Assembly: GCF_000698785.1 (NCBI RefSeq)
Contig: NZ_CP007536.1
Location: 1,740,001-1,772,000 of the forward strand
Length of the DNA stretch: 32,000 bases
Origin: Nitrososphaera viennensis EN76
GTDB lineage: Archaea > Thermoproteota > Nitrososphaeria > Nitrososphaerales > Nitrososphaeraceae
Direction of reading: 5' to 3'
Made by a program: the position numbers and the translations under genes. Under the pieces are notes generated by a model. The model was not told the DNA's origin, ran no database searches, and was given only the letters and a program-made list of their open reading frames with translations. Numbering within the stretch: the stretch's first letter is position 1; every line of letters begins with the position of its first letter. This document shows, piece after piece, positions 1 through 32,000 of the stretch.

Positions 1-626
1 ACGCTTTCTGCGGTGTATTTCGTCACCGACGTGGGCACCGGCTCGATTTCCACGCCGGGGTTCATCTTGCGCAAGCGATCAGCAGCAGCTTCGACCTTTA
101 CCCTGCCGATGTCCTCTTCTGTGTAAAGGTGCTGCCTGTGCAGGTTCGTGATTTCAATGACGTCCCTGTCGACTATGCGGAGCTTGCCGACGCCCATTGC
201 CACCAGTTGCGTCACCACAGGGTTTCCGATCCCGCCTGCGCCGACCACGCACACCTTGGCAGCGCGGAGCTTTTCCATTCCCTCAAAGCCTATTTCTTCA
301 AGCATCACCTGCCTAGAGTAGCGCTGCAGTTCCTCGCTTGTCAGCTCGGCGCCACCGGCAACCGCCGGCAGTATGTAGACGTTGTCGCCGTCCTTGAGCG
401 CAGTCGTCATGCCGCCTGAAAAGCGCATGTTCTTGCCGTTCACGTAGATGTTGATGAGCGAGCGGGGCTTGCCGTTGTGGTCAAACACGCGGCGCTTGAA
501 ATCGTCGCCCATCTGCTCCGACACCTTGTTAAAGGCGTCCTGGAGATCCGAAGCGTCTATGGGGAGCTTTTTCTCTCCCTGGCCCTTGTTCAATACCGAC
601 GGGACTGTAAATTCCACTTTTGCCAT
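1..626 (-). CDS. MoaD/ThiS-like ubiquitin-fold domain (aa 1-92, ending ...ILPAVAGG) fused in frame to a ThiF/MoeB/UbaA-type E1-like adenylyltransferase; the C-terminus runs off the window
   Basis: Absent from the ORF track because the window edge truncates it. My minus-strand translation from ATG 626..624: MAKVEFTVPSVLNKGQGEKKLPIDASDLQDAFNKVSEQMGDDFKRRVFDHNGKPRSLINIYVNGKNMRFSGGMTTALKDGDNVYILPAVAGG-AELTSEELQRYSRQVMLEEIGFEGMEKLRAAKVCVVGAGGIGNPVVTQLVAMGVGKLRIVDRDVIEITNLHRQHLY... No stop to position 1. RYSRQ and the GAGGIG Rossmann loop are E1-like hallmarks. The diglycine is encoded at 351..356. Confidence 0.8.
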   Translation of the reverse strand, partial: MAKVEFTVPSVLNKGQGEKKLPIDASDLQDAFNKVSEQMGDDFKRRVFDHNGKPRSLINIYVNGKNMRFSGGMTTALKDGDNVYILPAVAGGAELTSEELQRYSRQVMLEEIGFEGMEKLRAAKVCVVGAGGIGNPVVTQLVAMGVGKLRIVDRDVIEITNLHRQHLYTEEDIGRVKVEAAADRLRKMNPGVEIEPVPTSVTKYTAES

Positions 627-636
627 GTGCCTATAA

Positions 637-1854
637 TCACCCGATCATCGCCGAGACAGCGGCTGCGTCCGGCTTGACAGCGGTAAGTTTCGGCAGCACC
701 CCTATAATTGCTTCTGTGGCCTTTAACCCGTTGCCGGTGACGTAGCAGACTACCTTTTCGTCCTTGTCTATGTTGCCTTCGTCCACCAGCTTTTTCAGCA
801 CGCCCACTGAAACCCCGCCGGCCGGCTCTGTGAATATGCCTTCTGACTGCGCAAGCATCATGATGCCGTCCCTTATCTCCTCGTCGCCTACTTCCTCCGC
901 AAGGCCGCCGTACTGCTTCAACCTCTTTAGCACGTAAATGCCGTCGCCCGGGTCGCCGATTGCGAGGCTCTTGGCTATCGTCTCAGGCCTTTCCACCGGG
1001 ATAACCTCGTCAGAGTTGCGCTTGAACGCGTCGACCACCGGCGCGCACCCGTGCGGCTGCGCCGCCACTATCTTGAGGTTCTTGACGCTGCCGACAAGAC
1101 CGAGCGCGTGCAGCTCTTCAAAGCCCTTGCAAATCGCGTTGAGCATCGCGCCCGAGCCGACAGGGATTATCAGCCTGTCAGGCACCTCCCATCCAAGCTG
1201 CTCGGCGACTTCGTACGCAAGCGTCTTTGACCCTTCCACGTAGTAGGGCCTCATGTTGATGTTGACGATGCCGTAACCCTTGGAGTCGCCGATTATCGAG
1301 GCGACCCTGTTTGCGTCGTCGTACGTGCCCTCTACGGCGACAAACTCGGCGCCGTACGAAAGCGCCTGCGCTATCTTGACGTGCTCGATGTCAGAGGGCG
1401 CAAAGATGTAGCAGGGAAGGCCTGCCTTTGCAGCATGCGCGGCGGTGGCGGAAGCAAGGTTGCCCGTCGACGCACATCCTACCGCCTTTAGTTTCGTCTC
1501 CTTGGCCCTTGACACCGCGACGCCGGCGGGCCTGTCCTTGAACGAAAACGTCGGGTTGACCGAGTCGTTCTTGATGTAAAGGTTCTTCAATCCCAGTCGC
1601 TCGCCCAGCTTGTCTGCGTGCTGGAGCGGCGTCAATCCTGCGTTGAGGCTGACAACGTTTGCCTTGTCCGTGATGGGGAGGAGCTCGAAATAGCGCCAGT
1701 AGGTCTTTTCCCTAAGGTCAAACGTGTGCCTGTTTATCGACGCCTCCCTGTACGTCACGTCCAGGGGGCCGAAACACTCTTCACAAACGTACCGGAACTG
1801 CGGCTCGTATTCCTTGCCGCATTCTCTGCACCTTAATGACTTGATACTTCCCAT
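637..1854 (-). CDS. thrC: threonine synthase family PLP enzyme with N-terminal Cys4 zinc ribbon
   Basis: 405-aa ORF. Zinc ribbon CRECGKEYEPQFRYVCEECFGPLDV and PLP-lysine block NPTFSFKDRP. Length and motif order are typical of archaeal ThrC. Its stop (637) lies 10 nt before the next ATG (626). Confidence 0.88.
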   Translation of the reverse strand: MGSIKSLRCRECGKEYEPQFRYVCEECFGPLDVTYREASINRHTFDLREKTYWRYFELLPITDKANVVSLNAGLTPLQHADKLGERLGLKNLYIKNDSVNPTFSFKDRPAGVAVSRAKETKLKAVGCASTGNLASATAAHAAKAGLPCYIFAPSDIEHVKIAQALSYGAEFVAVEGTYDDANRVASIIGDSKGYGIVNINMRPYYVEGSKTLAYEVAEQLGWEVPDRLIIPVGSGAMLNAICKGFEELHALGLVGSVKNLKIVAAQPHGCAPVVDAFKRNSDEVIPVERPETIAKSLAIGDPGDGIYVLKRLKQYGGLAEEVGDEEIRDGIMMLAQSEGIFTEPAGGVSVGVLKKLVDEGNIDKDEKVVCYVTGNGLKATEAIIGVLPKLTAVKPDAAAVSAMIG

Positions 1855-1957
1855 GATTTATTTAACGCCCTTTCTCTGAAAGCTAATTATTAGAACATCT
1901 CTAAGCACATTTTAAGTATTGCTTAACTTTCTAGTGCATTGATATTGTAATACTTAA

Positions 1958-1971
1958 CAGGAAATTTCCTG
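1958..1971. promoter_or_regulatory. perfect 14-bp palindrome CAGGAAATTTCCTG between the hisI stop and the thrC start
   Basis: Read directly. A third half-site CAGGAAAT lies at 2002..2009. A 9-bp inverted repeat TTAAGTATT (1912..1920) / AATACTTAA (1949..1957) abuts the palindrome. Confidence 0.3.
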
Positions 1972-2023
1972 CAAATTTTCATAGTTTTGACAGCAGGCGT
2001 GCAGGAAATGCAAAGAAATCCGG

Positions 2024-2353
2024 CTATTTCAGCACATTGTGGAAGCAGGTGCGCTCGCCAGTGTGGCACATCGGCTTCTCTGAATCCACGATGTACAGCA
2101 GCGCGTCCGAGTCGCAGTCTACCAAAATTTCGTGCACCGGCTGGACGTTTCCGGACTCTTCGCCCTTCATCCAGAGCTTGTTTCTCGACGTGCTCCAGAA
2201 CCATGCGTTTCCAGTTCTTATCGTGTTTTCAAGCGCCTCTTTGTTGGCGTAGACGAGCGTCAGCACGTCCTTTGTCCTGCGGTCCTGCACTATCACGGGG
2301 ATCACGCCCCCGCGCTTGGCAAAGTCGACGTCGCCGGCAGACTTGACGTTCAT
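2024..2353 (-). CDS. hisI: phosphoribosyl-AMP cyclohydrolase
   Basis: 109-aa ORF with FWSTSRNKLWMKGEESGNVQ...VDCDSDALLYIV...CHTGERTCFH, the conserved HisI core. Confidence 0.9.
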   Translation of the reverse strand: MNVKSAGDVDFAKRGGVIPVIVQDRRTKDVLTLVYANKEALENTIRTGNAWFWSTSRNKLWMKGEESGNVQPVHEILVDCDSDALLYIVDSEKPMCHTGERTCFHNVLK

Positions 2354-2800
2354 TTTGCTATTCTCTGGTTCGTAGCGCGCAAGGCGGAGAAATAAACCTA
2401 TATTGTTTGGTCTGCAACCCTCTTTTGCCTTGTCTACTGCCGAGTCGTCGCTTGATTTTGACGCGTACTGGCGGGCGTGGCTTGCGTCGCGCCTGGCAGA
2501 GATGCGGGAAAAGGCGGCGGCAAGGGCGCGCCAGCAGCAGGAAGAAGAACAAGAGCAGCAAGAAGAAGAGGAATGACTATGCTAGCAATCTTTAGGTGCA
2601 CGCAGCTGCTATATCATGATTACATATATGCTTGAGGCACTGCTTGCGCAGCTTTTTCCCTGCGAGCAGCCGGCTTGCAACGCGTACGACGCCGCAATAA
2701 AAATCGCTTACGCTGTGATCGTGACTGCGGCGATAGTCGTTGTCATTGCATATGTGCGCAGGCGCATTTCTAATCGCTCCCTGCGCTGACTTGGGCAGGC

Positions 2801-2812
2801 AGAGATATATTC
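2801..2812 (+). promoter_or_regulatory. TATA-like box (GATATATT) about 25 nt upstream of the tRNA 5' end
   Basis: AT-rich octamer at 2804..2811. The spacing to 2834 fits archaeal TATA-to-TSS distance. Confidence 0.4.
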
Positions 2813-2833
2813 CCCCATCGTAGAAATGCTGTC

Positions 2834-2936
<103 letters not shown>

Positions 2937-2939
<3 letters not shown>

Positions 2940-4259
2940 TACTTTACCCACATATGCATATTGAAAGCCTGATTTTTCCATGCCGTACCTGTGCAACGGC
3001 TTTGTCAGGTGCCGGTGTGCCTTGGGCGTCGGCACGTACAGCCCAGGCTTTATCGTGCGCTCTTTTTCCACCATTATTTTCTGCGCTTTTTGGTCGCGGA
3101 ACTTGCATCTTTCGCACTGGTAGCCTTTGTTCCTGCCCTCTGACTTCATGCGCTTGCCGCACATCCTGCACAGCGGGTTTGCGACGTCATAAACAGGCGC
3201 CAGCTTCTTTACCAGCAAGTATTCGACGTTCAGTATCTTGGGGTGCAGAGTCGTTCCCTTGCGCACCCCGACGCCTATCTCGATGAGGTCGCCCGGCGCA
3301 AGCGCGACTGCGATGTTTGCAAGGCCGGTCGGCTCGTAGATCGCCGCCGGCATCTCTGCCCCTGCCGCCTGCTCCACCGAAAACATCACGTGCCCTCCCT
3401 CCATCGCGTACGGCCTGCTCTTTACCCTGCACATGACGTAGCCGGCCGTGTACGCCTTTGCCGCGCGCAGGTCAAGCTCGTTTTGCAGGTGCATGTTGGT
3501 GCCCTGGTTTGAGCGGAACACCATATGGCCTTCCAGTTTTTCCGCCGCCGGCAATAATATTCTGGAAATGGCTGACGACACCACCTCCGGGCTTTCGCCC
3601 CGGACGCCAAAGAACACGGGGTCGGACCCGTGCGGCGCAATCAACACCCTGCCGTGATTCTGGTCATAGTTGTTGAACGTATATGGAAAAGTTTCCTTGC
3701 TGAATTTGATTATCCTGTCATTGTCCACCACCCGGGGTGTGCCGCAGTTTTCCGGCGTGCGGTACGCAATGAGCTCAAACGTGTGGTCGCCGTCAAGGGC
3801 GCAGCCCATCGCGCCAAGCGAGCCGACGAGCCCCTGCCCGTTGCCAAACGTCCAGAATCTTATCCCGCACTCTTTTGCCACCTTTTCGGCCTGCTGCCGG
3901 CTGGACACATCGCACATGGCAAAGGCGCTAAACTGCTTCAATTTCTCTGGCAGCAATTCTCCTTCCAGAAACGCCACGCCCGGGTTTGCCCCGCTGCCGA
4001 TAGCCGAGCCTTCCTCCACCGCCTGCCTGACGTAATCAACAACCCTGCCTGCATCCCTTACCCTTGCCCGCAGGCAGACTGCCCCGTTGCCCCGCGTCTT
4101 CCAGGGGATGTTGGGGTTGAGCCGTATAAGCAACGGATAATCGACAAGCTCCGCCCCCATCCTCTCTTTCAGCTCTCCTGCGACCCGGAAGGCCAGGTGC
4201 GTCGTGCACCGGCCTGCCCTTGAGTCGGTGTCGTCAAAGGCCATGTGGAGGAGCGTCAT
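2937..4259 (-). CDS. tiaS: tRNA(Ile2) 2-agmatinylcytidine synthetase
   Basis: 440-aa ORF. N-terminal FDDTDS motif and C-terminal zinc ribbon CRMCGKRMKSEGRNKGYQCERC. Size and architecture are typical of TiaS. The stop codon overlaps the tRNA 3' end by 3 nt on the opposite strand. Confidence 0.85.
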
Positions 4260-4611
4260 GGGTGCAAGATGGCAGAAATTGGCTTAATAGTGTATGGTCA
4301 GGACTGAAGAATACCAAGCGATCATGAGAACCCTATATATTATACAAATGTCGATGTATGCCTAGTCTATCTGCCCAGCTAGACTGGCTGAAAAGATGCA
4401 GGCACCTGTTGCGTTGTGCCAGAAAAAGAGCCACGACCATTGGTTGGCGGTTTACTCCGCTACATATCCCTCGGTATGCCGCAATGCCTGCATTGGATCA
4501 GCCTCTTTTGCATTTCTGTTTCTCTCAGATCGCGGCGAATGATATATCGCTGTTATACAGACGGCACAGAGTTTAAATAGTTTCAAGCACTGACAACGCT
4601 TAGTGAACTAG

Positions 4612-4905
4612 ATGCCAGTCGCAATACTTCCTGATGTTTCTGAACAGCACTGCATCGGCTGCGCGCTCTGCGTAGAAATCTGCACCGCTCTCGGTCCAGA
4701 TGTACTCAGGGTCAAGCCGGTGGAAGGATGGAAGAGGGGTAAGGCATTTGTCTTCTATCCAGAGAGATGCATCTCCGACGGAGCATGCATCGGCGTTTGC
4801 CCGACAAAGGCAATCTTCTGGATGAGGCCGATGGATTACACCCCAGGACAGCCAGTCCCACTGAAGAAGCACGGTCTCTTCGTGAAGGGCTGGGAAGAAG
4901 GTTAA
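4612..4905 (+). CDS. small 4Fe-4S dicluster ferredoxin-like protein
   Basis: 97 aa with CIGCALCVEIC (CxxCxxCxxxC) and CISDGACIGVCP (C..CxxxCP) cluster motifs. Confidence 0.6.
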   Translation: MPVAILPDVSEQHCIGCALCVEICTALGPDVLRVKPVEGWKRGKAFVFYPERCISDGACIGVCPTKAIFWMRPMDYTPGQPVPLKKHGLFVKGWEEG

Positions 4906-4906
4906 G

Positions 4907-4938
4907 TCCTTCTTTCTCTTCTCTTTTCTTTCTTTTTC
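4907..4938 (+). terminator. polypyrimidine/oligo-T tract immediately after the stop codon (archaeal-type terminator candidate)
   Basis: tccttctttctcttctcttttctttctttttc starts 2 nt after TAA 4903..4905. The same kind of tract follows three other plus-strand genes. Confidence 0.35.
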
Positions 4939-5366
4939 AGATTTTATCAGACAGCACACACACTCTAAGAAACGCTTTATATCATAACAAGAGATATGCC
5001 CCAACAACATGGGCTATGTACACATGGATTCGTCTTTCACGTGACATAAATACAAAAACGGCAACATGGAAATCGGCTTTTATGACAAGGACAAGGATGC
5101 AACAATTTACTATTCCACCGGCACATCCAAAGGCAAAAACTCCCAAAAGAAATAGCCCAGACTTTGTTTGAAACTGTTGGCCGCAACCTTTGGGCAAAAA
5201 TTCACTTCAACAAAAAGGGGGTCGCCACCGAGGTTTCGCTGGAAGAATACGACTTTGAAAAAGACGTGCACGGCTTGAAAAAGAAGCTGGGCAAACTGGT
5301 AATAGTAGGCAGTTAGATCCACACACAATTAACTTTTAATTAGCACACTTGCTTTGCTAGAATGAC

Positions 5367-5849
5367 TTGGTCGAGTGGGACGAGCAGATAAAGGCGCATC
5401 TCTTCTGGGTCTGGAAAGAGGACGAGGGCTTGCTAAAGCGCGGCAAGGAGGGCATGCTGGTGATAACCGACAGGCGCCTTGCGTTCATCTCAAAGACAGA
5501 GATGACGTACCGCGCGCACGACACCTACTCTACCCGGCAGCTGAACCGCTTCAAGGCCGGCGAGAACGTTTTCAGGCCAGCCGAGGGCTATGGCATAAAA
5601 GAGCTGGAAAAGGACCTCGACAAGAGCCCGGACAATTTCGAGGTGCCGTTCCGGCAGATAATGGACATAACCTCGGAGGAAAAGAGGTGGGGCACGCTCC
5701 TCAAGGTAAAGCTCAACCTCGGCGACACGACCAAGACTGTCAAGTTCTCAATCGTCAAGGGCTGGGTCACGTACCCTGCAAAGGATCCGCTGGAATTCCA
5801 GCGCATGGACTGGACCCCTCTCATCAATCTGGTGAAAACGGCGGCCTAG
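5367..5849 (+). CDS. hypothetical protein, possible bacterial-PH/GRAM-like fold
   Basis: 160-aa ORF with a TTG start. The segment GMLVITDRRLAFISK resembles bPH/GRAM-type domains. No catalytic motif recognised. Confidence 0.5.
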   Translation: MVEWDEQIKAHLFWVWKEDEGLLKRGKEGMLVITDRRLAFISKTEMTYRAHDTYSTRQLNRFKAGENVFRPAEGYGIKELEKDLDKSPDNFEVPFRQIMDITSEEKRWGTLLKVKLNLGDTTKTVKFSIVKGWVTYPAKDPLEFQRMDWTPLINLVKTAA

Positions 5850-5904
5850 GCAAAGCGTTATATGGGCAGTTGTGGAGGCACGTATTACCAGTAAAGACCG
5901 ATAA

Positions 5905-6135
5905 ATGACCAAAGCATTCGTTTTAATCAATGCCGACACCGGCGTTGAGGGCCTTTTGCATGAAGAGATCAAAGCACTCGACGGGGTGAAGGAAGTTTAC
6001 GAGCTGTACGGCGAATACGACATCATGGCAGTGGTGGAGGAGCCGGACGAAAAGGAAGTCCAGCGTGTCGTCTCGTGGGAGCTGCGCAAGATAAAGGGCG
6101 TGCGCAGCACCAACACGATGGTCGTCGCAAGATAG
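5905..6135 (+). CDS. stand-alone Lrp/AsnC ligand-binding (RAM) domain protein
   Basis: 76 aa. The pattern KAFVLINADTG...VKEVYELYGEYDIMAVVE...IKGVRSTNTMVV is typical of RAM-only proteins. Confidence 0.8.
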   Translation: MTKAFVLINADTGVEGLLHEEIKALDGVKEVYELYGEYDIMAVVEEPDEKEVQRVVSWELRKIKGVRSTNTMVVAR

Positions 6136-6189
6136 CAGCAGGCAGCAATAGCAATAATTAAAGAAGGCATTTTTCTTTCCACATTCTCG

Positions 6190-6906
6190 TTGCCAAAAAA
6201 GCTCTTTGTGGTAGGCGTCGGGCCCGGGTCGCCCCTGTACGTGACCGACGCGGCAAAAGAGGCCGTCAGGAAATCAAAATACGTTGTCGGCTACAGGTAC
6301 ACGCTTGCCACGATAGAGGGCGCCATTGACCGCAGCAGGCAGGAGGTCCTCGAAGTCACGATGAAGTCGCAGGAGGATGTGTACCAGGGAGTCTATGCAA
6401 GGATGAAGGACGGCGAGTACTGCACCGTGCCTTTCACGGGCGACGTCAATTTCTCCGAATCCGAAGTGGTTGACCGCCTGCTGGAGATATTTGGCGACGA
6501 CAACGTCCAGATAATACCCGGCATCAGCTCCATACAGGTGGCCGCCGCAAAATCCCGCGTGCCGACCGACAAGGCGTTCATCGTCACCTTCCACGTGACG
6601 GGCGACATTGAGCAGAAAAAGAAGGATCTCGTGCAGGCGGTCAAGGACGGCAAGAGCGTGATACTGCTTCCAAGGCCGTGGCCGCGCGACCTGTCAAAGC
6701 ACTTCATGCAGTCTGACATTGCAAAATTCCTGAAGGCAAACGGCATCGACACGCAAAAGCTGAAAGTGTGGGTGTTTGAGCACCTGACGACCGACAAGGA
6801 GACGACGTTCAAGGGCGTTGTGAGCGACCTTGAGGGAAAAGAGTTCTCTGACCTGTCGGCGATGGTTATCGATCAGGTAAAGAGGCAGACGTACCTGGAG
6901 TTTTAA
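6190..6906 (+). CDS. tetrapyrrole (corrin/porphyrin) methylase family protein, CbiE-like
   Basis: 238 aa with a TTG start. N-terminal LFVVGVGPGSPLYVTDAAKEAV, FTGDVNF and IIPGISSIQVAAA blocks match the class III SAM methylase fold. Confidence 0.7.
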   Translation: MPKKLFVVGVGPGSPLYVTDAAKEAVRKSKYVVGYRYTLATIEGAIDRSRQEVLEVTMKSQEDVYQGVYARMKDGEYCTVPFTGDVNFSESEVVDRLLEIFGDDNVQIIPGISSIQVAAAKSRVPTDKAFIVTFHVTGDIEQKKKDLVQAVKDGKSVILLPRPWPRDLSKHFMQSDIAKFLKANGIDTQKLKVWVFEHLTTDKETTFKGVVSDLEGKEFSDLSAMVIDQVKRQTYLEF

Positions 6907-6922
6907 AACTGAATAATAATAA

Positions 6923-7729
6923 TCAGGCGACGCCCGGGGGCTCGCCCCTTTCAATCACCTTTTCAAGGTAGCCTACCTGCTGCTCCATGAAGTTCTTTCT
7001 CTTTTCCTCCTCGTCAAGCTGCGCCATGTCAAATGGCTCCAAGCCCAGCAACTTTAGCAAAACCTGCAGAATCGACTGCGCGGCCTTTGGCTGGATGATG
7101 TTCGGGTTGTCGATCTCCCCCAGCATGCACGCCGCGTCGATCCCGCGCTCCTTTGCAAGGCCGAGCACCAGGCCGTTAAAGCCGGAAATCTGGCCCTCAC
7201 CCTGCAGCATCTCGGCACCTGCCTCCTTCAGCGATTGTACGAGCGCCGGGTTGTTGGAGGCGGCAAGCACCCTGCCGCCTGCGCCCGGCTGCCTGAGCGC
7301 GGCGCCGATTGAGTACAGCGCGCTTGCGTTCATACGCTGCGCCATGCCGAGCACTTCGTAGCAGACCTCGTACAGGCGCCTTGGGTCGGCTGGGTTGAAA
7401 TCGCCGGTGAATATCAAAAGGTTGCTTTCGTCGACTGCGTAAAAGCGGTAACTTGCCTGCTTGAAATCAGCAACAATGCCGTCCTTGTAGCTGACAAAGG
7501 GGGGCCAGAACGAGTACAGCTCGGCAAAAACCTTGGCGTCAAGCTTTTTCGCAAGGTACGCAAGGCCGATTCCGGCCACGTTTCCCATGTCCGGGAGCGC
7601 CGCGACTATTCTGGGCGGGCCGGAGAACCTGGGCGTCCTGTGCACCTTGAGCCCGATCATGCGCATATTCCTGCGCCTTTTGCCACAATAAATATCAATC
7701 ATACCGCGTGAAAATACTGATACTTGCAT
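6923..7729 (-). CDS. PAC2 (proteasome assembly chaperone 2-like) family protein
   Basis: 268-aa ORF. ALPDMGNVAGIG..., LIFTGDFNP, GFNGLVLGLAKERGIDAACMLGE are typical of archaeal PAC2/COG1938-type proteins. The start could instead be M22/M24 (7666/7660), since TATA-like boxes precede both. Confidence 0.72.
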   Translation of the reverse strand: MQVSVFSRGMIDIYCGKRRRNMRMIGLKVHRTPRFSGPPRIVAALPDMGNVAGIGLAYLAKKLDAKVFAELYSFWPPFVSYKDGIVADFKQASYRFYAVDESNLLIFTGDFNPADPRRLYEVCYEVLGMAQRMNASALYSIGAALRQPGAGGRVLAASNNPALVQSLKEAGAEMLQGEGQISGFNGLVLGLAKERGIDAACMLGEIDNPNIIQPKAAQSILQVLLKLLGLEPFDMAQLDEEEKRKNFMEQQVGYLEKVIERGEPPGVA

Positions 7730-7755
7730 ACCAGTTCAACGCGTTTGTAAACTGT

Positions 7756-7766
7756 ATTTATATATC
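7756..7766. promoter_or_regulatory. TATA box (ATTTATATATC) in the divergent intergenic region between the PAC2 gene and the small zinc-ribbon gene
   Basis: Strong AT-rich box about 30 nt from ATG 7796 (+) and about 30 nt from ATG 7729 (-). Confidence 0.45.
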
Positions 7767-7795
7767 AAAAACGGCTTTTACAAGCCGTAATGTCA

Positions 7796-7930
7796 ATGGA
7801 AAAGAAGTCTGTTGGCATGGCTCATCATCAACAACAGGACAACAGGGCTTCAATGAAATACTGCGCCGAATGCGGAGCCAAGATGCCCAAGGCGCAAAAG
7901 ACCTGCCCTGCATGCGGCGAGACCCAGTAA
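7796..7930 (+). CDS. small zinc-ribbon protein (44 aa; below the ORF-track cutoff)
   Basis: My translation: MEKKSVGMAHHQQQDNRASMKYCAECGAKMPKAQKTCPACGETQ*. It has a CxxC...CxxC motif, is preceded by a TATA box and is followed by a CT-rich tract. Confidence 0.45.
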   Translation: MEKKSVGMAHHQQQDNRASMKYCAECGAKMPKAQKTCPACGETQ

Positions 7931-7940
7931 GAAGCAAGGG

Positions 7941-7960
7941 CCTTTCCCTTCTCTCTTTTT
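7941..7960 (+). terminator. polypyrimidine/oligo-T tract after the small zinc-ribbon gene
   Basis: cctttcccttctctcttttt lies 10 nt after TAA 7928..7930. It overlaps the nominal TTG start of the next ORF, which argues for a later start there. Confidence 0.3.
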
Positions 7961-8573
7961 GTCCATCAAGACTTTAAAGATCAGGTGCCCTTTGAAAATC
8001 TCTGGCTTGACGACGACAACAATCGTTGCACGCTGGCATACCTGGGCGGGCGATGGCCACGAGCGCCTTGTCCTGGAGGAAGGCCCGGACGGCATCTTGG
8101 CAGAGTCTGTCCTGCAGCTGCAGCAACAACAAGGGGCGGCCTATTCTGCCAGCTACAGGATCGCCTGCGACGGATCATGGCGGACAAGAAAGGTCAAAGT
8201 CGGGCTGATTGGCGGCAGCAGCAGACAAGTTGAACTCGCAAGCGACGGCAACGGCAACTGGACCGACGGCGCTTCTGGCGCCCTCCTGCCCCACCTGAGC
8301 GGCGCCATCGACGTCGACATTTCGGCCACGCCTTTCACTAACACCATACCCATCCGCCGGCTTGGCCTGAAGCTGGGCCAGAGCAAGGACGTCTCTGTAG
8401 CCTACATCAGCCTGCCCGATCTGGCCGTCACGGCCGACCTCCAGCGCTACACATGCCTTGAGCCTGGCAGGCTCTACAGGTACGAATCAGTAGACGGCGG
8501 TTTTGTCAGGGACATCGAGGTTGACGAACACGGGCTGGTCGTGACTTATCCGGGCCTGTTCAAGAGAATCTAA
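7959..8573 (+). CDS. putative glycolipid-binding domain family protein (DUF1089-like)
   Basis: 204-aa ORF. WHTWAGDGHERL..., GAIDVDISATPFTNTIPIRRLGL, LQRYTCL, VDEHGLVVTYPGLFKRI match my recollection of this family. The true start is probably an internal TTG (7992 or 8007). Confidence 0.6.
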   Translation: MSIKTLKIRCPLKISGLTTTTIVARWHTWAGDGHERLVLEEGPDGILAESVLQLQQQQGAAYSASYRIACDGSWRTRKVKVGLIGGSSRQVELASDGNGNWTDGASGALLPHLSGAIDVDISATPFTNTIPIRRLGLKLGQSKDVSVAYISLPDLAVTADLQRYTCLEPGRLYRYESVDGGFVRDIEVDEHGLVVTYPGLFKRI

Positions 8574-8629
8574 GCTGGCTTGCCAAAGCTTAAAACCGGC
8601 GGCAGCAACAAAAAAGCCTGTATACACAT

Positions 8630-8917
8630 ATGAGCGAATCCCGCTACCCTGTTTCCGCCACGTTCAAGGTGCTTGACGGCCATGACGTCTACAGGAGCGA
8701 CAACCTGATAGTCGCGCTGGTGGTGGTAGAAAGCCAGTACGGCAGGGACCTCCGGCTCTACCGGTGGATGAAGCGCAAGGAGCAGTGGAAGGTCGACCTG
8801 TGCAGGATGAGCGTCAAGAGGTGGAAGTGGGCCGAGGTGGCGGCCAAGGCTTCAGAGTTTATCGAGAAATACAACCTGAAGGGACCCGCGGGTCCTGAGC
8901 CTGCAATAGAGGACTAG
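8630..8917 (+). CDS. hypothetical protein
   Basis: 95-aa ATG ORF with balanced composition and no competing ORF. No motif recognised. Confidence 0.45.
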   Translation: MSESRYPVSATFKVLDGHDVYRSDNLIVALVVVESQYGRDLRLYRWMKRKEQWKVDLCRMSVKRWKWAEVAAKASEFIEKYNLKGPAGPEPAIED

Positions 8918-9142
8918 TTGATAAAAATCTCTGTATAAGAAGAAGAACGCAACATTCTCATCATTATTATCTGCACGATAACTCTTTTCTATCATGCGGG
9001 CACATATGACACGTACTAATCATGATAAAGGTTGAGGAATTGGACGAGAACGTCAAACTCGATCAACAGCTAGAAGAAAAAGGATGGAAGGCCAGTAGTT
9101 TTTATCAACGTATTCAATGTAAAACCTCAGGACGTTGATAAA

Positions 9143-9397
9143 ATGCTCAAGGCTTGGGCGGAAGATGCCACATTTTTCAAGCAAAAGCCGGGGCTTATCT
9201 CCACGCAGCTTCACCGTGGCATAGGCGGAAGCACTGTTTTTGTCAATTATGCAGTATGGGAGCCGGCAGCGCACATGAAGCAGGCTGTTAGCGACCCTGC
9301 ATTTCGGGCAAGGCTTGCACACTATCCCGACGGGATCGTCAGCAGGCCGCACCTATTCAAAAAGGTCGCAGTGCCGGGAATCTGCGTAGAGTATTGA
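9143..9397 (+). CDS. antibiotic-biosynthesis-monooxygenase (ABM, ferredoxin-like) domain protein; the N-terminus is unresolved
   Basis: 84 aa from ATG. The ABM-like sequence continues upstream in frame (KKKDGRPVVFINVFNVKPQDVDK from 9074) with no ATG/GTG/TTG. An ATG at 9084 is in another frame. Confidence 0.6.
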   Translation: MLKAWAEDATFFKQKPGLISTQLHRGIGGSTVFVNYAVWEPAAHMKQAVSDPAFRARLAHYPDGIVSRPHLFKKVAVPGICVEY

Positions 9398-9443
9398 TTA
9401 ATAGTATCAAGCCTACATCCATGTCCATACACATTATAATTAA

Positions 9444-10016
9444 TTAGAATCCTTCCAGCTCCAGGTTTTGCCCGCCAAGCTCCTGTATCATCCACCACTC
9501 TATTCCGGCTGCCGCAAGCAGTATTGCCGCTGCTATGCCAAGCTCTATCAGCGTCGGTACAAGGTATTCGCGCCACGGCCTCTTTTTCACGAAATAATAG
9601 ATCAGCATCCCGCTCCTTGACATCGCAAGGCCGTACGTGACGACCTCCATTATGCCAAACGGGGTGATGAGGATGAGCTGGGGCGGTATGCCCTGCAGCG
9701 CCGGCGAGTCTTGCGCAAGCGCAGCAAAGACGTTGCCTGTGGCGTAGCCGGAAAACACTCCAAGGCCGATGCCAAGCCCCGGCACGAACATGCCAAGTGC
9801 GATCCTGACGTTGTTGACGAATATCCCGATGTCGTCAATGTCCTCTATCTGCGACGAAAACGAGTCGCGGACCTCCTTGGCCTCTTCCGGCGTCATCTGC
9901 ACGGCCGCGCCGGCAGAGTACGCCGCAAAGAAGACGATTGCGCCTATCGCCACAAACAGCAGACGGCGCTTTATGTTAAAACGCGACACACTGCTATTGC
10001 TATAAAACCTACCCAC
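9444..10016 (-). CDS. SpoIIM-like (DUF95) integral membrane protein
   Basis: 190 aa. N-terminal TM, IFVNNVRIALGMFVPGLGIGLGVFSGYATGNVF and further TM helices are typical of the stage II sporulation M-like family. Confidence 0.62.
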   Translation of the reverse strand: MGRFYSNSSVSRFNIKRRLLFVAIGAIVFFAAYSAGAAVQMTPEEAKEVRDSFSSQIEDIDDIGIFVNNVRIALGMFVPGLGIGLGVFSGYATGNVFAALAQDSPALQGIPPQLILITPFGIMEVVTYGLAMSRSGMLIYYFVKKRPWREYLVPTLIELGIAAAILLAAAGIEWWMIQELGGQNLELEGF

Positions 10017-10103
10017 CTAAAAATAAATGCACACACACCCGCACAAACTTGTAAATGCACAACATAAGCTTGTTTTTATTCTTGGCAAGCTCTAGGTAGT
10101 GCG

Positions 10104-11381
10104 GTGAACCATACCGCCGCAACAATCGGCACCACGATTTTCCCGCAGTTTTTCGCGCCCGGAAACGGTCCGACAGATTTCATCGTCCAGGACTTTGCGG
10201 TGGTCATGATAGTCGCCGCCGTCATGATTGCCATCACCTACAAGCTGAAGCAGCCTATGGTAATCGGCTACATACTTGCAGGCATACTCATCGGCCCCTA
10301 TACGCCGCCTTTCAGCCTGGTCAGGGACGCTAGCACCATAAACGTGCTGGCAGAGCTCGGCATAATCATGCTGCTCTTCGTGGTGGGCACGGAATTTCCG
10401 ATGGCAAAGCTGCGGTCGGTGGGGAGGGTGTCGTTCGTGGTTGCAATGGCAGAGACGCTTGGAACGCTCTTTATCGTATTCTTTATCGCGCAGTACCTCG
10501 GCTTTACGTTCTTTGACTCGCTGTTCCTCGGCCTGGCGCTTTCCATCACCAGCACCGTCGTGACCGTGAGGATACTTGAGGAGCTGGGCATGATAAAGGA
10601 CAAGTCGTCCATCTTGCTGCTCGGCATTTCCGTGGTGGAGGACATCCTGGCCATCAGCATCCTTGCCGTCCTGCAATCGCTTGCGGCAAACGGCGGCCAG
10701 GTGGAGCCCCTGACTCTGGCAGTTTCAATCGGCATAGTGGCCGCGTTCATCGGAGGCGTCCTGTTCCTGGGGTCGCGCTTTTTCCCCAAAATAATCGACA
10801 GGGCCGGCAAGACAAACGACTATGCGCTCCTTCTCATAGTCATCCTCGGCCTCGCGTTCGGGCTTTCTTTTATCGCAAACGGCATAGGGCTGTCGGTGGC
10901 GACCGGCGCCTTTCTTGCCGGCGTGCTTGTGGCCGAGTCCAATAGCGCGGCAGTCGCAAGGATACTGACCCTGCCGCTGCGCGACATGTTTGCCGCCATA
11001 TTCTTTGTCTCCATCGGCGCGCTCATGGACATCCGGGTCCTGCCGGACTACATACTTCCTGCCGCGATACTGATATTCACCTCGTTTGGGGCCAAGTTCC
11101 TCATCGTGACTGGCATACTGACTCGTGCAAAATACGACAGCGTCACCGCGCTCCGGACAGGGTTTGGCATGTCTGCTGCAAAGGGAGAGCTGTCGCTCGT
11201 GGTGGTCAAGGGAGGGCAGGACGTAGGGGCCATCAGTCCGACCATACTGCCACTGCTTGGCGTCGTGACCATCGTGACTACGTTTCTGGCGCCCTATATC
11301 ATCAGGTTCGGGAGCAGGATCAGGATGCAGAGCAGCGGCGGCGATGATGATAACAAGCCCGCGGAAGAAAAGGCCGGCTAA
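10104..11381 (+). CDS. cation:proton antiporter, CPA2 (Kef/NapA-type Na+/H+ or K+/H+ exchanger), no KTN domain
   Basis: 425 aa with about 12 TM helices. Blocks QPMVIGYILAGILIGP, LLFVVGTEF and AFLAGVLVAES are characteristic of the Na_H_exchanger family. Confidence 0.85.
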   Translation: MNHTAATIGTTIFPQFFAPGNGPTDFIVQDFAVVMIVAAVMIAITYKLKQPMVIGYILAGILIGPYTPPFSLVRDASTINVLAELGIIMLLFVVGTEFPMAKLRSVGRVSFVVAMAETLGTLFIVFFIAQYLGFTFFDSLFLGLALSITSTVVTVRILEELGMIKDKSSILLLGISVVEDILAISILAVLQSLAANGGQVEPLTLAVSIGIVAAFIGGVLFLGSRFFPKIIDRAGKTNDYALLLIVILGLAFGLSFIANGIGLSVATGAFLAGVLVAESNSAAVARILTLPLRDMFAAIFFVSIGALMDIRVLPDYILPAAILIFTSFGAKFLIVTGILTRAKYDSVTALRTGFGMSAAKGELSLVVVKGGQDVGAISPTILPLLGVVTIVTTFLAPYIIRFGSRIRMQSSGGDDDNKPAEEKAG

Positions 11382-12073
11382 CGGAACTTTTTGCGCGCAA
11401 TCATCGCGACCATGGCAGCGCCGGCAAAGGTTGCCGTCCAGTACAGCCACAAATCTGCAACAAAGCCGGAGAGCAGCGCCGGCGCAAGCGACCTTGCCGG
11501 GTTCATCGACGCGCCCGACACGAACGACAGGAACAGTATGTCAAGGCCCACCATGCCGCCGATGGCTACGCCACTGAAACCTTTCAGACCTTTTGTGTAC
11601 ACAACGGCATAGATGATTGCCATCAAGAGCGCGGTGGCAAGGACTTCTACCGCTATTATGAGGGGGAGCGGAAACGAATAGTCGGGCGCGTTTGCCCCCA
11701 AGTTTGCCTCGGTGCCTATCGCAAAGGCGACAAACGCGCTTGCCAGTAGCGCGCCGATTATTTCTGCCGCAAAATACACGGGGAACTGGCGGGGCACAAT
11801 GTGGCCTGTTATCAGAAAGCCAAGCGTCACGGCAGGGTTGAAATGCGCCATCGATATTTTCCCAAAGGCGTACACCATCAGCGCGACCGCGATCGCAGGG
11901 CATATTGCGGCAAAGGGCGTGCCAAGGGTGCTGCCGCCAAGCCTGGCGTCAATCACGACAGAGCCGGTGGCAAGGACGACTACCACAAACGTGCCGGCAA
12001 GCTCGGCAAGGAACCTCTTTCTGTCCGAGGCCAGCCTAGCTGCTGTTGCTACTTTTTTCGAGGTCTCTGACAA
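11378..12073 (-). CDS. MIP-family channel (aquaporin/aquaglyceroporin), likely arsenite/metalloid channel given context
   Basis: 231 aa with two NPA boxes (HFNPAVTLG, MNPARSLAP) and 6 TM helices. Its 5' end overlaps the arsC 3' end by 38 nt. Confidence 0.85.
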   Translation of the reverse strand: MSETSKKVATAARLASDRKRFLAELAGTFVVVVLATGSVVIDARLGGSTLGTPFAAICPAIAVALMVYAFGKISMAHFNPAVTLGFLITGHIVPRQFPVYFAAEIIGALLASAFVAFAIGTEANLGANAPDYSFPLPLIIAVEVLATALLMAIIYAVVYTKGLKGFSGVAIGGMVGLDILFLSFVSGASMNPARSLAPALLSGFVADLWLYWTATFAGAAMVAMIARKKFR

Positions 12074-12467
12074 GCTCTTTTACTCTTCTCTCAATGTCGT
12101 CGCGGATGAGGCGCACCCTTTCAATAGGCTTGCCCTTTGGGTCCTCCACGCCCCAGTCTACAGGGTTGTTCAGGAACAAGAGCGGGCATTCAGACCTGTC
12201 CATGCAGCCCATGTTGACCGCCTTGATAGAGTTGCGTACCATGTCGTCGTCTATCACCTTGCTCTTTTGCCCGCTGATGTCTATTCCTGCCTCCTTCATG
12301 GCCTGCACCGCAAGCGGGTTTATCTCTTGCGCCGGCCGCGTCCCGGCGCTTATCGCCCTGTAGCCTTTTGGCGCGTATTTCCGGAAAAAGCCCTCTGCCA
12401 TCTGGCTCCTGCCGGCGTTTTCGACGCACACGAAAAGCACCGTCTTTTCCTGCTGCTGTTTTGTCAT
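12036..12467 (-). CDS. arsC: arsenate reductase, LMW-PTPase (thioredoxin-coupled) type
   Basis: 143 aa. P-loop VLFVCVENAGRSQMAEG (CxxNxxRS) plus downstream Cys pair GCMDRSECP. Confidence 0.85.
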   Translation of the reverse strand: MTKQQQEKTVLFVCVENAGRSQMAEGFFRKYAPKGYRAISAGTRPAQEINPLAVQAMKEAGIDISGQKSKVIDDDMVRNSIKAVNMGCMDRSECPLLFLNNPVDWGVEDPKGKPIERVRLIRDDIERRVKELVRDLEKSSNSS

Positions 12468-13229
12468 TTATTTCACGGCCCTTACCACTATGCTTGACAG
12501 CTTGCGCCCGTCCATTTCAATGTAGGGTCGCTCCTCAAGCACGCTTACGCCCTCAAAGCCTGCCTTCTTGATGGCGGCGATATAGTTTTCCTTTGTGAGC
12601 GCGCCGTCGATGCAGCTGCACCATTTTTCCGGGTCAGCCTGCGTGACTTCCCTGTCTGCGGCGATGTCAGAGATGACCATCCTGCCACCTTTTTTCAGCA
12701 CCCTGTGGATCTCGGAAAATGTCTTTGCCTTGTCAAAAGTCAGGTTGATGACGCAGTTGCTTATCACGGCATCGGCGCTTGCGTCGCCAAGCGGTATCCG
12801 CTCCTCGATGTCGCCCTTTCTGAACTCGACGTTTGCATAGCCGTGCTCGCTTGCGTTTTTCCTCGCCTTTGCGAGCATCTCGTCGGTCATGTCGATGCCG
12901 ATCGCCCTGCCGCCTGCGCCGACGCGCCTGGCAGACAGGAACACGTCAATGCCGGCCCCGGAGCCAAGGTCCACGACGGTCTCGCCTTCCTTCAGCCCCG
13001 CAAAATTCAATGGCGCGCCGCATCCTGCGCCCAGCATGGCTGCTTCAGGCACAGACGCCAGGTCTTCTCTGCTGTATCCGATGGCGCCTGCGCTCTCTAT
13101 TGGTGATGATGATGACATCGTGCCGCACCCGCATTCGCCGGGCCCGCAGCATGAATCCTGCAACAGTGCGACCCTGCCGTACTTTTCTCTCACTTTTTCC
13201 TTGATGTTCCCGTTGTTGTCGTTGTTCAT
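12468..13229 (-). CDS. arsM: arsenite S-adenosylmethionine methyltransferase
   Basis: 253 aa. KEKVREKYG..., Cys-rich N-terminus (SCCGPGECGCG), SAM motif VVDLGSGAGID, conserved Cys in ISNCVINL and WCSCIDGA. The stop abuts the arsC start. Confidence 0.85.
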   Translation of the reverse strand: MNNDNNGNIKEKVREKYGRVALLQDSCCGPGECGCGTMSSSSPIESAGAIGYSREDLASVPEAAMLGAGCGAPLNFAGLKEGETVVDLGSGAGIDVFLSARRVGAGGRAIGIDMTDEMLAKARKNASEHGYANVEFRKGDIEERIPLGDASADAVISNCVINLTFDKAKTFSEIHRVLKKGGRMVISDIAADREVTQADPEKWCSCIDGALTKENYIAAIKKAGFEGVSVLEERPYIEMDGRKLSSIVVRAVK

Positions 13230-13247
13230 GCCAATGCTTTACTAGAG

Positions 13248-13262
13248 AAACTATTTAAGTTG
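13248..13262. promoter_or_regulatory. shared AT-rich TATA-like element (AAACTATTTAAGTTG) in the 64-bp divergent arsM/hxlR-type intergenic region
   Basis: About 26 nt from ATG 13229 (-; leaderless-type spacing) and about 39 nt from ATG 13294 (+). Confidence 0.35.
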
Positions 13263-13293
13263 TAAAGAGGAAACAAATACAGCTGGTGTAAAG

Positions 13294-13674
13294 ATGGAAA
13301 CCAAGAATAAACTGCCGATGGTCAACGGCTGCGGCTTTGACGGCTATGACGCCACCTCTCTCATGTCTGAAACCGCGAGGCTGCGCAGGATAATAACGAA
13401 AAGGGGCACGCTTGAGATCCTGATACCGCTGTGCTGCACCACCGAGCCGGTGCGCTACAAACAGTTCCGGGGCGCCATAAAGGGAGTAAGCAGCAAGACA
13501 CTTGCAATCCGGCTAAAAGAGCTGGAAAAAGGCGGCATACTGGAGCGCAAGGCGTACAGCGAGATCCCGCCCCGCGTCGAGTACAGGCTGACGCCAAAGG
13601 GTCAGGAGCTCGTCGAGTCTGTCATCAACCTGCTCCAGTGGATGAAAAAGTGGTCGTCATCATCAGGCGCATAG
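13294..13674 (+). CDS. HxlR-family winged-helix transcriptional regulator
   Basis: 126 aa. RYKQFRGAIKGVSSKTLAIRLKELEKGGILERKAYSEIPPRVEYRLTPKGQEL is a textbook HxlR wHTH. It has exactly three Cys (C13, C47, C48). Confidence 0.85.
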   Translation: METKNKLPMVNGCGFDGYDATSLMSETARLRRIITKRGTLEILIPLCCTTEPVRYKQFRGAIKGVSSKTLAIRLKELEKGGILERKAYSEIPPRVEYRLTPKGQELVESVINLLQWMKKWSSSSGA

Positions 13675-14178
13675 CGACGACACCGGCGGCGCAAACCCCG
13701 GCATGTCGTACGAAGAGGAGAGCATCTCCATCATGCGCTCCTGTTCTTTGCGCCTCCTCTGCTCAAGCATCAGGCCGGCGATGTTCTTTGACCGCTCAAG
13801 GTGGTCAAAGACGATGGTCGTGCAGCAGTCCATGCCTGCAAGGAGCCTGCCGATGACCGAAACGATCCTGCGCATGAGCGAGTCCCTTATCTGCGTCGTG
13901 CCGCGGAGCTGGTCCACTGTTGTTTTCGAGTCGCTCCTCACCTCGACTACGATGCGCCTCTTGCTTGAGCGCCTTAGGGCCCTGCGTATGTGCGCAAGGT
14001 TGTCCCTGAGCGCGAAATAGATGGCCAAAAGCTCCATCCGCTGCACACCAAACCGCTCGTTCTTTGGCGAGGGGCGGACGGGCCTTATCGTACCCTTCTC
14101 GGTATGATGGTTGTACCAGGCTATGTAGCCGGACGGGGAGGCGTCAGCATCTATGACAACGATTGAGTGCTGCCTCAC
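13663..14178 (-). CDS. RNase H (type 1)-like domain protein with a C-terminal extension
   Basis: 171 aa with a GTG start. DEDD-like pattern: VVIDADAS, MELLAIYFAL, VRSDSKTTV, FDHLERSKNIAGLML. A TATA-like CATATATC lies about 30 nt upstream. The 3' end overlaps the hxlR-type gene by 12 nt (convergent). Confidence 0.5.
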   Translation of the reverse strand: MRQHSIVVIDADASPSGYIAWYNHHTEKGTIRPVRPSPKNERFGVQRMELLAIYFALRDNLAHIRRALRRSSKRRIVVEVRSDSKTTVDQLRGTTQIRDSLMRRIVSVIGRLLAGMDCCTTIVFDHLERSKNIAGLMLEQRRRKEQERMMEMLSSSYDMPGFAPPVSSLCA

Positions 14179-14284
14179 GTGCCTTGTATCGGCTCCGGGC
14201 GATATATGTGCATATTCGATGAAGAGGATTTGCCGCAGGTAGAATCAATTTTGACAACGGGGATCATATGGCATAGTAGTGGTG

Positions 14285-14330
14285 GCAGGGCAGGGGAGAG
14301 GAAAAGAAAGAGATGAAGAAGAGGAAAAGG
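14285..14330 (-). terminator. polypyrimidine/oligo-T tract on the minus strand (purine-rich on plus), about 330 nt downstream of the CHAD stop
   Basis: Minus strand reads ccttttcctcttcttcatctctttcttttcctctcccctgccctg. Same composition as the tracts after plus-strand genes. Confidence 0.3.
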
Positions 14331-14659
14331 TTGATGGTGTGGCCCCGCAGCGTCATTATGGTGCCTCTGCTGCCGGGGTTTCCAGTCAACCTCGTACGCA
14401 GGATAGCAGGAAGACTTGAGAGGGCGCAAGAGAAAAGCCTGCCCGACATAGAATATGTCTAGGCAGTAGATCTATGTGCCGGGCATAGGCAAGCGAAAAG
14501 TAATCGTTGTTTTGCGAAGGGCCGCGCATGCCGCCGGACACCTGCTGCAGGGCGTGCCGTAGCTGCGGCGGGGGAAAAGCTGCGTGGCTGCGCGCACTGC
14601 TCGACAATGCTGGATGGCAGCAGCATAACGCACGGCCCCGGCTGCACGCACGCGCGCGT

Positions 14660-15493
14660 CTAGCTTACCATCCTTGTAAATTTTTCATAAAGCGCGTCCC
14701 TTTCGTCCTTTTCCTTCTGCAAAATAGCCTCTGCGCCCTTGGCGTTCTGAAGGTATTCTATTGTGATGTCGCAGTCGCGTATCAGTCCGAGCGTGCCCTG
14801 CAGCTCCTTGAGCATTGCCATGGCATTCCTCCTGCTTCTGCTGTTGCTGCCGCTGCTGCCGCCGGCGACCCTTGCTATGGCCCTGCCGTACTTTTTCCTG
14901 CGGCCGGCAGGAAGGATCTCAAGCACGTAGCGCAGCTTTTTCATGTCCTTGCGCAGCTCGTGCAGCTCCTCCTTTTTGCTGCTGTCGCCTACTACCACCG
15001 GCAGGCGCGCTTCAATCGCGAAAACCAGCCTCCCGGCGACCTTGTCCATCCTCCCGGCAAGCTTGTCTCCGTCAATGTTCTTTGCGCTTGCAGCCGCCGG
15101 CAGCATCATCATCTTTTTCTTTTCCACCGAGCGCGCCAGCGCAAGGGCGCGGCCAAGCGCGGCTTTTCTCCTGCCTGCAATCGCGTCCACGACAAACGGC
15201 CCACCCCCGAGGGCTGTGATCCTTGCCCTGACTATGTCAAGGTCGCGCACGCGGCTGTTGGCCCGGAAAAACGCCTTGCACGCGTCCGCCTGCTTCCTGT
15301 TCCTTTTGCGCTCTTTTTTTGGCAGGAGCGAAAACGCCGCCTCAAGGCGCCGGAGGGACGTCCGCATGCTGTGCACGTTCTCCTCGTCGCCGGGGTCGCG
15401 CAGGTACGCGGCAAGCCTCTTTTTCACGCGCACTCCGCTTGTTTCAAAGTTTTTCGCAAATTGCGCCCCGTCTGGTGTCATCATCAGCATCAT
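14660..15493 (-). CDS. CHAD-domain protein (polyphosphate-associated helical domain)
   Basis: 277 aa, helical and basic. Contains the paired CHAD blocks NVHSMRTSLRRLEAAFSLL and ELHELRKDMKKLRYVLEIL. Confidence 0.8.
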   Translation of the reverse strand: MMLMMTPDGAQFAKNFETSGVRVKKRLAAYLRDPGDEENVHSMRTSLRRLEAAFSLLPKKERKRNRKQADACKAFFRANSRVRDLDIVRARITALGGGPFVVDAIAGRRKAALGRALALARSVEKKKMMMLPAAASAKNIDGDKLAGRMDKVAGRLVFAIEARLPVVVGDSSKKEELHELRKDMKKLRYVLEILPAGRRKKYGRAIARVAGGSSGSNSRSRRNAMAMLKELQGTLGLIRDCDITIEYLQNAKGAEAILQKEKDERDALYEKFTRMVS

Positions 15494-15495
15494 CG

Positions 15496-16254
15496 CTAAA
15501 GCGCCGCCAACCTGCCTGCGCGCGCCGATTCCAAAAAGGCGTCGATGCGCTTTTGCAGGTCGGCGTTTGTCTCCGGTATAGACCTGTTGCCGTCTATTAT
15601 CACGAGGTTGTAGCGCTTTTGCATCCTGCGGAACTCTTTGGCGATCATGGTCTGGTACTTTATGAAAGACTCGAACATGTCGTCAGAAAGCCCCATGTCG
15701 GCGCCAGACTCGTAGTAGTCGAGGTACGCGTTCTTTTGAAAGACGCGGTGGACCAGCTCCTCCGGCCTGACATCGAGGTAGAACACCAGGTCTGGCACTA
15801 TTGCAAAGGAGAACAGGTTGTGCGACCAGCGCCTGCTGATGCCCCTTACCGCTTCCCTTGCAAGCAGCGTGTAGATATAGCGATCGGCAAGCACGATGTA
15901 CCCTGCGCGCAGCGCCGGGATTATCTTGTTTTCAAGCTGGTCCGCAAAATCGGCCGCGTAAAAGAGCGAGAGCGTCTTTCTGCCGGCAAAATTCCTCTTG
16001 GCCTCCAGTATCCCCTCGCTTATCAGCTCCGACCGCTTCAAGCCCGTGTTGAGCACGGCGTGCCCCGCGGCTTCAAGCTTGGCCGTTATCAGCCCAATCT
16101 GGGTGCTCCTGCCGGACGCGTCGGGCCCCTCTATCACTATGAGCCTGCCCTTGATCTCGGTATCGTCGATGTAGGGTATGCCGTGGCCGTAGAACTGGAT
16201 GGTCCTTCCTGCTGCCTGGCTTGCTGCTGCCGCCATCCTGCTGCTGCGCCTCAC
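15496..16254 (-). CDS. thymidylate-kinase-like P-loop protein, paralog B (degenerate Walker A GPDASGRST); candidate polyphosphate kinase subunit
   Basis: 252 aa. dTMPK-fold blocks LIVIEGPDASGRSTQ, LFYAADFADQ, LRAGYIVLADRYIYT. 4-nt overlap with the upstream paralog and a 2-nt gap to the CHAD gene. Confidence 0.8.
   Translation of the reverse strand: MRRSSRMAAAASQAAGRTIQFYGHGIPYIDDTEIKGRLIVIEGPDASGRSTQIGLITAKLEAAGHAVLNTGLKRSELISEGILEAKRNFAGRKTLSLFYAADFADQLENKIIPALRAGYIVLADRYIYTLLAREAVRGISRRWSHNLFSFAIVPDLVFYLDVRPEELVHRVFQKNAYLDYYESGADMGLSDDMFESFIKYQTMIAKEFRRMQKRYNLVIIDGNRSIPETNADLQKRIDAFLESARAGRLAAL
15868..15911. repeat. 44-nt segment identical to 16647..16690 (within the paralogous dTMPK-like genes)
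   Basis: cgtgtagatatagcgatcggcaagcacgatgtaccctgcgcgca occurs in both genes. On the minus strand it encodes the shared LRAGYIVLADRYIYT block. Confidence 0.9.
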
Positions 16255-16973
16255 TCTGCCGGCACCTCCTTCTCCTGCTGCTGTTGCTTGCCCCGGAAAA
16301 ACTGCCTTGGCAAAAGCTCCATCACCTTCTGGCGCATGGCCTTCTGCTGCTCCTCGATGTCTGCCGTGCCGTCGATTACGACAAAGTTCTCCGGCCCGAC
16401 CATCGAGTCGTACTGCTCCACTATCCTTCCCTGGAATATGCGGTAGCTTTCATAGGGGTCGTTGCTCAGGTTCAGGTCCATGCCCGCCTCGTAGTACTTT
16501 AGTTTCGGCCTGTTTTTCACTATCCTGTCAAACGCCACGTCCACCGGCACTCTGAAGTAGAACGAGATGTCAGGCTTGACTGCAAAGTCGTACATGTGGC
16601 GCACCCAGCGCGGGTGGCAGCCCCGCACGACGTCGCGGGCAAACGCCGTGTAGATATAGCGATCGGCAAGCACGATGTACCCTGCGCGCAAGAGCGGCAG
16701 TATGTGGCGCTCGTACCGGTCGGCAAAGTCGGTGGCGTGCAGGAGGCTGAACGTTATTGGCGTCAGCAGGGCCTTTTTCTTGCCCTTGGACGTTATCTCC
16801 TTCACCGTCTCTGACGAGTTCCACTCGGTAAAGAACACCGGCAGCCCCATGTACCTGAACCACTTTTCAAGCAGGCGTATCTGCGTGGACTTGCCGGACC
16901 CGTCCACGCCCTCTACTATTATCAGCCTGCCCGGTATTATTTCGCGATTTTTAACATACGACATCATCACCAT
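16251..16973 (-). CDS. thymidylate-kinase-like P-loop protein, paralog A (canonical Walker A GVDGSGKST); candidate polyphosphate kinase subunit
   Basis: 240 aa. LIIVEGVDGSGKSTQ, LLHATDFADR, LRAGYIVLADRYIYT. The start lies 1 nt after the ppx stop. Confidence 0.8.
   Translation of the reverse strand: MVMMSYVKNREIIPGRLIIVEGVDGSGKSTQIRLLEKWFRYMGLPVFFTEWNSSETVKEITSKGKKKALLTPITFSLLHATDFADRYERHILPLLRAGYIVLADRYIYTAFARDVVRGCHPRWVRHMYDFAVKPDISFYFRVPVDVAFDRIVKNRPKLKYYEAGMDLNLSNDPYESYRIFQGRIVEQYDSMVGPENFVVIDGTADIEEQQKAMRQKVMELLPRQFFRGKQQQQEKEVPAE
16647..16690. repeat. 44-nt segment identical to 15868..15911
   Basis: See the partner repeat. Flanking codons are diverged. Confidence 0.9.
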
Positions 16974-16974
16974 A

Positions 16975-18624
16975 TCATACGATCACCTTGACCTCCTGAT
17001 GCTTTTTTGATGCAGACCCGTTTGCTGCAGAAACAACAACCTGGCAGCTTGCAGCGACGTCAAACGCGCGCTCGAAATTGCGCAGCGCGCTTGCAAGGAG
17101 CGTTGCCGGGACGGCCGGCTGCCTGCTGCCGCTACTCTGCATGATCCTGATTGCGACTTTTTTGTTGTTGTTGCCGCTTATTGACAGGCGCGCCGTCGCC
17201 TTTGTCCTTTCAAGGATCTCCGAGAGCACTATGCACGCCGAGATCTTCTCGATCGACTTTTTGTTCTGCGGCTCCAGTATCGACCCGTACCTTGAAAACA
17301 GCCAGTCCACTGTCTTTTCCTTCTTGGTGTGGACTATGGCAAGCGCAAGGATCAGCTGCTCGCGGTGCGTGAGAAACGCGTTGTCCTCGTCCATTATCAG
17401 GTGGAAGAGGTTGCTCAGGTTGGTGACGTTGGGAAGGGTGGCCATCTCTTTGAGCGCGTGGCCCAGTATCGCCCGCTCTTTTTCGCGCAGCAGGCCGGCA
17501 GACACTAGCGGCTTGACCAGCGAAAACGCGTACTGCGGGAGCACCTCCTGCTGGCACGCAAACGTGACGTACGCCTTGGCCCGCTCGGCAGTCATCACGT
17601 TATTGCTGTAGAACGCCTTTGGGTCGCGCAAAAACACCGACAGTATCCCTTCGCGCAGGCCCCTTGCGCTGACAACCACCTTGTCAAAGTCCAGCTTTTG
17701 CATGAGAAGCGAGATTACCGCCGCGCCGGCGACAATAGTGTCGACCCTGTTGCTCCCGATTGCCTTTATCTTCTCAAGATCGCCCCTGTCCATCTTGTAC
17801 AGCTCGCTTGCTATGGCAGAGACGGAAGAATGGTCCATGCGGTAGTTGTGGATCTTGTCAAGCTCATAGCCGGCAAGCTCTTGCTCATAGCGCGCAATCG
17901 CCCGCAGCGTGCCGCCGACGCCAACGAGCGTGGTGTCGACGCTTATGCCAAGCTCCTTTCTGTCCGGCAGCGTGTCCAGTATGCGCTCCTCCATCTTGCC
18001 GTACGCCTTCTTTGAAAACGAGCCGTCATCATCGTCATCTTTGCCATCGTCATTATCTTTGTTGTTATTATTATTGCCGTACATCTTTGACAGGCGCAGC
18101 GCGCCAAGCGGGTACGACTCGACCTTCTTTATGCCGTAATTCTCGGTGTAGACCAGCTCCAGGCTCCCGCCCCCGAGGTCGAAAAAGAGCGACGTGGGTA
18201 TGCACGTCGATTCCAGCGCGCCGACATACGAGTAGAACCCCTCTTCCTCGCCGGAGAGCACCTTGAACTGAAAGCCGGTCTCCTCGCGGACCCGCTTAAG
18301 AAAAGAGTCGCGGTTTGCAGCGTCCCTCACCGCGCTTGTCGCGACCGGCAGCACGTGCCGTATGGAATCGAAATTGATGACGTCGCGGAACAGCTTCAAT
18401 GCCTCGATGGTGCGCTGCACAGGCTCGCCGGAAAGATATCCTCCTCTGCCGAGCCCCTCTCCCAGCTTGACCTTGACCCCTTCCTGCCTGTACGCCTTGA
18501 AGGTGCCGTCGCGCTTGACGTCATAGTTGACCATCTTGACCGAGTTAAAGCCCAGGTCGACGACAGAGACTTTCATTATTATTATGCTACCATCCTCTTC
18601 ATGTGCCGCGGCGTGAGAAGCCAC
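16975..18624 (-). CDS. ppx: exopolyphosphatase / Ppx-GppA family phosphatase
   Basis: 549-aa ORF. Actin-like ATPase motifs VVDLGFNSVKM, ATSAVRDAAN, LSGEEEGFYSYVG, FFDLGGGSLEL, plus a C-terminal helical domain. The likely true start is M17 (MKVSVVDLG, 18576), which removes the 43-nt overlap with sixA. Confidence 0.85.
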   Translation of the reverse strand: MASHAAAHEEDGSIIIMKVSVVDLGFNSVKMVNYDVKRDGTFKAYRQEGVKVKLGEGLGRGGYLSGEPVQRTIEALKLFRDVINFDSIRHVLPVATSAVRDAANRDSFLKRVREETGFQFKVLSGEEEGFYSYVGALESTCIPTSLFFDLGGGSLELVYTENYGIKKVESYPLGALRLSKMYGNNNNNKDNDDGKDDDDDGSFSKKAYGKMEERILDTLPDRKELGISVDTTLVGVGGTLRAIARYEQELAGYELDKIHNYRMDHSSVSAIASELYKMDRGDLEKIKAIGSNRVDTIVAGAAVISLLMQKLDFDKVVVSARGLREGILSVFLRDPKAFYSNNVMTAERAKAYVTFACQQEVLPQYAFSLVKPLVSAGLLREKERAILGHALKEMATLPNVTNLSNLFHLIMDEDNAFLTHREQLILALAIVHTKKEKTVDWLFSRYGSILEPQNKKSIEKISACIVLSEILERTKATARLSISGNNNKKVAIRIMQSSGSRQPAVPATLLASALRNFERAFDVAASCQVVVSAANGSASKKHQEVKVIV

Positions 18625-19118
18625 CGCAGCTCTCCTTTTGCCCTTGGCCGAAGCGACGTCACGCCTACCTTGGCAAGGCCGGCCTTTTTCAGCACGATGC
18701 GCCCGTCGCCCTGGCCATCAAACGCCAGGTCGCGAACCAGGCTGCTGAGGTACGGCTCGTGGCCCACCACCATCACGGAATCCTCGGGCTTGAACCGGGC
18801 AAGCTTGGAGTAGAGCGCAACCCTGCTTCCCTCCGGCTTTAATTCGTCCCACAGCTCGAATTTCCCTTTCTTGATCTTTAATTTCTTGACGACAATCTCG
18901 GCGGTCTGGCGCGCCCTTGCAAGCGGGCTTGCGGCCACAAAGTCGAGCTTTACCCCGAGATCGGCAAGTGCGCCGGCTATCTCCATTACCTCCTCCTCGC
19001 CCGTGACCGTGAGCGGGCGCTCGGAATCCTTGCTCCCGGCGGCAAGCCTCTTGCCTGCCTCGCCGTGACGCAGGATGTAAAGATCCACGGGAGCTGGTAA
19101 AGCCGGCGCGTATATCAA
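18582..19118 (-). CDS. sixA: SixA-type phosphohistidine phosphatase (histidine phosphatase superfamily)
   Basis: 178-aa ORF. LYILRHGEAG catalytic motif, SPLARARQTAEI, VVGHEP. The probable true start is GTG at 19088 (V11), because TATA-like boxes lie at 19108..19135. Confidence 0.75.
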   Translation of the reverse strand: MIYAPALPAPVDLYILRHGEAGKRLAAGSKDSERPLTVTGEEEVMEIAGALADLGVKLDFVAASPLARARQTAEIVVKKLKIKKGKFELWDELKPEGSRVALYSKLARFKPEDSVMVVGHEPYLSSLVRDLAFDGQGDGRIVLKKAGLAKVGVTSLRPRAKGELRWLLTPRHMKRMVA

Positions 19119-19135
19119 ACTTGTCTATATATTTG
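19108..19135 (-). promoter_or_regulatory. two TATA-like boxes upstream of the sixA-ppx-tmkL-tmkL-CHAD operon
   Basis: Minus strand reads CAAATATATAGAC (19123..19135) and GATATAC (about 19110..19118). The spacing fits a leaderless or short-leader transcript starting near GTG 19088. Confidence 0.35.
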
Positions 19136-19167
19136 CAGTATATGGTTAAAAAAGAATGGGGAGGCCC

Positions 19168-20628
19168 TTACGAGCCATCTACCTTCAGTAGAAGCAGCTG
19201 CCCGCCTTCCTTGATGCTGTGCGCCTGAACGTCCACAAGCCAGCTTCCATTGCCAAAGAACTCCGAGACGTCCAGTATGCCGGAGGATTCCCAGTCGCCG
19301 TGCTTTGCCGCGCGATCCGCGTTCTGGTTCACGTGGGCCACGACCTTCATGTCGGCGTGGCCGGCGTCTATCGAGTCGAGGCTGACCCTGATTATCTTGG
19401 CGTTGTTGGCAATGTCGTACGGGCTTGACGGGTCCGAGCGGGTCACGCCGATGCGGTCCTCCTGTATCATCAGGCTTTTTTCGCTCGTGTCAATGTTGTC
19501 CGGGTTTGACATGCCGAGGCTGAGGCTTGCGTTGTAGCCCGGCGCAGCGGGGTCGTTGCCGTCCATTATCACCTGGAAGGATGCCTTGGTCGGGTTCCTG
19601 GGGTCGGTAAACGCGAACTTGTACATCCTGCCCCTCTCCCAGCTCTGGCCGTTTGCGCCCGGCGGGATCGCGGCCCCGTTTTCGTCCTTGTCGTTTCCGG
19701 TGTCAGCCATGTACATGACGTTTTCATGCCCGTCGCGCTTGTCCATGGCCGCGTCCTCGGGCCTTATGAAGGAGAAAGCGCCGGCCGCGTGCGCCGCGGC
19801 ATGGAGTGAAGCAGCGTCCTGGGTCTTGTAGTCCCAGCTCACAGGCACGAACCTTCCGGCCACCCGGCCTGTCGAGAAGTAAATGTCGTCCCAGCTGTTG
19901 GTGGTAGTGTTTTCAAGCGCACTGAAGACGTAAAGCTGGCCTTTGCCCTTCATGAAATCTTTGGGCGAGTCTGCCACGTACATGTAGACCTCGGACTCGG
20001 TCGCCTCGCCGTCCTCCGTCGTGATCATGACGGTCTTGCCCGCGGTCTTTTCAAAGTACGGGACGTGGATGGTGTTTTCGTGCGACAGCCTGCCAAGCCA
20101 CGGCATCTCTGTGACCTTGCCGGTCCTGGCGTCGACGCCTACAACCAGGCCGTCGCTGACTTCCTCGTTTGCAAAGTAGACAGGGTGCGTAAAGCCATGG
20201 CCGTCCACAAGCGAGGAGGAGCAGAACCTTTCGTACTGCTGCGAGCCGTCTATGACAAGCTGCTGCTCTATCACCTCGCCGTCCTTGTTGAGGACGAGCT
20301 CGGACACCTTTGCAAAGCCCCCGTGGTTTGTCCCGTTGTTGAGCTCGTGGCTGATAAATACGTCAAGCTTTTTGTCTACCTTGATGACGTACGCGCCGAT
20401 GCCGTCTGGGATGTTGGCAAAGGTATAGTCGCCTATCTTGTCGCCGCTGGTGATTATGGCCTTGACCGAGGCGCTTGCCGGGTCTGCCACCGTGACGTAC
20501 GGGGCCGCGCCCGTCAAAAAGCCACCTGAAGCCGCGCTTGCGCCTGCAATGGTCGCTGCGGGTGACAATAAAAGAACCCCAACCAGCGCCACGGCGGAAA
20601 CGATTGCGTAAAAGTTTGCAACCTTCAT
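19168..20628 (-). CDS. secreted PhoX-like (DUF839, beta-propeller) phosphatase
   Basis: 486 aa. N-terminal signal/anchor (AIVSAVALVGVLLLSPA). Blocks IPDGIGAY, ERFCSSSL, FANEEV, GRLSHENT, FIRPEDAA, MSNPDNID, MIQEDR resemble the PhoX/DUF839 family. Phosphate-island context. Confidence 0.6.
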   Translation of the reverse strand: MKVANFYAIVSAVALVGVLLLSPAATIAGASAASGGFLTGAAPYVTVADPASASVKAIITSGDKIGDYTFANIPDGIGAYVIKVDKKLDVFISHELNNGTNHGGFAKVSELVLNKDGEVIEQQLVIDGSQQYERFCSSSLVDGHGFTHPVYFANEEVSDGLVVGVDARTGKVTEMPWLGRLSHENTIHVPYFEKTAGKTVMITTEDGEATESEVYMYVADSPKDFMKGKGQLYVFSALENTTTNSWDDIYFSTGRVAGRFVPVSWDYKTQDAASLHAAAHAAGAFSFIRPEDAAMDKRDGHENVMYMADTGNDKDENGAAIPPGANGQSWERGRMYKFAFTDPRNPTKASFQVIMDGNDPAAPGYNASLSLGMSNPDNIDTSEKSLMIQEDRIGVTRSDPSSPYDIANNAKIIRVSLDSIDAGHADMKVVAHVNQNADRAAKHGDWESSGILDVSEFFGNGSWLVDVQAHSIKEGGQLLLLKVDGS

Positions 20629-20718
20629 GGCATGTCTGCAATCGCCCGGCCTGCACTAAAGCAGAGCCGCATGAAAGAACATAGCTGAAAATGTACCACT
20701 TTACAATATAGAAGCAGG

Positions 20719-20958
20719 TCACTTCTTTTTTGCCCTTGAAAAAGACATCTCTACGCCGGCAGACGGCAGCACCCTGACGCGGTACTCCTCGTCCCTTGCA
20801 AGCGGTATCATCGAGACGTTCCCGCCCGTGCACGACGGGCATGCAGGCGCGTCCCTGCCAAACACGGTCGCGCTCCAAAAGCACGACTCGCACAGCGCAA
20901 AATGCCTTTCAGAACCTATTATTATTGTTGTTGCTGTTACTGCCTGTTGTTGTTGCAT
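20719..20958 (-). CDS. small Cys4 zinc-ribbon protein, hypothetical
   Basis: 79 aa with CESC...CPSC. It lies upstream of and co-oriented with the PhoX-like gene. No family recognised. Confidence 0.35.
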   Translation of the reverse strand: MQQQQAVTATTIIIGSERHFALCESCFWSATVFGRDAPACPSCTGGNVSMIPLARDEEYRVRVLPSAGVEMSFSRAKKK

Positions 20959-21329
20959 GGCCGCCAGTTATTCTGCGCGGTGTGCTCATATCCCTTGCCG
21001 ACAGTCAACACATAGTTCAACGCGCGCCTACAGCTTGCCGGTGTTCTATATTGGGTAGCTTTTTGTCTTTACCCAGCAGTATGTCAGGGGACGGCGACGG
21101 CGTTGAGGTTGAATGGCAACCCCGAACAGCCAACCCCCCTCATCCCAACAATAAACGGCCCGCGGGTAATGCCATCAACCTCTGCTTAACCGTTTTTGTG
21201 AAATAATTTTCTGCGCCGGCATGAACAAAATTATAGAAAGACCTTTCACAATGCGGCAACGCCGCCGGTAATCGAACTATGAGAATTACGTCGGACATCC
21301 ATTAGAAGGGCGTCTATGCTACTTTTGAC

Positions 21330-22850
21330 ATGCACGGCTTTGAAAAAACAACGATTATTGCCGGATTTTTCGCCGCCGTCCTGGCTGCTATGCCCCTGCT
21401 GTCGGTTTACGCGCAGGGCCAGATAGTGATAGACGGCGCCGGCGCAACATTTCCGTTCCCGCTGATAGACACGTGGCGGGTGCAGTACCAGAAGGTAGAC
21501 CCAAGCATCAGCCTGAACTACCAGTCAATAGGAAGCGGCGGAGGGGTAAAGCAGTTCACCGAAAGGACGGTGGACTTTGGGGCGTCTGACGCGCCTCTCA
21601 CGGAAAGCGAGAGGAGCGCGCTGCCCGGGCCGGCAGTCCACATCCCTGAAACAATAGGCTCCGTGGTCGCTGCGTACAACGTGCCGGGCGTCGAGAAGGG
21701 CCTGAAACTAACCGGCCCCGTCCTTGCAGACATTTACCTTGGAAAGATAAAGAAGTGGAATGACCCGGCGATCGCCTCTGAAAACCAGGGCGTAAACCTC
21801 CCAGACCGCGACATCGTAGTGGTGCGCAGGGCAGACGGCTCCGGCACGACGTTCGTCTGGACAAGCTACCTAGCGACGGTGAGCCCGGAATGGAAGGACC
21901 AGGTGGGCGCAGGCAAGTCCGTCGAGTGGCCCGCAGGTGTTGGCGCTCCCGGAAACGAGGGCGTTTCAAACACGATAGGCCAGACGCCCTACTCGCTTGG
22001 GTACGTGGAGCTCTCGTACGTGCTCACGACGGGGATGGACTATGCCAGCATAAAGAACAAGGCAGGCAACTTTGTCGAGCCGACCCTTGCGTCGACAAAG
22101 GCGGCCGTGGAAGCGGCAGCTACGTCTCTCCCGGCAGGCGACGCCTCGTGGGCCAACGTTTCGCTCCTTGACGCGCCGGGCGACGACTCGTACCCGATTG
22201 CAAGCTTTTCCTACCTGCTGCTGTACAAGGAGATGAGCACGACCCCCAAGGTGAACAGCATGCAAAAGGCCCAGGCGATTGTTGACTTTATCGCGTGGGC
22301 AATCAGCCCCGAAGGGCAAAAACACGCCGAGGAGCTTTCGTACGTGCCCCTGCCTGACAACGTCGTTCAGGCGAACATGCAGACCCTCGCCTCGCTGACG
22401 TACAACGGCCAGCCTGTAATGCAGCAGCAATCCGGGCAACAATCCTCCACCGTGTCCGCCACGTTTGAAGGCAAGAGCTACCCTGTCAAGGTCAGCTCGG
22501 CAACCGCCAAGGTCACAAACATCGCGATAAACGCGGGCCAGTCAATCGACGTCGGGTTTGACAAGCCCGGCGACGTGGAGCTGACGCTGCCAAAGGCCAT
22601 GATAGACGGCATACAGGTCGTCTCGGCGGGAGGCCAGGAGGTAAGCTTCCAGCAGGTGGGCTCGACGGCTACGGACACCACGATAAAATTCACGGTGCCT
22701 GACGGCAGCACGGGTCCGGTCAGCATCAAGGGGGCGTCGGTCGTTCCCGAGTTTGGCGTGGTTGCAGCGCTTGTGCTTGCGGCATCGCTTGTGGCAGTGA
22801 TAGGCGTCGCTCGCTTCAAGGGGCAGGCCTTTGGGCTGGGCAGGCTCTAA
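21330..22850 (+). CDS. pstS: phosphate ABC transporter substrate-binding protein with C-terminal beta-rich extension and PEFG-type sorting/anchor signal
   Basis: 506 aa. GAGATFPFPLIDTWRVQYQK, NYQSIGSGGGVKQF, DFGASDAPL, RRADGSGTTFVWT. The C-terminus is VVPEFG + hydrophobic helix + RFKG (22746..22850). Confidence 0.9.
   Translation: MHGFEKTTIIAGFFAAVLAAMPLLSVYAQGQIVIDGAGATFPFPLIDTWRVQYQKVDPSISLNYQSIGSGGGVKQFTERTVDFGASDAPLTESERSALPGPAVHIPETIGSVVAAYNVPGVEKGLKLTGPVLADIYLGKIKKWNDPAIASENQGVNLPDRDIVVVRRADGSGTTFVWTSYLATVSPEWKDQVGAGKSVEWPAGVGAPGNEGVSNTIGQTPYSLGYVELSYVLTTGMDYASIKNKAGNFVEPTLASTKAAVEAAATSLPAGDASWANVSLLDAPGDDSYPIASFSYLLLYKEMSTTPKVNSMQKAQAIVDFIAWAISPEGQKHAEELSYVPLPDNVVQANMQTLASLTYNGQPVMQQQSGQQSSTVSATFEGKSYPVKVSSATAKVTNIAINAGQSIDVGFDKPGDVELTLPKAMIDGIQVVSAGGQEVSFQQVGSTATDTTIKFTVPDGSTGPVSIKGASVVPEFGVVAALVLAASLVAVIGVARFKGQAFGLGRL
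21499..21592. repeat. 94-nt tract with 1 mismatch to 23210..23303 (pstS paralogs). Further identical tracts: 21631..21680 = 23342..23391 (50 nt) and 22187..22242 = 23901..23956 (56 nt)
   Basis: Direct base-by-base comparison of the two pstS genes. The flanks carry many substitutions. Confidence 0.85.
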
Positions 22851-22854
22851 GAAG

Positions 22855-22886
22855 CCTCTCTCCTCTCCCTCTCTCTTTTTCTTACC
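22855..22886 (+). terminator. polypyrimidine/oligo-T tract after pstS copy 1
   Basis: cctctctcctctccctctctctttttcttacc begins 5 nt after TAA 22848..22850. Confidence 0.35.
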
Positions 22887-22901
22887 TGAAATTTACGCAG
22901 T

Positions 22902-22920
22902 ATTCTTTACGCTAAAGAAT
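22902..22920. promoter_or_regulatory. perfect 8-3-8 palindrome ATTCTTTA-CGC-TAAAGAAT upstream of pstS copy 2
   Basis: Read directly. It sits between the pstS1 terminator-like tract and TATA-like boxes (22921..22937, 22966..22977) of pstS2. Confidence 0.35.
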
Positions 22921-23010
22921 CTCTATAGCAATATACGAAAGCTATGTTCCTATGTATTGCATGTGAAGTATATACGCTAACCATTAATCCACACTCACTA
23001 ACTCACGCAC

Positions 23011-24555
23011 ATGCACGGCTTTGACGGCATCAGACGTACGGTGTTGGTAGGCCTTTTTGCCGGCATGCTTTTGGCGTCATTTTTGCCAGTGGCGATGTCG
23101 ACAAGTGCCTACGCGCAATCAAGCAGCAGCCAGGTAACGATCAACGGAGCAGGTGCAACATTTCCGTTCCCGCTGATAGACACCTGGAGAGTTGAATACA
23201 AAAAAGTGAACCCAAGCATCAGCCTGAACTACCAGTCAATAGGAAGCGGCGGAGGGATAAAGCAGTTCACCGAAAGGACGGTGGACTTTGGGGCGTCTGA
23301 CGCCCCGCTGACGGCGGCCCAGACAAAGGCCCTGCCTGGAGCGGCAGTCCACATCCCTGAAACAATAGGCTCCGTGGTCGCTGCGTACAACATCCCCGGC
23401 TTTAAGCAAAAGGGCCTGCTTCTCACCGGCCCCATCCTTGCCGACATTTACCTCGGCAAGATAACAAGGTGGGACGACCCGGCGATCAAGGCGCTCAACC
23501 CCAAGGTCCCGCTCCCAAGCAAGGACATACTCGTGGTCAGGAGGTCCGACGGCTCTGGCACGACGTTTGTCTGGACAGACTACCTCTCCTCTGTGAGTCC
23601 GGAATGGGCGCAGAAGGTTGGCAAGGGAACCGCGGTCCAGTGGCCAAAGGGCAGAGGAGCTCCAGGCAACGAGGGTGTTGCGTCGACGGTCAGGGGAGCC
23701 CCGTACTCGCTTGGCTACGTAGAGCTTGCGTACGCGCTGACGGCAAACATGAACTATGCTTTCATCCAGAACAAAGAGGGCAACTTTATCGAGCCGAGCC
23801 TTGACTCGGCCAAGGCGGCCGTAGAAGCGTCCGCAACGGCACTGCCGGCAGGCGACGCTGCATGGACGAACGTGTCGCTTGTCAACGCACCCGGCGACAG
23901 CTCGTACCCGATTGCAAGCTTTTCCTACCTGCTGCTGTACAAGGAGATGAGCACGAGCACCAAGATAGACAGCGAGGCCAAGGCCAAGGCGATTGTTGAC
24001 TTTATCGCGTGGGCAATCAGCCCTGCGGGACAGCAGCACGCGCAAAAGCTGTCGTACGTGCCCCTGCCTGACAACGTGGTAAGCCTGAACCAGAAAACGC
24101 TTGCCTCGCTGACGTACAAGGGCAAGGCGCTGTACACGATGCCGGGCTCAAGCTCTTCCTCGACCGCCACTTCGACAACGACAGCAACAACAGAAGAGCC
24201 GGCCAGCAAGACCTACACAGCCAAGCTATCCGTGACAGCCTCCATGAGCAAGACCACCAAGATGATGAATCTGGTGCTCAGAAACCCGTCTAACAGCGAC
24301 GCACAGGTATACCAGCTCCAGGTGACCCTTGACGGCGGCGCAAACGTCATGTCCGCCAAGGGACCGGCCGGCTGGGCAGTTGACTATGACGGAGACACTG
24401 TGATCTTTACGACCGACGACAAGCCCATAACCAAGGGCAAGCTCGGCCTGTTCAAGATCACTGCCAGCGCGACTGCCAGCAGCATCGACTGGGAAAGCGA
24501 CGACGCGGACGGCAACGTCATCAACGCCAAGACGACAACAGTCAGCGTAAGGTAA
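23011..24555 (+). CDS. pstS: phosphate ABC transporter substrate-binding protein, paralog 2, with a different C-terminal beta-sandwich-like extension and no PEFG tail
   Basis: 514 aa with the same PstS motifs as copy 1. After a Ser/Thr linker (SSSSTATSTTTATTEE), the C-terminal ~120 aa (KTYTAKLSVTASMSK...TTTVSVR) are unrelated to the copy 1 tail. Confidence 0.9.
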   Translation: MHGFDGIRRTVLVGLFAGMLLASFLPVAMSTSAYAQSSSSQVTINGAGATFPFPLIDTWRVEYKKVNPSISLNYQSIGSGGGIKQFTERTVDFGASDAPLTAAQTKALPGAAVHIPETIGSVVAAYNIPGFKQKGLLLTGPILADIYLGKITRWDDPAIKALNPKVPLPSKDILVVRRSDGSGTTFVWTDYLSSVSPEWAQKVGKGTAVQWPKGRGAPGNEGVASTVRGAPYSLGYVELAYALTANMNYAFIQNKEGNFIEPSLDSAKAAVEASATALPAGDAAWTNVSLVNAPGDSSYPIASFSYLLLYKEMSTSTKIDSEAKAKAIVDFIAWAISPAGQQHAQKLSYVPLPDNVVSLNQKTLASLTYKGKALYTMPGSSSSSTATSTTTATTEEPASKTYTAKLSVTASMSKTTKMMNLVLRNPSNSDAQVYQLQVTLDGGANVMSAKGPAGWAVDYDGDTVIFTTDDKPITKGKLGLFKITASATASSIDWESDDADGNVINAKTTTVSVR

Positions 24556-24566
24556 GGTAATGCTGA

Positions 24567-24604
24567 CCTCCCCCTCTCCTTTTCTCTTTTCTTTTTCTCT
24601 CTCT
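24567..24604 (+). terminator. polypyrimidine/oligo-T tract after pstS copy 2
   Basis: cctccccctctccttttctcttttctttttctctctct begins 12 nt after TAA 24553..24555. Confidence 0.35.
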
Positions 24605-24635
24605 ATATAGATCACCTTCAACTACAGTTTTTCCG

Positions 24636-24649
24636 TTGACAACCGTCAA
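24636..24649. promoter_or_regulatory. 5-4-5 palindrome TTGAC-AACC-GTCAA about 30 nt downstream of a TATA box (TCTATATAG, 24602..24610), upstream of pstC
   Basis: Read directly. Its position relative to the TATA box is where archaeal repressors commonly bind. Confidence 0.3.
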
Positions 24650-24682
24650 ATACGCTCCGGCCTTACCTCACGATGACATCGC

Positions 24683-25681
24683 ATGACTTTTTCAGAGTCC
24701 CGGAAGGAGCGCAAGGAGTTCCTCTCGTCGTTCTTTCTGGGGAGAAAGCGCAGGGGCGACGGCCTGTTCAAGTGGGTCGTTATCGGAGGAGCCGCGTACA
24801 CCCTGTGCATGCTCATCCTGGTGGTTTTTTCAGTGGTCGACGGCTCTCTTCCCGTCCTGTTTTACCAGGGCCTCGGGTTCTTTACCGGCACCGACTGGAA
24901 CCCCGTGGAAGGGAGGGAGTCGTACGGAGCGCTCCCCTACGTCATCGGCACGCTCGCAAGCTCGGGCATCGCTATGGCAATAGGCGTGCCCATAAGCCTC
25001 GGCATCGCGGTGTTCATCACCGAGATCGCGCCCTCAAAAGTGGGAACGCCGGTGGGCTTTGTAATAGAGATCCTGGCGGCCATCCCAAGCATCGTCTACG
25101 GCCTGTGGGCGCTCTTTGTCTTTCGGTTCTGGATACTTGACTACATCGAGTTCCCGCTCTACGACACACTTGGCCAGTCAATATCGTTCTTTGGCCCCGG
25201 CCCATTTGGCCTTGACATCTTTACCGCCGGCATCGTCCTTGCCATAATGATAATCCCGATTGTCTCTGCAATCTCGCGCGAAGTTCTAAGAGCAGTGCCA
25301 AACTCGCAGCGCGAAGCCGCGTACAGCCTTGGCGCCACGCGCTGGGAGACCGTCTGGCACTTTATCTTTCCTTACGCCAAGGCCGGAATCCTTGGCGCGG
25401 CCATCCTCGGGCTCGGCAGGGCCATGGGCGAGACCATGCTTGTCACGATGGTGATTGGAAACACCGTGGGGCTGGCGGCAATTCCTGACGGCCTGTTCAG
25501 CCCGGGCCAGACGCTTTCCAGCCTCATAGCCAACGAGTTCAACGAGGCCGCGTCGCCCCTGCACGCTTCTGCGCTCATCGGGCTTGGCGCGACGCTGTTC
25601 ATCCTTACTATGGCCATCAACATAGGCGCGCAGCTGCTCGTGTCAAGGATGGTCAAGGTAGCGCCGGGAGCCAAGGAGTGA
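24683..25681 (+). CDS. pstC: phosphate ABC transporter permease PstC
   Basis: 332 aa with 6 TM helices and the permease loop REAAYSLGATRWETVWHFIFPYAKAGI. Confidence 0.9.
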   Translation: MTFSESRKERKEFLSSFFLGRKRRGDGLFKWVVIGGAAYTLCMLILVVFSVVDGSLPVLFYQGLGFFTGTDWNPVEGRESYGALPYVIGTLASSGIAMAIGVPISLGIAVFITEIAPSKVGTPVGFVIEILAAIPSIVYGLWALFVFRFWILDYIEFPLYDTLGQSISFFGPGPFGLDIFTAGIVLAIMIIPIVSAISREVLRAVPNSQREAAYSLGATRWETVWHFIFPYAKAGILGAAILGLGRAMGETMLVTMVIGNTVGLAAIPDGLFSPGQTLSSLIANEFNEAASPLHASALIGLGATLFILTMAINIGAQLLVSRMVKVAPGAKE

Positions 25682-26595
25682 CGATCATGCAGTCAAGGCA
25701 AGAGCGCAAAAAAATGATCCAGGATGCAGTAGTCAGGACAAACGCCCGGCGCAAGCTCATGGACAAGCTGTTCACCGCAATCACTGTTGCCTGCGTCGCG
25801 GCGGCGATGATCCCGCTTGGAAGCATCCTTGTTGAAGTGGTGAAAAACGGCGTGGGCGCCATAACCGTGGAATTCCTGACGCAGCCGCAGGGCTCCATAA
25901 TAGCGGGCGACGGCGGGATAGCGCCGGCGATACAGGGCACGCTCCTCGTAGTCGCGCTTGCGTCTCTCATCGGCATCCCGGTGGGCGTTCTTGCCGGCAT
26001 CTACCTTTCCGAGTACGCGCAGGACAGCAAGTTTGCCCGCTCGGTGCGGTTCTTCAACAACGTCATGACAGGCCTGCCGTCCATCGTCATCGGCATAGTG
26101 GGGTACATCGTGCTCGTGCTCACGATCGGGTCGTTCAACATCACGGCTGGCGCTGTTGCGCTGTCAATCATCATGATACCCATAGTAGTCGGCGTGACGG
26201 AGGAGACGCTCAAGCTCGTGCCAAACTCTGTCCGCGAGGCCGGCCACTCGCTTGGCATACCAAAGTGGAAGGTGACCATCTTTATCACGCTGATGGCCGC
26301 AAAGAGCGGCGTCCTGACTGGCATCGTCCTTGCAATTGCCAGGATAGCCGGCGAGACTGCACCCCTTATCATGACCATCCTCGGCACGAGCCTGTTCTTC
26401 CAGGGCTTTGCCGGCCCCGTCGACGCTCTCCCGCTCAGGATATGGCGCCTTGCCTCGCTCCCGTACGAGCACGCGCACTCGTTTGGCTGGGGCGCCGCGC
26501 TCATACTGATACTCATAGTGCTCTCGCTTTCTATCGTGCTCAGGTTCGTGGTGTTGAGGCGCACGGGCGCTAAAGCCCCCACCCTCAAGGTCTAA
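25678..26595 (+). CDS. pstA: phosphate ABC transporter permease PstA
   Basis: 305 aa with the loop REAGHSLGIPKWKVTIFITL. 4-nt overlap with pstC. Confidence 0.9.
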   Translation: MTIMQSRQERKKMIQDAVVRTNARRKLMDKLFTAITVACVAAAMIPLGSILVEVVKNGVGAITVEFLTQPQGSIIAGDGGIAPAIQGTLLVVALASLIGIPVGVLAGIYLSEYAQDSKFARSVRFFNNVMTGLPSIVIGIVGYIVLVLTIGSFNITAGAVALSIIMIPIVVGVTEETLKLVPNSVREAGHSLGIPKWKVTIFITLMAAKSGVLTGIVLAIARIAGETAPLIMTILGTSLFFQGFAGPVDALPLRIWRLASLPYEHAHSFGWGAALILILIVLSLSIVLRFVVLRRTGAKAPTLKV

Positions 26596-26664
26596 GGGCT
26601 CTATATTGCGCTACGTGATCTATTTAGGCAATTGATAATTAGTCAAAAGCCAAAATGACCACAA

Positions 26665-27486
26665 ATGACGAGTGAGGAGTATGTCAGTAGCCCGGACTAT
26701 CAGGCTTCAACAAAAACGTCGCCAAAGCCAGGCTACAAAGTTTCAGTCCAGCGCCTCAATTCCTGGTTCTTTGACAAGCAGGCGCTAAAGGGAATCAACC
26801 TTGACGTCAAGGAAAACACTGCAACGGCGCTCATCGGCCCGTCCGGCTGCGGCAAGACGACCCTCATCCGCTCGCTCAACCGCATGAACGAGATGACCCT
26901 GGGCGCAAGGGTGGAAGGAAGCGTCTTTCTCGATGACACTGACATTTACGGCAGGGGCACCGACCCCGTCCTCATAAAGCGCAGGATCGGCATGGTGTTC
27001 CAAAAGCCAAACCCGTTTCCCACCATGAGCATCTTTGACAACGTGGCCGCGGGGCTAAAGCTGAACGGCATCAGGGACAAAAAGATGCTGGGCGAGATAG
27101 TGGAGGAAAGCCTCAAGGGAGCCGCGCTGTGGGAAGAGGTGAAAAACGAACTGGGCAAGCCCGGCATCAGCCTTTCCGGAGGCCAGCAGCAGCGCCTGTG
27201 CATAGCCCGCGCCCTTGCAATGCAGCCCGAAGTGCTTTTGATGGACGAGCCGACGTCCGCCCTTGACCCGATAGCATCCTCGAAAATAGAGGAACTGATA
27301 CACGAGCTGAAAAAAGACCTGACCGTGATAATTGTCACGCACAACATGCAGCAGGCAGCCCGCGTCTCTGACTATACCGCATTCATGTACCTGGGAGAGC
27401 TTGTTGAATACGGGCCTACAAAGCAGATATTTGAAAACCCGGACAAGGAGCTGACCGAGCGCTACATCTCAGGCAAGTTCGGGTAA
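26665..27486 (+). CDS. pstB: phosphate ABC transporter ATP-binding protein PstB
   Basis: 273 aa. Walker [10 protein letters not shown], signature [15 protein letters not shown], Walker [12 protein letters not shown], PstB-typical [10 protein letters not shown]. Confidence 0.95.
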
Positions 27487-27538
27487 TAGCAGCAGTAGGG
27501 TAGGAAAGGAAAAAGCACACCACCACGCAAATAGGTAT

Positions 27539-28204
27539 TTGATTATGACCCGCCTCCTCGACTATGGGCTGCGCAGCATGAGCAACCTGATAATGGACAT
27601 GGCCGAGCTTTCCGTGCGCTCTGTGGACACCGCCATCGAGCTGTATGAAAAGGGCGACGCCGACAAGTCGCAGATATTCGAGTGGTCCGAGCAGCTGCGG
27701 GTGCTGCAGGACGAGGTGACCGAGCTTGCCGTGGAGCTGATAGCGCGCTACCAGCCGGTGGCCACCGACCTGCGCTTCATCCGCTCCTGCATCGAGATCT
27801 CGTACGGCTTTTCCCGCTTTGGGCGCTACGCCTACGACATCGTCGACGTGATGGGCATGATGGGCTCGGTGTCGCACTGCGACAAGGGCGCCGTGATGGA
27901 GATGGCCGACACCGCCCGCAAGATGATCCACGCAAGCGTGCAGGCATTGAAGTCGAGGGACAGGGAGGCCGCGCAAAAGCTGTACCAGATGGACGACACC
28001 GTCGACGCCCTGTACAGGAAATACCTGCGCGAGGCGATAACGCCGAGCACGAAAAAAGGTTCTAACGACCTCGTCAAGGACCCGCGGTGCTACGTCTCCA
28101 GCCTCCTCATCCTGCGCTACCTTGAGAGGATAGCGGACCACGCGTGTTACATCGGCGATTCCGTGTATTACATCGTGACGGGCACGTCAAGCCCGCGCCG
28201 GTGA
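27539..28204 (+). CDS. phoU: phosphate transport system regulator PhoU
   Basis: 221 aa with two PhoU helical repeats (ELIARYQPVATDLRFI..., MDDTVDALYRKYL..., YLERIADHACYIGD). Confidence 0.85.
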   Translation: MIMTRLLDYGLRSMSNLIMDMAELSVRSVDTAIELYEKGDADKSQIFEWSEQLRVLQDEVTELAVELIARYQPVATDLRFIRSCIEISYGFSRFGRYAYDIVDVMGMMGSVSHCDKGAVMEMADTARKMIHASVQALKSRDREAAQKLYQMDDTVDALYRKYLREAITPSTKKGSNDLVKDPRCYVSSLLILRYLERIADHACYIGDSVYYIVTGTSSPRR

Positions 28205-28233
28205 TCTATCTATATAGTGTCTATAGAACACGT

Positions 28234-28251
28234 GGCCGCGCATAGCGCGCC
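28234..28251 (+). promoter_or_regulatory. GC-rich hairpin (GGCCGCGC-ATA-GCGCGCC, 7 bp with one bulge) between phoU and the AbrB-PhoU gene
   Basis: Read directly. It is flanked by CTATATAG/CTATAG/CATAG repeats (28206..28258). It could be a terminator/attenuator or a binding site. Confidence 0.25.
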
Positions 28252-28303
28252 ATAGTCTATTCTCGCAAACCGTTTATTCACAGCTTCTCAATTCTCCAGC
28301 ATA

Positions 28304-29395
28304 TTGAGGACAGCAGCTACAGCAGCAACCGCTGCTGCCGGCGGTGCGGCAGCGGCAGAACACAAAGAAGTTCGCAAGGTGCAGTTCACAGGCAGGTCCA
28401 CCTACGTCCTGTCCTTGCCAAAGAGGTGGATAGAGGAGATGCACCTTCACGCCGGCGACCAGGTGACTCTTGTCCGCGAGACTGACAACTCGCTTTCCAT
28501 AGTCCCGACCAACACCGGCCCGGCAGAGTCTCTTGCCGAGGCGACCGCGATAATCACTTCAAGCGAGGGCGAAAGCTCCCTCCGGCGCAAGGTGGTGTCG
28601 ATGTACCTCGCCGGCTACAACATCATCCACCTCAAACTAAAGGCAGGCAGGATAAACCCTGCGCTTCGCGACGCCGTCCGCGACGTGGTGAGGCGCAACC
28701 TTGTCGGCACCGAGATGATAGCCGACGCCTCTGACATCATCACGTTGCAGGTGTTGCTATCATTGCCAGAGCTTTCGGTCAATACCGCCATCAGGCGCAT
28801 GTACCTCATCGCGTCGTCTATGCACAGGGACGCCATGACCGCCCTTTCGGAGCTCAACCAAGAGCTTGCAAGGGAGGTGATAAAATCCGACGACGAGGTC
28901 GACCGGTTCAGCCTGTACGTTTTGAGGAACCTCGTGATGGCGACTCAGAACGGCCGCGTGCTCAGGGAGATGGGGCTGAAAAGCCCGTCAGACTGCCTGA
29001 GCTACCGCGTGGCCGTAAAGAGCATCGAGCGCGTTGCAGACCACGCGTGCGGCATTGCCGAGATGGCCGCAAAACTGAAGGACAAGATACCAAAGGAGAC
29101 GCTGCAAAAGATAGAAAAGATGAGCTACCTTGCGCTCACCGTGCTTGGCGATTCAGTCGAGGCGCTCCTGCGCCGGGACTACCAGCTTGCCGACAAGACG
29201 GTCGACCAGGTGGAAGGCGTGCACCCGCTTGAGGAAGAAGCGCTGGCGTTCGTGGAAAAGGCCCGCGACCCGGCAAGCCTGAAGCTGGTGCTTGAGGACA
29301 TCAGGCGCACCGCGGAATACGCAAGCGACATTGCAGAAGCCGCGCTCAACGAGACCATCGAAGAGGTAATAGAGAAAAGCTCCGCCCACAAGTAA
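28304..29395 (+). CDS. SpoVT/AbrB-type DNA-binding domain fused to PhoU-like domains (candidate archaeal phosphate-responsive transcription factor)
   Basis: 363-aa ORF with a TTG start (an alternative GTG gives MQFTGRS...). N-terminal swapped-hairpin motif VQFTGRSTYVLSLPKRWIEEMHLHAGDQVTLV. PhoU-like repeats follow, with IERVADHACGIAE and RRTAEYASDIAE. Confidence 0.8.
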   Translation: MRTAATAATAAAGGAAAAEHKEVRKVQFTGRSTYVLSLPKRWIEEMHLHAGDQVTLVRETDNSLSIVPTNTGPAESLAEATAIITSSEGESSLRRKVVSMYLAGYNIIHLKLKAGRINPALRDAVRDVVRRNLVGTEMIADASDIITLQVLLSLPELSVNTAIRRMYLIASSMHRDAMTALSELNQELAREVIKSDDEVDRFSLYVLRNLVMATQNGRVLREMGLKSPSDCLSYRVAVKSIERVADHACGIAEMAAKLKDKIPKETLQKIEKMSYLALTVLGDSVEALLRRDYQLADKTVDQVEGVHPLEEEALAFVEKARDPASLKLVLEDIRRTAEYASDIAEAALNETIEEVIEKSSAHK

Positions 29396-29423
29396 GGCCA
29401 GCAGCCCCACACACGTACCATAT

Positions 29424-30365
29424 TCAGGCAAGCAGGACAAGGGCCGCAAGTATCACGACTATTATCACCGGCATCAGCTTGCGCATCCTGGCGTTCAACC
29501 TGACTGCCTCCTGCCCCTTATCGTGGTCGACAAGCCTCATCTGGAGCACTATCGACAGCAGGTTGTTCAGGAACAGCGCATACACGATTATCATCACCTT
29601 GTCCATGAGGGTCAGGTAGCCTATCGGGGGAAGCTGGCTTGCCGCGCTCAGGTGCGCAGCGACTGCCGCAAGCAAAGTCGGGGCGGCAAGGCCTATCCTT
29701 GCCGCAAAGTGGGCGGAACTCATCCAGAACGCCAGCATCGCTATCGTGGTTATTATCAGGACGGGAAAGATCGTCTTTAGAAACGACGACAGCGGCGCGC
29801 GCTCTAGTGCAAACGTAAAGATGTAGCGCGAGAACGTGCCTTCGCGGTAGTGATGGTCGATGACCTGCGAGCTGCTGCCGCCAAGCGTCCACCCCGGCAC
29901 GTTTATCAGGTCGTCAAAGCCGCTTGACGCGGTGTCCGGCTTGAACACGAGCTTTTCCACCGGCTCAAAGCCCTCGACCTCTACTGTCACCTGCTGCGTG
30001 TCAAAAGGGTACTGACGAAAGTCCATGTTCTTGACAAACGTGCCCTTGACGCGCGCCTCGTAATAGTTTGGCTCTACCTGCGAGGGCGTGACAGTGGCGT
30101 TGAACGCGTTCATAAAATCAAAGCGCGGGGCGCTCTTGGTAAAGTTGGCACTTGGACTGTCCGAGATAAACCAGATGTAAAAGTCAATGTCGTACGAGCC
30201 TGCCTGCAGGTCTGTCTTGCCGACGTTGACAAGGTACACCCCTACCGTGAGGCTTTCCGGCTTTTCTTCTTCTGCAAACGCCAGGTTTGTTGTCGTTGCA
30301 CCCGGTATTGAGAAAAAGGCAGCAACGAGCGCGGCAAGCGACAAGAGCGCCGCTATTTTGTACAA
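29424..30365 (-). CDS. prokaryotic pentameric ligand-gated ion channel (pLGIC / Pro-loop receptor) homolog
   Basis: 313 aa with a TTG start. Signal peptide and a beta-rich ectodomain whose FRQYPFDTQQVTVEVEG loop has no Cys pair. Then M1 (IFPVLIITTIAMLAFW), M2 (RIGLAAPTLLAAVAAHL), M3 (LPPIGYLTLMDKVMIIVYALF), a short linker and M4. Confidence 0.75.
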   Translation of the reverse strand: MYKIAALLSLAALVAAFFSIPGATTTNLAFAEEEKPESLTVGVYLVNVGKTDLQAGSYDIDFYIWFISDSPSANFTKSAPRFDFMNAFNATVTPSQVEPNYYEARVKGTFVKNMDFRQYPFDTQQVTVEVEGFEPVEKLVFKPDTASSGFDDLINVPGWTLGGSSSQVIDHHYREGTFSRYIFTFALERAPLSSFLKTIFPVLIITTIAMLAFWMSSAHFAARIGLAAPTLLAAVAAHLSAASQLPPIGYLTLMDKVMIIVYALFLNNLLSIVLQMRLVDHDKGQEAVRLNARMRKLMPVIIVVILAALVLLA

Positions 30366-30405
30366 CCTTTCATTGCTTGGGTAGAAGAGGCTATTTGCAT
30401 TATGA

Positions 30406-31590
30406 CTATTTTTTTCTCGTATACTGGGTCCAGCTTACCTTCTTCTCTTTCTTCTTCTCGGATGGGGCGCTGCTGCCGTCCGACTTTCTCATTATGAAAA
30501 GGTACTTGAAGCCGCGCAGGTAAAAGTTGAACCGCAGCGCGCGGTTGTGCCACACGCCAGTGTTTGACGTCTGGCCGCGCCTTGCGAGGCAGATGATGTC
30601 GACCGTTTCAAAGTGCCTGCACAGCCGCTCGTACACCCGGAAACCCACGGGCGTGAACTTTTTGTGCACCCACTGGTCGCCGATTACCCACCCTATCGCC
30701 TTGCCGGGCTTCATCACCCTGTAACATTCTGCCATCACCTTTTCCAGCTCGTCGTAAAACTCGTCTGTTTCAGCGGAAATCTTGCCGATGTTGCCGGGCT
30801 GGTCGTTGTAGTCGATGTTGTCGCCGTACGGCGAGTCGATGAACACCATGTCGACGCTTTCGTCCGCAAGCGGGATCGTTCGCGCGTCGTTCTGCACAAT
30901 GTCGGGCCTGACAGGCGATATGTCAAATGCCCTGCATTTTCTGCCTTCTTCGTTGCAGACGTCAAGCGTGGTGCCGCTTCCAGCCATCGGGTCTAGCACG
31001 AGGTCGCCCGGATCGGTGTAGCGCTTTATCATGTTGTATATCGCAAACGCCGGCGTGACTCCGGCGTACTTGTTGCTCCCCTTGGGCGTCCTGCCGTAGC
31101 TCTGCCGGGGGTAGTCCCACAGCGTGGTCGATTCCAGCCGGGGCTTTTCGTCCTCCTCATCCTTCTCAAACGAGGCCAGCTTGCTGTCTGGGTTTTCGAG
31201 GTAACTGGAAAGCGCCTTTGCAGCAGCAGCCGGGAGCGCGTCGCGCCAGCCAAGCCCCATCTGCGCGAGGATTTTCCTGGCGCCTTTTAGCGAGTGTACC
31301 TTGCCATTCTGCGACACCCTTACCTGGTAGGGGTACCTGCCGGCCCACGCCTCCGGCTCGATGTCCTTCTTGCCGGCCGAGCCTGCCGCAAACGTCCCGT
31401 ACAGCACGTCGGTGTCAAGGTTCAGCAAAAACAGCGGGTCGCCCTTTTTTATGGCAAGCACCCCTTCGCCGTACAGCCTGCCGGTGGCAAACAGCATCCT
31501 GTCAAGGCACTCTTTTTCCGTCTTGCTGGTGCAGGCGAAAATGCGACCTTGCCTTCCTGCAGCAACAACACCAGCAGCATTAGCCACCAT
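30406..31590 (-). CDS. DCD/PUA-like N-terminal domain fused to a SAM-dependent N4/N6-type (DNA or RNA) methyltransferase
   Basis: 394 aa. The N-terminus RIFACTSKTEKECLDRMLFATGRL...GDPLFLLNLDTDVLYGTFAAGSAGKKDIEPEAWAGRYPYQVRV matches the DCD-domain pattern. The C-terminus has TTLWDYPRQS..., motif I LVLDPMAGSGTT and motif IV VFIDSPYG. Confidence 0.7.
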   Translation of the reverse strand: MVANAAGVVAAGRQGRIFACTSKTEKECLDRMLFATGRLYGEGVLAIKKGDPLFLLNLDTDVLYGTFAAGSAGKKDIEPEAWAGRYPYQVRVSQNGKVHSLKGARKILAQMGLGWRDALPAAAAKALSSYLENPDSKLASFEKDEEDEKPRLESTTLWDYPRQSYGRTPKGSNKYAGVTPAFAIYNMIKRYTDPGDLVLDPMAGSGTTLDVCNEEGRKCRAFDISPVRPDIVQNDARTIPLADESVDMVFIDSPYGDNIDYNDQPGNIGKISAETDEFYDELEKVMAECYRVMKPGKAIGWVIGDQWVHKKFTPVGFRVYERLCRHFETVDIICLARRGQTSNTGVWHNRALRFNFYLRGFKYLFIMRKSDGSSAPSEKKKEKKVSWTQYTRKK

Positions 31591-31674
31591 CCCAAAATCT
31601 GGCGCCTGCCACAGGATTTAACGGTATCGCCGGCAGCAACAACCTTTTACGCAACTCTTGCGATATATAGCAGC

Positions 31675-31860
31675 ATGACGACCCTGTGCTACATCTGCAA
31701 CACACGGACGGCCACGCTTGACTGCGCCGACTGCAGGAGGCCGGTGTGCAAGAAATGCACCCGGGACTTTCCCTTCTCCCCGGGAGTCTGCCTGGAATGC
31801 GCCCAGAAGGCAAAGACGGGCCTTGGCGGGATAAGAAAGGACACAGGCGAGATCTTTTAA
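31675..31860 (+). CDS. small Cys-rich zinc-finger protein (61 aa)
   Basis: Internal ATG of track ORF 31294..31860: MTTLCYICNTRTATLDCADCRRPVCKKCTRDFPFSPGVCLECAQKAKTG... (four CxxC pairs). The upstream part of the track ORF is antisense to the methyltransferase gene. Confidence 0.4.
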   Translation: MTTLCYICNTRTATLDCADCRRPVCKKCTRDFPFSPGVCLECAQKAKTGLGGIRKDTGEIF

Positions 31861-31884
31861 TCCCGATAACACAGCACAGGACGC

Positions 31885-32000
31885 GTGAAAAACGCCCCGG
31901 AAGGCTGGAAGATCCTGTCGTCGAGACAAGTGTACAACCATCGCTACCTGTCCGTGTACGAGGACGAGATGGACCTTGCCGGCAAGAGGAAAAAGACCTA
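31885..32000 (+). CDS. partial ORF, possibly NUDIX (ADP-ribose pyrophosphatase-like) N-terminus; runs off the window
   Basis: From GTG 31885: VKNAPEGWKILSSRQVYNHRYLSVYEDEMDLAGKRKKT..., resembling the N-terminal beta-strands of NudF-type hydrolases. Only 38 codons are visible. Confidence 0.3.
   Translation, partial: MKNAPEGWKILSSRQVYNHRYLSVYEDEMDLAGKRKKT

Follow-up and report, generated by a model that had tools for sequence, protein, structure and literature searches.

A carrier–E1 fusion operon of ammonia-oxidizing archaea as a probable variant of the MetM/MetO route to homocysteine

Introduction

What is the role of a threonine synthase-like gene that is followed, within a few nucleotides, by a ubiquitin-like sulfur carrier fused to its own activating enzyme (E1)? 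This question is raised by the beginning of the window analyzed here, a stretch of 32,000 nucleotides from the soil ammonia-oxidizing archaeon Nitrososphaera viennensis EN76 (NZ_CP007536.1, positions 1,740,001 to 1,772,000). The preliminary description of this DNA had suggested a sulfur-carrier-dependent route to homocysteine. Ammonia-oxidizing archaea (AOA) are among the most abundant microbes of soil and ocean and grow on mineral media. Protein thiocarboxylates donate sulfur to PLP enzymes in the HcyS/HcyD/HcyF/MetY system of Wolinella succinogenes and in the CysO/CysM/Mec/MoeZ system of Mycobacterium tuberculosis, and both of them rely on a JAMM protease to expose or recycle the Gly-Gly (GG) terminus of the carrier.

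The MetM/MetO pathway (with Mec and MoeZ) was first described in Streptomyces albulus in 2024 (PMC13759103, PMC12172450). GapMind 2026 (PMC13759103, citing Hasebe et al. 2024, Appl Environ Microbiol) names MetO, Mec, MoeZ and MetM for a thiocarboxylate pathway that leads from O-phosphohomoserine to homocysteine, in agreement with what the preliminary description says of this pair, and adds that annotations commonly give MetM as threonine synthase by mistake.

Results

A sulfur carrier is translated as the N terminus of its E1

The features at the beginning of the window are as follows.

1..341, minus strand: N-terminal part of a ThiF/MoeB-type E1, residues 96-208 of 443 (profile, alignment and structure match)
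342..350, minus strand: junction A93-E94-L95 right after Gly-Gly, with the predicted cleavage site GG/A (AF2 model, unfused and split orthologs)
351..626, minus strand: ubiquitin-like sulfur-carrier domain of the ThiS/MoaD/MetO type, residues 1-92, ending PAVAGG (profile and model)
627..636, minus strand: spacer of 10 nt from the TGA of the PLP enzyme gene to the ATG of the carrier–E1 gene (sequence)
637..1854, minus strand: gene of a predicted MetM-type (ThrC-fold) PLP enzyme, 405 aa (family matches, clade membership, 11 clade-separating residues)
1855..2023, minus strand: intergenic region 5' of the PLP enzyme gene, reaching up to hisI

The truncated ORF 3..626 (minus strand) begins at the ATG at 626, and reading the whole gene from the genome (G000:C1:1739298-1740626, minus strand) yielded a protein of 443 aa, composed of the carrier (residues 1-92), a ThiF/MoeB-type E1 and a C-terminal domain of about 100 aa. 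The carrier domain is complete, as had been described, with a ThiS/MoaD-family Pfam match to residues 25-92 (E = 9e-9) and the end YILPAVAGG at residue 92; the moaD_arch and SAMP1 models scored below their cut-offs. Its AF2 model displays the beta-grasp pattern, and the MetO-like protein of a riboswitch operon of Nonomuraea shares 30% identity with the domain (E = 5e-15). Only the three residues AEL separate it from the E1 start TSEELQRYSRQ...GAGGIG, in agreement with the preliminary description: residue 96 of the fusion aligns with residue 4 of Escherichia coli ThiF.

The E1 part holds the RYSRQ arginine and the GAGGIG ATP loop. The ThiF profile covers residues 103-336 of the 443-aa protein (E = 4.9e-80), the AF2 model matches ThiF/MoeB structures with a TM score of 0.96 (Foldseek), and G129/G131/G134, R105, R164, K177, D221, C262/C265/C335/C338 and C278 are kept across 68 homologs. 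The full ORF had been suggested as the place to look for a C-terminal rhodanese or for cysteine motifs; two CxxC pairs were found, whereas a search of the 443-aa protein for a rhodanese domain gave none. The C-terminal domain gave a faint TBP match (E = 0.052) with a beta-beta-alpha-beta4-alpha pattern, and its Cys360 is present in 61 of 64 homologs. Only unnamed clusters matched this domain in the ESM Atlas, and Foldseek with the whole model returned no C-terminal fold, the E1 core dominating the matches.

Carrier and activator are separate polypeptides in general, as had been noted, but the fusion itself is already in the literature. The Ubl-E1-TBP fusion of Thaumarchaeota (Makarova & Koonin 2010, PMC2948915) and the MoaD-MoeB fusion reported for 61 of 98 Thaumarchaeota (2024, PMC11237513) have the same architecture as the 443-aa protein.

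Fusion and gene linkage are conserved in AOA

Over 100 protein clusters (82-98% identity) and 36-37 of 39 Nitrosopumilaceae-type genomes carry this fusion, and therefore the possibility of an assembly or frameshift artifact, raised in the preliminary description, can be dismissed. The two genes are co-directional, and the spacing of 10 nt described for the window was confirmed (5-60 nt in 78 relatives). Linkage is likewise conserved: in 78 of 80 AOA species loci, carrier–E1 lies directly 3' of the thrC-like gene, the contigs of the remaining two ending too early to tell, and the same order holds in the sampled Nitrosopumilaceae-type genomes. The count over 80 loci is based on a search of the genome contigs with a clade-alignment profile, which returned AOA only and provided no bacterial anchors. 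The PAVAGG end is invariant in 77 AOA loci, with a small residue coming next. Both genes are missing from two Nitrosopumilaceae genomes (G016 and G048), through either real loss or an assembly gap.

Outside the AOA, relatives encode the thrC-like gene with a separate carrier ending in GG-stop and an E1, and they additionally hold a thrB-thrC operon. A search of the 80 loci for a third conserved partner (NIL, TusA, JAMM, desulfurase) gave none; only histidine genes were found upstream, hisI being the immediate same-strand neighbor in 66 of the 80. No Rfam riboswitch match at E<=1 was obtained upstream of the PLP enzyme gene in window positions 1-2600, and no methionine- or SAM-responsive control element was found 5' of the archaeal operon in the same Rfam search. 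The SAM riboswitch is a regulatory trait of bacterial operons and is not needed for catalysis.

The PLP enzyme belongs to a carrier-linked clade

The 405-aa enzyme matches the PALP profile (E = 3.6e-74), TIGR00260 thrC (306.9 bits) and PRK08197 (312.6 bits). It carries an N-terminal zinc ribbon (CxxC...CxxC), and its PLP lysine K106 sits in an invariant SFKDR motif. By plain similarity, and against a role in homocysteine synthesis, the enzyme passes the NCBI thrC equivalog models and scores 231 bits against solved ThrCs, compared with 184 bits for the second paralog of the genome. An alternative is that it is an ordinary second threonine synthase. The carrier–E1 protein would then be the SAMP-type system of the cell at large, acting in tRNA 2-thiolation and/or conjugation to proteins, for which UbaA of Haloferax is a precedent, and the adjacency would reflect a shared amino-acid or housekeeping neighborhood. 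In line with this, the fusion holds the only ThiF-family gene of the genome, an NcsA/TtuA-type PP-loop ATPase is encoded at C1:1084 kb, one of the JAMM proteases (JAMM1) weakly matches a desampylase model, and histidine genes lie just upstream of the operon.

However, phylogeny separates the enzyme from genuine threonine synthases. In a maximum likelihood tree of 38 ThrC homologs, all 10 with an adjacent carrier, including the gene of the window, formed one clade (100/99), whereas a second clade (100/100) united the ThrCs of thrB/hom operons, Brevibacillus ThrC and the second AOA paralog. One member of the carrier-linked clade, from Nonomuraea, is preceded by a SAM riboswitch (RF00162, 68.7 bits) and followed by the gene of a 91-aa protein ending in AVAGG; the product of this member is 47% identical to the enzyme of the window. 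This bacterial anchor was obtained by tblastn of a plasmid collection, in which it lies on a mislabeled 11.8-Mb Nonomuraea chromosome. The functional anchor of the tree is thus one actinomycete operon, defined by its riboswitch and carrier adjacency, which stands in for S. albulus MetM (A0A059WBP2).

Further, the carrier-linked and the true ThrC clade each have their own fixed residue in 11 alignment columns. The enzyme of the window differs from ThrC at all 11 positions, while the paralog P0272 keeps all of them. These residues may remodel the phosphate pocket; a literature search for the residues of the ThrC phosphate site yielded no usable data. The second thrC that the preliminary description proposed to look for is indeed present: the paralog (446 aa, C1:392.6-394.0 kb) falls into the true ThrC clade and is probably the real threonine synthase, although its long branch (1.59) brings some risk of long-branch attraction to this placement. 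Adjacency of PLP enzyme and carrier is also kept from actinomycetes to archaea and even through fission of the fusion, after which the carrier, and not the E1, remains beside the PLP enzyme gene (G065 and L098). Together with the lack of any homocysteine route that would result for the genome, these observations make an ordinary threonine synthase quite unlikely, and we predict that the 405-aa enzyme is a homocysteine synthase depending on the carrier thiocarboxylate.

No other homocysteine route was found

The genome of N. viennensis (99.9% complete) encodes thrB, hom and ask, and searches of it gave no match for a Cys_Met_Meta_PP enzyme (MetB/C/Y/Z type) or for HcyBio, the latter being found in 0 of 81 genomes of the class sample. 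Cys_Met_Meta_PP enzymes occurred in 0 of 40 AOA, as opposed to 30 of 41 non-AOA genomes of this sample, and in only one of the five non-AOA genomes with a MetM-type gene, a complementarity that rests on few independent lineages because the AOA count as one event. Clade membership, conserved linkage and the failure to find another route hence provide computational support for the sulfur-carrier-dependent homocysteine route proposed earlier.

Substrate specificity is not readable from sequence with the tools used, and the combination of a PLP enzyme with a GG carrier is shared with CysM/CysO. The enzyme could accordingly be a thiocarboxylate-dependent synthase for another sulfur compound, which may be cysteine, formed from O-phosphoserine as by CysM/CysO, or a specialized thio-amino acid. 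We consider this very unlikely: the enzyme has the ThrC fold and not that of CysM, the clade contains a SAM-riboswitch gene and therefore points to methionine, and its distribution is complementary to that of MetY/MetB-type enzymes. Additionally, the genome encodes a CysK/M-like enzyme that already covers cysteine, and cysteine synthesis as the main role was rejected on these grounds.

A molybdopterin function was rejected as well, since MoaE (PF02391) gave no match in the genome while the control search was positive in 11 of 14 named genomes. The fusion has been read as MoaD-MoeB (molybdopterin) or given no role (PMC2948915, PMC11237513), whereas here MoaE was not found and the conserved partner is MetM-type.

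Predicted release of the carrier at the diglycine junction

The preliminary description had left two options for the retained diglycine, proteolytic release and in-cis adenylation. In the precursor as translated, the GG is peptide-bonded to the E1 and no free Gly-Gly carboxylate exists. As adenylation requires the carboxylate to be free, chemistry excludes an in-cis reaction of the uncleaved fusion, and proteolysis at the junction is favored. In the AF2 model, pLDDT falls under 50 only at residues 90-93, the remainder being confident. Unfused orthologs and two naturally split AOA proteins have a stop codon exactly after the carrier GG, which argues that cleavage after GG is needed.

The search for JAMM proteases suggested earlier returned two genes, JAMM1 (C1:296.8 kb) and JAMM2 (C1:250.4 kb), and in 40 of 40 AOA there is a pair of JAMM genes whose HxH...S..D motifs are intact. 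By analogy, the two proteases are the likely cleavage agents. In two relatives of the class (G033 and G003), a JAMM gene directly adjoins a carrier–E1–rhodanese fusion, accompanied in G033 by a MetY-like gene. In AOA, JAMM genes never adjoin the operon, and they are retained in both AOA genomes that lack it, so that their tie to the carrier–E1 protein is one of analogy only. The same two observations would suit a system with no dedicated protease, in which the fusion cleaves itself or is cut by a non-JAMM protease, or in which the fused carrier has no catalytic part and acts in regulation or docking, the PLP enzyme being served by another, free carrier. We give this little credence. The search for stand-alone SAMPs that had been proposed found none, the only other ThiS-family domain of the genome being itself fused, to Cgi121, and the invariant GG together with the stop codons exactly after it in unfused and split forms argues that the domain is the working carrier.

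Discussion

We propose that the two-gene operon is probably the AOA version of the MetM/MetO pathway, converting O-phosphohomoserine to homocysteine with a protein thiocarboxylate as sulfur donor. The 443-aa precursor is translated as one chain of carrier, E1 and C-terminal domain. A JAMM/MPN+ metalloprotease (candidates JAMM1 and JAMM2) would cut after Gly92 and free the Gly-Gly carboxylate, and the E1, to judge from its intact ThiF/MoeB active site, would adenylate the carrier C terminus. Persulfide or sulfide would then turn the acyl-adenylate into carrier-COSH, for which the conserved Cys278 and Cys360 of the C-terminal domain are candidate cysteines of this rhodanese-free E1. By homology to MetM, the ThrC-fold enzyme would eliminate phosphate from O-phosphohomoserine supplied by ThrB and add the thiocarboxylate sulfur at C-gamma. 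Homocysteine would be released, possibly as in CysO/Mec by an S-to-N acyl shift with subsequent JAMM hydrolysis, and would be methylated to methionine. Being the only E1 of the genome, the activating enzyme probably has further tasks with other carriers as well, tRNA thiolation for example. A more far-reaching version, which we regard as rather doubtful, holds that all homocysteine of AOA passes through the self-contained carrier–E1 precursor, that JAMM release is obligatory and possibly regulated, and that a Cys360 persulfide relay replaces the MoeZ-type rhodanese. If true, the E1 would thereby carry a sulfur-transfer module of a kind not described before.

The archaeal system shares with S. 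albulus MetM/MetO a ThrC-homologous PLP enzyme gene directly upstream of a GG-ended sulfur carrier of about 90 aa, a separate genuine ThrC, O-phosphohomoserine from ThrB, and, by prediction, the need for a JAMM hydrolase and a ThiF-type E1. It differs in that the carrier is translated as the N terminus of its E1, which is encoded in the operon, is the only one of the genome and, unlike MoeZ, has no rhodanese domain. Moreover, the archaeal operon has no SAM riboswitch and its JAMM genes are unlinked, and throughout this archaeal lineage it seems to be the only way to homocysteine, whereas in S. albulus the route is an extra one. The HcyS/HcyD/HcyF/MetY system has its likeness in the MetY-like/JAMM/carrier–E1–rhodanese cluster of G033, whereas the PLP enzyme of AOA is ThrC-fold with a phosphorylated substrate, in contrast to MetY (fold type I) and CysM. 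As cited in PMC11237513, a MoaD-MoaE fusion of Deinococcus is cleaved by the JAMM protease DR0402. There, as predicted here, a GG carrier fused C-terminally to a partner enzyme needs a JAMM cut for activity, but the archaeal partner is an E1 and not the sulfur acceptor enzyme.

Most likely, the operon is a variant of the MetM/MetO system with the carrier fused to the E1, the variant being new and the fusion architecture already known. This assignment would give a function to a carrier–E1 fusion catalogued since 2010 and would correct the misannotation as 'threonine synthase' and 'MoaD-MoeB / molybdopterin' in hundreds of genomes. The fusion would offer a clean system for studying release and loading of a ubiquitin-like precursor made with its own E1, in which the natural split variants would serve as built-in controls for release. 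As the standard homocysteine-making enzymes are not seen in AOA genomes, the assignment would also close the gap in the sulfur and methionine metabolism of these archaea.

The carrier-E1 fusion and the adjoining ThrC-family gene

The window covers positions 1740001-1772000 of the single 2.53-Mb contig that makes up the complete genome of Nitrososphaera viennensis EN76, and encodes a ThrC-family PLP enzyme followed, 10 nt past its stop, by an ORF that continues beyond the window edge. The full ORF, recovered from the genome sequence, encodes 443 aa, and the preliminary description of a carrier fused to its E1 directly behind a ThrC-family gene was confirmed in the sequence.

Features of the window pair, its upstream neighbors and the 443-aa protein
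626 to beyond the window edge, minus strand: carrier-E1 ORF
637-1854, minus strand: ThrC-family PLP enzyme, 405 aa, N-terminal zinc ribbon (family matches)
2024-2353, minus strand: hisI, phosphoribosyl-AMP cyclohydrolase, 109 aa, directly upstream of the pair
2937-4259, minus strand: TiaS, tRNA-Ile2 agmatidine synthetase, 440 aa, all three TiaS domains
Residues 1-92: ThiS/MoaD-type beta-grasp carrier domain, C-terminal end PAVAGG
Residues 93-95: three-residue linker AEL between carrier domain and E1
Residues 103-336: ThiF/MoeB-type E1 (Pfam, E 4.9e-80)
C-terminal domain, roughly 100 aa: faint TBP match

The E1 part contains an ATP loop, an arginine finger and, among the cysteine motifs that had been proposed for inspection, two CxxC zinc pairs and the crossover-loop cysteine; no rhodanese domain was found in the full protein. 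The AlphaFold model was confident (pLDDT 91.3) except at the Gly-Gly junction (residues 90-93), and its E1 core could be superimposed on ThiF/MoeB (TM 0.96). Cys360, part of an LCGR motif where the TBP-like domain begins (codon at about 1739547-1739549 of the contig, beyond the window), is kept in 61/64 E1 homologs having this domain (27-95% identity). It is a candidate sulfur relay, possibly carrying a persulfide on E1s that have no rhodanese domain.

The fusion is shared by >100 protein clusters (82-98% identity) and is full-length in 36-37 of the 39 sister-family genomes (Nitrosopumilaceae-type) among 81 sampled genomes of the class, which rules out an artefact absent in relatives. A longer form of 599 aa, with about 155 additional C-terminal residues, occurs in genome G020 (locus L025, 1113-2912); the cluster representative P0123 is likewise 599 aa long.

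The PLP enzyme belongs to a carrier-linked clade

The preliminary description had raised the possibility of a second thrC, and we found one, 34% identical to the window enzyme (446 aa, 392.6-394.0 kb of the contig). In a maximum likelihood tree of 38 ThrC homologs (LG+C20; ultrafast bootstrap/SH-aLRT supports), with functional anchors picked from gene context alone, all ten carrier-adjacent homologs, including the window gene, formed clade A (100/99). This clade also includes a gene of the actinomycete Nonomuraea gerenzanensis, which has a SAM riboswitch upstream (RF00162, 68.7 bits) and a 91-aa protein ending in AVAGG downstream. Clade B (100/100) comprises ThrCs that the same archaeal class encodes in thrB-thrC-hom operons, a Brevibacillus hom-thrC-thrB gene and the 446-aa paralog of ammonia-oxidizing archaea (AOA), which is the probable threonine synthase. 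Non-AOA genomes carrying a clade A gene possess, in addition, a separate thrB-thrC operon.

The two clades each have their own fixed residue at eleven alignment columns: D97, L133, A136, E157, Y178, N182, R202, Y205, S209, C270 and G346 in clade A (window numbering) versus E, T, S, A, F, L, N, R, Q, A and S in clade B. The 446-aa paralog retains the clade B residues, several of which presumably line the ThrC phosphate site.

MetB/C/Y/Z-type enzymes and HcyBio were not found

Homoserine kinase, homoserine dehydrogenase, aspartokinase and an NcsA-type PP-loop ATPase are present in the genome. No MetB/C/Y/Z-type enzyme (PF01053; best match 36 bits, partial, to another aminotransferase), HcyBio or MoaE was found in it. 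Its PALP inventory comprises IlvA, TrpB, a CysK/M-like enzyme, the two ThrC homologs and an odd CysK/CBS-like protein, unusually long at 529 aa (contig 1491756-1493345, plus strand), with only fragmentary, cysteine-synthase-like matches (96.6 bits, two stretches).

Within the class sample, PF01053 was detected in 0/40 AOA versus 30/41 other genomes, and in only one of the five non-AOA genomes carrying a clade A gene; this distribution is supportive rather than statistical proof, because the lineages are few and related. HcyBio was detected in 0/81.

Conserved linkage, unfused and split forms

Every sampled fusion-bearing genome has an ortholog of the PLP enzyme (69-73% identity) directly upstream. 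Across AOA species, the carrier-E1 gene lies downstream of the PLP gene on the same strand in 78/80 loci; the remaining two contigs stop short, within 84 nt. PAVAGG shows no variation, and the residue after it is S, A, G or T. Linkage, on whose conservation the earlier reading depended, extends to unfused relatives: non-AOA genomes G041 and G045 have three separate genes (thrC-like, a carrier of roughly 88 aa that stops right after GG, and E1), and in G001, G037 and G061 the first two were seen. This arrangement is likely ancestral. The G061 carrier (L019, 2821-3093) ends in GGGSSTIRR, six residues past the glycines, and would likewise have to be trimmed at its C-terminus, a step reported for other carriers processed by JAMM.

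Two Nitrosopumilus genomes have a naturally split fusion, exactly at AVAGG-stop, with a stand-alone carrier remaining next to the PLP gene. In G065 (L021/L022) the E1 is encoded 730 kb away, as a gene with its own start codon; in L098 the carrier (5203-5481) is followed by a transposase-like ORF.

The Nitrosopumilaceae-type genomes G016 and G048 (99% complete; 70 and 30 contigs) lack a MetM-type gene and any ThiF-family E1, retain the ThrC paralog and both JAMM genes, and searches for MetY-type and HcyBio genes found neither. These genomes have either lost the MetM-type and E1 genes together, which would mean methionine auxotrophy, or have a gap in the assembly.

The hisI gene lies just upstream of the pair in 66/80 AOA loci, with additional histidine genes (hisF/A, hisH, hisB) in Nitrosopumilaceae-type loci. 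The 80 loci showed no third conserved partner, and no riboswitch was detected upstream of the window pair.

Predicted processing of the precursor

Since adenylation requires a free C-terminal carboxylate, the precursor would have to be cut after Gly92, freeing the carrier C-terminus. Such a cut agrees with the GG-stop codons seen where the genes are unfused or split, with a junction that is invariant and predicted to be flexible, and with the two JAMM genes per sampled AOA genome. JAMM proteases had been suggested for the release, and two genes with intact metal motifs are present here and in all 40 sampled AOA. We can only infer which protease acts, because the AOA JAMM genes are unlinked to the operon and persist in the two genomes without operon or E1.

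A JAMM gene does lie directly beside a carrier-E1-rhodanese fusion in G033 and G003. G033 (L026, contig C19, 122000-128000) encodes consecutively a MetY-like PLP enzyme (774-2072), JAMM (about 2107-2451) and the fusion (2512-3924), together an HcyS/HcyD/HcyF/MetY-like homocysteine cluster whose carrier is fused; in G003 (L027) JAMM is directly ahead of a similar fusion.

The search for stand-alone carriers was unsuccessful: the genome has just one further ThiS-family domain, and it is likewise fused at GG (VVHGG), to a Cgi121/KEOPS-like domain (260 aa, contig 859574-860356; L006, 1492-2274, plus strand), just downstream of S17e (L006, 1232-1483). It matches the described Ubl-Cgi121 fusion (Makarova and Koonin 2010, PMC2948915). 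Both carriers, which have the single ThiF-type E1 in common, are fused at GG and so would require processing.

A predicted homocysteine route in AOA

In the Streptomyces pathway to homocysteine, MetO is the carrier, Mec the JAMM hydrolase, MoeZ the E1-sulfurtransferase and MetM, often misannotated, the ThrC homolog (GapMind 2026, PMC13759103). The window pair fits this scheme, its carrier being joined to an E1 of another kind than MoeZ. Together, the carrier-linked clade A, the conserved linkage and the missing PF01053 and HcyBio support the homocysteine route first proposed from the sequence, and the pair is probably a homocysteine-forming system.

Both the carrier-E1 architecture and the MetM/MetO pathway are already published. 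The fusion was catalogued as "Ubl-E1-TBP in Thaumarchaeota" (PMC2948915) and as "MoaD-MoeB" in 61/98 Thaumarchaeota (2024 fusion survey, PMC11237513), neither report tying it to the adjoining PLP gene. What is new is the combination of architecture and pathway, which would apparently constitute the sole homocysteine route of AOA.

Follow-up and report, generated by a model that had tools for sequence, protein, structure and literature searches.

A five-gene cluster with sixA, ppx, two kinase-like genes and a CHAD gene in Nitrososphaera viennensis EN76, very probably a version of the PPK3 polyphosphate operon

Layout of the gene cluster

The window, by which we mean the whole stretch of 32,000 nucleotides that was analysed, carries five co-directional genes on the minus strand at 14660-19088. 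In the direction of reading these are sixA (18582-19088, 168 aa), encoding a SixA-type histidine phosphatase; ppx (16975-18576), encoding a Ppx/GppA-family exopolyphosphatase; two thymidylate-kinase-like genes, referred to below as gene A (16251-16973) and gene B (15496-16254); and a last gene for a CHAD-domain protein (14660-15493, 277 aa). The list of open reading frames and the domain profile matches agree with an earlier sequence-only reading of this DNA as to the five minus-strand frames and the domains named for them. Its spacings of 5, 1, -4 (a GTGA overlap) and 2 nt were also recovered, once the starts of sixA and ppx had been corrected.

The start of sixA had been placed at TTG 19118; we replace it with GTG 19088, because the product then aligns from residue 1 over its full length with E. 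coli SixA and Alr0221, because a start of the form M/V-[DE]-L-[YF] is also found in 11 related loci and because a 168-aa gene is called on identical public contigs. For ppx two alternatives had been offered, a gap of 5 nt after sixA or an overlap of 43 nt; the gap stands and the overlap is unlikely, since the start at ATG 18576, which gives a protein of 533 aa, aligns with the N-terminus of Saci_2018 and agrees with the public gene call. As a separate observation, the proteins encoded here are identical to proteins of CP103305.1.

The SixA, PPX and CHAD proteins

The sixA product matches TIGR00249 (98.2 bits, cutoff 74.5) and His_Phos_1, and is basic (pI 9.8). Full-length alignments with E. 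coli SixA (1ujb), a phosphohistidine phosphatase acting on ArcB HPt and NPr, and with Alr0221 (3f2i) show the RHG, RP, SP..RA.QT and GHEP motifs kept at the corresponding positions; the match with the E. coli protein amounts to only 43 bits, however, and that protein has a pI of 4.4 and another gene context. Identity with Saci_2017 is 34%.

The ppx product can safely be placed in the Ppx/GppA family from its sequence: it matches Pfam Ppx-GppA (PF02541; 163.7 bits, cutoff 27), resembles the exopolyphosphatase/GppA structures 1t6c, 2j4r and 6pc0 (103-117 bits), contains DLGGGS and GEEEG and is 32% identical to Saci_2018. An Asn/Asp-rich insert is encoded at about 18021-18080. With TIGR03706 ("exo_poly_only") the protein scores 249.8 bits, below the cutoff of 307, and it is the gene context that points to PPX rather than GppA specificity. 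The CHAD protein matches Pfam CHAD (PF05235; 73.9 bits, cutoff 25.6) and is very basic (pI 10.4), no sequence match was found among solved structures, and its gene occupies the position of Saci_2021 and of the CHAD genes in seven Nitrososphaerales loci; it presumably binds polyphosphate.

A predicted catalytic subunit and its putative partner

The two kinase-like products match Pfam Thymidylate_kin with 78 and 72 bits. Gene A is orthologous to STK_15430 of S. tokodaii (PDB 2plr/5h70; 236 bits) and to Saci_2019 (54% identity, 228 bits), its P-loop GVDGSGKST and its DRY motif are intact, and it keeps K65-K67, R86, R105, R113, R117, R150, R155, K159 and R214, positions that are 88-100% basic among 83 c-type sequences. 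By neighbour joining, all c-type sequences, those of Sulfolobales among them, fall into a single clade. Judged by orthology and motifs, gene A is cPPK3, the catalytic subunit of a family-3 polyphosphate kinase. Its database label is dTMP kinase.

Gene B is a Thymidylate_kin paralogue encoded next to cPPK3. Its P-loop reads GPDASGRST, with Arg in place of Lys, its DRY motif is retained (LADRY), and a conserved FYGHGIPY motif lies at the N-terminus; at conserved K/R positions of the c-type sequences it has S, E, N, Q, N, D, I and Q. Identity is 31% to Saci_2020 and 37% to Saci_2019, and in a rough neighbour-joining tree gene B was not grouped with Saci_2020. From the P-loop and DRX motifs and the loss of the c-specific basic residues, gene B would be an rPPK3-like, non-catalytic or regulatory partner. 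The motif pair GR[ST][ST] and DRY is found in the partner subunit of all 80 related loci, and the P-loop with Arg for Lys (GRST) is the majority form among library representatives, DGY instead of DRY occurring only in the partner subunits of Sulfolobales. Among distant representatives there are also fused two-module forms, for example of 460-696 aa.

In S. acidocaldarius, biochemical proof has been given that two "thymidylate kinases" form the polyphosphate kinase PPK3, a heterotetramer with two copies of each subunit that acts as a partner-activated polyP:ADP phosphotransferase (PMC12995831). The inactivity of rPPK3 was attributed there to replacement of the DRX arginine (PMC12995831), a lesion that is absent from gene B, where the arginine is kept. 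This, together with the Arg for the P-loop Lys, is the one departure from the published description that stands out.

Could both genes nevertheless be ordinary thymidylate kinases, whose position by ppx is incidental? Both match Thymidylate_kin, gene A is just over the TIGR00041 cutoff (84.2 versus 83.25) and databases name the homologues dTMP kinase. We find this hardly credible, as the S. acidocaldarius orthologues are without dTMPK activity and form a polyphosphate kinase, the real dTMPK of that organism is encoded by a third gene elsewhere in its genome and the residues that bind dTMP are not preserved in PPK3 (PMC12995831); in addition, gene B is missing the P-loop lysine, and the two genes are neighbours in every one of the 80 related loci, repeatedly beside ppx, sixA, CHAD and pst genes. 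A PPK3-type pair is thus the reading that we retain. The description of the pair as putatively polyP-forming needs qualifying as to direction, since the characterised enzyme works both ways and has a strong preference for ATP synthesis from polyP and ADP (PMC12995831).

Conservation of gene order

The identical five-gene order was found in seven Nitrososphaerales loci, and it is also that of saci_2017-2021 and of the M. sedula and S. solfataricus loci. Within 7 kb on either side, ppx is present in 60, sixA in 48 and CHAD in 39 of the 80 related loci, and the three are met again, differently arranged, in both archaea and bacteria. Co-occurrence in related genomes, on which the idea of a functional cluster had been made to depend, is therefore found, and is far beyond chance. 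In Nitrosotalea and Nitrosopumilales the genes form divergent split units (CHAD> <ppx <sixA cPPK3> rPPK3>), so co-transcription of all five is not required for function.

The arrangement sixA-ppx-cPPK3-rPPK3-CHAD has been published for Sulfolobus acidocaldarius as saci_2017-2021 (Höfmann et al., JBC 2026, PMC12995831; bioRxiv 10.1101/2024.08.28.610084), with transcriptome evidence for one operon, and Nitrososphaeraceae are among the PPK3 carriers listed there (PMC12995831); this operon, SixA included, has been drawn for biomining Sulfolobales as well (PMC10892726). The five-gene PPK3 operon is thus already known from Sulfolobus. The two clusters are alike in their five families, in gene order, in tight or overlapping junctions, in a partner encoded directly downstream of cPPK3 and in a cPPK3 that keeps the P-loop, DRY and basic residues. 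By contrast, besides the P-loop and DRX residues described above, the partner in Nitrososphaera has an N-terminal FYGxGxP that is missing from Saci_2020, PPX is longer (533 versus 411 aa), the CHAD proteins are without detectable pairwise similarity, SixA has a pI of 9.8 instead of 5.7 and the genes lie beside pst-phoU and a PhoX-like gene.

Two further systems can be compared. Two-domain PPK2 likewise joins an active P-loop kinase module to a degenerate paralogous one, an analogy to PPK3 drawn by the JBC paper itself (PMC12995831), but its P-loop kinase family is a different one and its modules are fused in a single polypeptide, whereas two separate dTMPK-fold proteins are encoded here. Bacterial ppk1-ppx neighbourhoods share the accessory set of PPX, SixA, CHAD and Pst, although their kinase is unrelated: PPK1 works via a phosphohistidine intermediate, while kinases of the dTMPK fold pass phosphate on directly. 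It has been proposed that PPK3 took the place of PPK1 in situ, or PPK1 that of PPK3 (PMC12995831).

One transcription unit or several

A TATA-like box, TTTGATATA, lies at 19111-19119 on the minus strand, 22 nt upstream of the sixA GTG (27 nt from the centre of the box), and its distance to the sixA start is the same in eight Nitrososphaera loci as it is here. Two copies were observed in the window against 0.03 expected by chance. The distance from box to GTG suggests that the sixA transcript is leaderless. Only the internal genes have SD-like sequences before them, such as GGAGGT..GGTGATC upstream of cPPK3 and AAGGAGGTG upstream of gene B, the GTG start of which overlaps the cPPK3 stop codon (GTGA). 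With gaps of at most 5 nt, this overlap and the SD-like sequences, the internal genes appear to be translationally coupled.

Scanning the minus strand from 21000 to 13500, we found TATA-like boxes confined to the 79-nt spacer upstream of sixA, as the sequence-only reading had claimed, with no such box inside the five-gene unit and no T-run of at least 6 within the five genes. Five T5 runs do occur, inside ppx, cPPK3, rPPK3 and CHAD, and could allow partial termination in an archaeon; their density (1.1 per kb, versus 0.6 per kb in other window genes) is not clearly above that of the other genes. It might be supposed from these runs that sixA-ppx is expressed apart from the kinase pair and CHAD, through weak internal promoters or T5 partial termination, all the more as Nitrosotalea-type loci have sixA-ppx divergent from cPPK3-rPPK3. 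We regard such a split as very unlikely in view of junctions that leave no space for a promoter, the absence of an inner TATA-like box in the scan, the SD-like sequences before the internal genes as opposed to a TATA box at leaderless distance before sixA, the unremarkable T5 density and the transcriptome data that make the orthologous Sulfolobus cluster one operon (PMC12995831). The arrangement thus argues for co-transcription of sixA-ppx-cPPK3-rPPK3-CHAD, and all five genes are probably transcribed as one leaderless RNA from a single TTTGATATA promoter upstream of sixA.

The place of SixA

SixA had been regarded as an unexpected member, undescribed in this setting. It is not, as the published S. 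acidocaldarius operon contains it (PMC12995831; bioRxiv 10.1101/2024.08.28.610084) and SixA is a usual neighbour of PPK genes, beside PPK1 and PPK2 too (PMC12995831). In phosphate islands of the marine clade HIMB59, SixA stands beside ppk and ppx, and in rearranged bacterial and archaeal loci it stays beside ppx or CHAD. The link of SixA to PPX, CHAD and PPK genes holds across kinase families. In the literature we found no published account of its role in a polyP operon, and the authors of the S. acidocaldarius study list its function there as future work (PMC12995831).

In its classical job, SixA would dephosphorylate a histidine-phosphotransfer protein in a two-component or PTS-type pathway and would be merely co-regulated with phosphate genes, with no direct polyP substrate. 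The score above the equivalog cutoff and the conserved motifs fit such a role, and Nitrososphaerales encode histidine kinases. We nevertheless think it unlikely: an orthologue occupies the same operon position in Sulfolobales, which are not known to have two-component or PTS systems, and SixA remains beside ppx or CHAD when loci are rearranged and is also reported beside PPK1 and PPK2 genes (PMC12995831).

We would rather guess that the substrate of SixA is most likely something common to polyP turnover, for example a short polyP or phosphoanhydride end or else a polyP-associated protein phosphorylated on histidine. P-loop kinases of the dTMPK fold transfer phosphate directly, with no covalent intermediate, so the suggestion that SixA dephosphorylates a phospho-enzyme intermediate of the kinase is unlikely to hold, and such a target would be less likely than one common to polyP turnover.

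Phosphate island and proposed functioning

Upstream of the cluster, and divergent from it, lies pstS-pstS-pstC-pstA-pstB-phoU followed by an AbrB/MazE-PhoU fusion gene (21330-29395, plus strand), with Pfam matches to PBP_like_2 (twice), BPD_transp_1 (twice), ABC_tran, PhoU, and MazE_antitoxin plus PhoU. This divergent neighbourhood recurs in Nitrososphaera and Nitrosotalea and in several PPK3 loci of bacteria. Between the two, directly upstream of sixA, a gene on the minus strand (19168-20628) has as its product a divergent member of the PhoX family (DUF839) that is secreted. PF05787 is matched by 12 of 23 homologues, the protein is modelled as a beta-propeller (pLDDT 87), and a T6 run at 19153-19148 comes after the stop codon of the gene. 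A full-length PhoX-like gene upstream of sixA was found in none of the 80 related loci. Some sources call homologues of this protein PhoX-family phosphatase.

Taken as a whole, the cluster is very probably the PPK3 polyphosphate operon in its Nitrososphaera form, set within a phosphate island. The polyphosphate function, the tight packing and the single promoter-like region upstream of sixA that the sequence-only reading proposed are all supported at the level of sequence. By analogy with the S. acidocaldarius enzyme, the products of genes A and B would form a reversible polyP:ADP phosphotransferase, building polyP at high ATP/ADP and regenerating ATP from polyP when energy is low. PPX would split Pi off the polymer, to which the CHAD protein, very basic as it is, would bind. 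That pst-phoU lies next to the cluster in divergent orientation suggests regulation of the cluster by phosphate supply.

Downstream, 265 nt from the CHAD stop codon, lies a conserved structured element of about 70 nt (14325-14393, minus strand), followed by a U-rich tract. It matches nothing in Rfam and no tRNA, is 74-86% identical in six Nitrososphaera loci and has a predicted minimum free energy of -27.5 kcal/mol (z = -3.05), with 20 predicted pairs, three of which show compensatory change. Its membership of the operon is uncertain: it may serve the operon as a 3' end or stability element, or else be a small RNA in its own right.

The five-gene cluster and the published PPK3 operon

Five consecutive open reading frames are present on the minus strand at 14660-19088, with the domain matches that the sequence-only reading had named: sixA (His_Phos_1; NCBIfam TIGR00249 sixA, 98.2 bits against a cutoff of 74.5), ppx (Ppx-GppA, 164 bits), the kinase-like genes A and B (Thymidylate_kin, 78 and 72 bits) and a CHAD gene (CHAD, 74 bits), the product of which had no match in a PDB sequence search. 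Two starts were corrected. The start of sixA is GTG 19088, giving a protein of 168 aa that aligns from residue 1 to E. coli SixA (1ujb) and Nostoc Alr0221 (3f2i); this position is common to 11 related loci (M/V-[DE]-L-[YF]-x-L-R-H-G) and is the start in the gene calls of public contigs encoding identical proteins. The start of ppx is ATG 18576 (533 aa). With these starts the four junctions measure 5, 1, -4 and 2 nt, the lengths proposed earlier. Between the two halves of its Ppx-GppA domain, at about 18021-18080 (minus strand), ppx carries a low-complexity Asn/Asp-rich insert (NNNNNKDNDDGKDDDDDG).

An operon of the same composition has been described in Sulfolobus acidocaldarius, where it comprises SixA (saci_2017), ppx (saci_2018), saci_2019, saci_2020 and CHAD (saci_2021) (Höfmann et al., JBC 2026, PMC12995831). 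Both saci_2019 and saci_2020 are annotated as thymidylate kinases, and the operon is backed by transcriptome data (PMC12995831; preprint 10.1101/2024.08.28.610084). Their products form a reversible heterotetrameric polyphosphate (polyP) kinase of family 3 (PPK3), which favours ATP formation from polyP and ADP, and the neighbours of PPK genes are typically SixA, PPX, CHAD and Pst proteins (PMC12995831). The same cluster has been drawn for biomining archaea (PMC10892726). The loci of S. acidocaldarius, M. sedula and S. solfataricus have the five-gene order of the window, and their junctions overlap.

Since the same five-gene operon is published, our finding is a rediscovery: the literature already covers the operon, SixA as one of its members and the occurrence of the operon in Nitrososphaeraceae, and SixA, which had been thought unexpected in a polyP operon, is to be expected here (PMC12995831). 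The observation behind the sequence-only reading was thus confirmed, while its interpretation, which concerns a system already known, is only partly supported. As a discovery the cluster adds little; what is left of interest is the role of SixA and the different lesion that the partner subunit has in most of the family.

Distribution of the cluster in related genomes

We compared 80 related loci from GTDB species genomes. The genes for the catalytic (c) and partner (r) subunits are adjacent in 80/80, and the co-occurrence of the other genes, the lack of which would have counted against the cluster, is clearly present: within +-7 kb, ppx is found in 60 of the 80 loci, sixA in 48 and CHAD in 39. 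The full sixA-ppx-c-r-CHAD order occurs in seven Nitrososphaerales loci (L001-L003, L005-L007 and L026 of our set), two more being cut by contig ends. The loci of Nitrosotalea and the Nitrosopumilales are arranged as CHAD> <ppx <sixA c> r>, and bacterial loci are often arranged as c r <CHAD <sixA <ppx or as ppx c r CHAD sixA.

Assignment of the two kinase genes

Against S. tokodaii STK_15430 (PDB 2plr/5h70), a solved homologue of the catalytic subunit, gene A (16251-16973) reaches 236 bits, and with Saci_2019 it shares 54% identity. Both the P-loop (GVDGSGKST) and the DRY motif of gene A are intact. Gene A also retains the conserved basic residues of the c-type (88-100% basic in 83 sequences), whereas at eight of these positions gene B (15496-16254) carries S, E, N, Q, N, D, I and Q. 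On these grounds we assign gene A as the catalytic subunit, cPPK3, and gene B as the partner subunit. An orthology of gene B to Saci_2020 was considered but is not supported: in a rough neighbour-joining tree Saci_2020 is a long branch outside both clades. For annotation, the "dTMP kinase" genes that adjoin ppx in soil ammonia-oxidising archaea are to be read as polyphosphate kinase.

A different lesion in the partner subunit

The inactivity of the Sulfolobus partner subunit, rPPK3, has been explained by loss of the arginine of the DRX motif, which reads DGY instead (PMC12995831), and the three Sulfolobales partner subunits that we extracted have DGY, in line with that account. DRY is intact in gene B and in all 80 related partner subunits, and gene B-type partners have lost none of the DRX and lid arginines. 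At the position of the P-loop Lys, gene B and the related partners (80/80) invariably have Arg (GR[ST][ST]). A second invariant Arg of the gene B clade stands at a position that is Ser in c subunits, and the clade has a conserved N-terminal motif, [FY][FY]GxGxPx[LVI], that is absent from Saci_2020. Both the P-loop change and the DRX change are found in M. sedula rPPK3.

To place these forms in the family, gene B was compared with the entire library, giving 168 cluster representatives at an E-value of 1e-30 or better; the alignment took in those of the best 150 of the 168 that were at most 330 aa long. Sixty-four of the aligned representatives have Arg at the P-loop Lys position together with the DR residues and the partner-specific Arg, 21 are c-type (Lys, Ser, DR), seven have Cys at the P-loop Lys position and about eight have lost the DRX arginine. 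Given 64 sequences of the Arg type against about eight with DRX loss, the form encoded in the window is the majority among the aligned representatives, and the Sulfolobus form is the exception.

In general, a Lys-to-Arg change in a P-loop usually abolishes phosphotransfer, although nucleotide binding can survive it. The partner subunit is therefore probably still non-catalytic, for another reason than in Sulfolobus, and it might retain a ligand-binding site. The published explanation by DRX arginine loss is limited to the Sulfolobales and fails for the window form and for the other lineages examined. The majority branch of PPK3, made up of the Nitrososphaerales and many bacteria, may have a partner that is altered differently rather than a DRX-dead scaffold.

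The SixA protein

As predicted from its sequence, the SixA protein is an intact SixA-type phosphatase. The earlier suggestion that SixA restores the kinase from a phospho-enzyme form is unlikely, as kinases of the dTMPK fold transfer phosphate directly. SixA stays beside PPX or CHAD in rearranged loci, also where the two kinase genes are encoded on the opposite strand, and it accompanies PPK1, PPK2 and PPK3 alike (PMC12995831), which together make something common to polyP turnover the more likely substrate. We found no functional data on SixA in polyP metabolism in the literature, and Höfmann et al. list its role as future work (PMC12995831). A basic protein surface was considered as a hint of polyP binding and set aside, since the pI of 9.8 in the window against 5.7 in Saci_2017 shows that the trait is not conserved. 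Two further readings are speculative, and we give them rather less than even credence: the partner may still bind a nucleotide or polyP, at an allosteric site or at a second active site, and SixA may be a dedicated phosphatase of the polyP pathway with a non-HPt substrate.

The probable transcription unit and its ends

Promoter and terminator features were sought with a custom TATA-box and T-run scan, chosen for the archaeal host. A TTTGATATA box precedes the sixA start codon by 22 nt (27 nt measured from the centre of the box), and it is found at an equal distance from the sixA start in eight Nitrososphaera loci, regardless of the upstream gene; two copies of the motif were observed against 0.03 expected by chance. 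A TATA box centred about 27 nt from the start codon has the spacing of archaeal leaderless mRNAs, and the position of the TTTGATATA box fits a putative TATA box driving such an mRNA. No SD-like sequence precedes sixA, unlike cPPK3 (GGAGGT..GGTGATC) and rPPK3 (AAGGAGGTG). As had been noted from the sequence, TATA-like boxes occur only upstream of sixA, the TATA-box scan detecting none other on the minus strand between 21000 and 13500. The PhoX-like gene upstream ends in a stop codon with a T6 run immediately behind it. Five T5 runs inside the operon genes count against one unit; their density is not clearly above that in other genes of the window. On balance, these features favour a reading of the five genes as one transcription unit.

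Downstream of CHAD, a gene for a 171-aa protein without family match (13663-14178, minus strand) is kept in six Nitrososphaera loci. It lies 480 nt beyond CHAD, and a conserved AT-rich box of its own precedes it by about 30 nt; it is thus probably transcribed separately, and the operon would end with CHAD. The spacer between the two holds a conserved hairpin-like element of about 70 nt (14325-14393, minus strand), followed by a U-rich tract, with 74-86% identity in six Nitrososphaera genomes, an MFE z of -3.05 and a few compensatory changes. Scanning the entire window, this element included, against Rfam and for tRNAs gave no matches. We also considered a C/D-box RNA and dropped it, no convincing C or D boxes being seen by eye on either strand. 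The hairpin may belong to the 3' end of the operon or represent a small RNA.

The phosphate island and neighbouring genes

The closest named relatives are Nitrososphaera sp. genomes; an exact copy of the cPPK3 protein is encoded on NCBI CP103305.1 (GCA_024760425.1), where the surrounding gene calls have the order and sizes of those in the window. Upstream of the operon lies a divergent phosphate cluster on the plus strand (pstS, pstS, pstC, pstA, pstB, phoU and an AbrB/MazE-PhoU fusion). In the last of these (28304-29395), an AbrB/MazE-type DNA-binding domain is fused to two PhoU domains; the protein is a candidate phosphate-responsive regulator, and its homologues adjoin PPK3 genes in Nitrosotalea-type loci too.

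Two genes on the strand of sixA separate it from the pst cluster. The first, a 79-aa ORF (20719-20958, minus strand), has a zinc-ribbon-like CxxC...CxxC pattern and no family match; its conservation at this site in several Nitrososphaera genomes makes it likely that the ORF is a true small gene associated with the phosphate locus. The second (19168-20628, minus strand) encodes a secreted protein of 486 aa with no Pfam match of its own. Judged from its homologues, 12/23 of which match PhoX (PF05787) and some of which are named PhoX-family phosphatase in some sources, it is a divergent member of the PhoX family (DUF839). Its structural model is a confident beta-propeller for which Foldseek returned only generic beta-propellers (TM 0.43 or less), so the predicted fold class fits PhoX and is not specific to it; neither the protein nor its 23-sequence profile had a match in PDB sequence searches. 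No full-length PhoX-like gene was detected between pst and sixA in any of the 80 related loci, and other Nitrososphaera genomes have the 79-aa gene and the pst genes at the locus with no full-length PhoX-like gene detected. Locus L006 may hold a remnant of the 3' end of the gene.

With the pst-phoU cluster and the 79-aa and PhoX-like genes around the operon, the locus can be described as a phosphate island, and the position of the operon beside phosphate uptake genes bears on phosphorus storage and energy buffering in these nitrifiers.

Directly downstream of the polyP operon, 11378-13674 holds an arsenic-resistance-like set: an HxlR regulator and an ArsM-like methyltransferase, both in the same position in other Nitrososphaera loci, and, according to the gene calls of an identical contig, a low-molecular-weight phosphatase/ArsC-like gene and a MIP channel. 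Near the end of the window, a 313-aa protein (29424-30365, minus strand) matches the transmembrane region of pentameric ligand-gated ion channels weakly and below threshold (25.1 bits, cutoff 28.1), and in a DNA methylase (N6_N4_Mtase; 30406-31590, minus strand) the N-terminus is a "development and cell death" (DCD) domain, a pairing that is unusual for an archaeon.

Follow-up and report, generated by a model that had tools for sequence, protein, structure and literature searches.

A thymidylate-kinase-like gene pair of Nitrososphaera viennensis orthologous to the two subunits of PPK3 polyphosphate kinase

The closest described system is SaPPK3 of Sulfolobus acidocaldarius, an α2β2 heteromer made up of Saci_2019 (cPPK3) and Saci_2020 (rPPK3) that acts as a reversible ATP:polyphosphate (polyP) phosphotransferase (Hofmann et al., J Biol Chem 2026, PMC12995831). 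Its reaction comes to equilibrium at an ATP/ADP ratio of 3 to 4, its specific activity is about 50-fold higher in the ATP-forming direction, and polyP was made only when an ATP-recycling system was supplied. Neither Saci_2019 nor Saci_2020 has dTMP kinase activity, unlike Saci_0893, which is active as a dTMP kinase, and PPK3 does not conserve the residues with which dTMPK binds dTMP. Saci_2020, the sole rPPK3 to have been assayed, is inactive, and this was ascribed to replacement of the arginine of the DRX motif. Most genomes with PPK3 lack both PPK1 and PPK2, all of them carry multiple dTMPK paralogs, and the Nitrososphaeraceae are named as a main carrier of PPK3, with PPX/SixA/CHAD/Pst neighborhoods (PMC12995831).

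A related design is found in the two-domain class II PPK2 enzymes (P. aeruginosa PA3455), in which an active P-loop kinase module is accompanied by an inactive paralogous module for oligomerization and the equilibrium likewise favors polyP-dependent nucleotide phosphorylation (PMC12995831). Class II PPK2 differs from PPK3 in belonging to another P-loop kinase family, in having its modules fused rather than present as separate subunits, and in using AMP rather than ADP as the substrate.

Hofmann et al. assign PPK3 to the Nitrososphaeraceae with such a neighborhood (PMC12995831), and their 2026 publication covers the family as well as its design from two subunits, its operon, and its occurrence in this lineage. 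The Nitrososphaera locus described here therefore adds a member to PPK3 and not a concept, and a first-pass annotation, made from the sequence alone, was mistaken in presenting a thaumarchaeal counterpart as a new extension of the family.

A compact operon with the gene order of S. acidocaldarius

Within the window (the whole 32-kb stretch of N. viennensis EN76 DNA that was analyzed), the genes for SixA, Ppx, A, B, and the CHAD protein form one tightly packed minus-strand operon, which adjoins a divergent, plus-strand pstSSCAB-phoU cluster (Table 1). The coordinates and lengths of A and B and the short gaps that separate the pair from Ppx/GppA and CHAD are as the first-pass annotation gave them. 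It was also right that A and B overlap by 4 nt, but it had read the overlap as ATGA; since B starts with GTG, the sequence is GTGA. Among the Nitrososphaera loci, L001-L009 and L082 all keep an [AG]TGA overlap at this place.

Table 1. Features of the polyP operon and the adjoining phosphate cluster (positions in the window)
Feature	Coordinates	Strand	Basis or remarks
SixA-type phosphohistidine phosphatase, operon gene 1	18582..19118	minus	Pfam His_Phos_1, E 1.5e-13
Ppx/GppA exopolyphosphatase	16975..18624	minus	Pfam Ppx-GppA, E 8.1e-48; ends 1 nt before A
A, catalytic subunit, cPPK3 ortholog	16251..16973	minus	240 aa, ATG start; GVDGSGKST, TEWNSS, KGKKK, DRY
GTGA overlap, A stop codon/B start codon	16251..16254	minus	Sequence
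B, regulatory subunit, rPPK3 ortholog	15496..16254	minus	252 aa from GTG; GPDASGRST, DRY, N-terminal FYGHGIPY extension
CHAD-domain protein, last operon gene	14660..15493	minus	Pfam CHAD, E 2.5e-20; starts 2 nt after the B stop codon
Phosphate-uptake/regulation cluster	21330..29395	plus	Pfam hits
PstS, first copy	21330..22850	plus	Pfam
PstS, second copy	23011..24555	plus	Pfam
PstC	24683..25681	plus	Pfam
PstA	25678..26595	plus	Pfam
PstB	26665..27486	plus	Pfam
PhoU	27539..28204	plus	Pfam
AbrB/MazE-PhoU	28304..29395	plus	Pfam

The order SixA-Ppx-c-r-CHAD, with adjacent dTMPK-fold paralogs placed c then r, is identical in S. acidocaldarius (locus L081). SixA scores 98.2 bits against NCBIfam TIGR00249 (sixA; cutoff, 74.5) and takes the position of saci_2017. 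The CHAD protein takes that of saci_2021, which itself hits CHAD weakly (E 1.7e-4), whereas the match here is strong. With the same gene order in S. acidocaldarius, the supposition that the Nitrososphaera pair has extra partners in SixA and CHAD falls away. Ppx is longer here (549 aa versus 411 aa in S. acidocaldarius) and matches TIGR03706 (exopolyphosphatase) with an E value of 3.6e-74, its 249.8 bits falling under the 307-bit cutoff. Its coordinates are those of the longest ORF, which has a GTG start and, read in this way, overlaps SixA; the true start may be a Met codon 16 codons downstream of the GTG. The two hosts also differ, S. acidocaldarius being a thermoacidophile and Nitrososphaera a mesophilic ammonia oxidizer.

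The nearest complete genome, that of "Ca. Nitrososphaera evergladensis" SR1 (NTE_00049-NTE_00052, CP007174; locus L082), keeps synteny over some 20 kb, with a nucleotide identity of about 87%. It shares the SixA-Ppx-c-r-CHAD operon and also the pst/phoU cluster, the latter arranged as in many related loci, and the B protein and its ortholog there are 95% identical. It differs in having one PstS gene instead of two and in being without a 486-aa ORF that occupies positions 19168..20628 of the window. This ORF is the sole possible candidate for the PhoX that the first-pass annotation had listed next to pstSCAB/phoU; the pst and phoU genes are indeed there, with two copies of PstS, but the ORF gave no credible match in Pfam (down to an E value of 1), NCBIfam, or the PDB sequences, and the PhoX label is unsupported. 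None of the 36 distinct ORFs of the 32-kb window that were scanned against Pfam matched the PPK1 or PPK2 families, in agreement with the earlier reading of the window.

Signature residues of the two subunits

A and B are paralogs (40% identity, E 5e-53), and the dTMP-kinase P-loop fold first ascribed to them is borne out by matches to Pfam Thymidylate_kin PF02223 (A, E 1.2e-21; B, E 6.3e-20). For both, the best solved-structure match is STK_15430 of Sulfurisphaera tokodaii (PDB 2plr, 4nzy, 4rzx, and 5h70), which was deposited as "dTMP kinase" and represents the catalytic type, solved structures being confined to catalytic subunits by themselves. STK_15430 (2plr/5h70) and A share 53% identity (E 3.8e-69), and B matches it in sequence with an E value of 2e-37. 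In the reverse search from STK_15430, the A-type proteins of Nitrososphaera were the best matches after those of the Sulfolobales.

Compared with Saci_2019, the experimentally characterized cPPK3, A is 54% identical (E 1e-80) and has identical Walker A, TEWNSS, basic-patch, and DRY motifs. Column counts in a MAFFT alignment of 87 c-type sequences showed that every invariant c-type residue is present in A, including the Walker lysine (87/87), the TEWNSS motif (86 to 87 of 87), and the DRY arginine (87/87). A also has a KGKKK basic patch and the lysine and arginine residues of the lid; in the c-type patch, one lysine is invariant and the next position is lysine or arginine in 84 of the 87 sequences. 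Judged by its sequence, A thus retains the ATP-site residues (Walker A lysine and DRX arginine) of a cPPK3 and, it appears, the conserved basic residues for polyP as well.

The FADxxE motif (DFADxxE in A and in B) and the identical DRY block that the first-pass annotation had noted are present in both proteins, and the 15-residue block LRAGYIVLADRYIYT is common to the two. The Walker A motif is not shared, however. The P-loop of B reads GPDASGRST, with arginine in place of the invariant lysine of GVDGSGKST in A, and this replacement marks B as a non-catalytic partner. The first-pass annotation had missed the loss of this lysine. The P-loop arginine was found in 120 of 120 close orthologs of B and, by MAFFT alignment columns, in 84 of 85 r-type sequences across archaea and bacteria, Saci_2020 being the only one to keep lysine; simple regular expressions, in comparison, mis-scored diverged bacterial r subunits.

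The DRX arginine, the replacement of which is the feature cited for rPPK3 inactivity, is intact in B (ADRY), unlike in Saci_2020 (ADGY). It is kept in 80 of the 85 r-type sequences and lost (to glycine) solely in five Sulfolobales, so its loss is specific to that lineage and does not define the family. The near-universal mark of regulatory subunits is instead the change from lysine to arginine in the P-loop. The useful increment offered by this locus is therefore a comparative one, namely, that the P-loop change and not loss of the DRX arginine is the conserved lesion across the 85 regulatory subunits; we consider this a modest point that may be new.

In common with Saci_2020, B has the r-type signatures ADQxEN and T-G-x-x-[RS]-S, the latter where c-type proteins have TEWNSS. 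Unlike the r subunits of the Sulfolobales, it has about 35 additional residues at the N terminus, among which is the FYGHGIPY motif. B is 31% identical to Saci_2020 by BLASTP (E 1e-35, 113 bits) but scores higher against Saci_2019 (137 bits), and its assignment to the r type therefore rests on the tree and the signature residues. An AF2 model of B built from a 53-sequence alignment that mixed c and r types had a pLDDT of 88.9, and its best PDB matches were 2plr and 5h70, with target-normalized TM scores of 0.88 to 0.93 and an rmsd of about 2 Å. Canonical TMPK structures showed merely 21 to 27% identity to the model in structure-based alignments. An earlier model from a shallow alignment (20 sequences at ≥72% identity) reached a pLDDT of 57 and was discarded.

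Phylogeny and distribution of the c-r pair

The first-pass annotation had suggested a phylogeny against Tmk and the Sulfolobus pair. In a neighbor-joining (NJ) tree of 63 sequences, c-type and r-type proteins were separated in 83 of 100 bootstraps, a level of support that is not decisive in a tree built by NJ only and with one outgroup sequence, T. thermophilus Tmk. A fell in the c clade and B in the r clade, the latter also containing Saci_2020 and four further rPPK3 proteins of the Sulfolobales; both A and B were apart from the sole TMPK outgroup.

A census of the neighborhood had likewise been proposed. Among 80 classified loci, the pair and its c-to-r order were kept in all 79 of the related loci with room for the pair, usually near Ppx, SixA, or pst. 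The 532 tblastn-confirmed genome hits were not themselves counted as PPK3, since one of the search patterns is matched by ordinary Tmk as well. Orthologs of A and B at 92 to 95% identity are present in many Nitrososphaera assemblies, which, together with the retention of the pair in the 79 loci, establishes that A and B are real genes and not chance ORFs.

The pair was also found in at least 48 bacterial metagenome-assembled genomes (MAGs), the record titles of which name about a dozen phyla or classes, and in MAGs labeled as Nitrosopumilales, a group outside the taxa that PMC12995831 emphasizes. In S. tokodaii, M. sedula, and one MAG locus (L086), an unannotated ORF of about 210 aa comes after SixA-Ppx-c-r, at the place of CHAD; a metagenome locus (L085) is without this ORF.

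Proposed function and alternatives

By orthology, phylogeny, signature residues, fold, and operon synteny with S. acidocaldarius, A and B belong with PPK3, as the first-pass annotation had proposed. We consider it very probable that together they form a family-3 polyphosphate kinase, with A as the catalytic subunit and B as its activating, non-catalytic partner, and that the locus, since its operon adjoins the pst/phoU uptake cluster, is a polyP storage and mobilization module of a soil ammonia-oxidizing archaeon. For activity, direction, stoichiometry, and the activating role of B, this reading draws by analogy on the enzyme of a thermoacidophile, at 54% (c) and 31% (r) identity.

A would bind ATP or ADP at its canonical P-loop, its DRY arginine would position the transferred phosphate, and its basic cleft, including the KGKKK patch and the lid lysines and arginines, would most likely hold the polyP chain. 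By analogy with Saci_2020, a dimer of B would form the core of an α2β2 tetramer and activate A. The predicted reaction is polyP(n) + ADP <-> polyP(n-1) + ATP; if it runs as in Sulfolobus, ATP formation would be strongly favored and polyP would be made only at high ATP/ADP. The two genes would be cotranscribed with those for SixA, Ppx, and CHAD, with Ppx hydrolyzing polyP to Pi. For CHAD proteins, attachment to polyP granules has been described. By the same analogy, the locus would provide soil ammonia-oxidizing archaea with a defined means, placed beside their phosphate uptake genes, of converting polyP to ATP and back, which is relevant to energy and phosphorus buffering in these slow-growing organisms.

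One alternative concerns B, which might bind nucleotide or be a second, weakly active subunit, for example an ATP/ADP energy-charge sensor or a slow catalyst, in which case the enzyme of Nitrososphaera and bacteria would work differently from SaPPK3. Apart from its P-loop arginine, B keeps the DRY arginine, as most r-type sequences do, and most of the other residues shared with the c type. P-loop NTPases in which the lysine has been mutated to arginine often still bind nucleotide and transfer phosphate poorly. The P-loop arginine of r subunits is also strictly conserved and not drifting, which argues for selection on the site. However, the TEWNSS motif that is invariant in the c type is missing from B, the patch and lid of B are poorer in basic residues, and Saci_2020 is inactive despite keeping the P-loop lysine. 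We hold such a role for B to be rather unlikely. The same tentative standing applies to a more specific proposal, that the r subunit of Nitrososphaeria and bacteria might be a conserved pseudo-kinase whose arginine P-loop and intact DRY motif bind ATP or ADP and make PPK3 an allosteric energy-charge sensor, with Sulfolobus rPPK3 a special case that has degenerated further (loss of DRY in all five Sulfolobales examined, lysine regained in Saci_2020 alone). Were this true, most of the PPK3 family would fall outside the published explanation of why the r subunit is inactive.

It is also conceivable, although we think it improbable, that the pair only uses polyP in vivo (polyP + ADP -> ATP, as an emergency energy buffer) and that another enzyme is the polyP synthase. 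The bias of SaPPK3 toward ATP formation and its need for ATP recycling to make polyP would fit such a role, but most PPK3 genomes are without PPK1 and PPK2, and the reaction can run both ways, its equilibrium ATP/ADP ratio (PMC12995831) being one that growing cells should exceed. A polyphosphate:AMP phosphotransferase (PAP), NTE_00470, also speaks for this reading; it is listed in the annotation of "Ca. N. evergladensis" SR1 outside the PPK3 locus, and PPK3 therefore need not be the sole polyP kinase here. This activity we take to be of the PPK2 type. PAP-type enzymes mainly use polyP, however, and so they supply no polyP synthase either.

In an alignment with T. thermophilus Tmk, the TREPGG motif, which together with the SADR-motif arginine we take to bind dTMP in TMPK, is replaced by TEWNSS in A and TGLKRS in B, and the SADR arginine is phenylalanine in both. 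It is very improbable, and close to refuted, that the two proteins act as true thymidylate kinases, or as kinases of another NMP, and lie in a phosphate neighborhood by chance. In favor of that reading, canonical Tmk (TIGR00041/PF02223) has the same P-loop kinase fold, Walker A, DRY/DRH motif, and lid; the score of A exceeds the NCBIfam cutoff for the dTMP-kinase equivalog by 1 bit; and databases call the orthologs of A and B dTMP kinase. Against it stand the replaced residues, the missing P-loop lysine of B, the retention of the c-r pair and its Ppx/SixA/pst linkage across archaea and many bacterial phyla, and the lack of dTMP kinase activity in the orthologs Saci_2019 and Saci_2020, unlike Saci_0893 (PMC12995831).

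Pipelines still mislabel both PPK3 subunits, as the first-pass annotation had foreseen in expecting the label "tmk": NCBI and JGI name the orthologs of A and B "dTMP kinase," and in "Ca. N. evergladensis" SR1 both are annotated just as "thymidylate kinase." TIGR00041 does not separate PPK3 from Tmk, since A (84.2 bits) lies just above and B (81.6 bits) just below its cutoff of 83.25 bits.

Operon architecture and surrounding genes

SixA, Ppx, A, B, and CHAD are encoded by five minus-strand open reading frames with almost no spacing between them. Only 1 nt separates the end of ppx from A, and 2 nt separate B from the start of the CHAD gene. The A and B reading frames share 4 nt, the length given in the first-pass annotation, but the shared sequence is GTGA rather than ATGA, and the B start codon is therefore GTG, not ATG. 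Since an [AG]TGA overlap was also found in Nitrososphaera loci L001-L009 and in "Candidatus Nitrososphaera evergladensis" SR1, the nearest complete genome, it is a conserved feature. The window and SR1 are syntenic over ~20 kb, at ~87% nucleotide identity.

Features of the locus and its surroundings (positions relative to the window)
Feature	Position	Strand	Match
TiaS gene	2937..4259		
Arsenic-related cluster	11378..13674		
MIP channel	11378..12073		
ArsC-like LMW phosphatase	12036..12467		
Arsenite methyltransferase ArsM	12468..13229		NF008823, 284 bits
HxlR regulator	13294..13674	plus	
171-aa ORF	13663..14178	minus	
CHAD protein	14660..15493	minus	Pfam E 2.5e-20
B, 252 aa	15496..16254	minus	Pfam Thymidylate_kin
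44-nt identical DNA, in B	~15868..15911	minus	
N terminus of B	16090..16254	minus	
A, 240 aa	16251..16973	minus	Pfam Thymidylate_kin
44-nt identical DNA, in A	~16646..16689	minus	
Ppx/GppA exopolyphosphatase	16975..18624	minus	Pfam E 8e-48
SixA-type phosphohistidine phosphatase	18582..19118	minus	TIGR00249, 98 bits (cutoff 74.5)
486-aa ORF	19168..20628	minus	

On the plus strand lie two PstS genes and genes for PstC, PstA, PstB, PhoU, and an AbrB-PhoU protein, and the TiaS gene identifies the host as an archaeon. Directly upstream of SixA lies a 486-aa ORF whose N terminus is hydrophobic and signal-like. It had no match in Pfam, NCBIfam, or PDB sequences, leaving its earlier label, PhoX, unsupported, and it is absent from the syntenic region of SR1. 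Downstream of CHAD, a 171-aa ORF without a family match has conserved counterparts in the equivalent location of Nitrososphaera loci L001-L003, L005, and L006 (178 to 237 bits). The arsenic-related cluster, a resistance gene set just downstream of the operon and beside the polyphosphate (polyP)/pst locus, is conserved in SR1.

Relationship of A and B to PPK3

Sequence identity between A and B is 40% (E 5e-53), and both contain the blocks DFADxxE and LRAGYIVLADRYIYT, as the first-pass annotation had noted. The Walker A motif that it also listed as common differs, being GVDGSGKST in A and GPDASGRST in B, where Arg replaces the invariant Lys. In public annotation the orthologs appear as "dTMP kinase" or "thymidylate kinase" because A and B score near the 83.25-bit cutoff of the NCBIfam dTMP kinase equivalog (84.2 and 81.6 bits, respectively). 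The SR1 orthologs NTE_00051 and NTE_00052 have been in GenBank as thymidylate kinases since 2014, and the supplement of the 2014 SR1 genome paper lists NTE_00049-00052 as SixA, Ppx, and two "thymidylate kinases."

A full-text search located the PPK3 report to which the first-pass annotation referred (Hofmann et al., J Biol Chem 2026; PMC12995831). In Sulfolobus acidocaldarius, Saci_2019 (cPPK3) is an active polyP kinase lacking dTMP kinase activity; Saci_2020 (rPPK3) has no activity alone yet stimulates Saci_2019, and together they form an alpha2-beta2 tetramer (PMC12995831). The reaction is reversible, with a ~50-fold preference for polyP + ADP -> ATP. The operon comprises SixA (saci_2017), ppx (saci_2018), cPPK3, rPPK3, and CHAD (saci_2021), and the neighborhood genes reported for PPK3 are PPX, SixA, CHAD, PstC, and PstS (PMC12995831).

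The order SixA-Ppx-c-r was present in all five Sulfolobales loci compared, that of S. acidocaldarius and four others. Four of the five, S. acidocaldarius included, have an ORF of ~210 aa in the CHAD position, which the metagenome locus L085 lacks. A is 54% identical to Saci_2019 (E 1e-80) and 53% identical to the S. tokodaii homolog of known structure (PDB 2plr/5h70; E 3.8e-69), and scores 76 bits against Saci_2020. B is 31% identical to Saci_2020 (113 bits), whose best match inside the window it is, but scores higher against Saci_2019 (137 bits), so that BLAST alone is ambiguous for B. This ambiguity was resolved by a neighbor-joining tree (63 sequences, 222 columns, Kimura distances), which placed A in the catalytic clade and B in the regulatory clade. 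With Thermus thermophilus Tmk as the one outgroup, all catalytic-type and all regulatory-type sequences separated in 83 of 100 bootstraps, the five Sulfolobales rPPK3 proteins forming a long branch within the regulatory clade. B has, in addition, derived residues in common with Saci_2020 that are absent from the catalytic type, namely, ADQxEN (versus ADRYE[RK]), T-G-x-x-[RS]-S (versus TEWNSS), and YTLxA. The AF2 model of B (pLDDT 88.9) superposed best on 2plr/5h70 (target-normalized TM 0.88-0.93), with canonical TMPKs ranking after them.

PPK3 orthology, residues, synteny, and fold are demonstrated for A and B and, with the tree, bear out the first-pass assignment. The finding correctly recognizes, in a new Nitrososphaera genome, a system that had already been published; what this analysis adds is the regulatory-subunit comparison and the bacterial and Nitrosopumilales-labelled carriers among 80 loci.

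Proposed reaction and signature residues

By analogy with the Sulfolobus enzyme, from which we infer activity, reaction direction, and stoichiometry, A and B very probably form a PPK3 heteromer that would catalyze polyP(n) + ADP <-> polyP(n-1) + ATP. A would perform the chemistry, and B would supply the oligomeric core and activate A; Ppx, SixA, and CHAD would target the same polymer, with phosphate supply and sensing through pst/phoU. In vivo, PPK3 may be a polyP synthase or mainly an ATP-regenerating enzyme. No tested ORF in the window matched the PPK1 or PPK2 families, in line with the first-pass statement. That argument is valid only inside the window, because the 2014 supplement lists a "polyphosphate:AMP phosphotransferase" (NTE_00470) elsewhere in SR1, and a second polyP-dependent kinase may thus exist in the nearest relative.

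Residues were counted in a single alignment, made up of 87 sequences of the catalytic type and 85 of the regulatory type. The P-loop Lys, present in 87/87 catalytic sequences, is Arg in 84/85 regulatory ones (Lys only in Saci_2020), a near-universal lesion of the regulatory type that extends to four of the five Sulfolobales rPPK3 proteins. The residues E, W, N, and S of TEWNSS occur in 86 to 87 of the 87 catalytic sequences and are replaced in the regulatory type. The DRY Arg is found in all 87 catalytic and 80 of the 85 regulatory sequences, with Gly in five from Sulfolobales; among these 85, DRX arginine loss is Sulfolobales specific. The main text of the PPK3 paper attributes rPPK3 inactivity to replacement of this arginine (PMC12995831). 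Outside Sulfolobales (L001-L080), the N terminus of B-type proteins is extended by ~35 residues that include a conserved [FY]YG.GIPY motif; Saci_2020 and the other Sulfolobales rPPK3 proteins, unlike B, lack this extension.

GPDASGRST occurs in 120/120 of the closest B orthologs. That the P-loop Arg is so strictly kept in B, with DRY intact, points to selection for a role such as nucleotide or polyP binding rather than to decay; a B subunit of this kind is conceivable but rather unlikely. In the PPK3-type pair, TREPGG of T. thermophilus Tmk is replaced by TEWNSS or TGLKRS, and in A and B the SADR Arg by Phe; we take both to be dTMP-contacting motifs in TMPK structures generally. That A and B are true dTMP kinases, as the database names of their orthologs have it, is highly improbable, and the replacements agree with the nonconserved dTMP-binding residues of the PPK3 paper (PMC12995831).

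Over the LRAGYIVLADRYIYT codons, A and B are identical for 44 nt of DNA; related loci have shorter identical runs, of 16 to 32 nt, at the same site. Outside this block, identical residues use the same codon in 38/71 cases, a rate that gives p ~1e-4 for 15 same-codon residues in a row. The identity may mark a short gene-conversion tract.

Distribution of the pair

The genome scan covered a single genome for each GTDB species and yielded 80 loci, all classified. An A-type gene was directly followed by a B-type gene in all 79 loci with room, with Ppx, SixA, CHAD, and pst genes as common neighbors. Nitrososphaeria account for 32 of the 80; besides Nitrososphaera and Nitrososphaeraceae MAGs, these carriers are labelled Nitrosotalea, Nitrosopumilaceae, "Cenarchaeum," and Nitrosocosmicus, the Nitrosopumilales-labelled MAGs being L010-L027. 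At least 48 bacterial MAGs (L033-L080) carry the c->r pair; their record titles point to roughly a dozen phyla or classes, among them Verrucomicrobiota, Bryobacterales, delta-proteobacteria, Planctomycetota, Omnitrophota, Nitrospiraceae, and Chloroflexi-type groups. This range is broader than the emphasis of the PPK3 paper's abstract, which stresses "few bacteria" and Nitrososphaeraceae as carriers (PMC12995831).

B had only 168 matches at E <= 1e-30 among 1.84 billion 50%-identity cluster representatives. Three B matches, P0346 (460 aa), P0419 (471 aa), and P0467 (454 aa), are about double length, with two B-matching stretches each. The P-loop at the N terminus of P0346 is of the c type, with Lys, and the one in the C-terminal half of both P0419 and P0467 has Arg; from these sequence features, the double-length proteins are probably c-r fusions.
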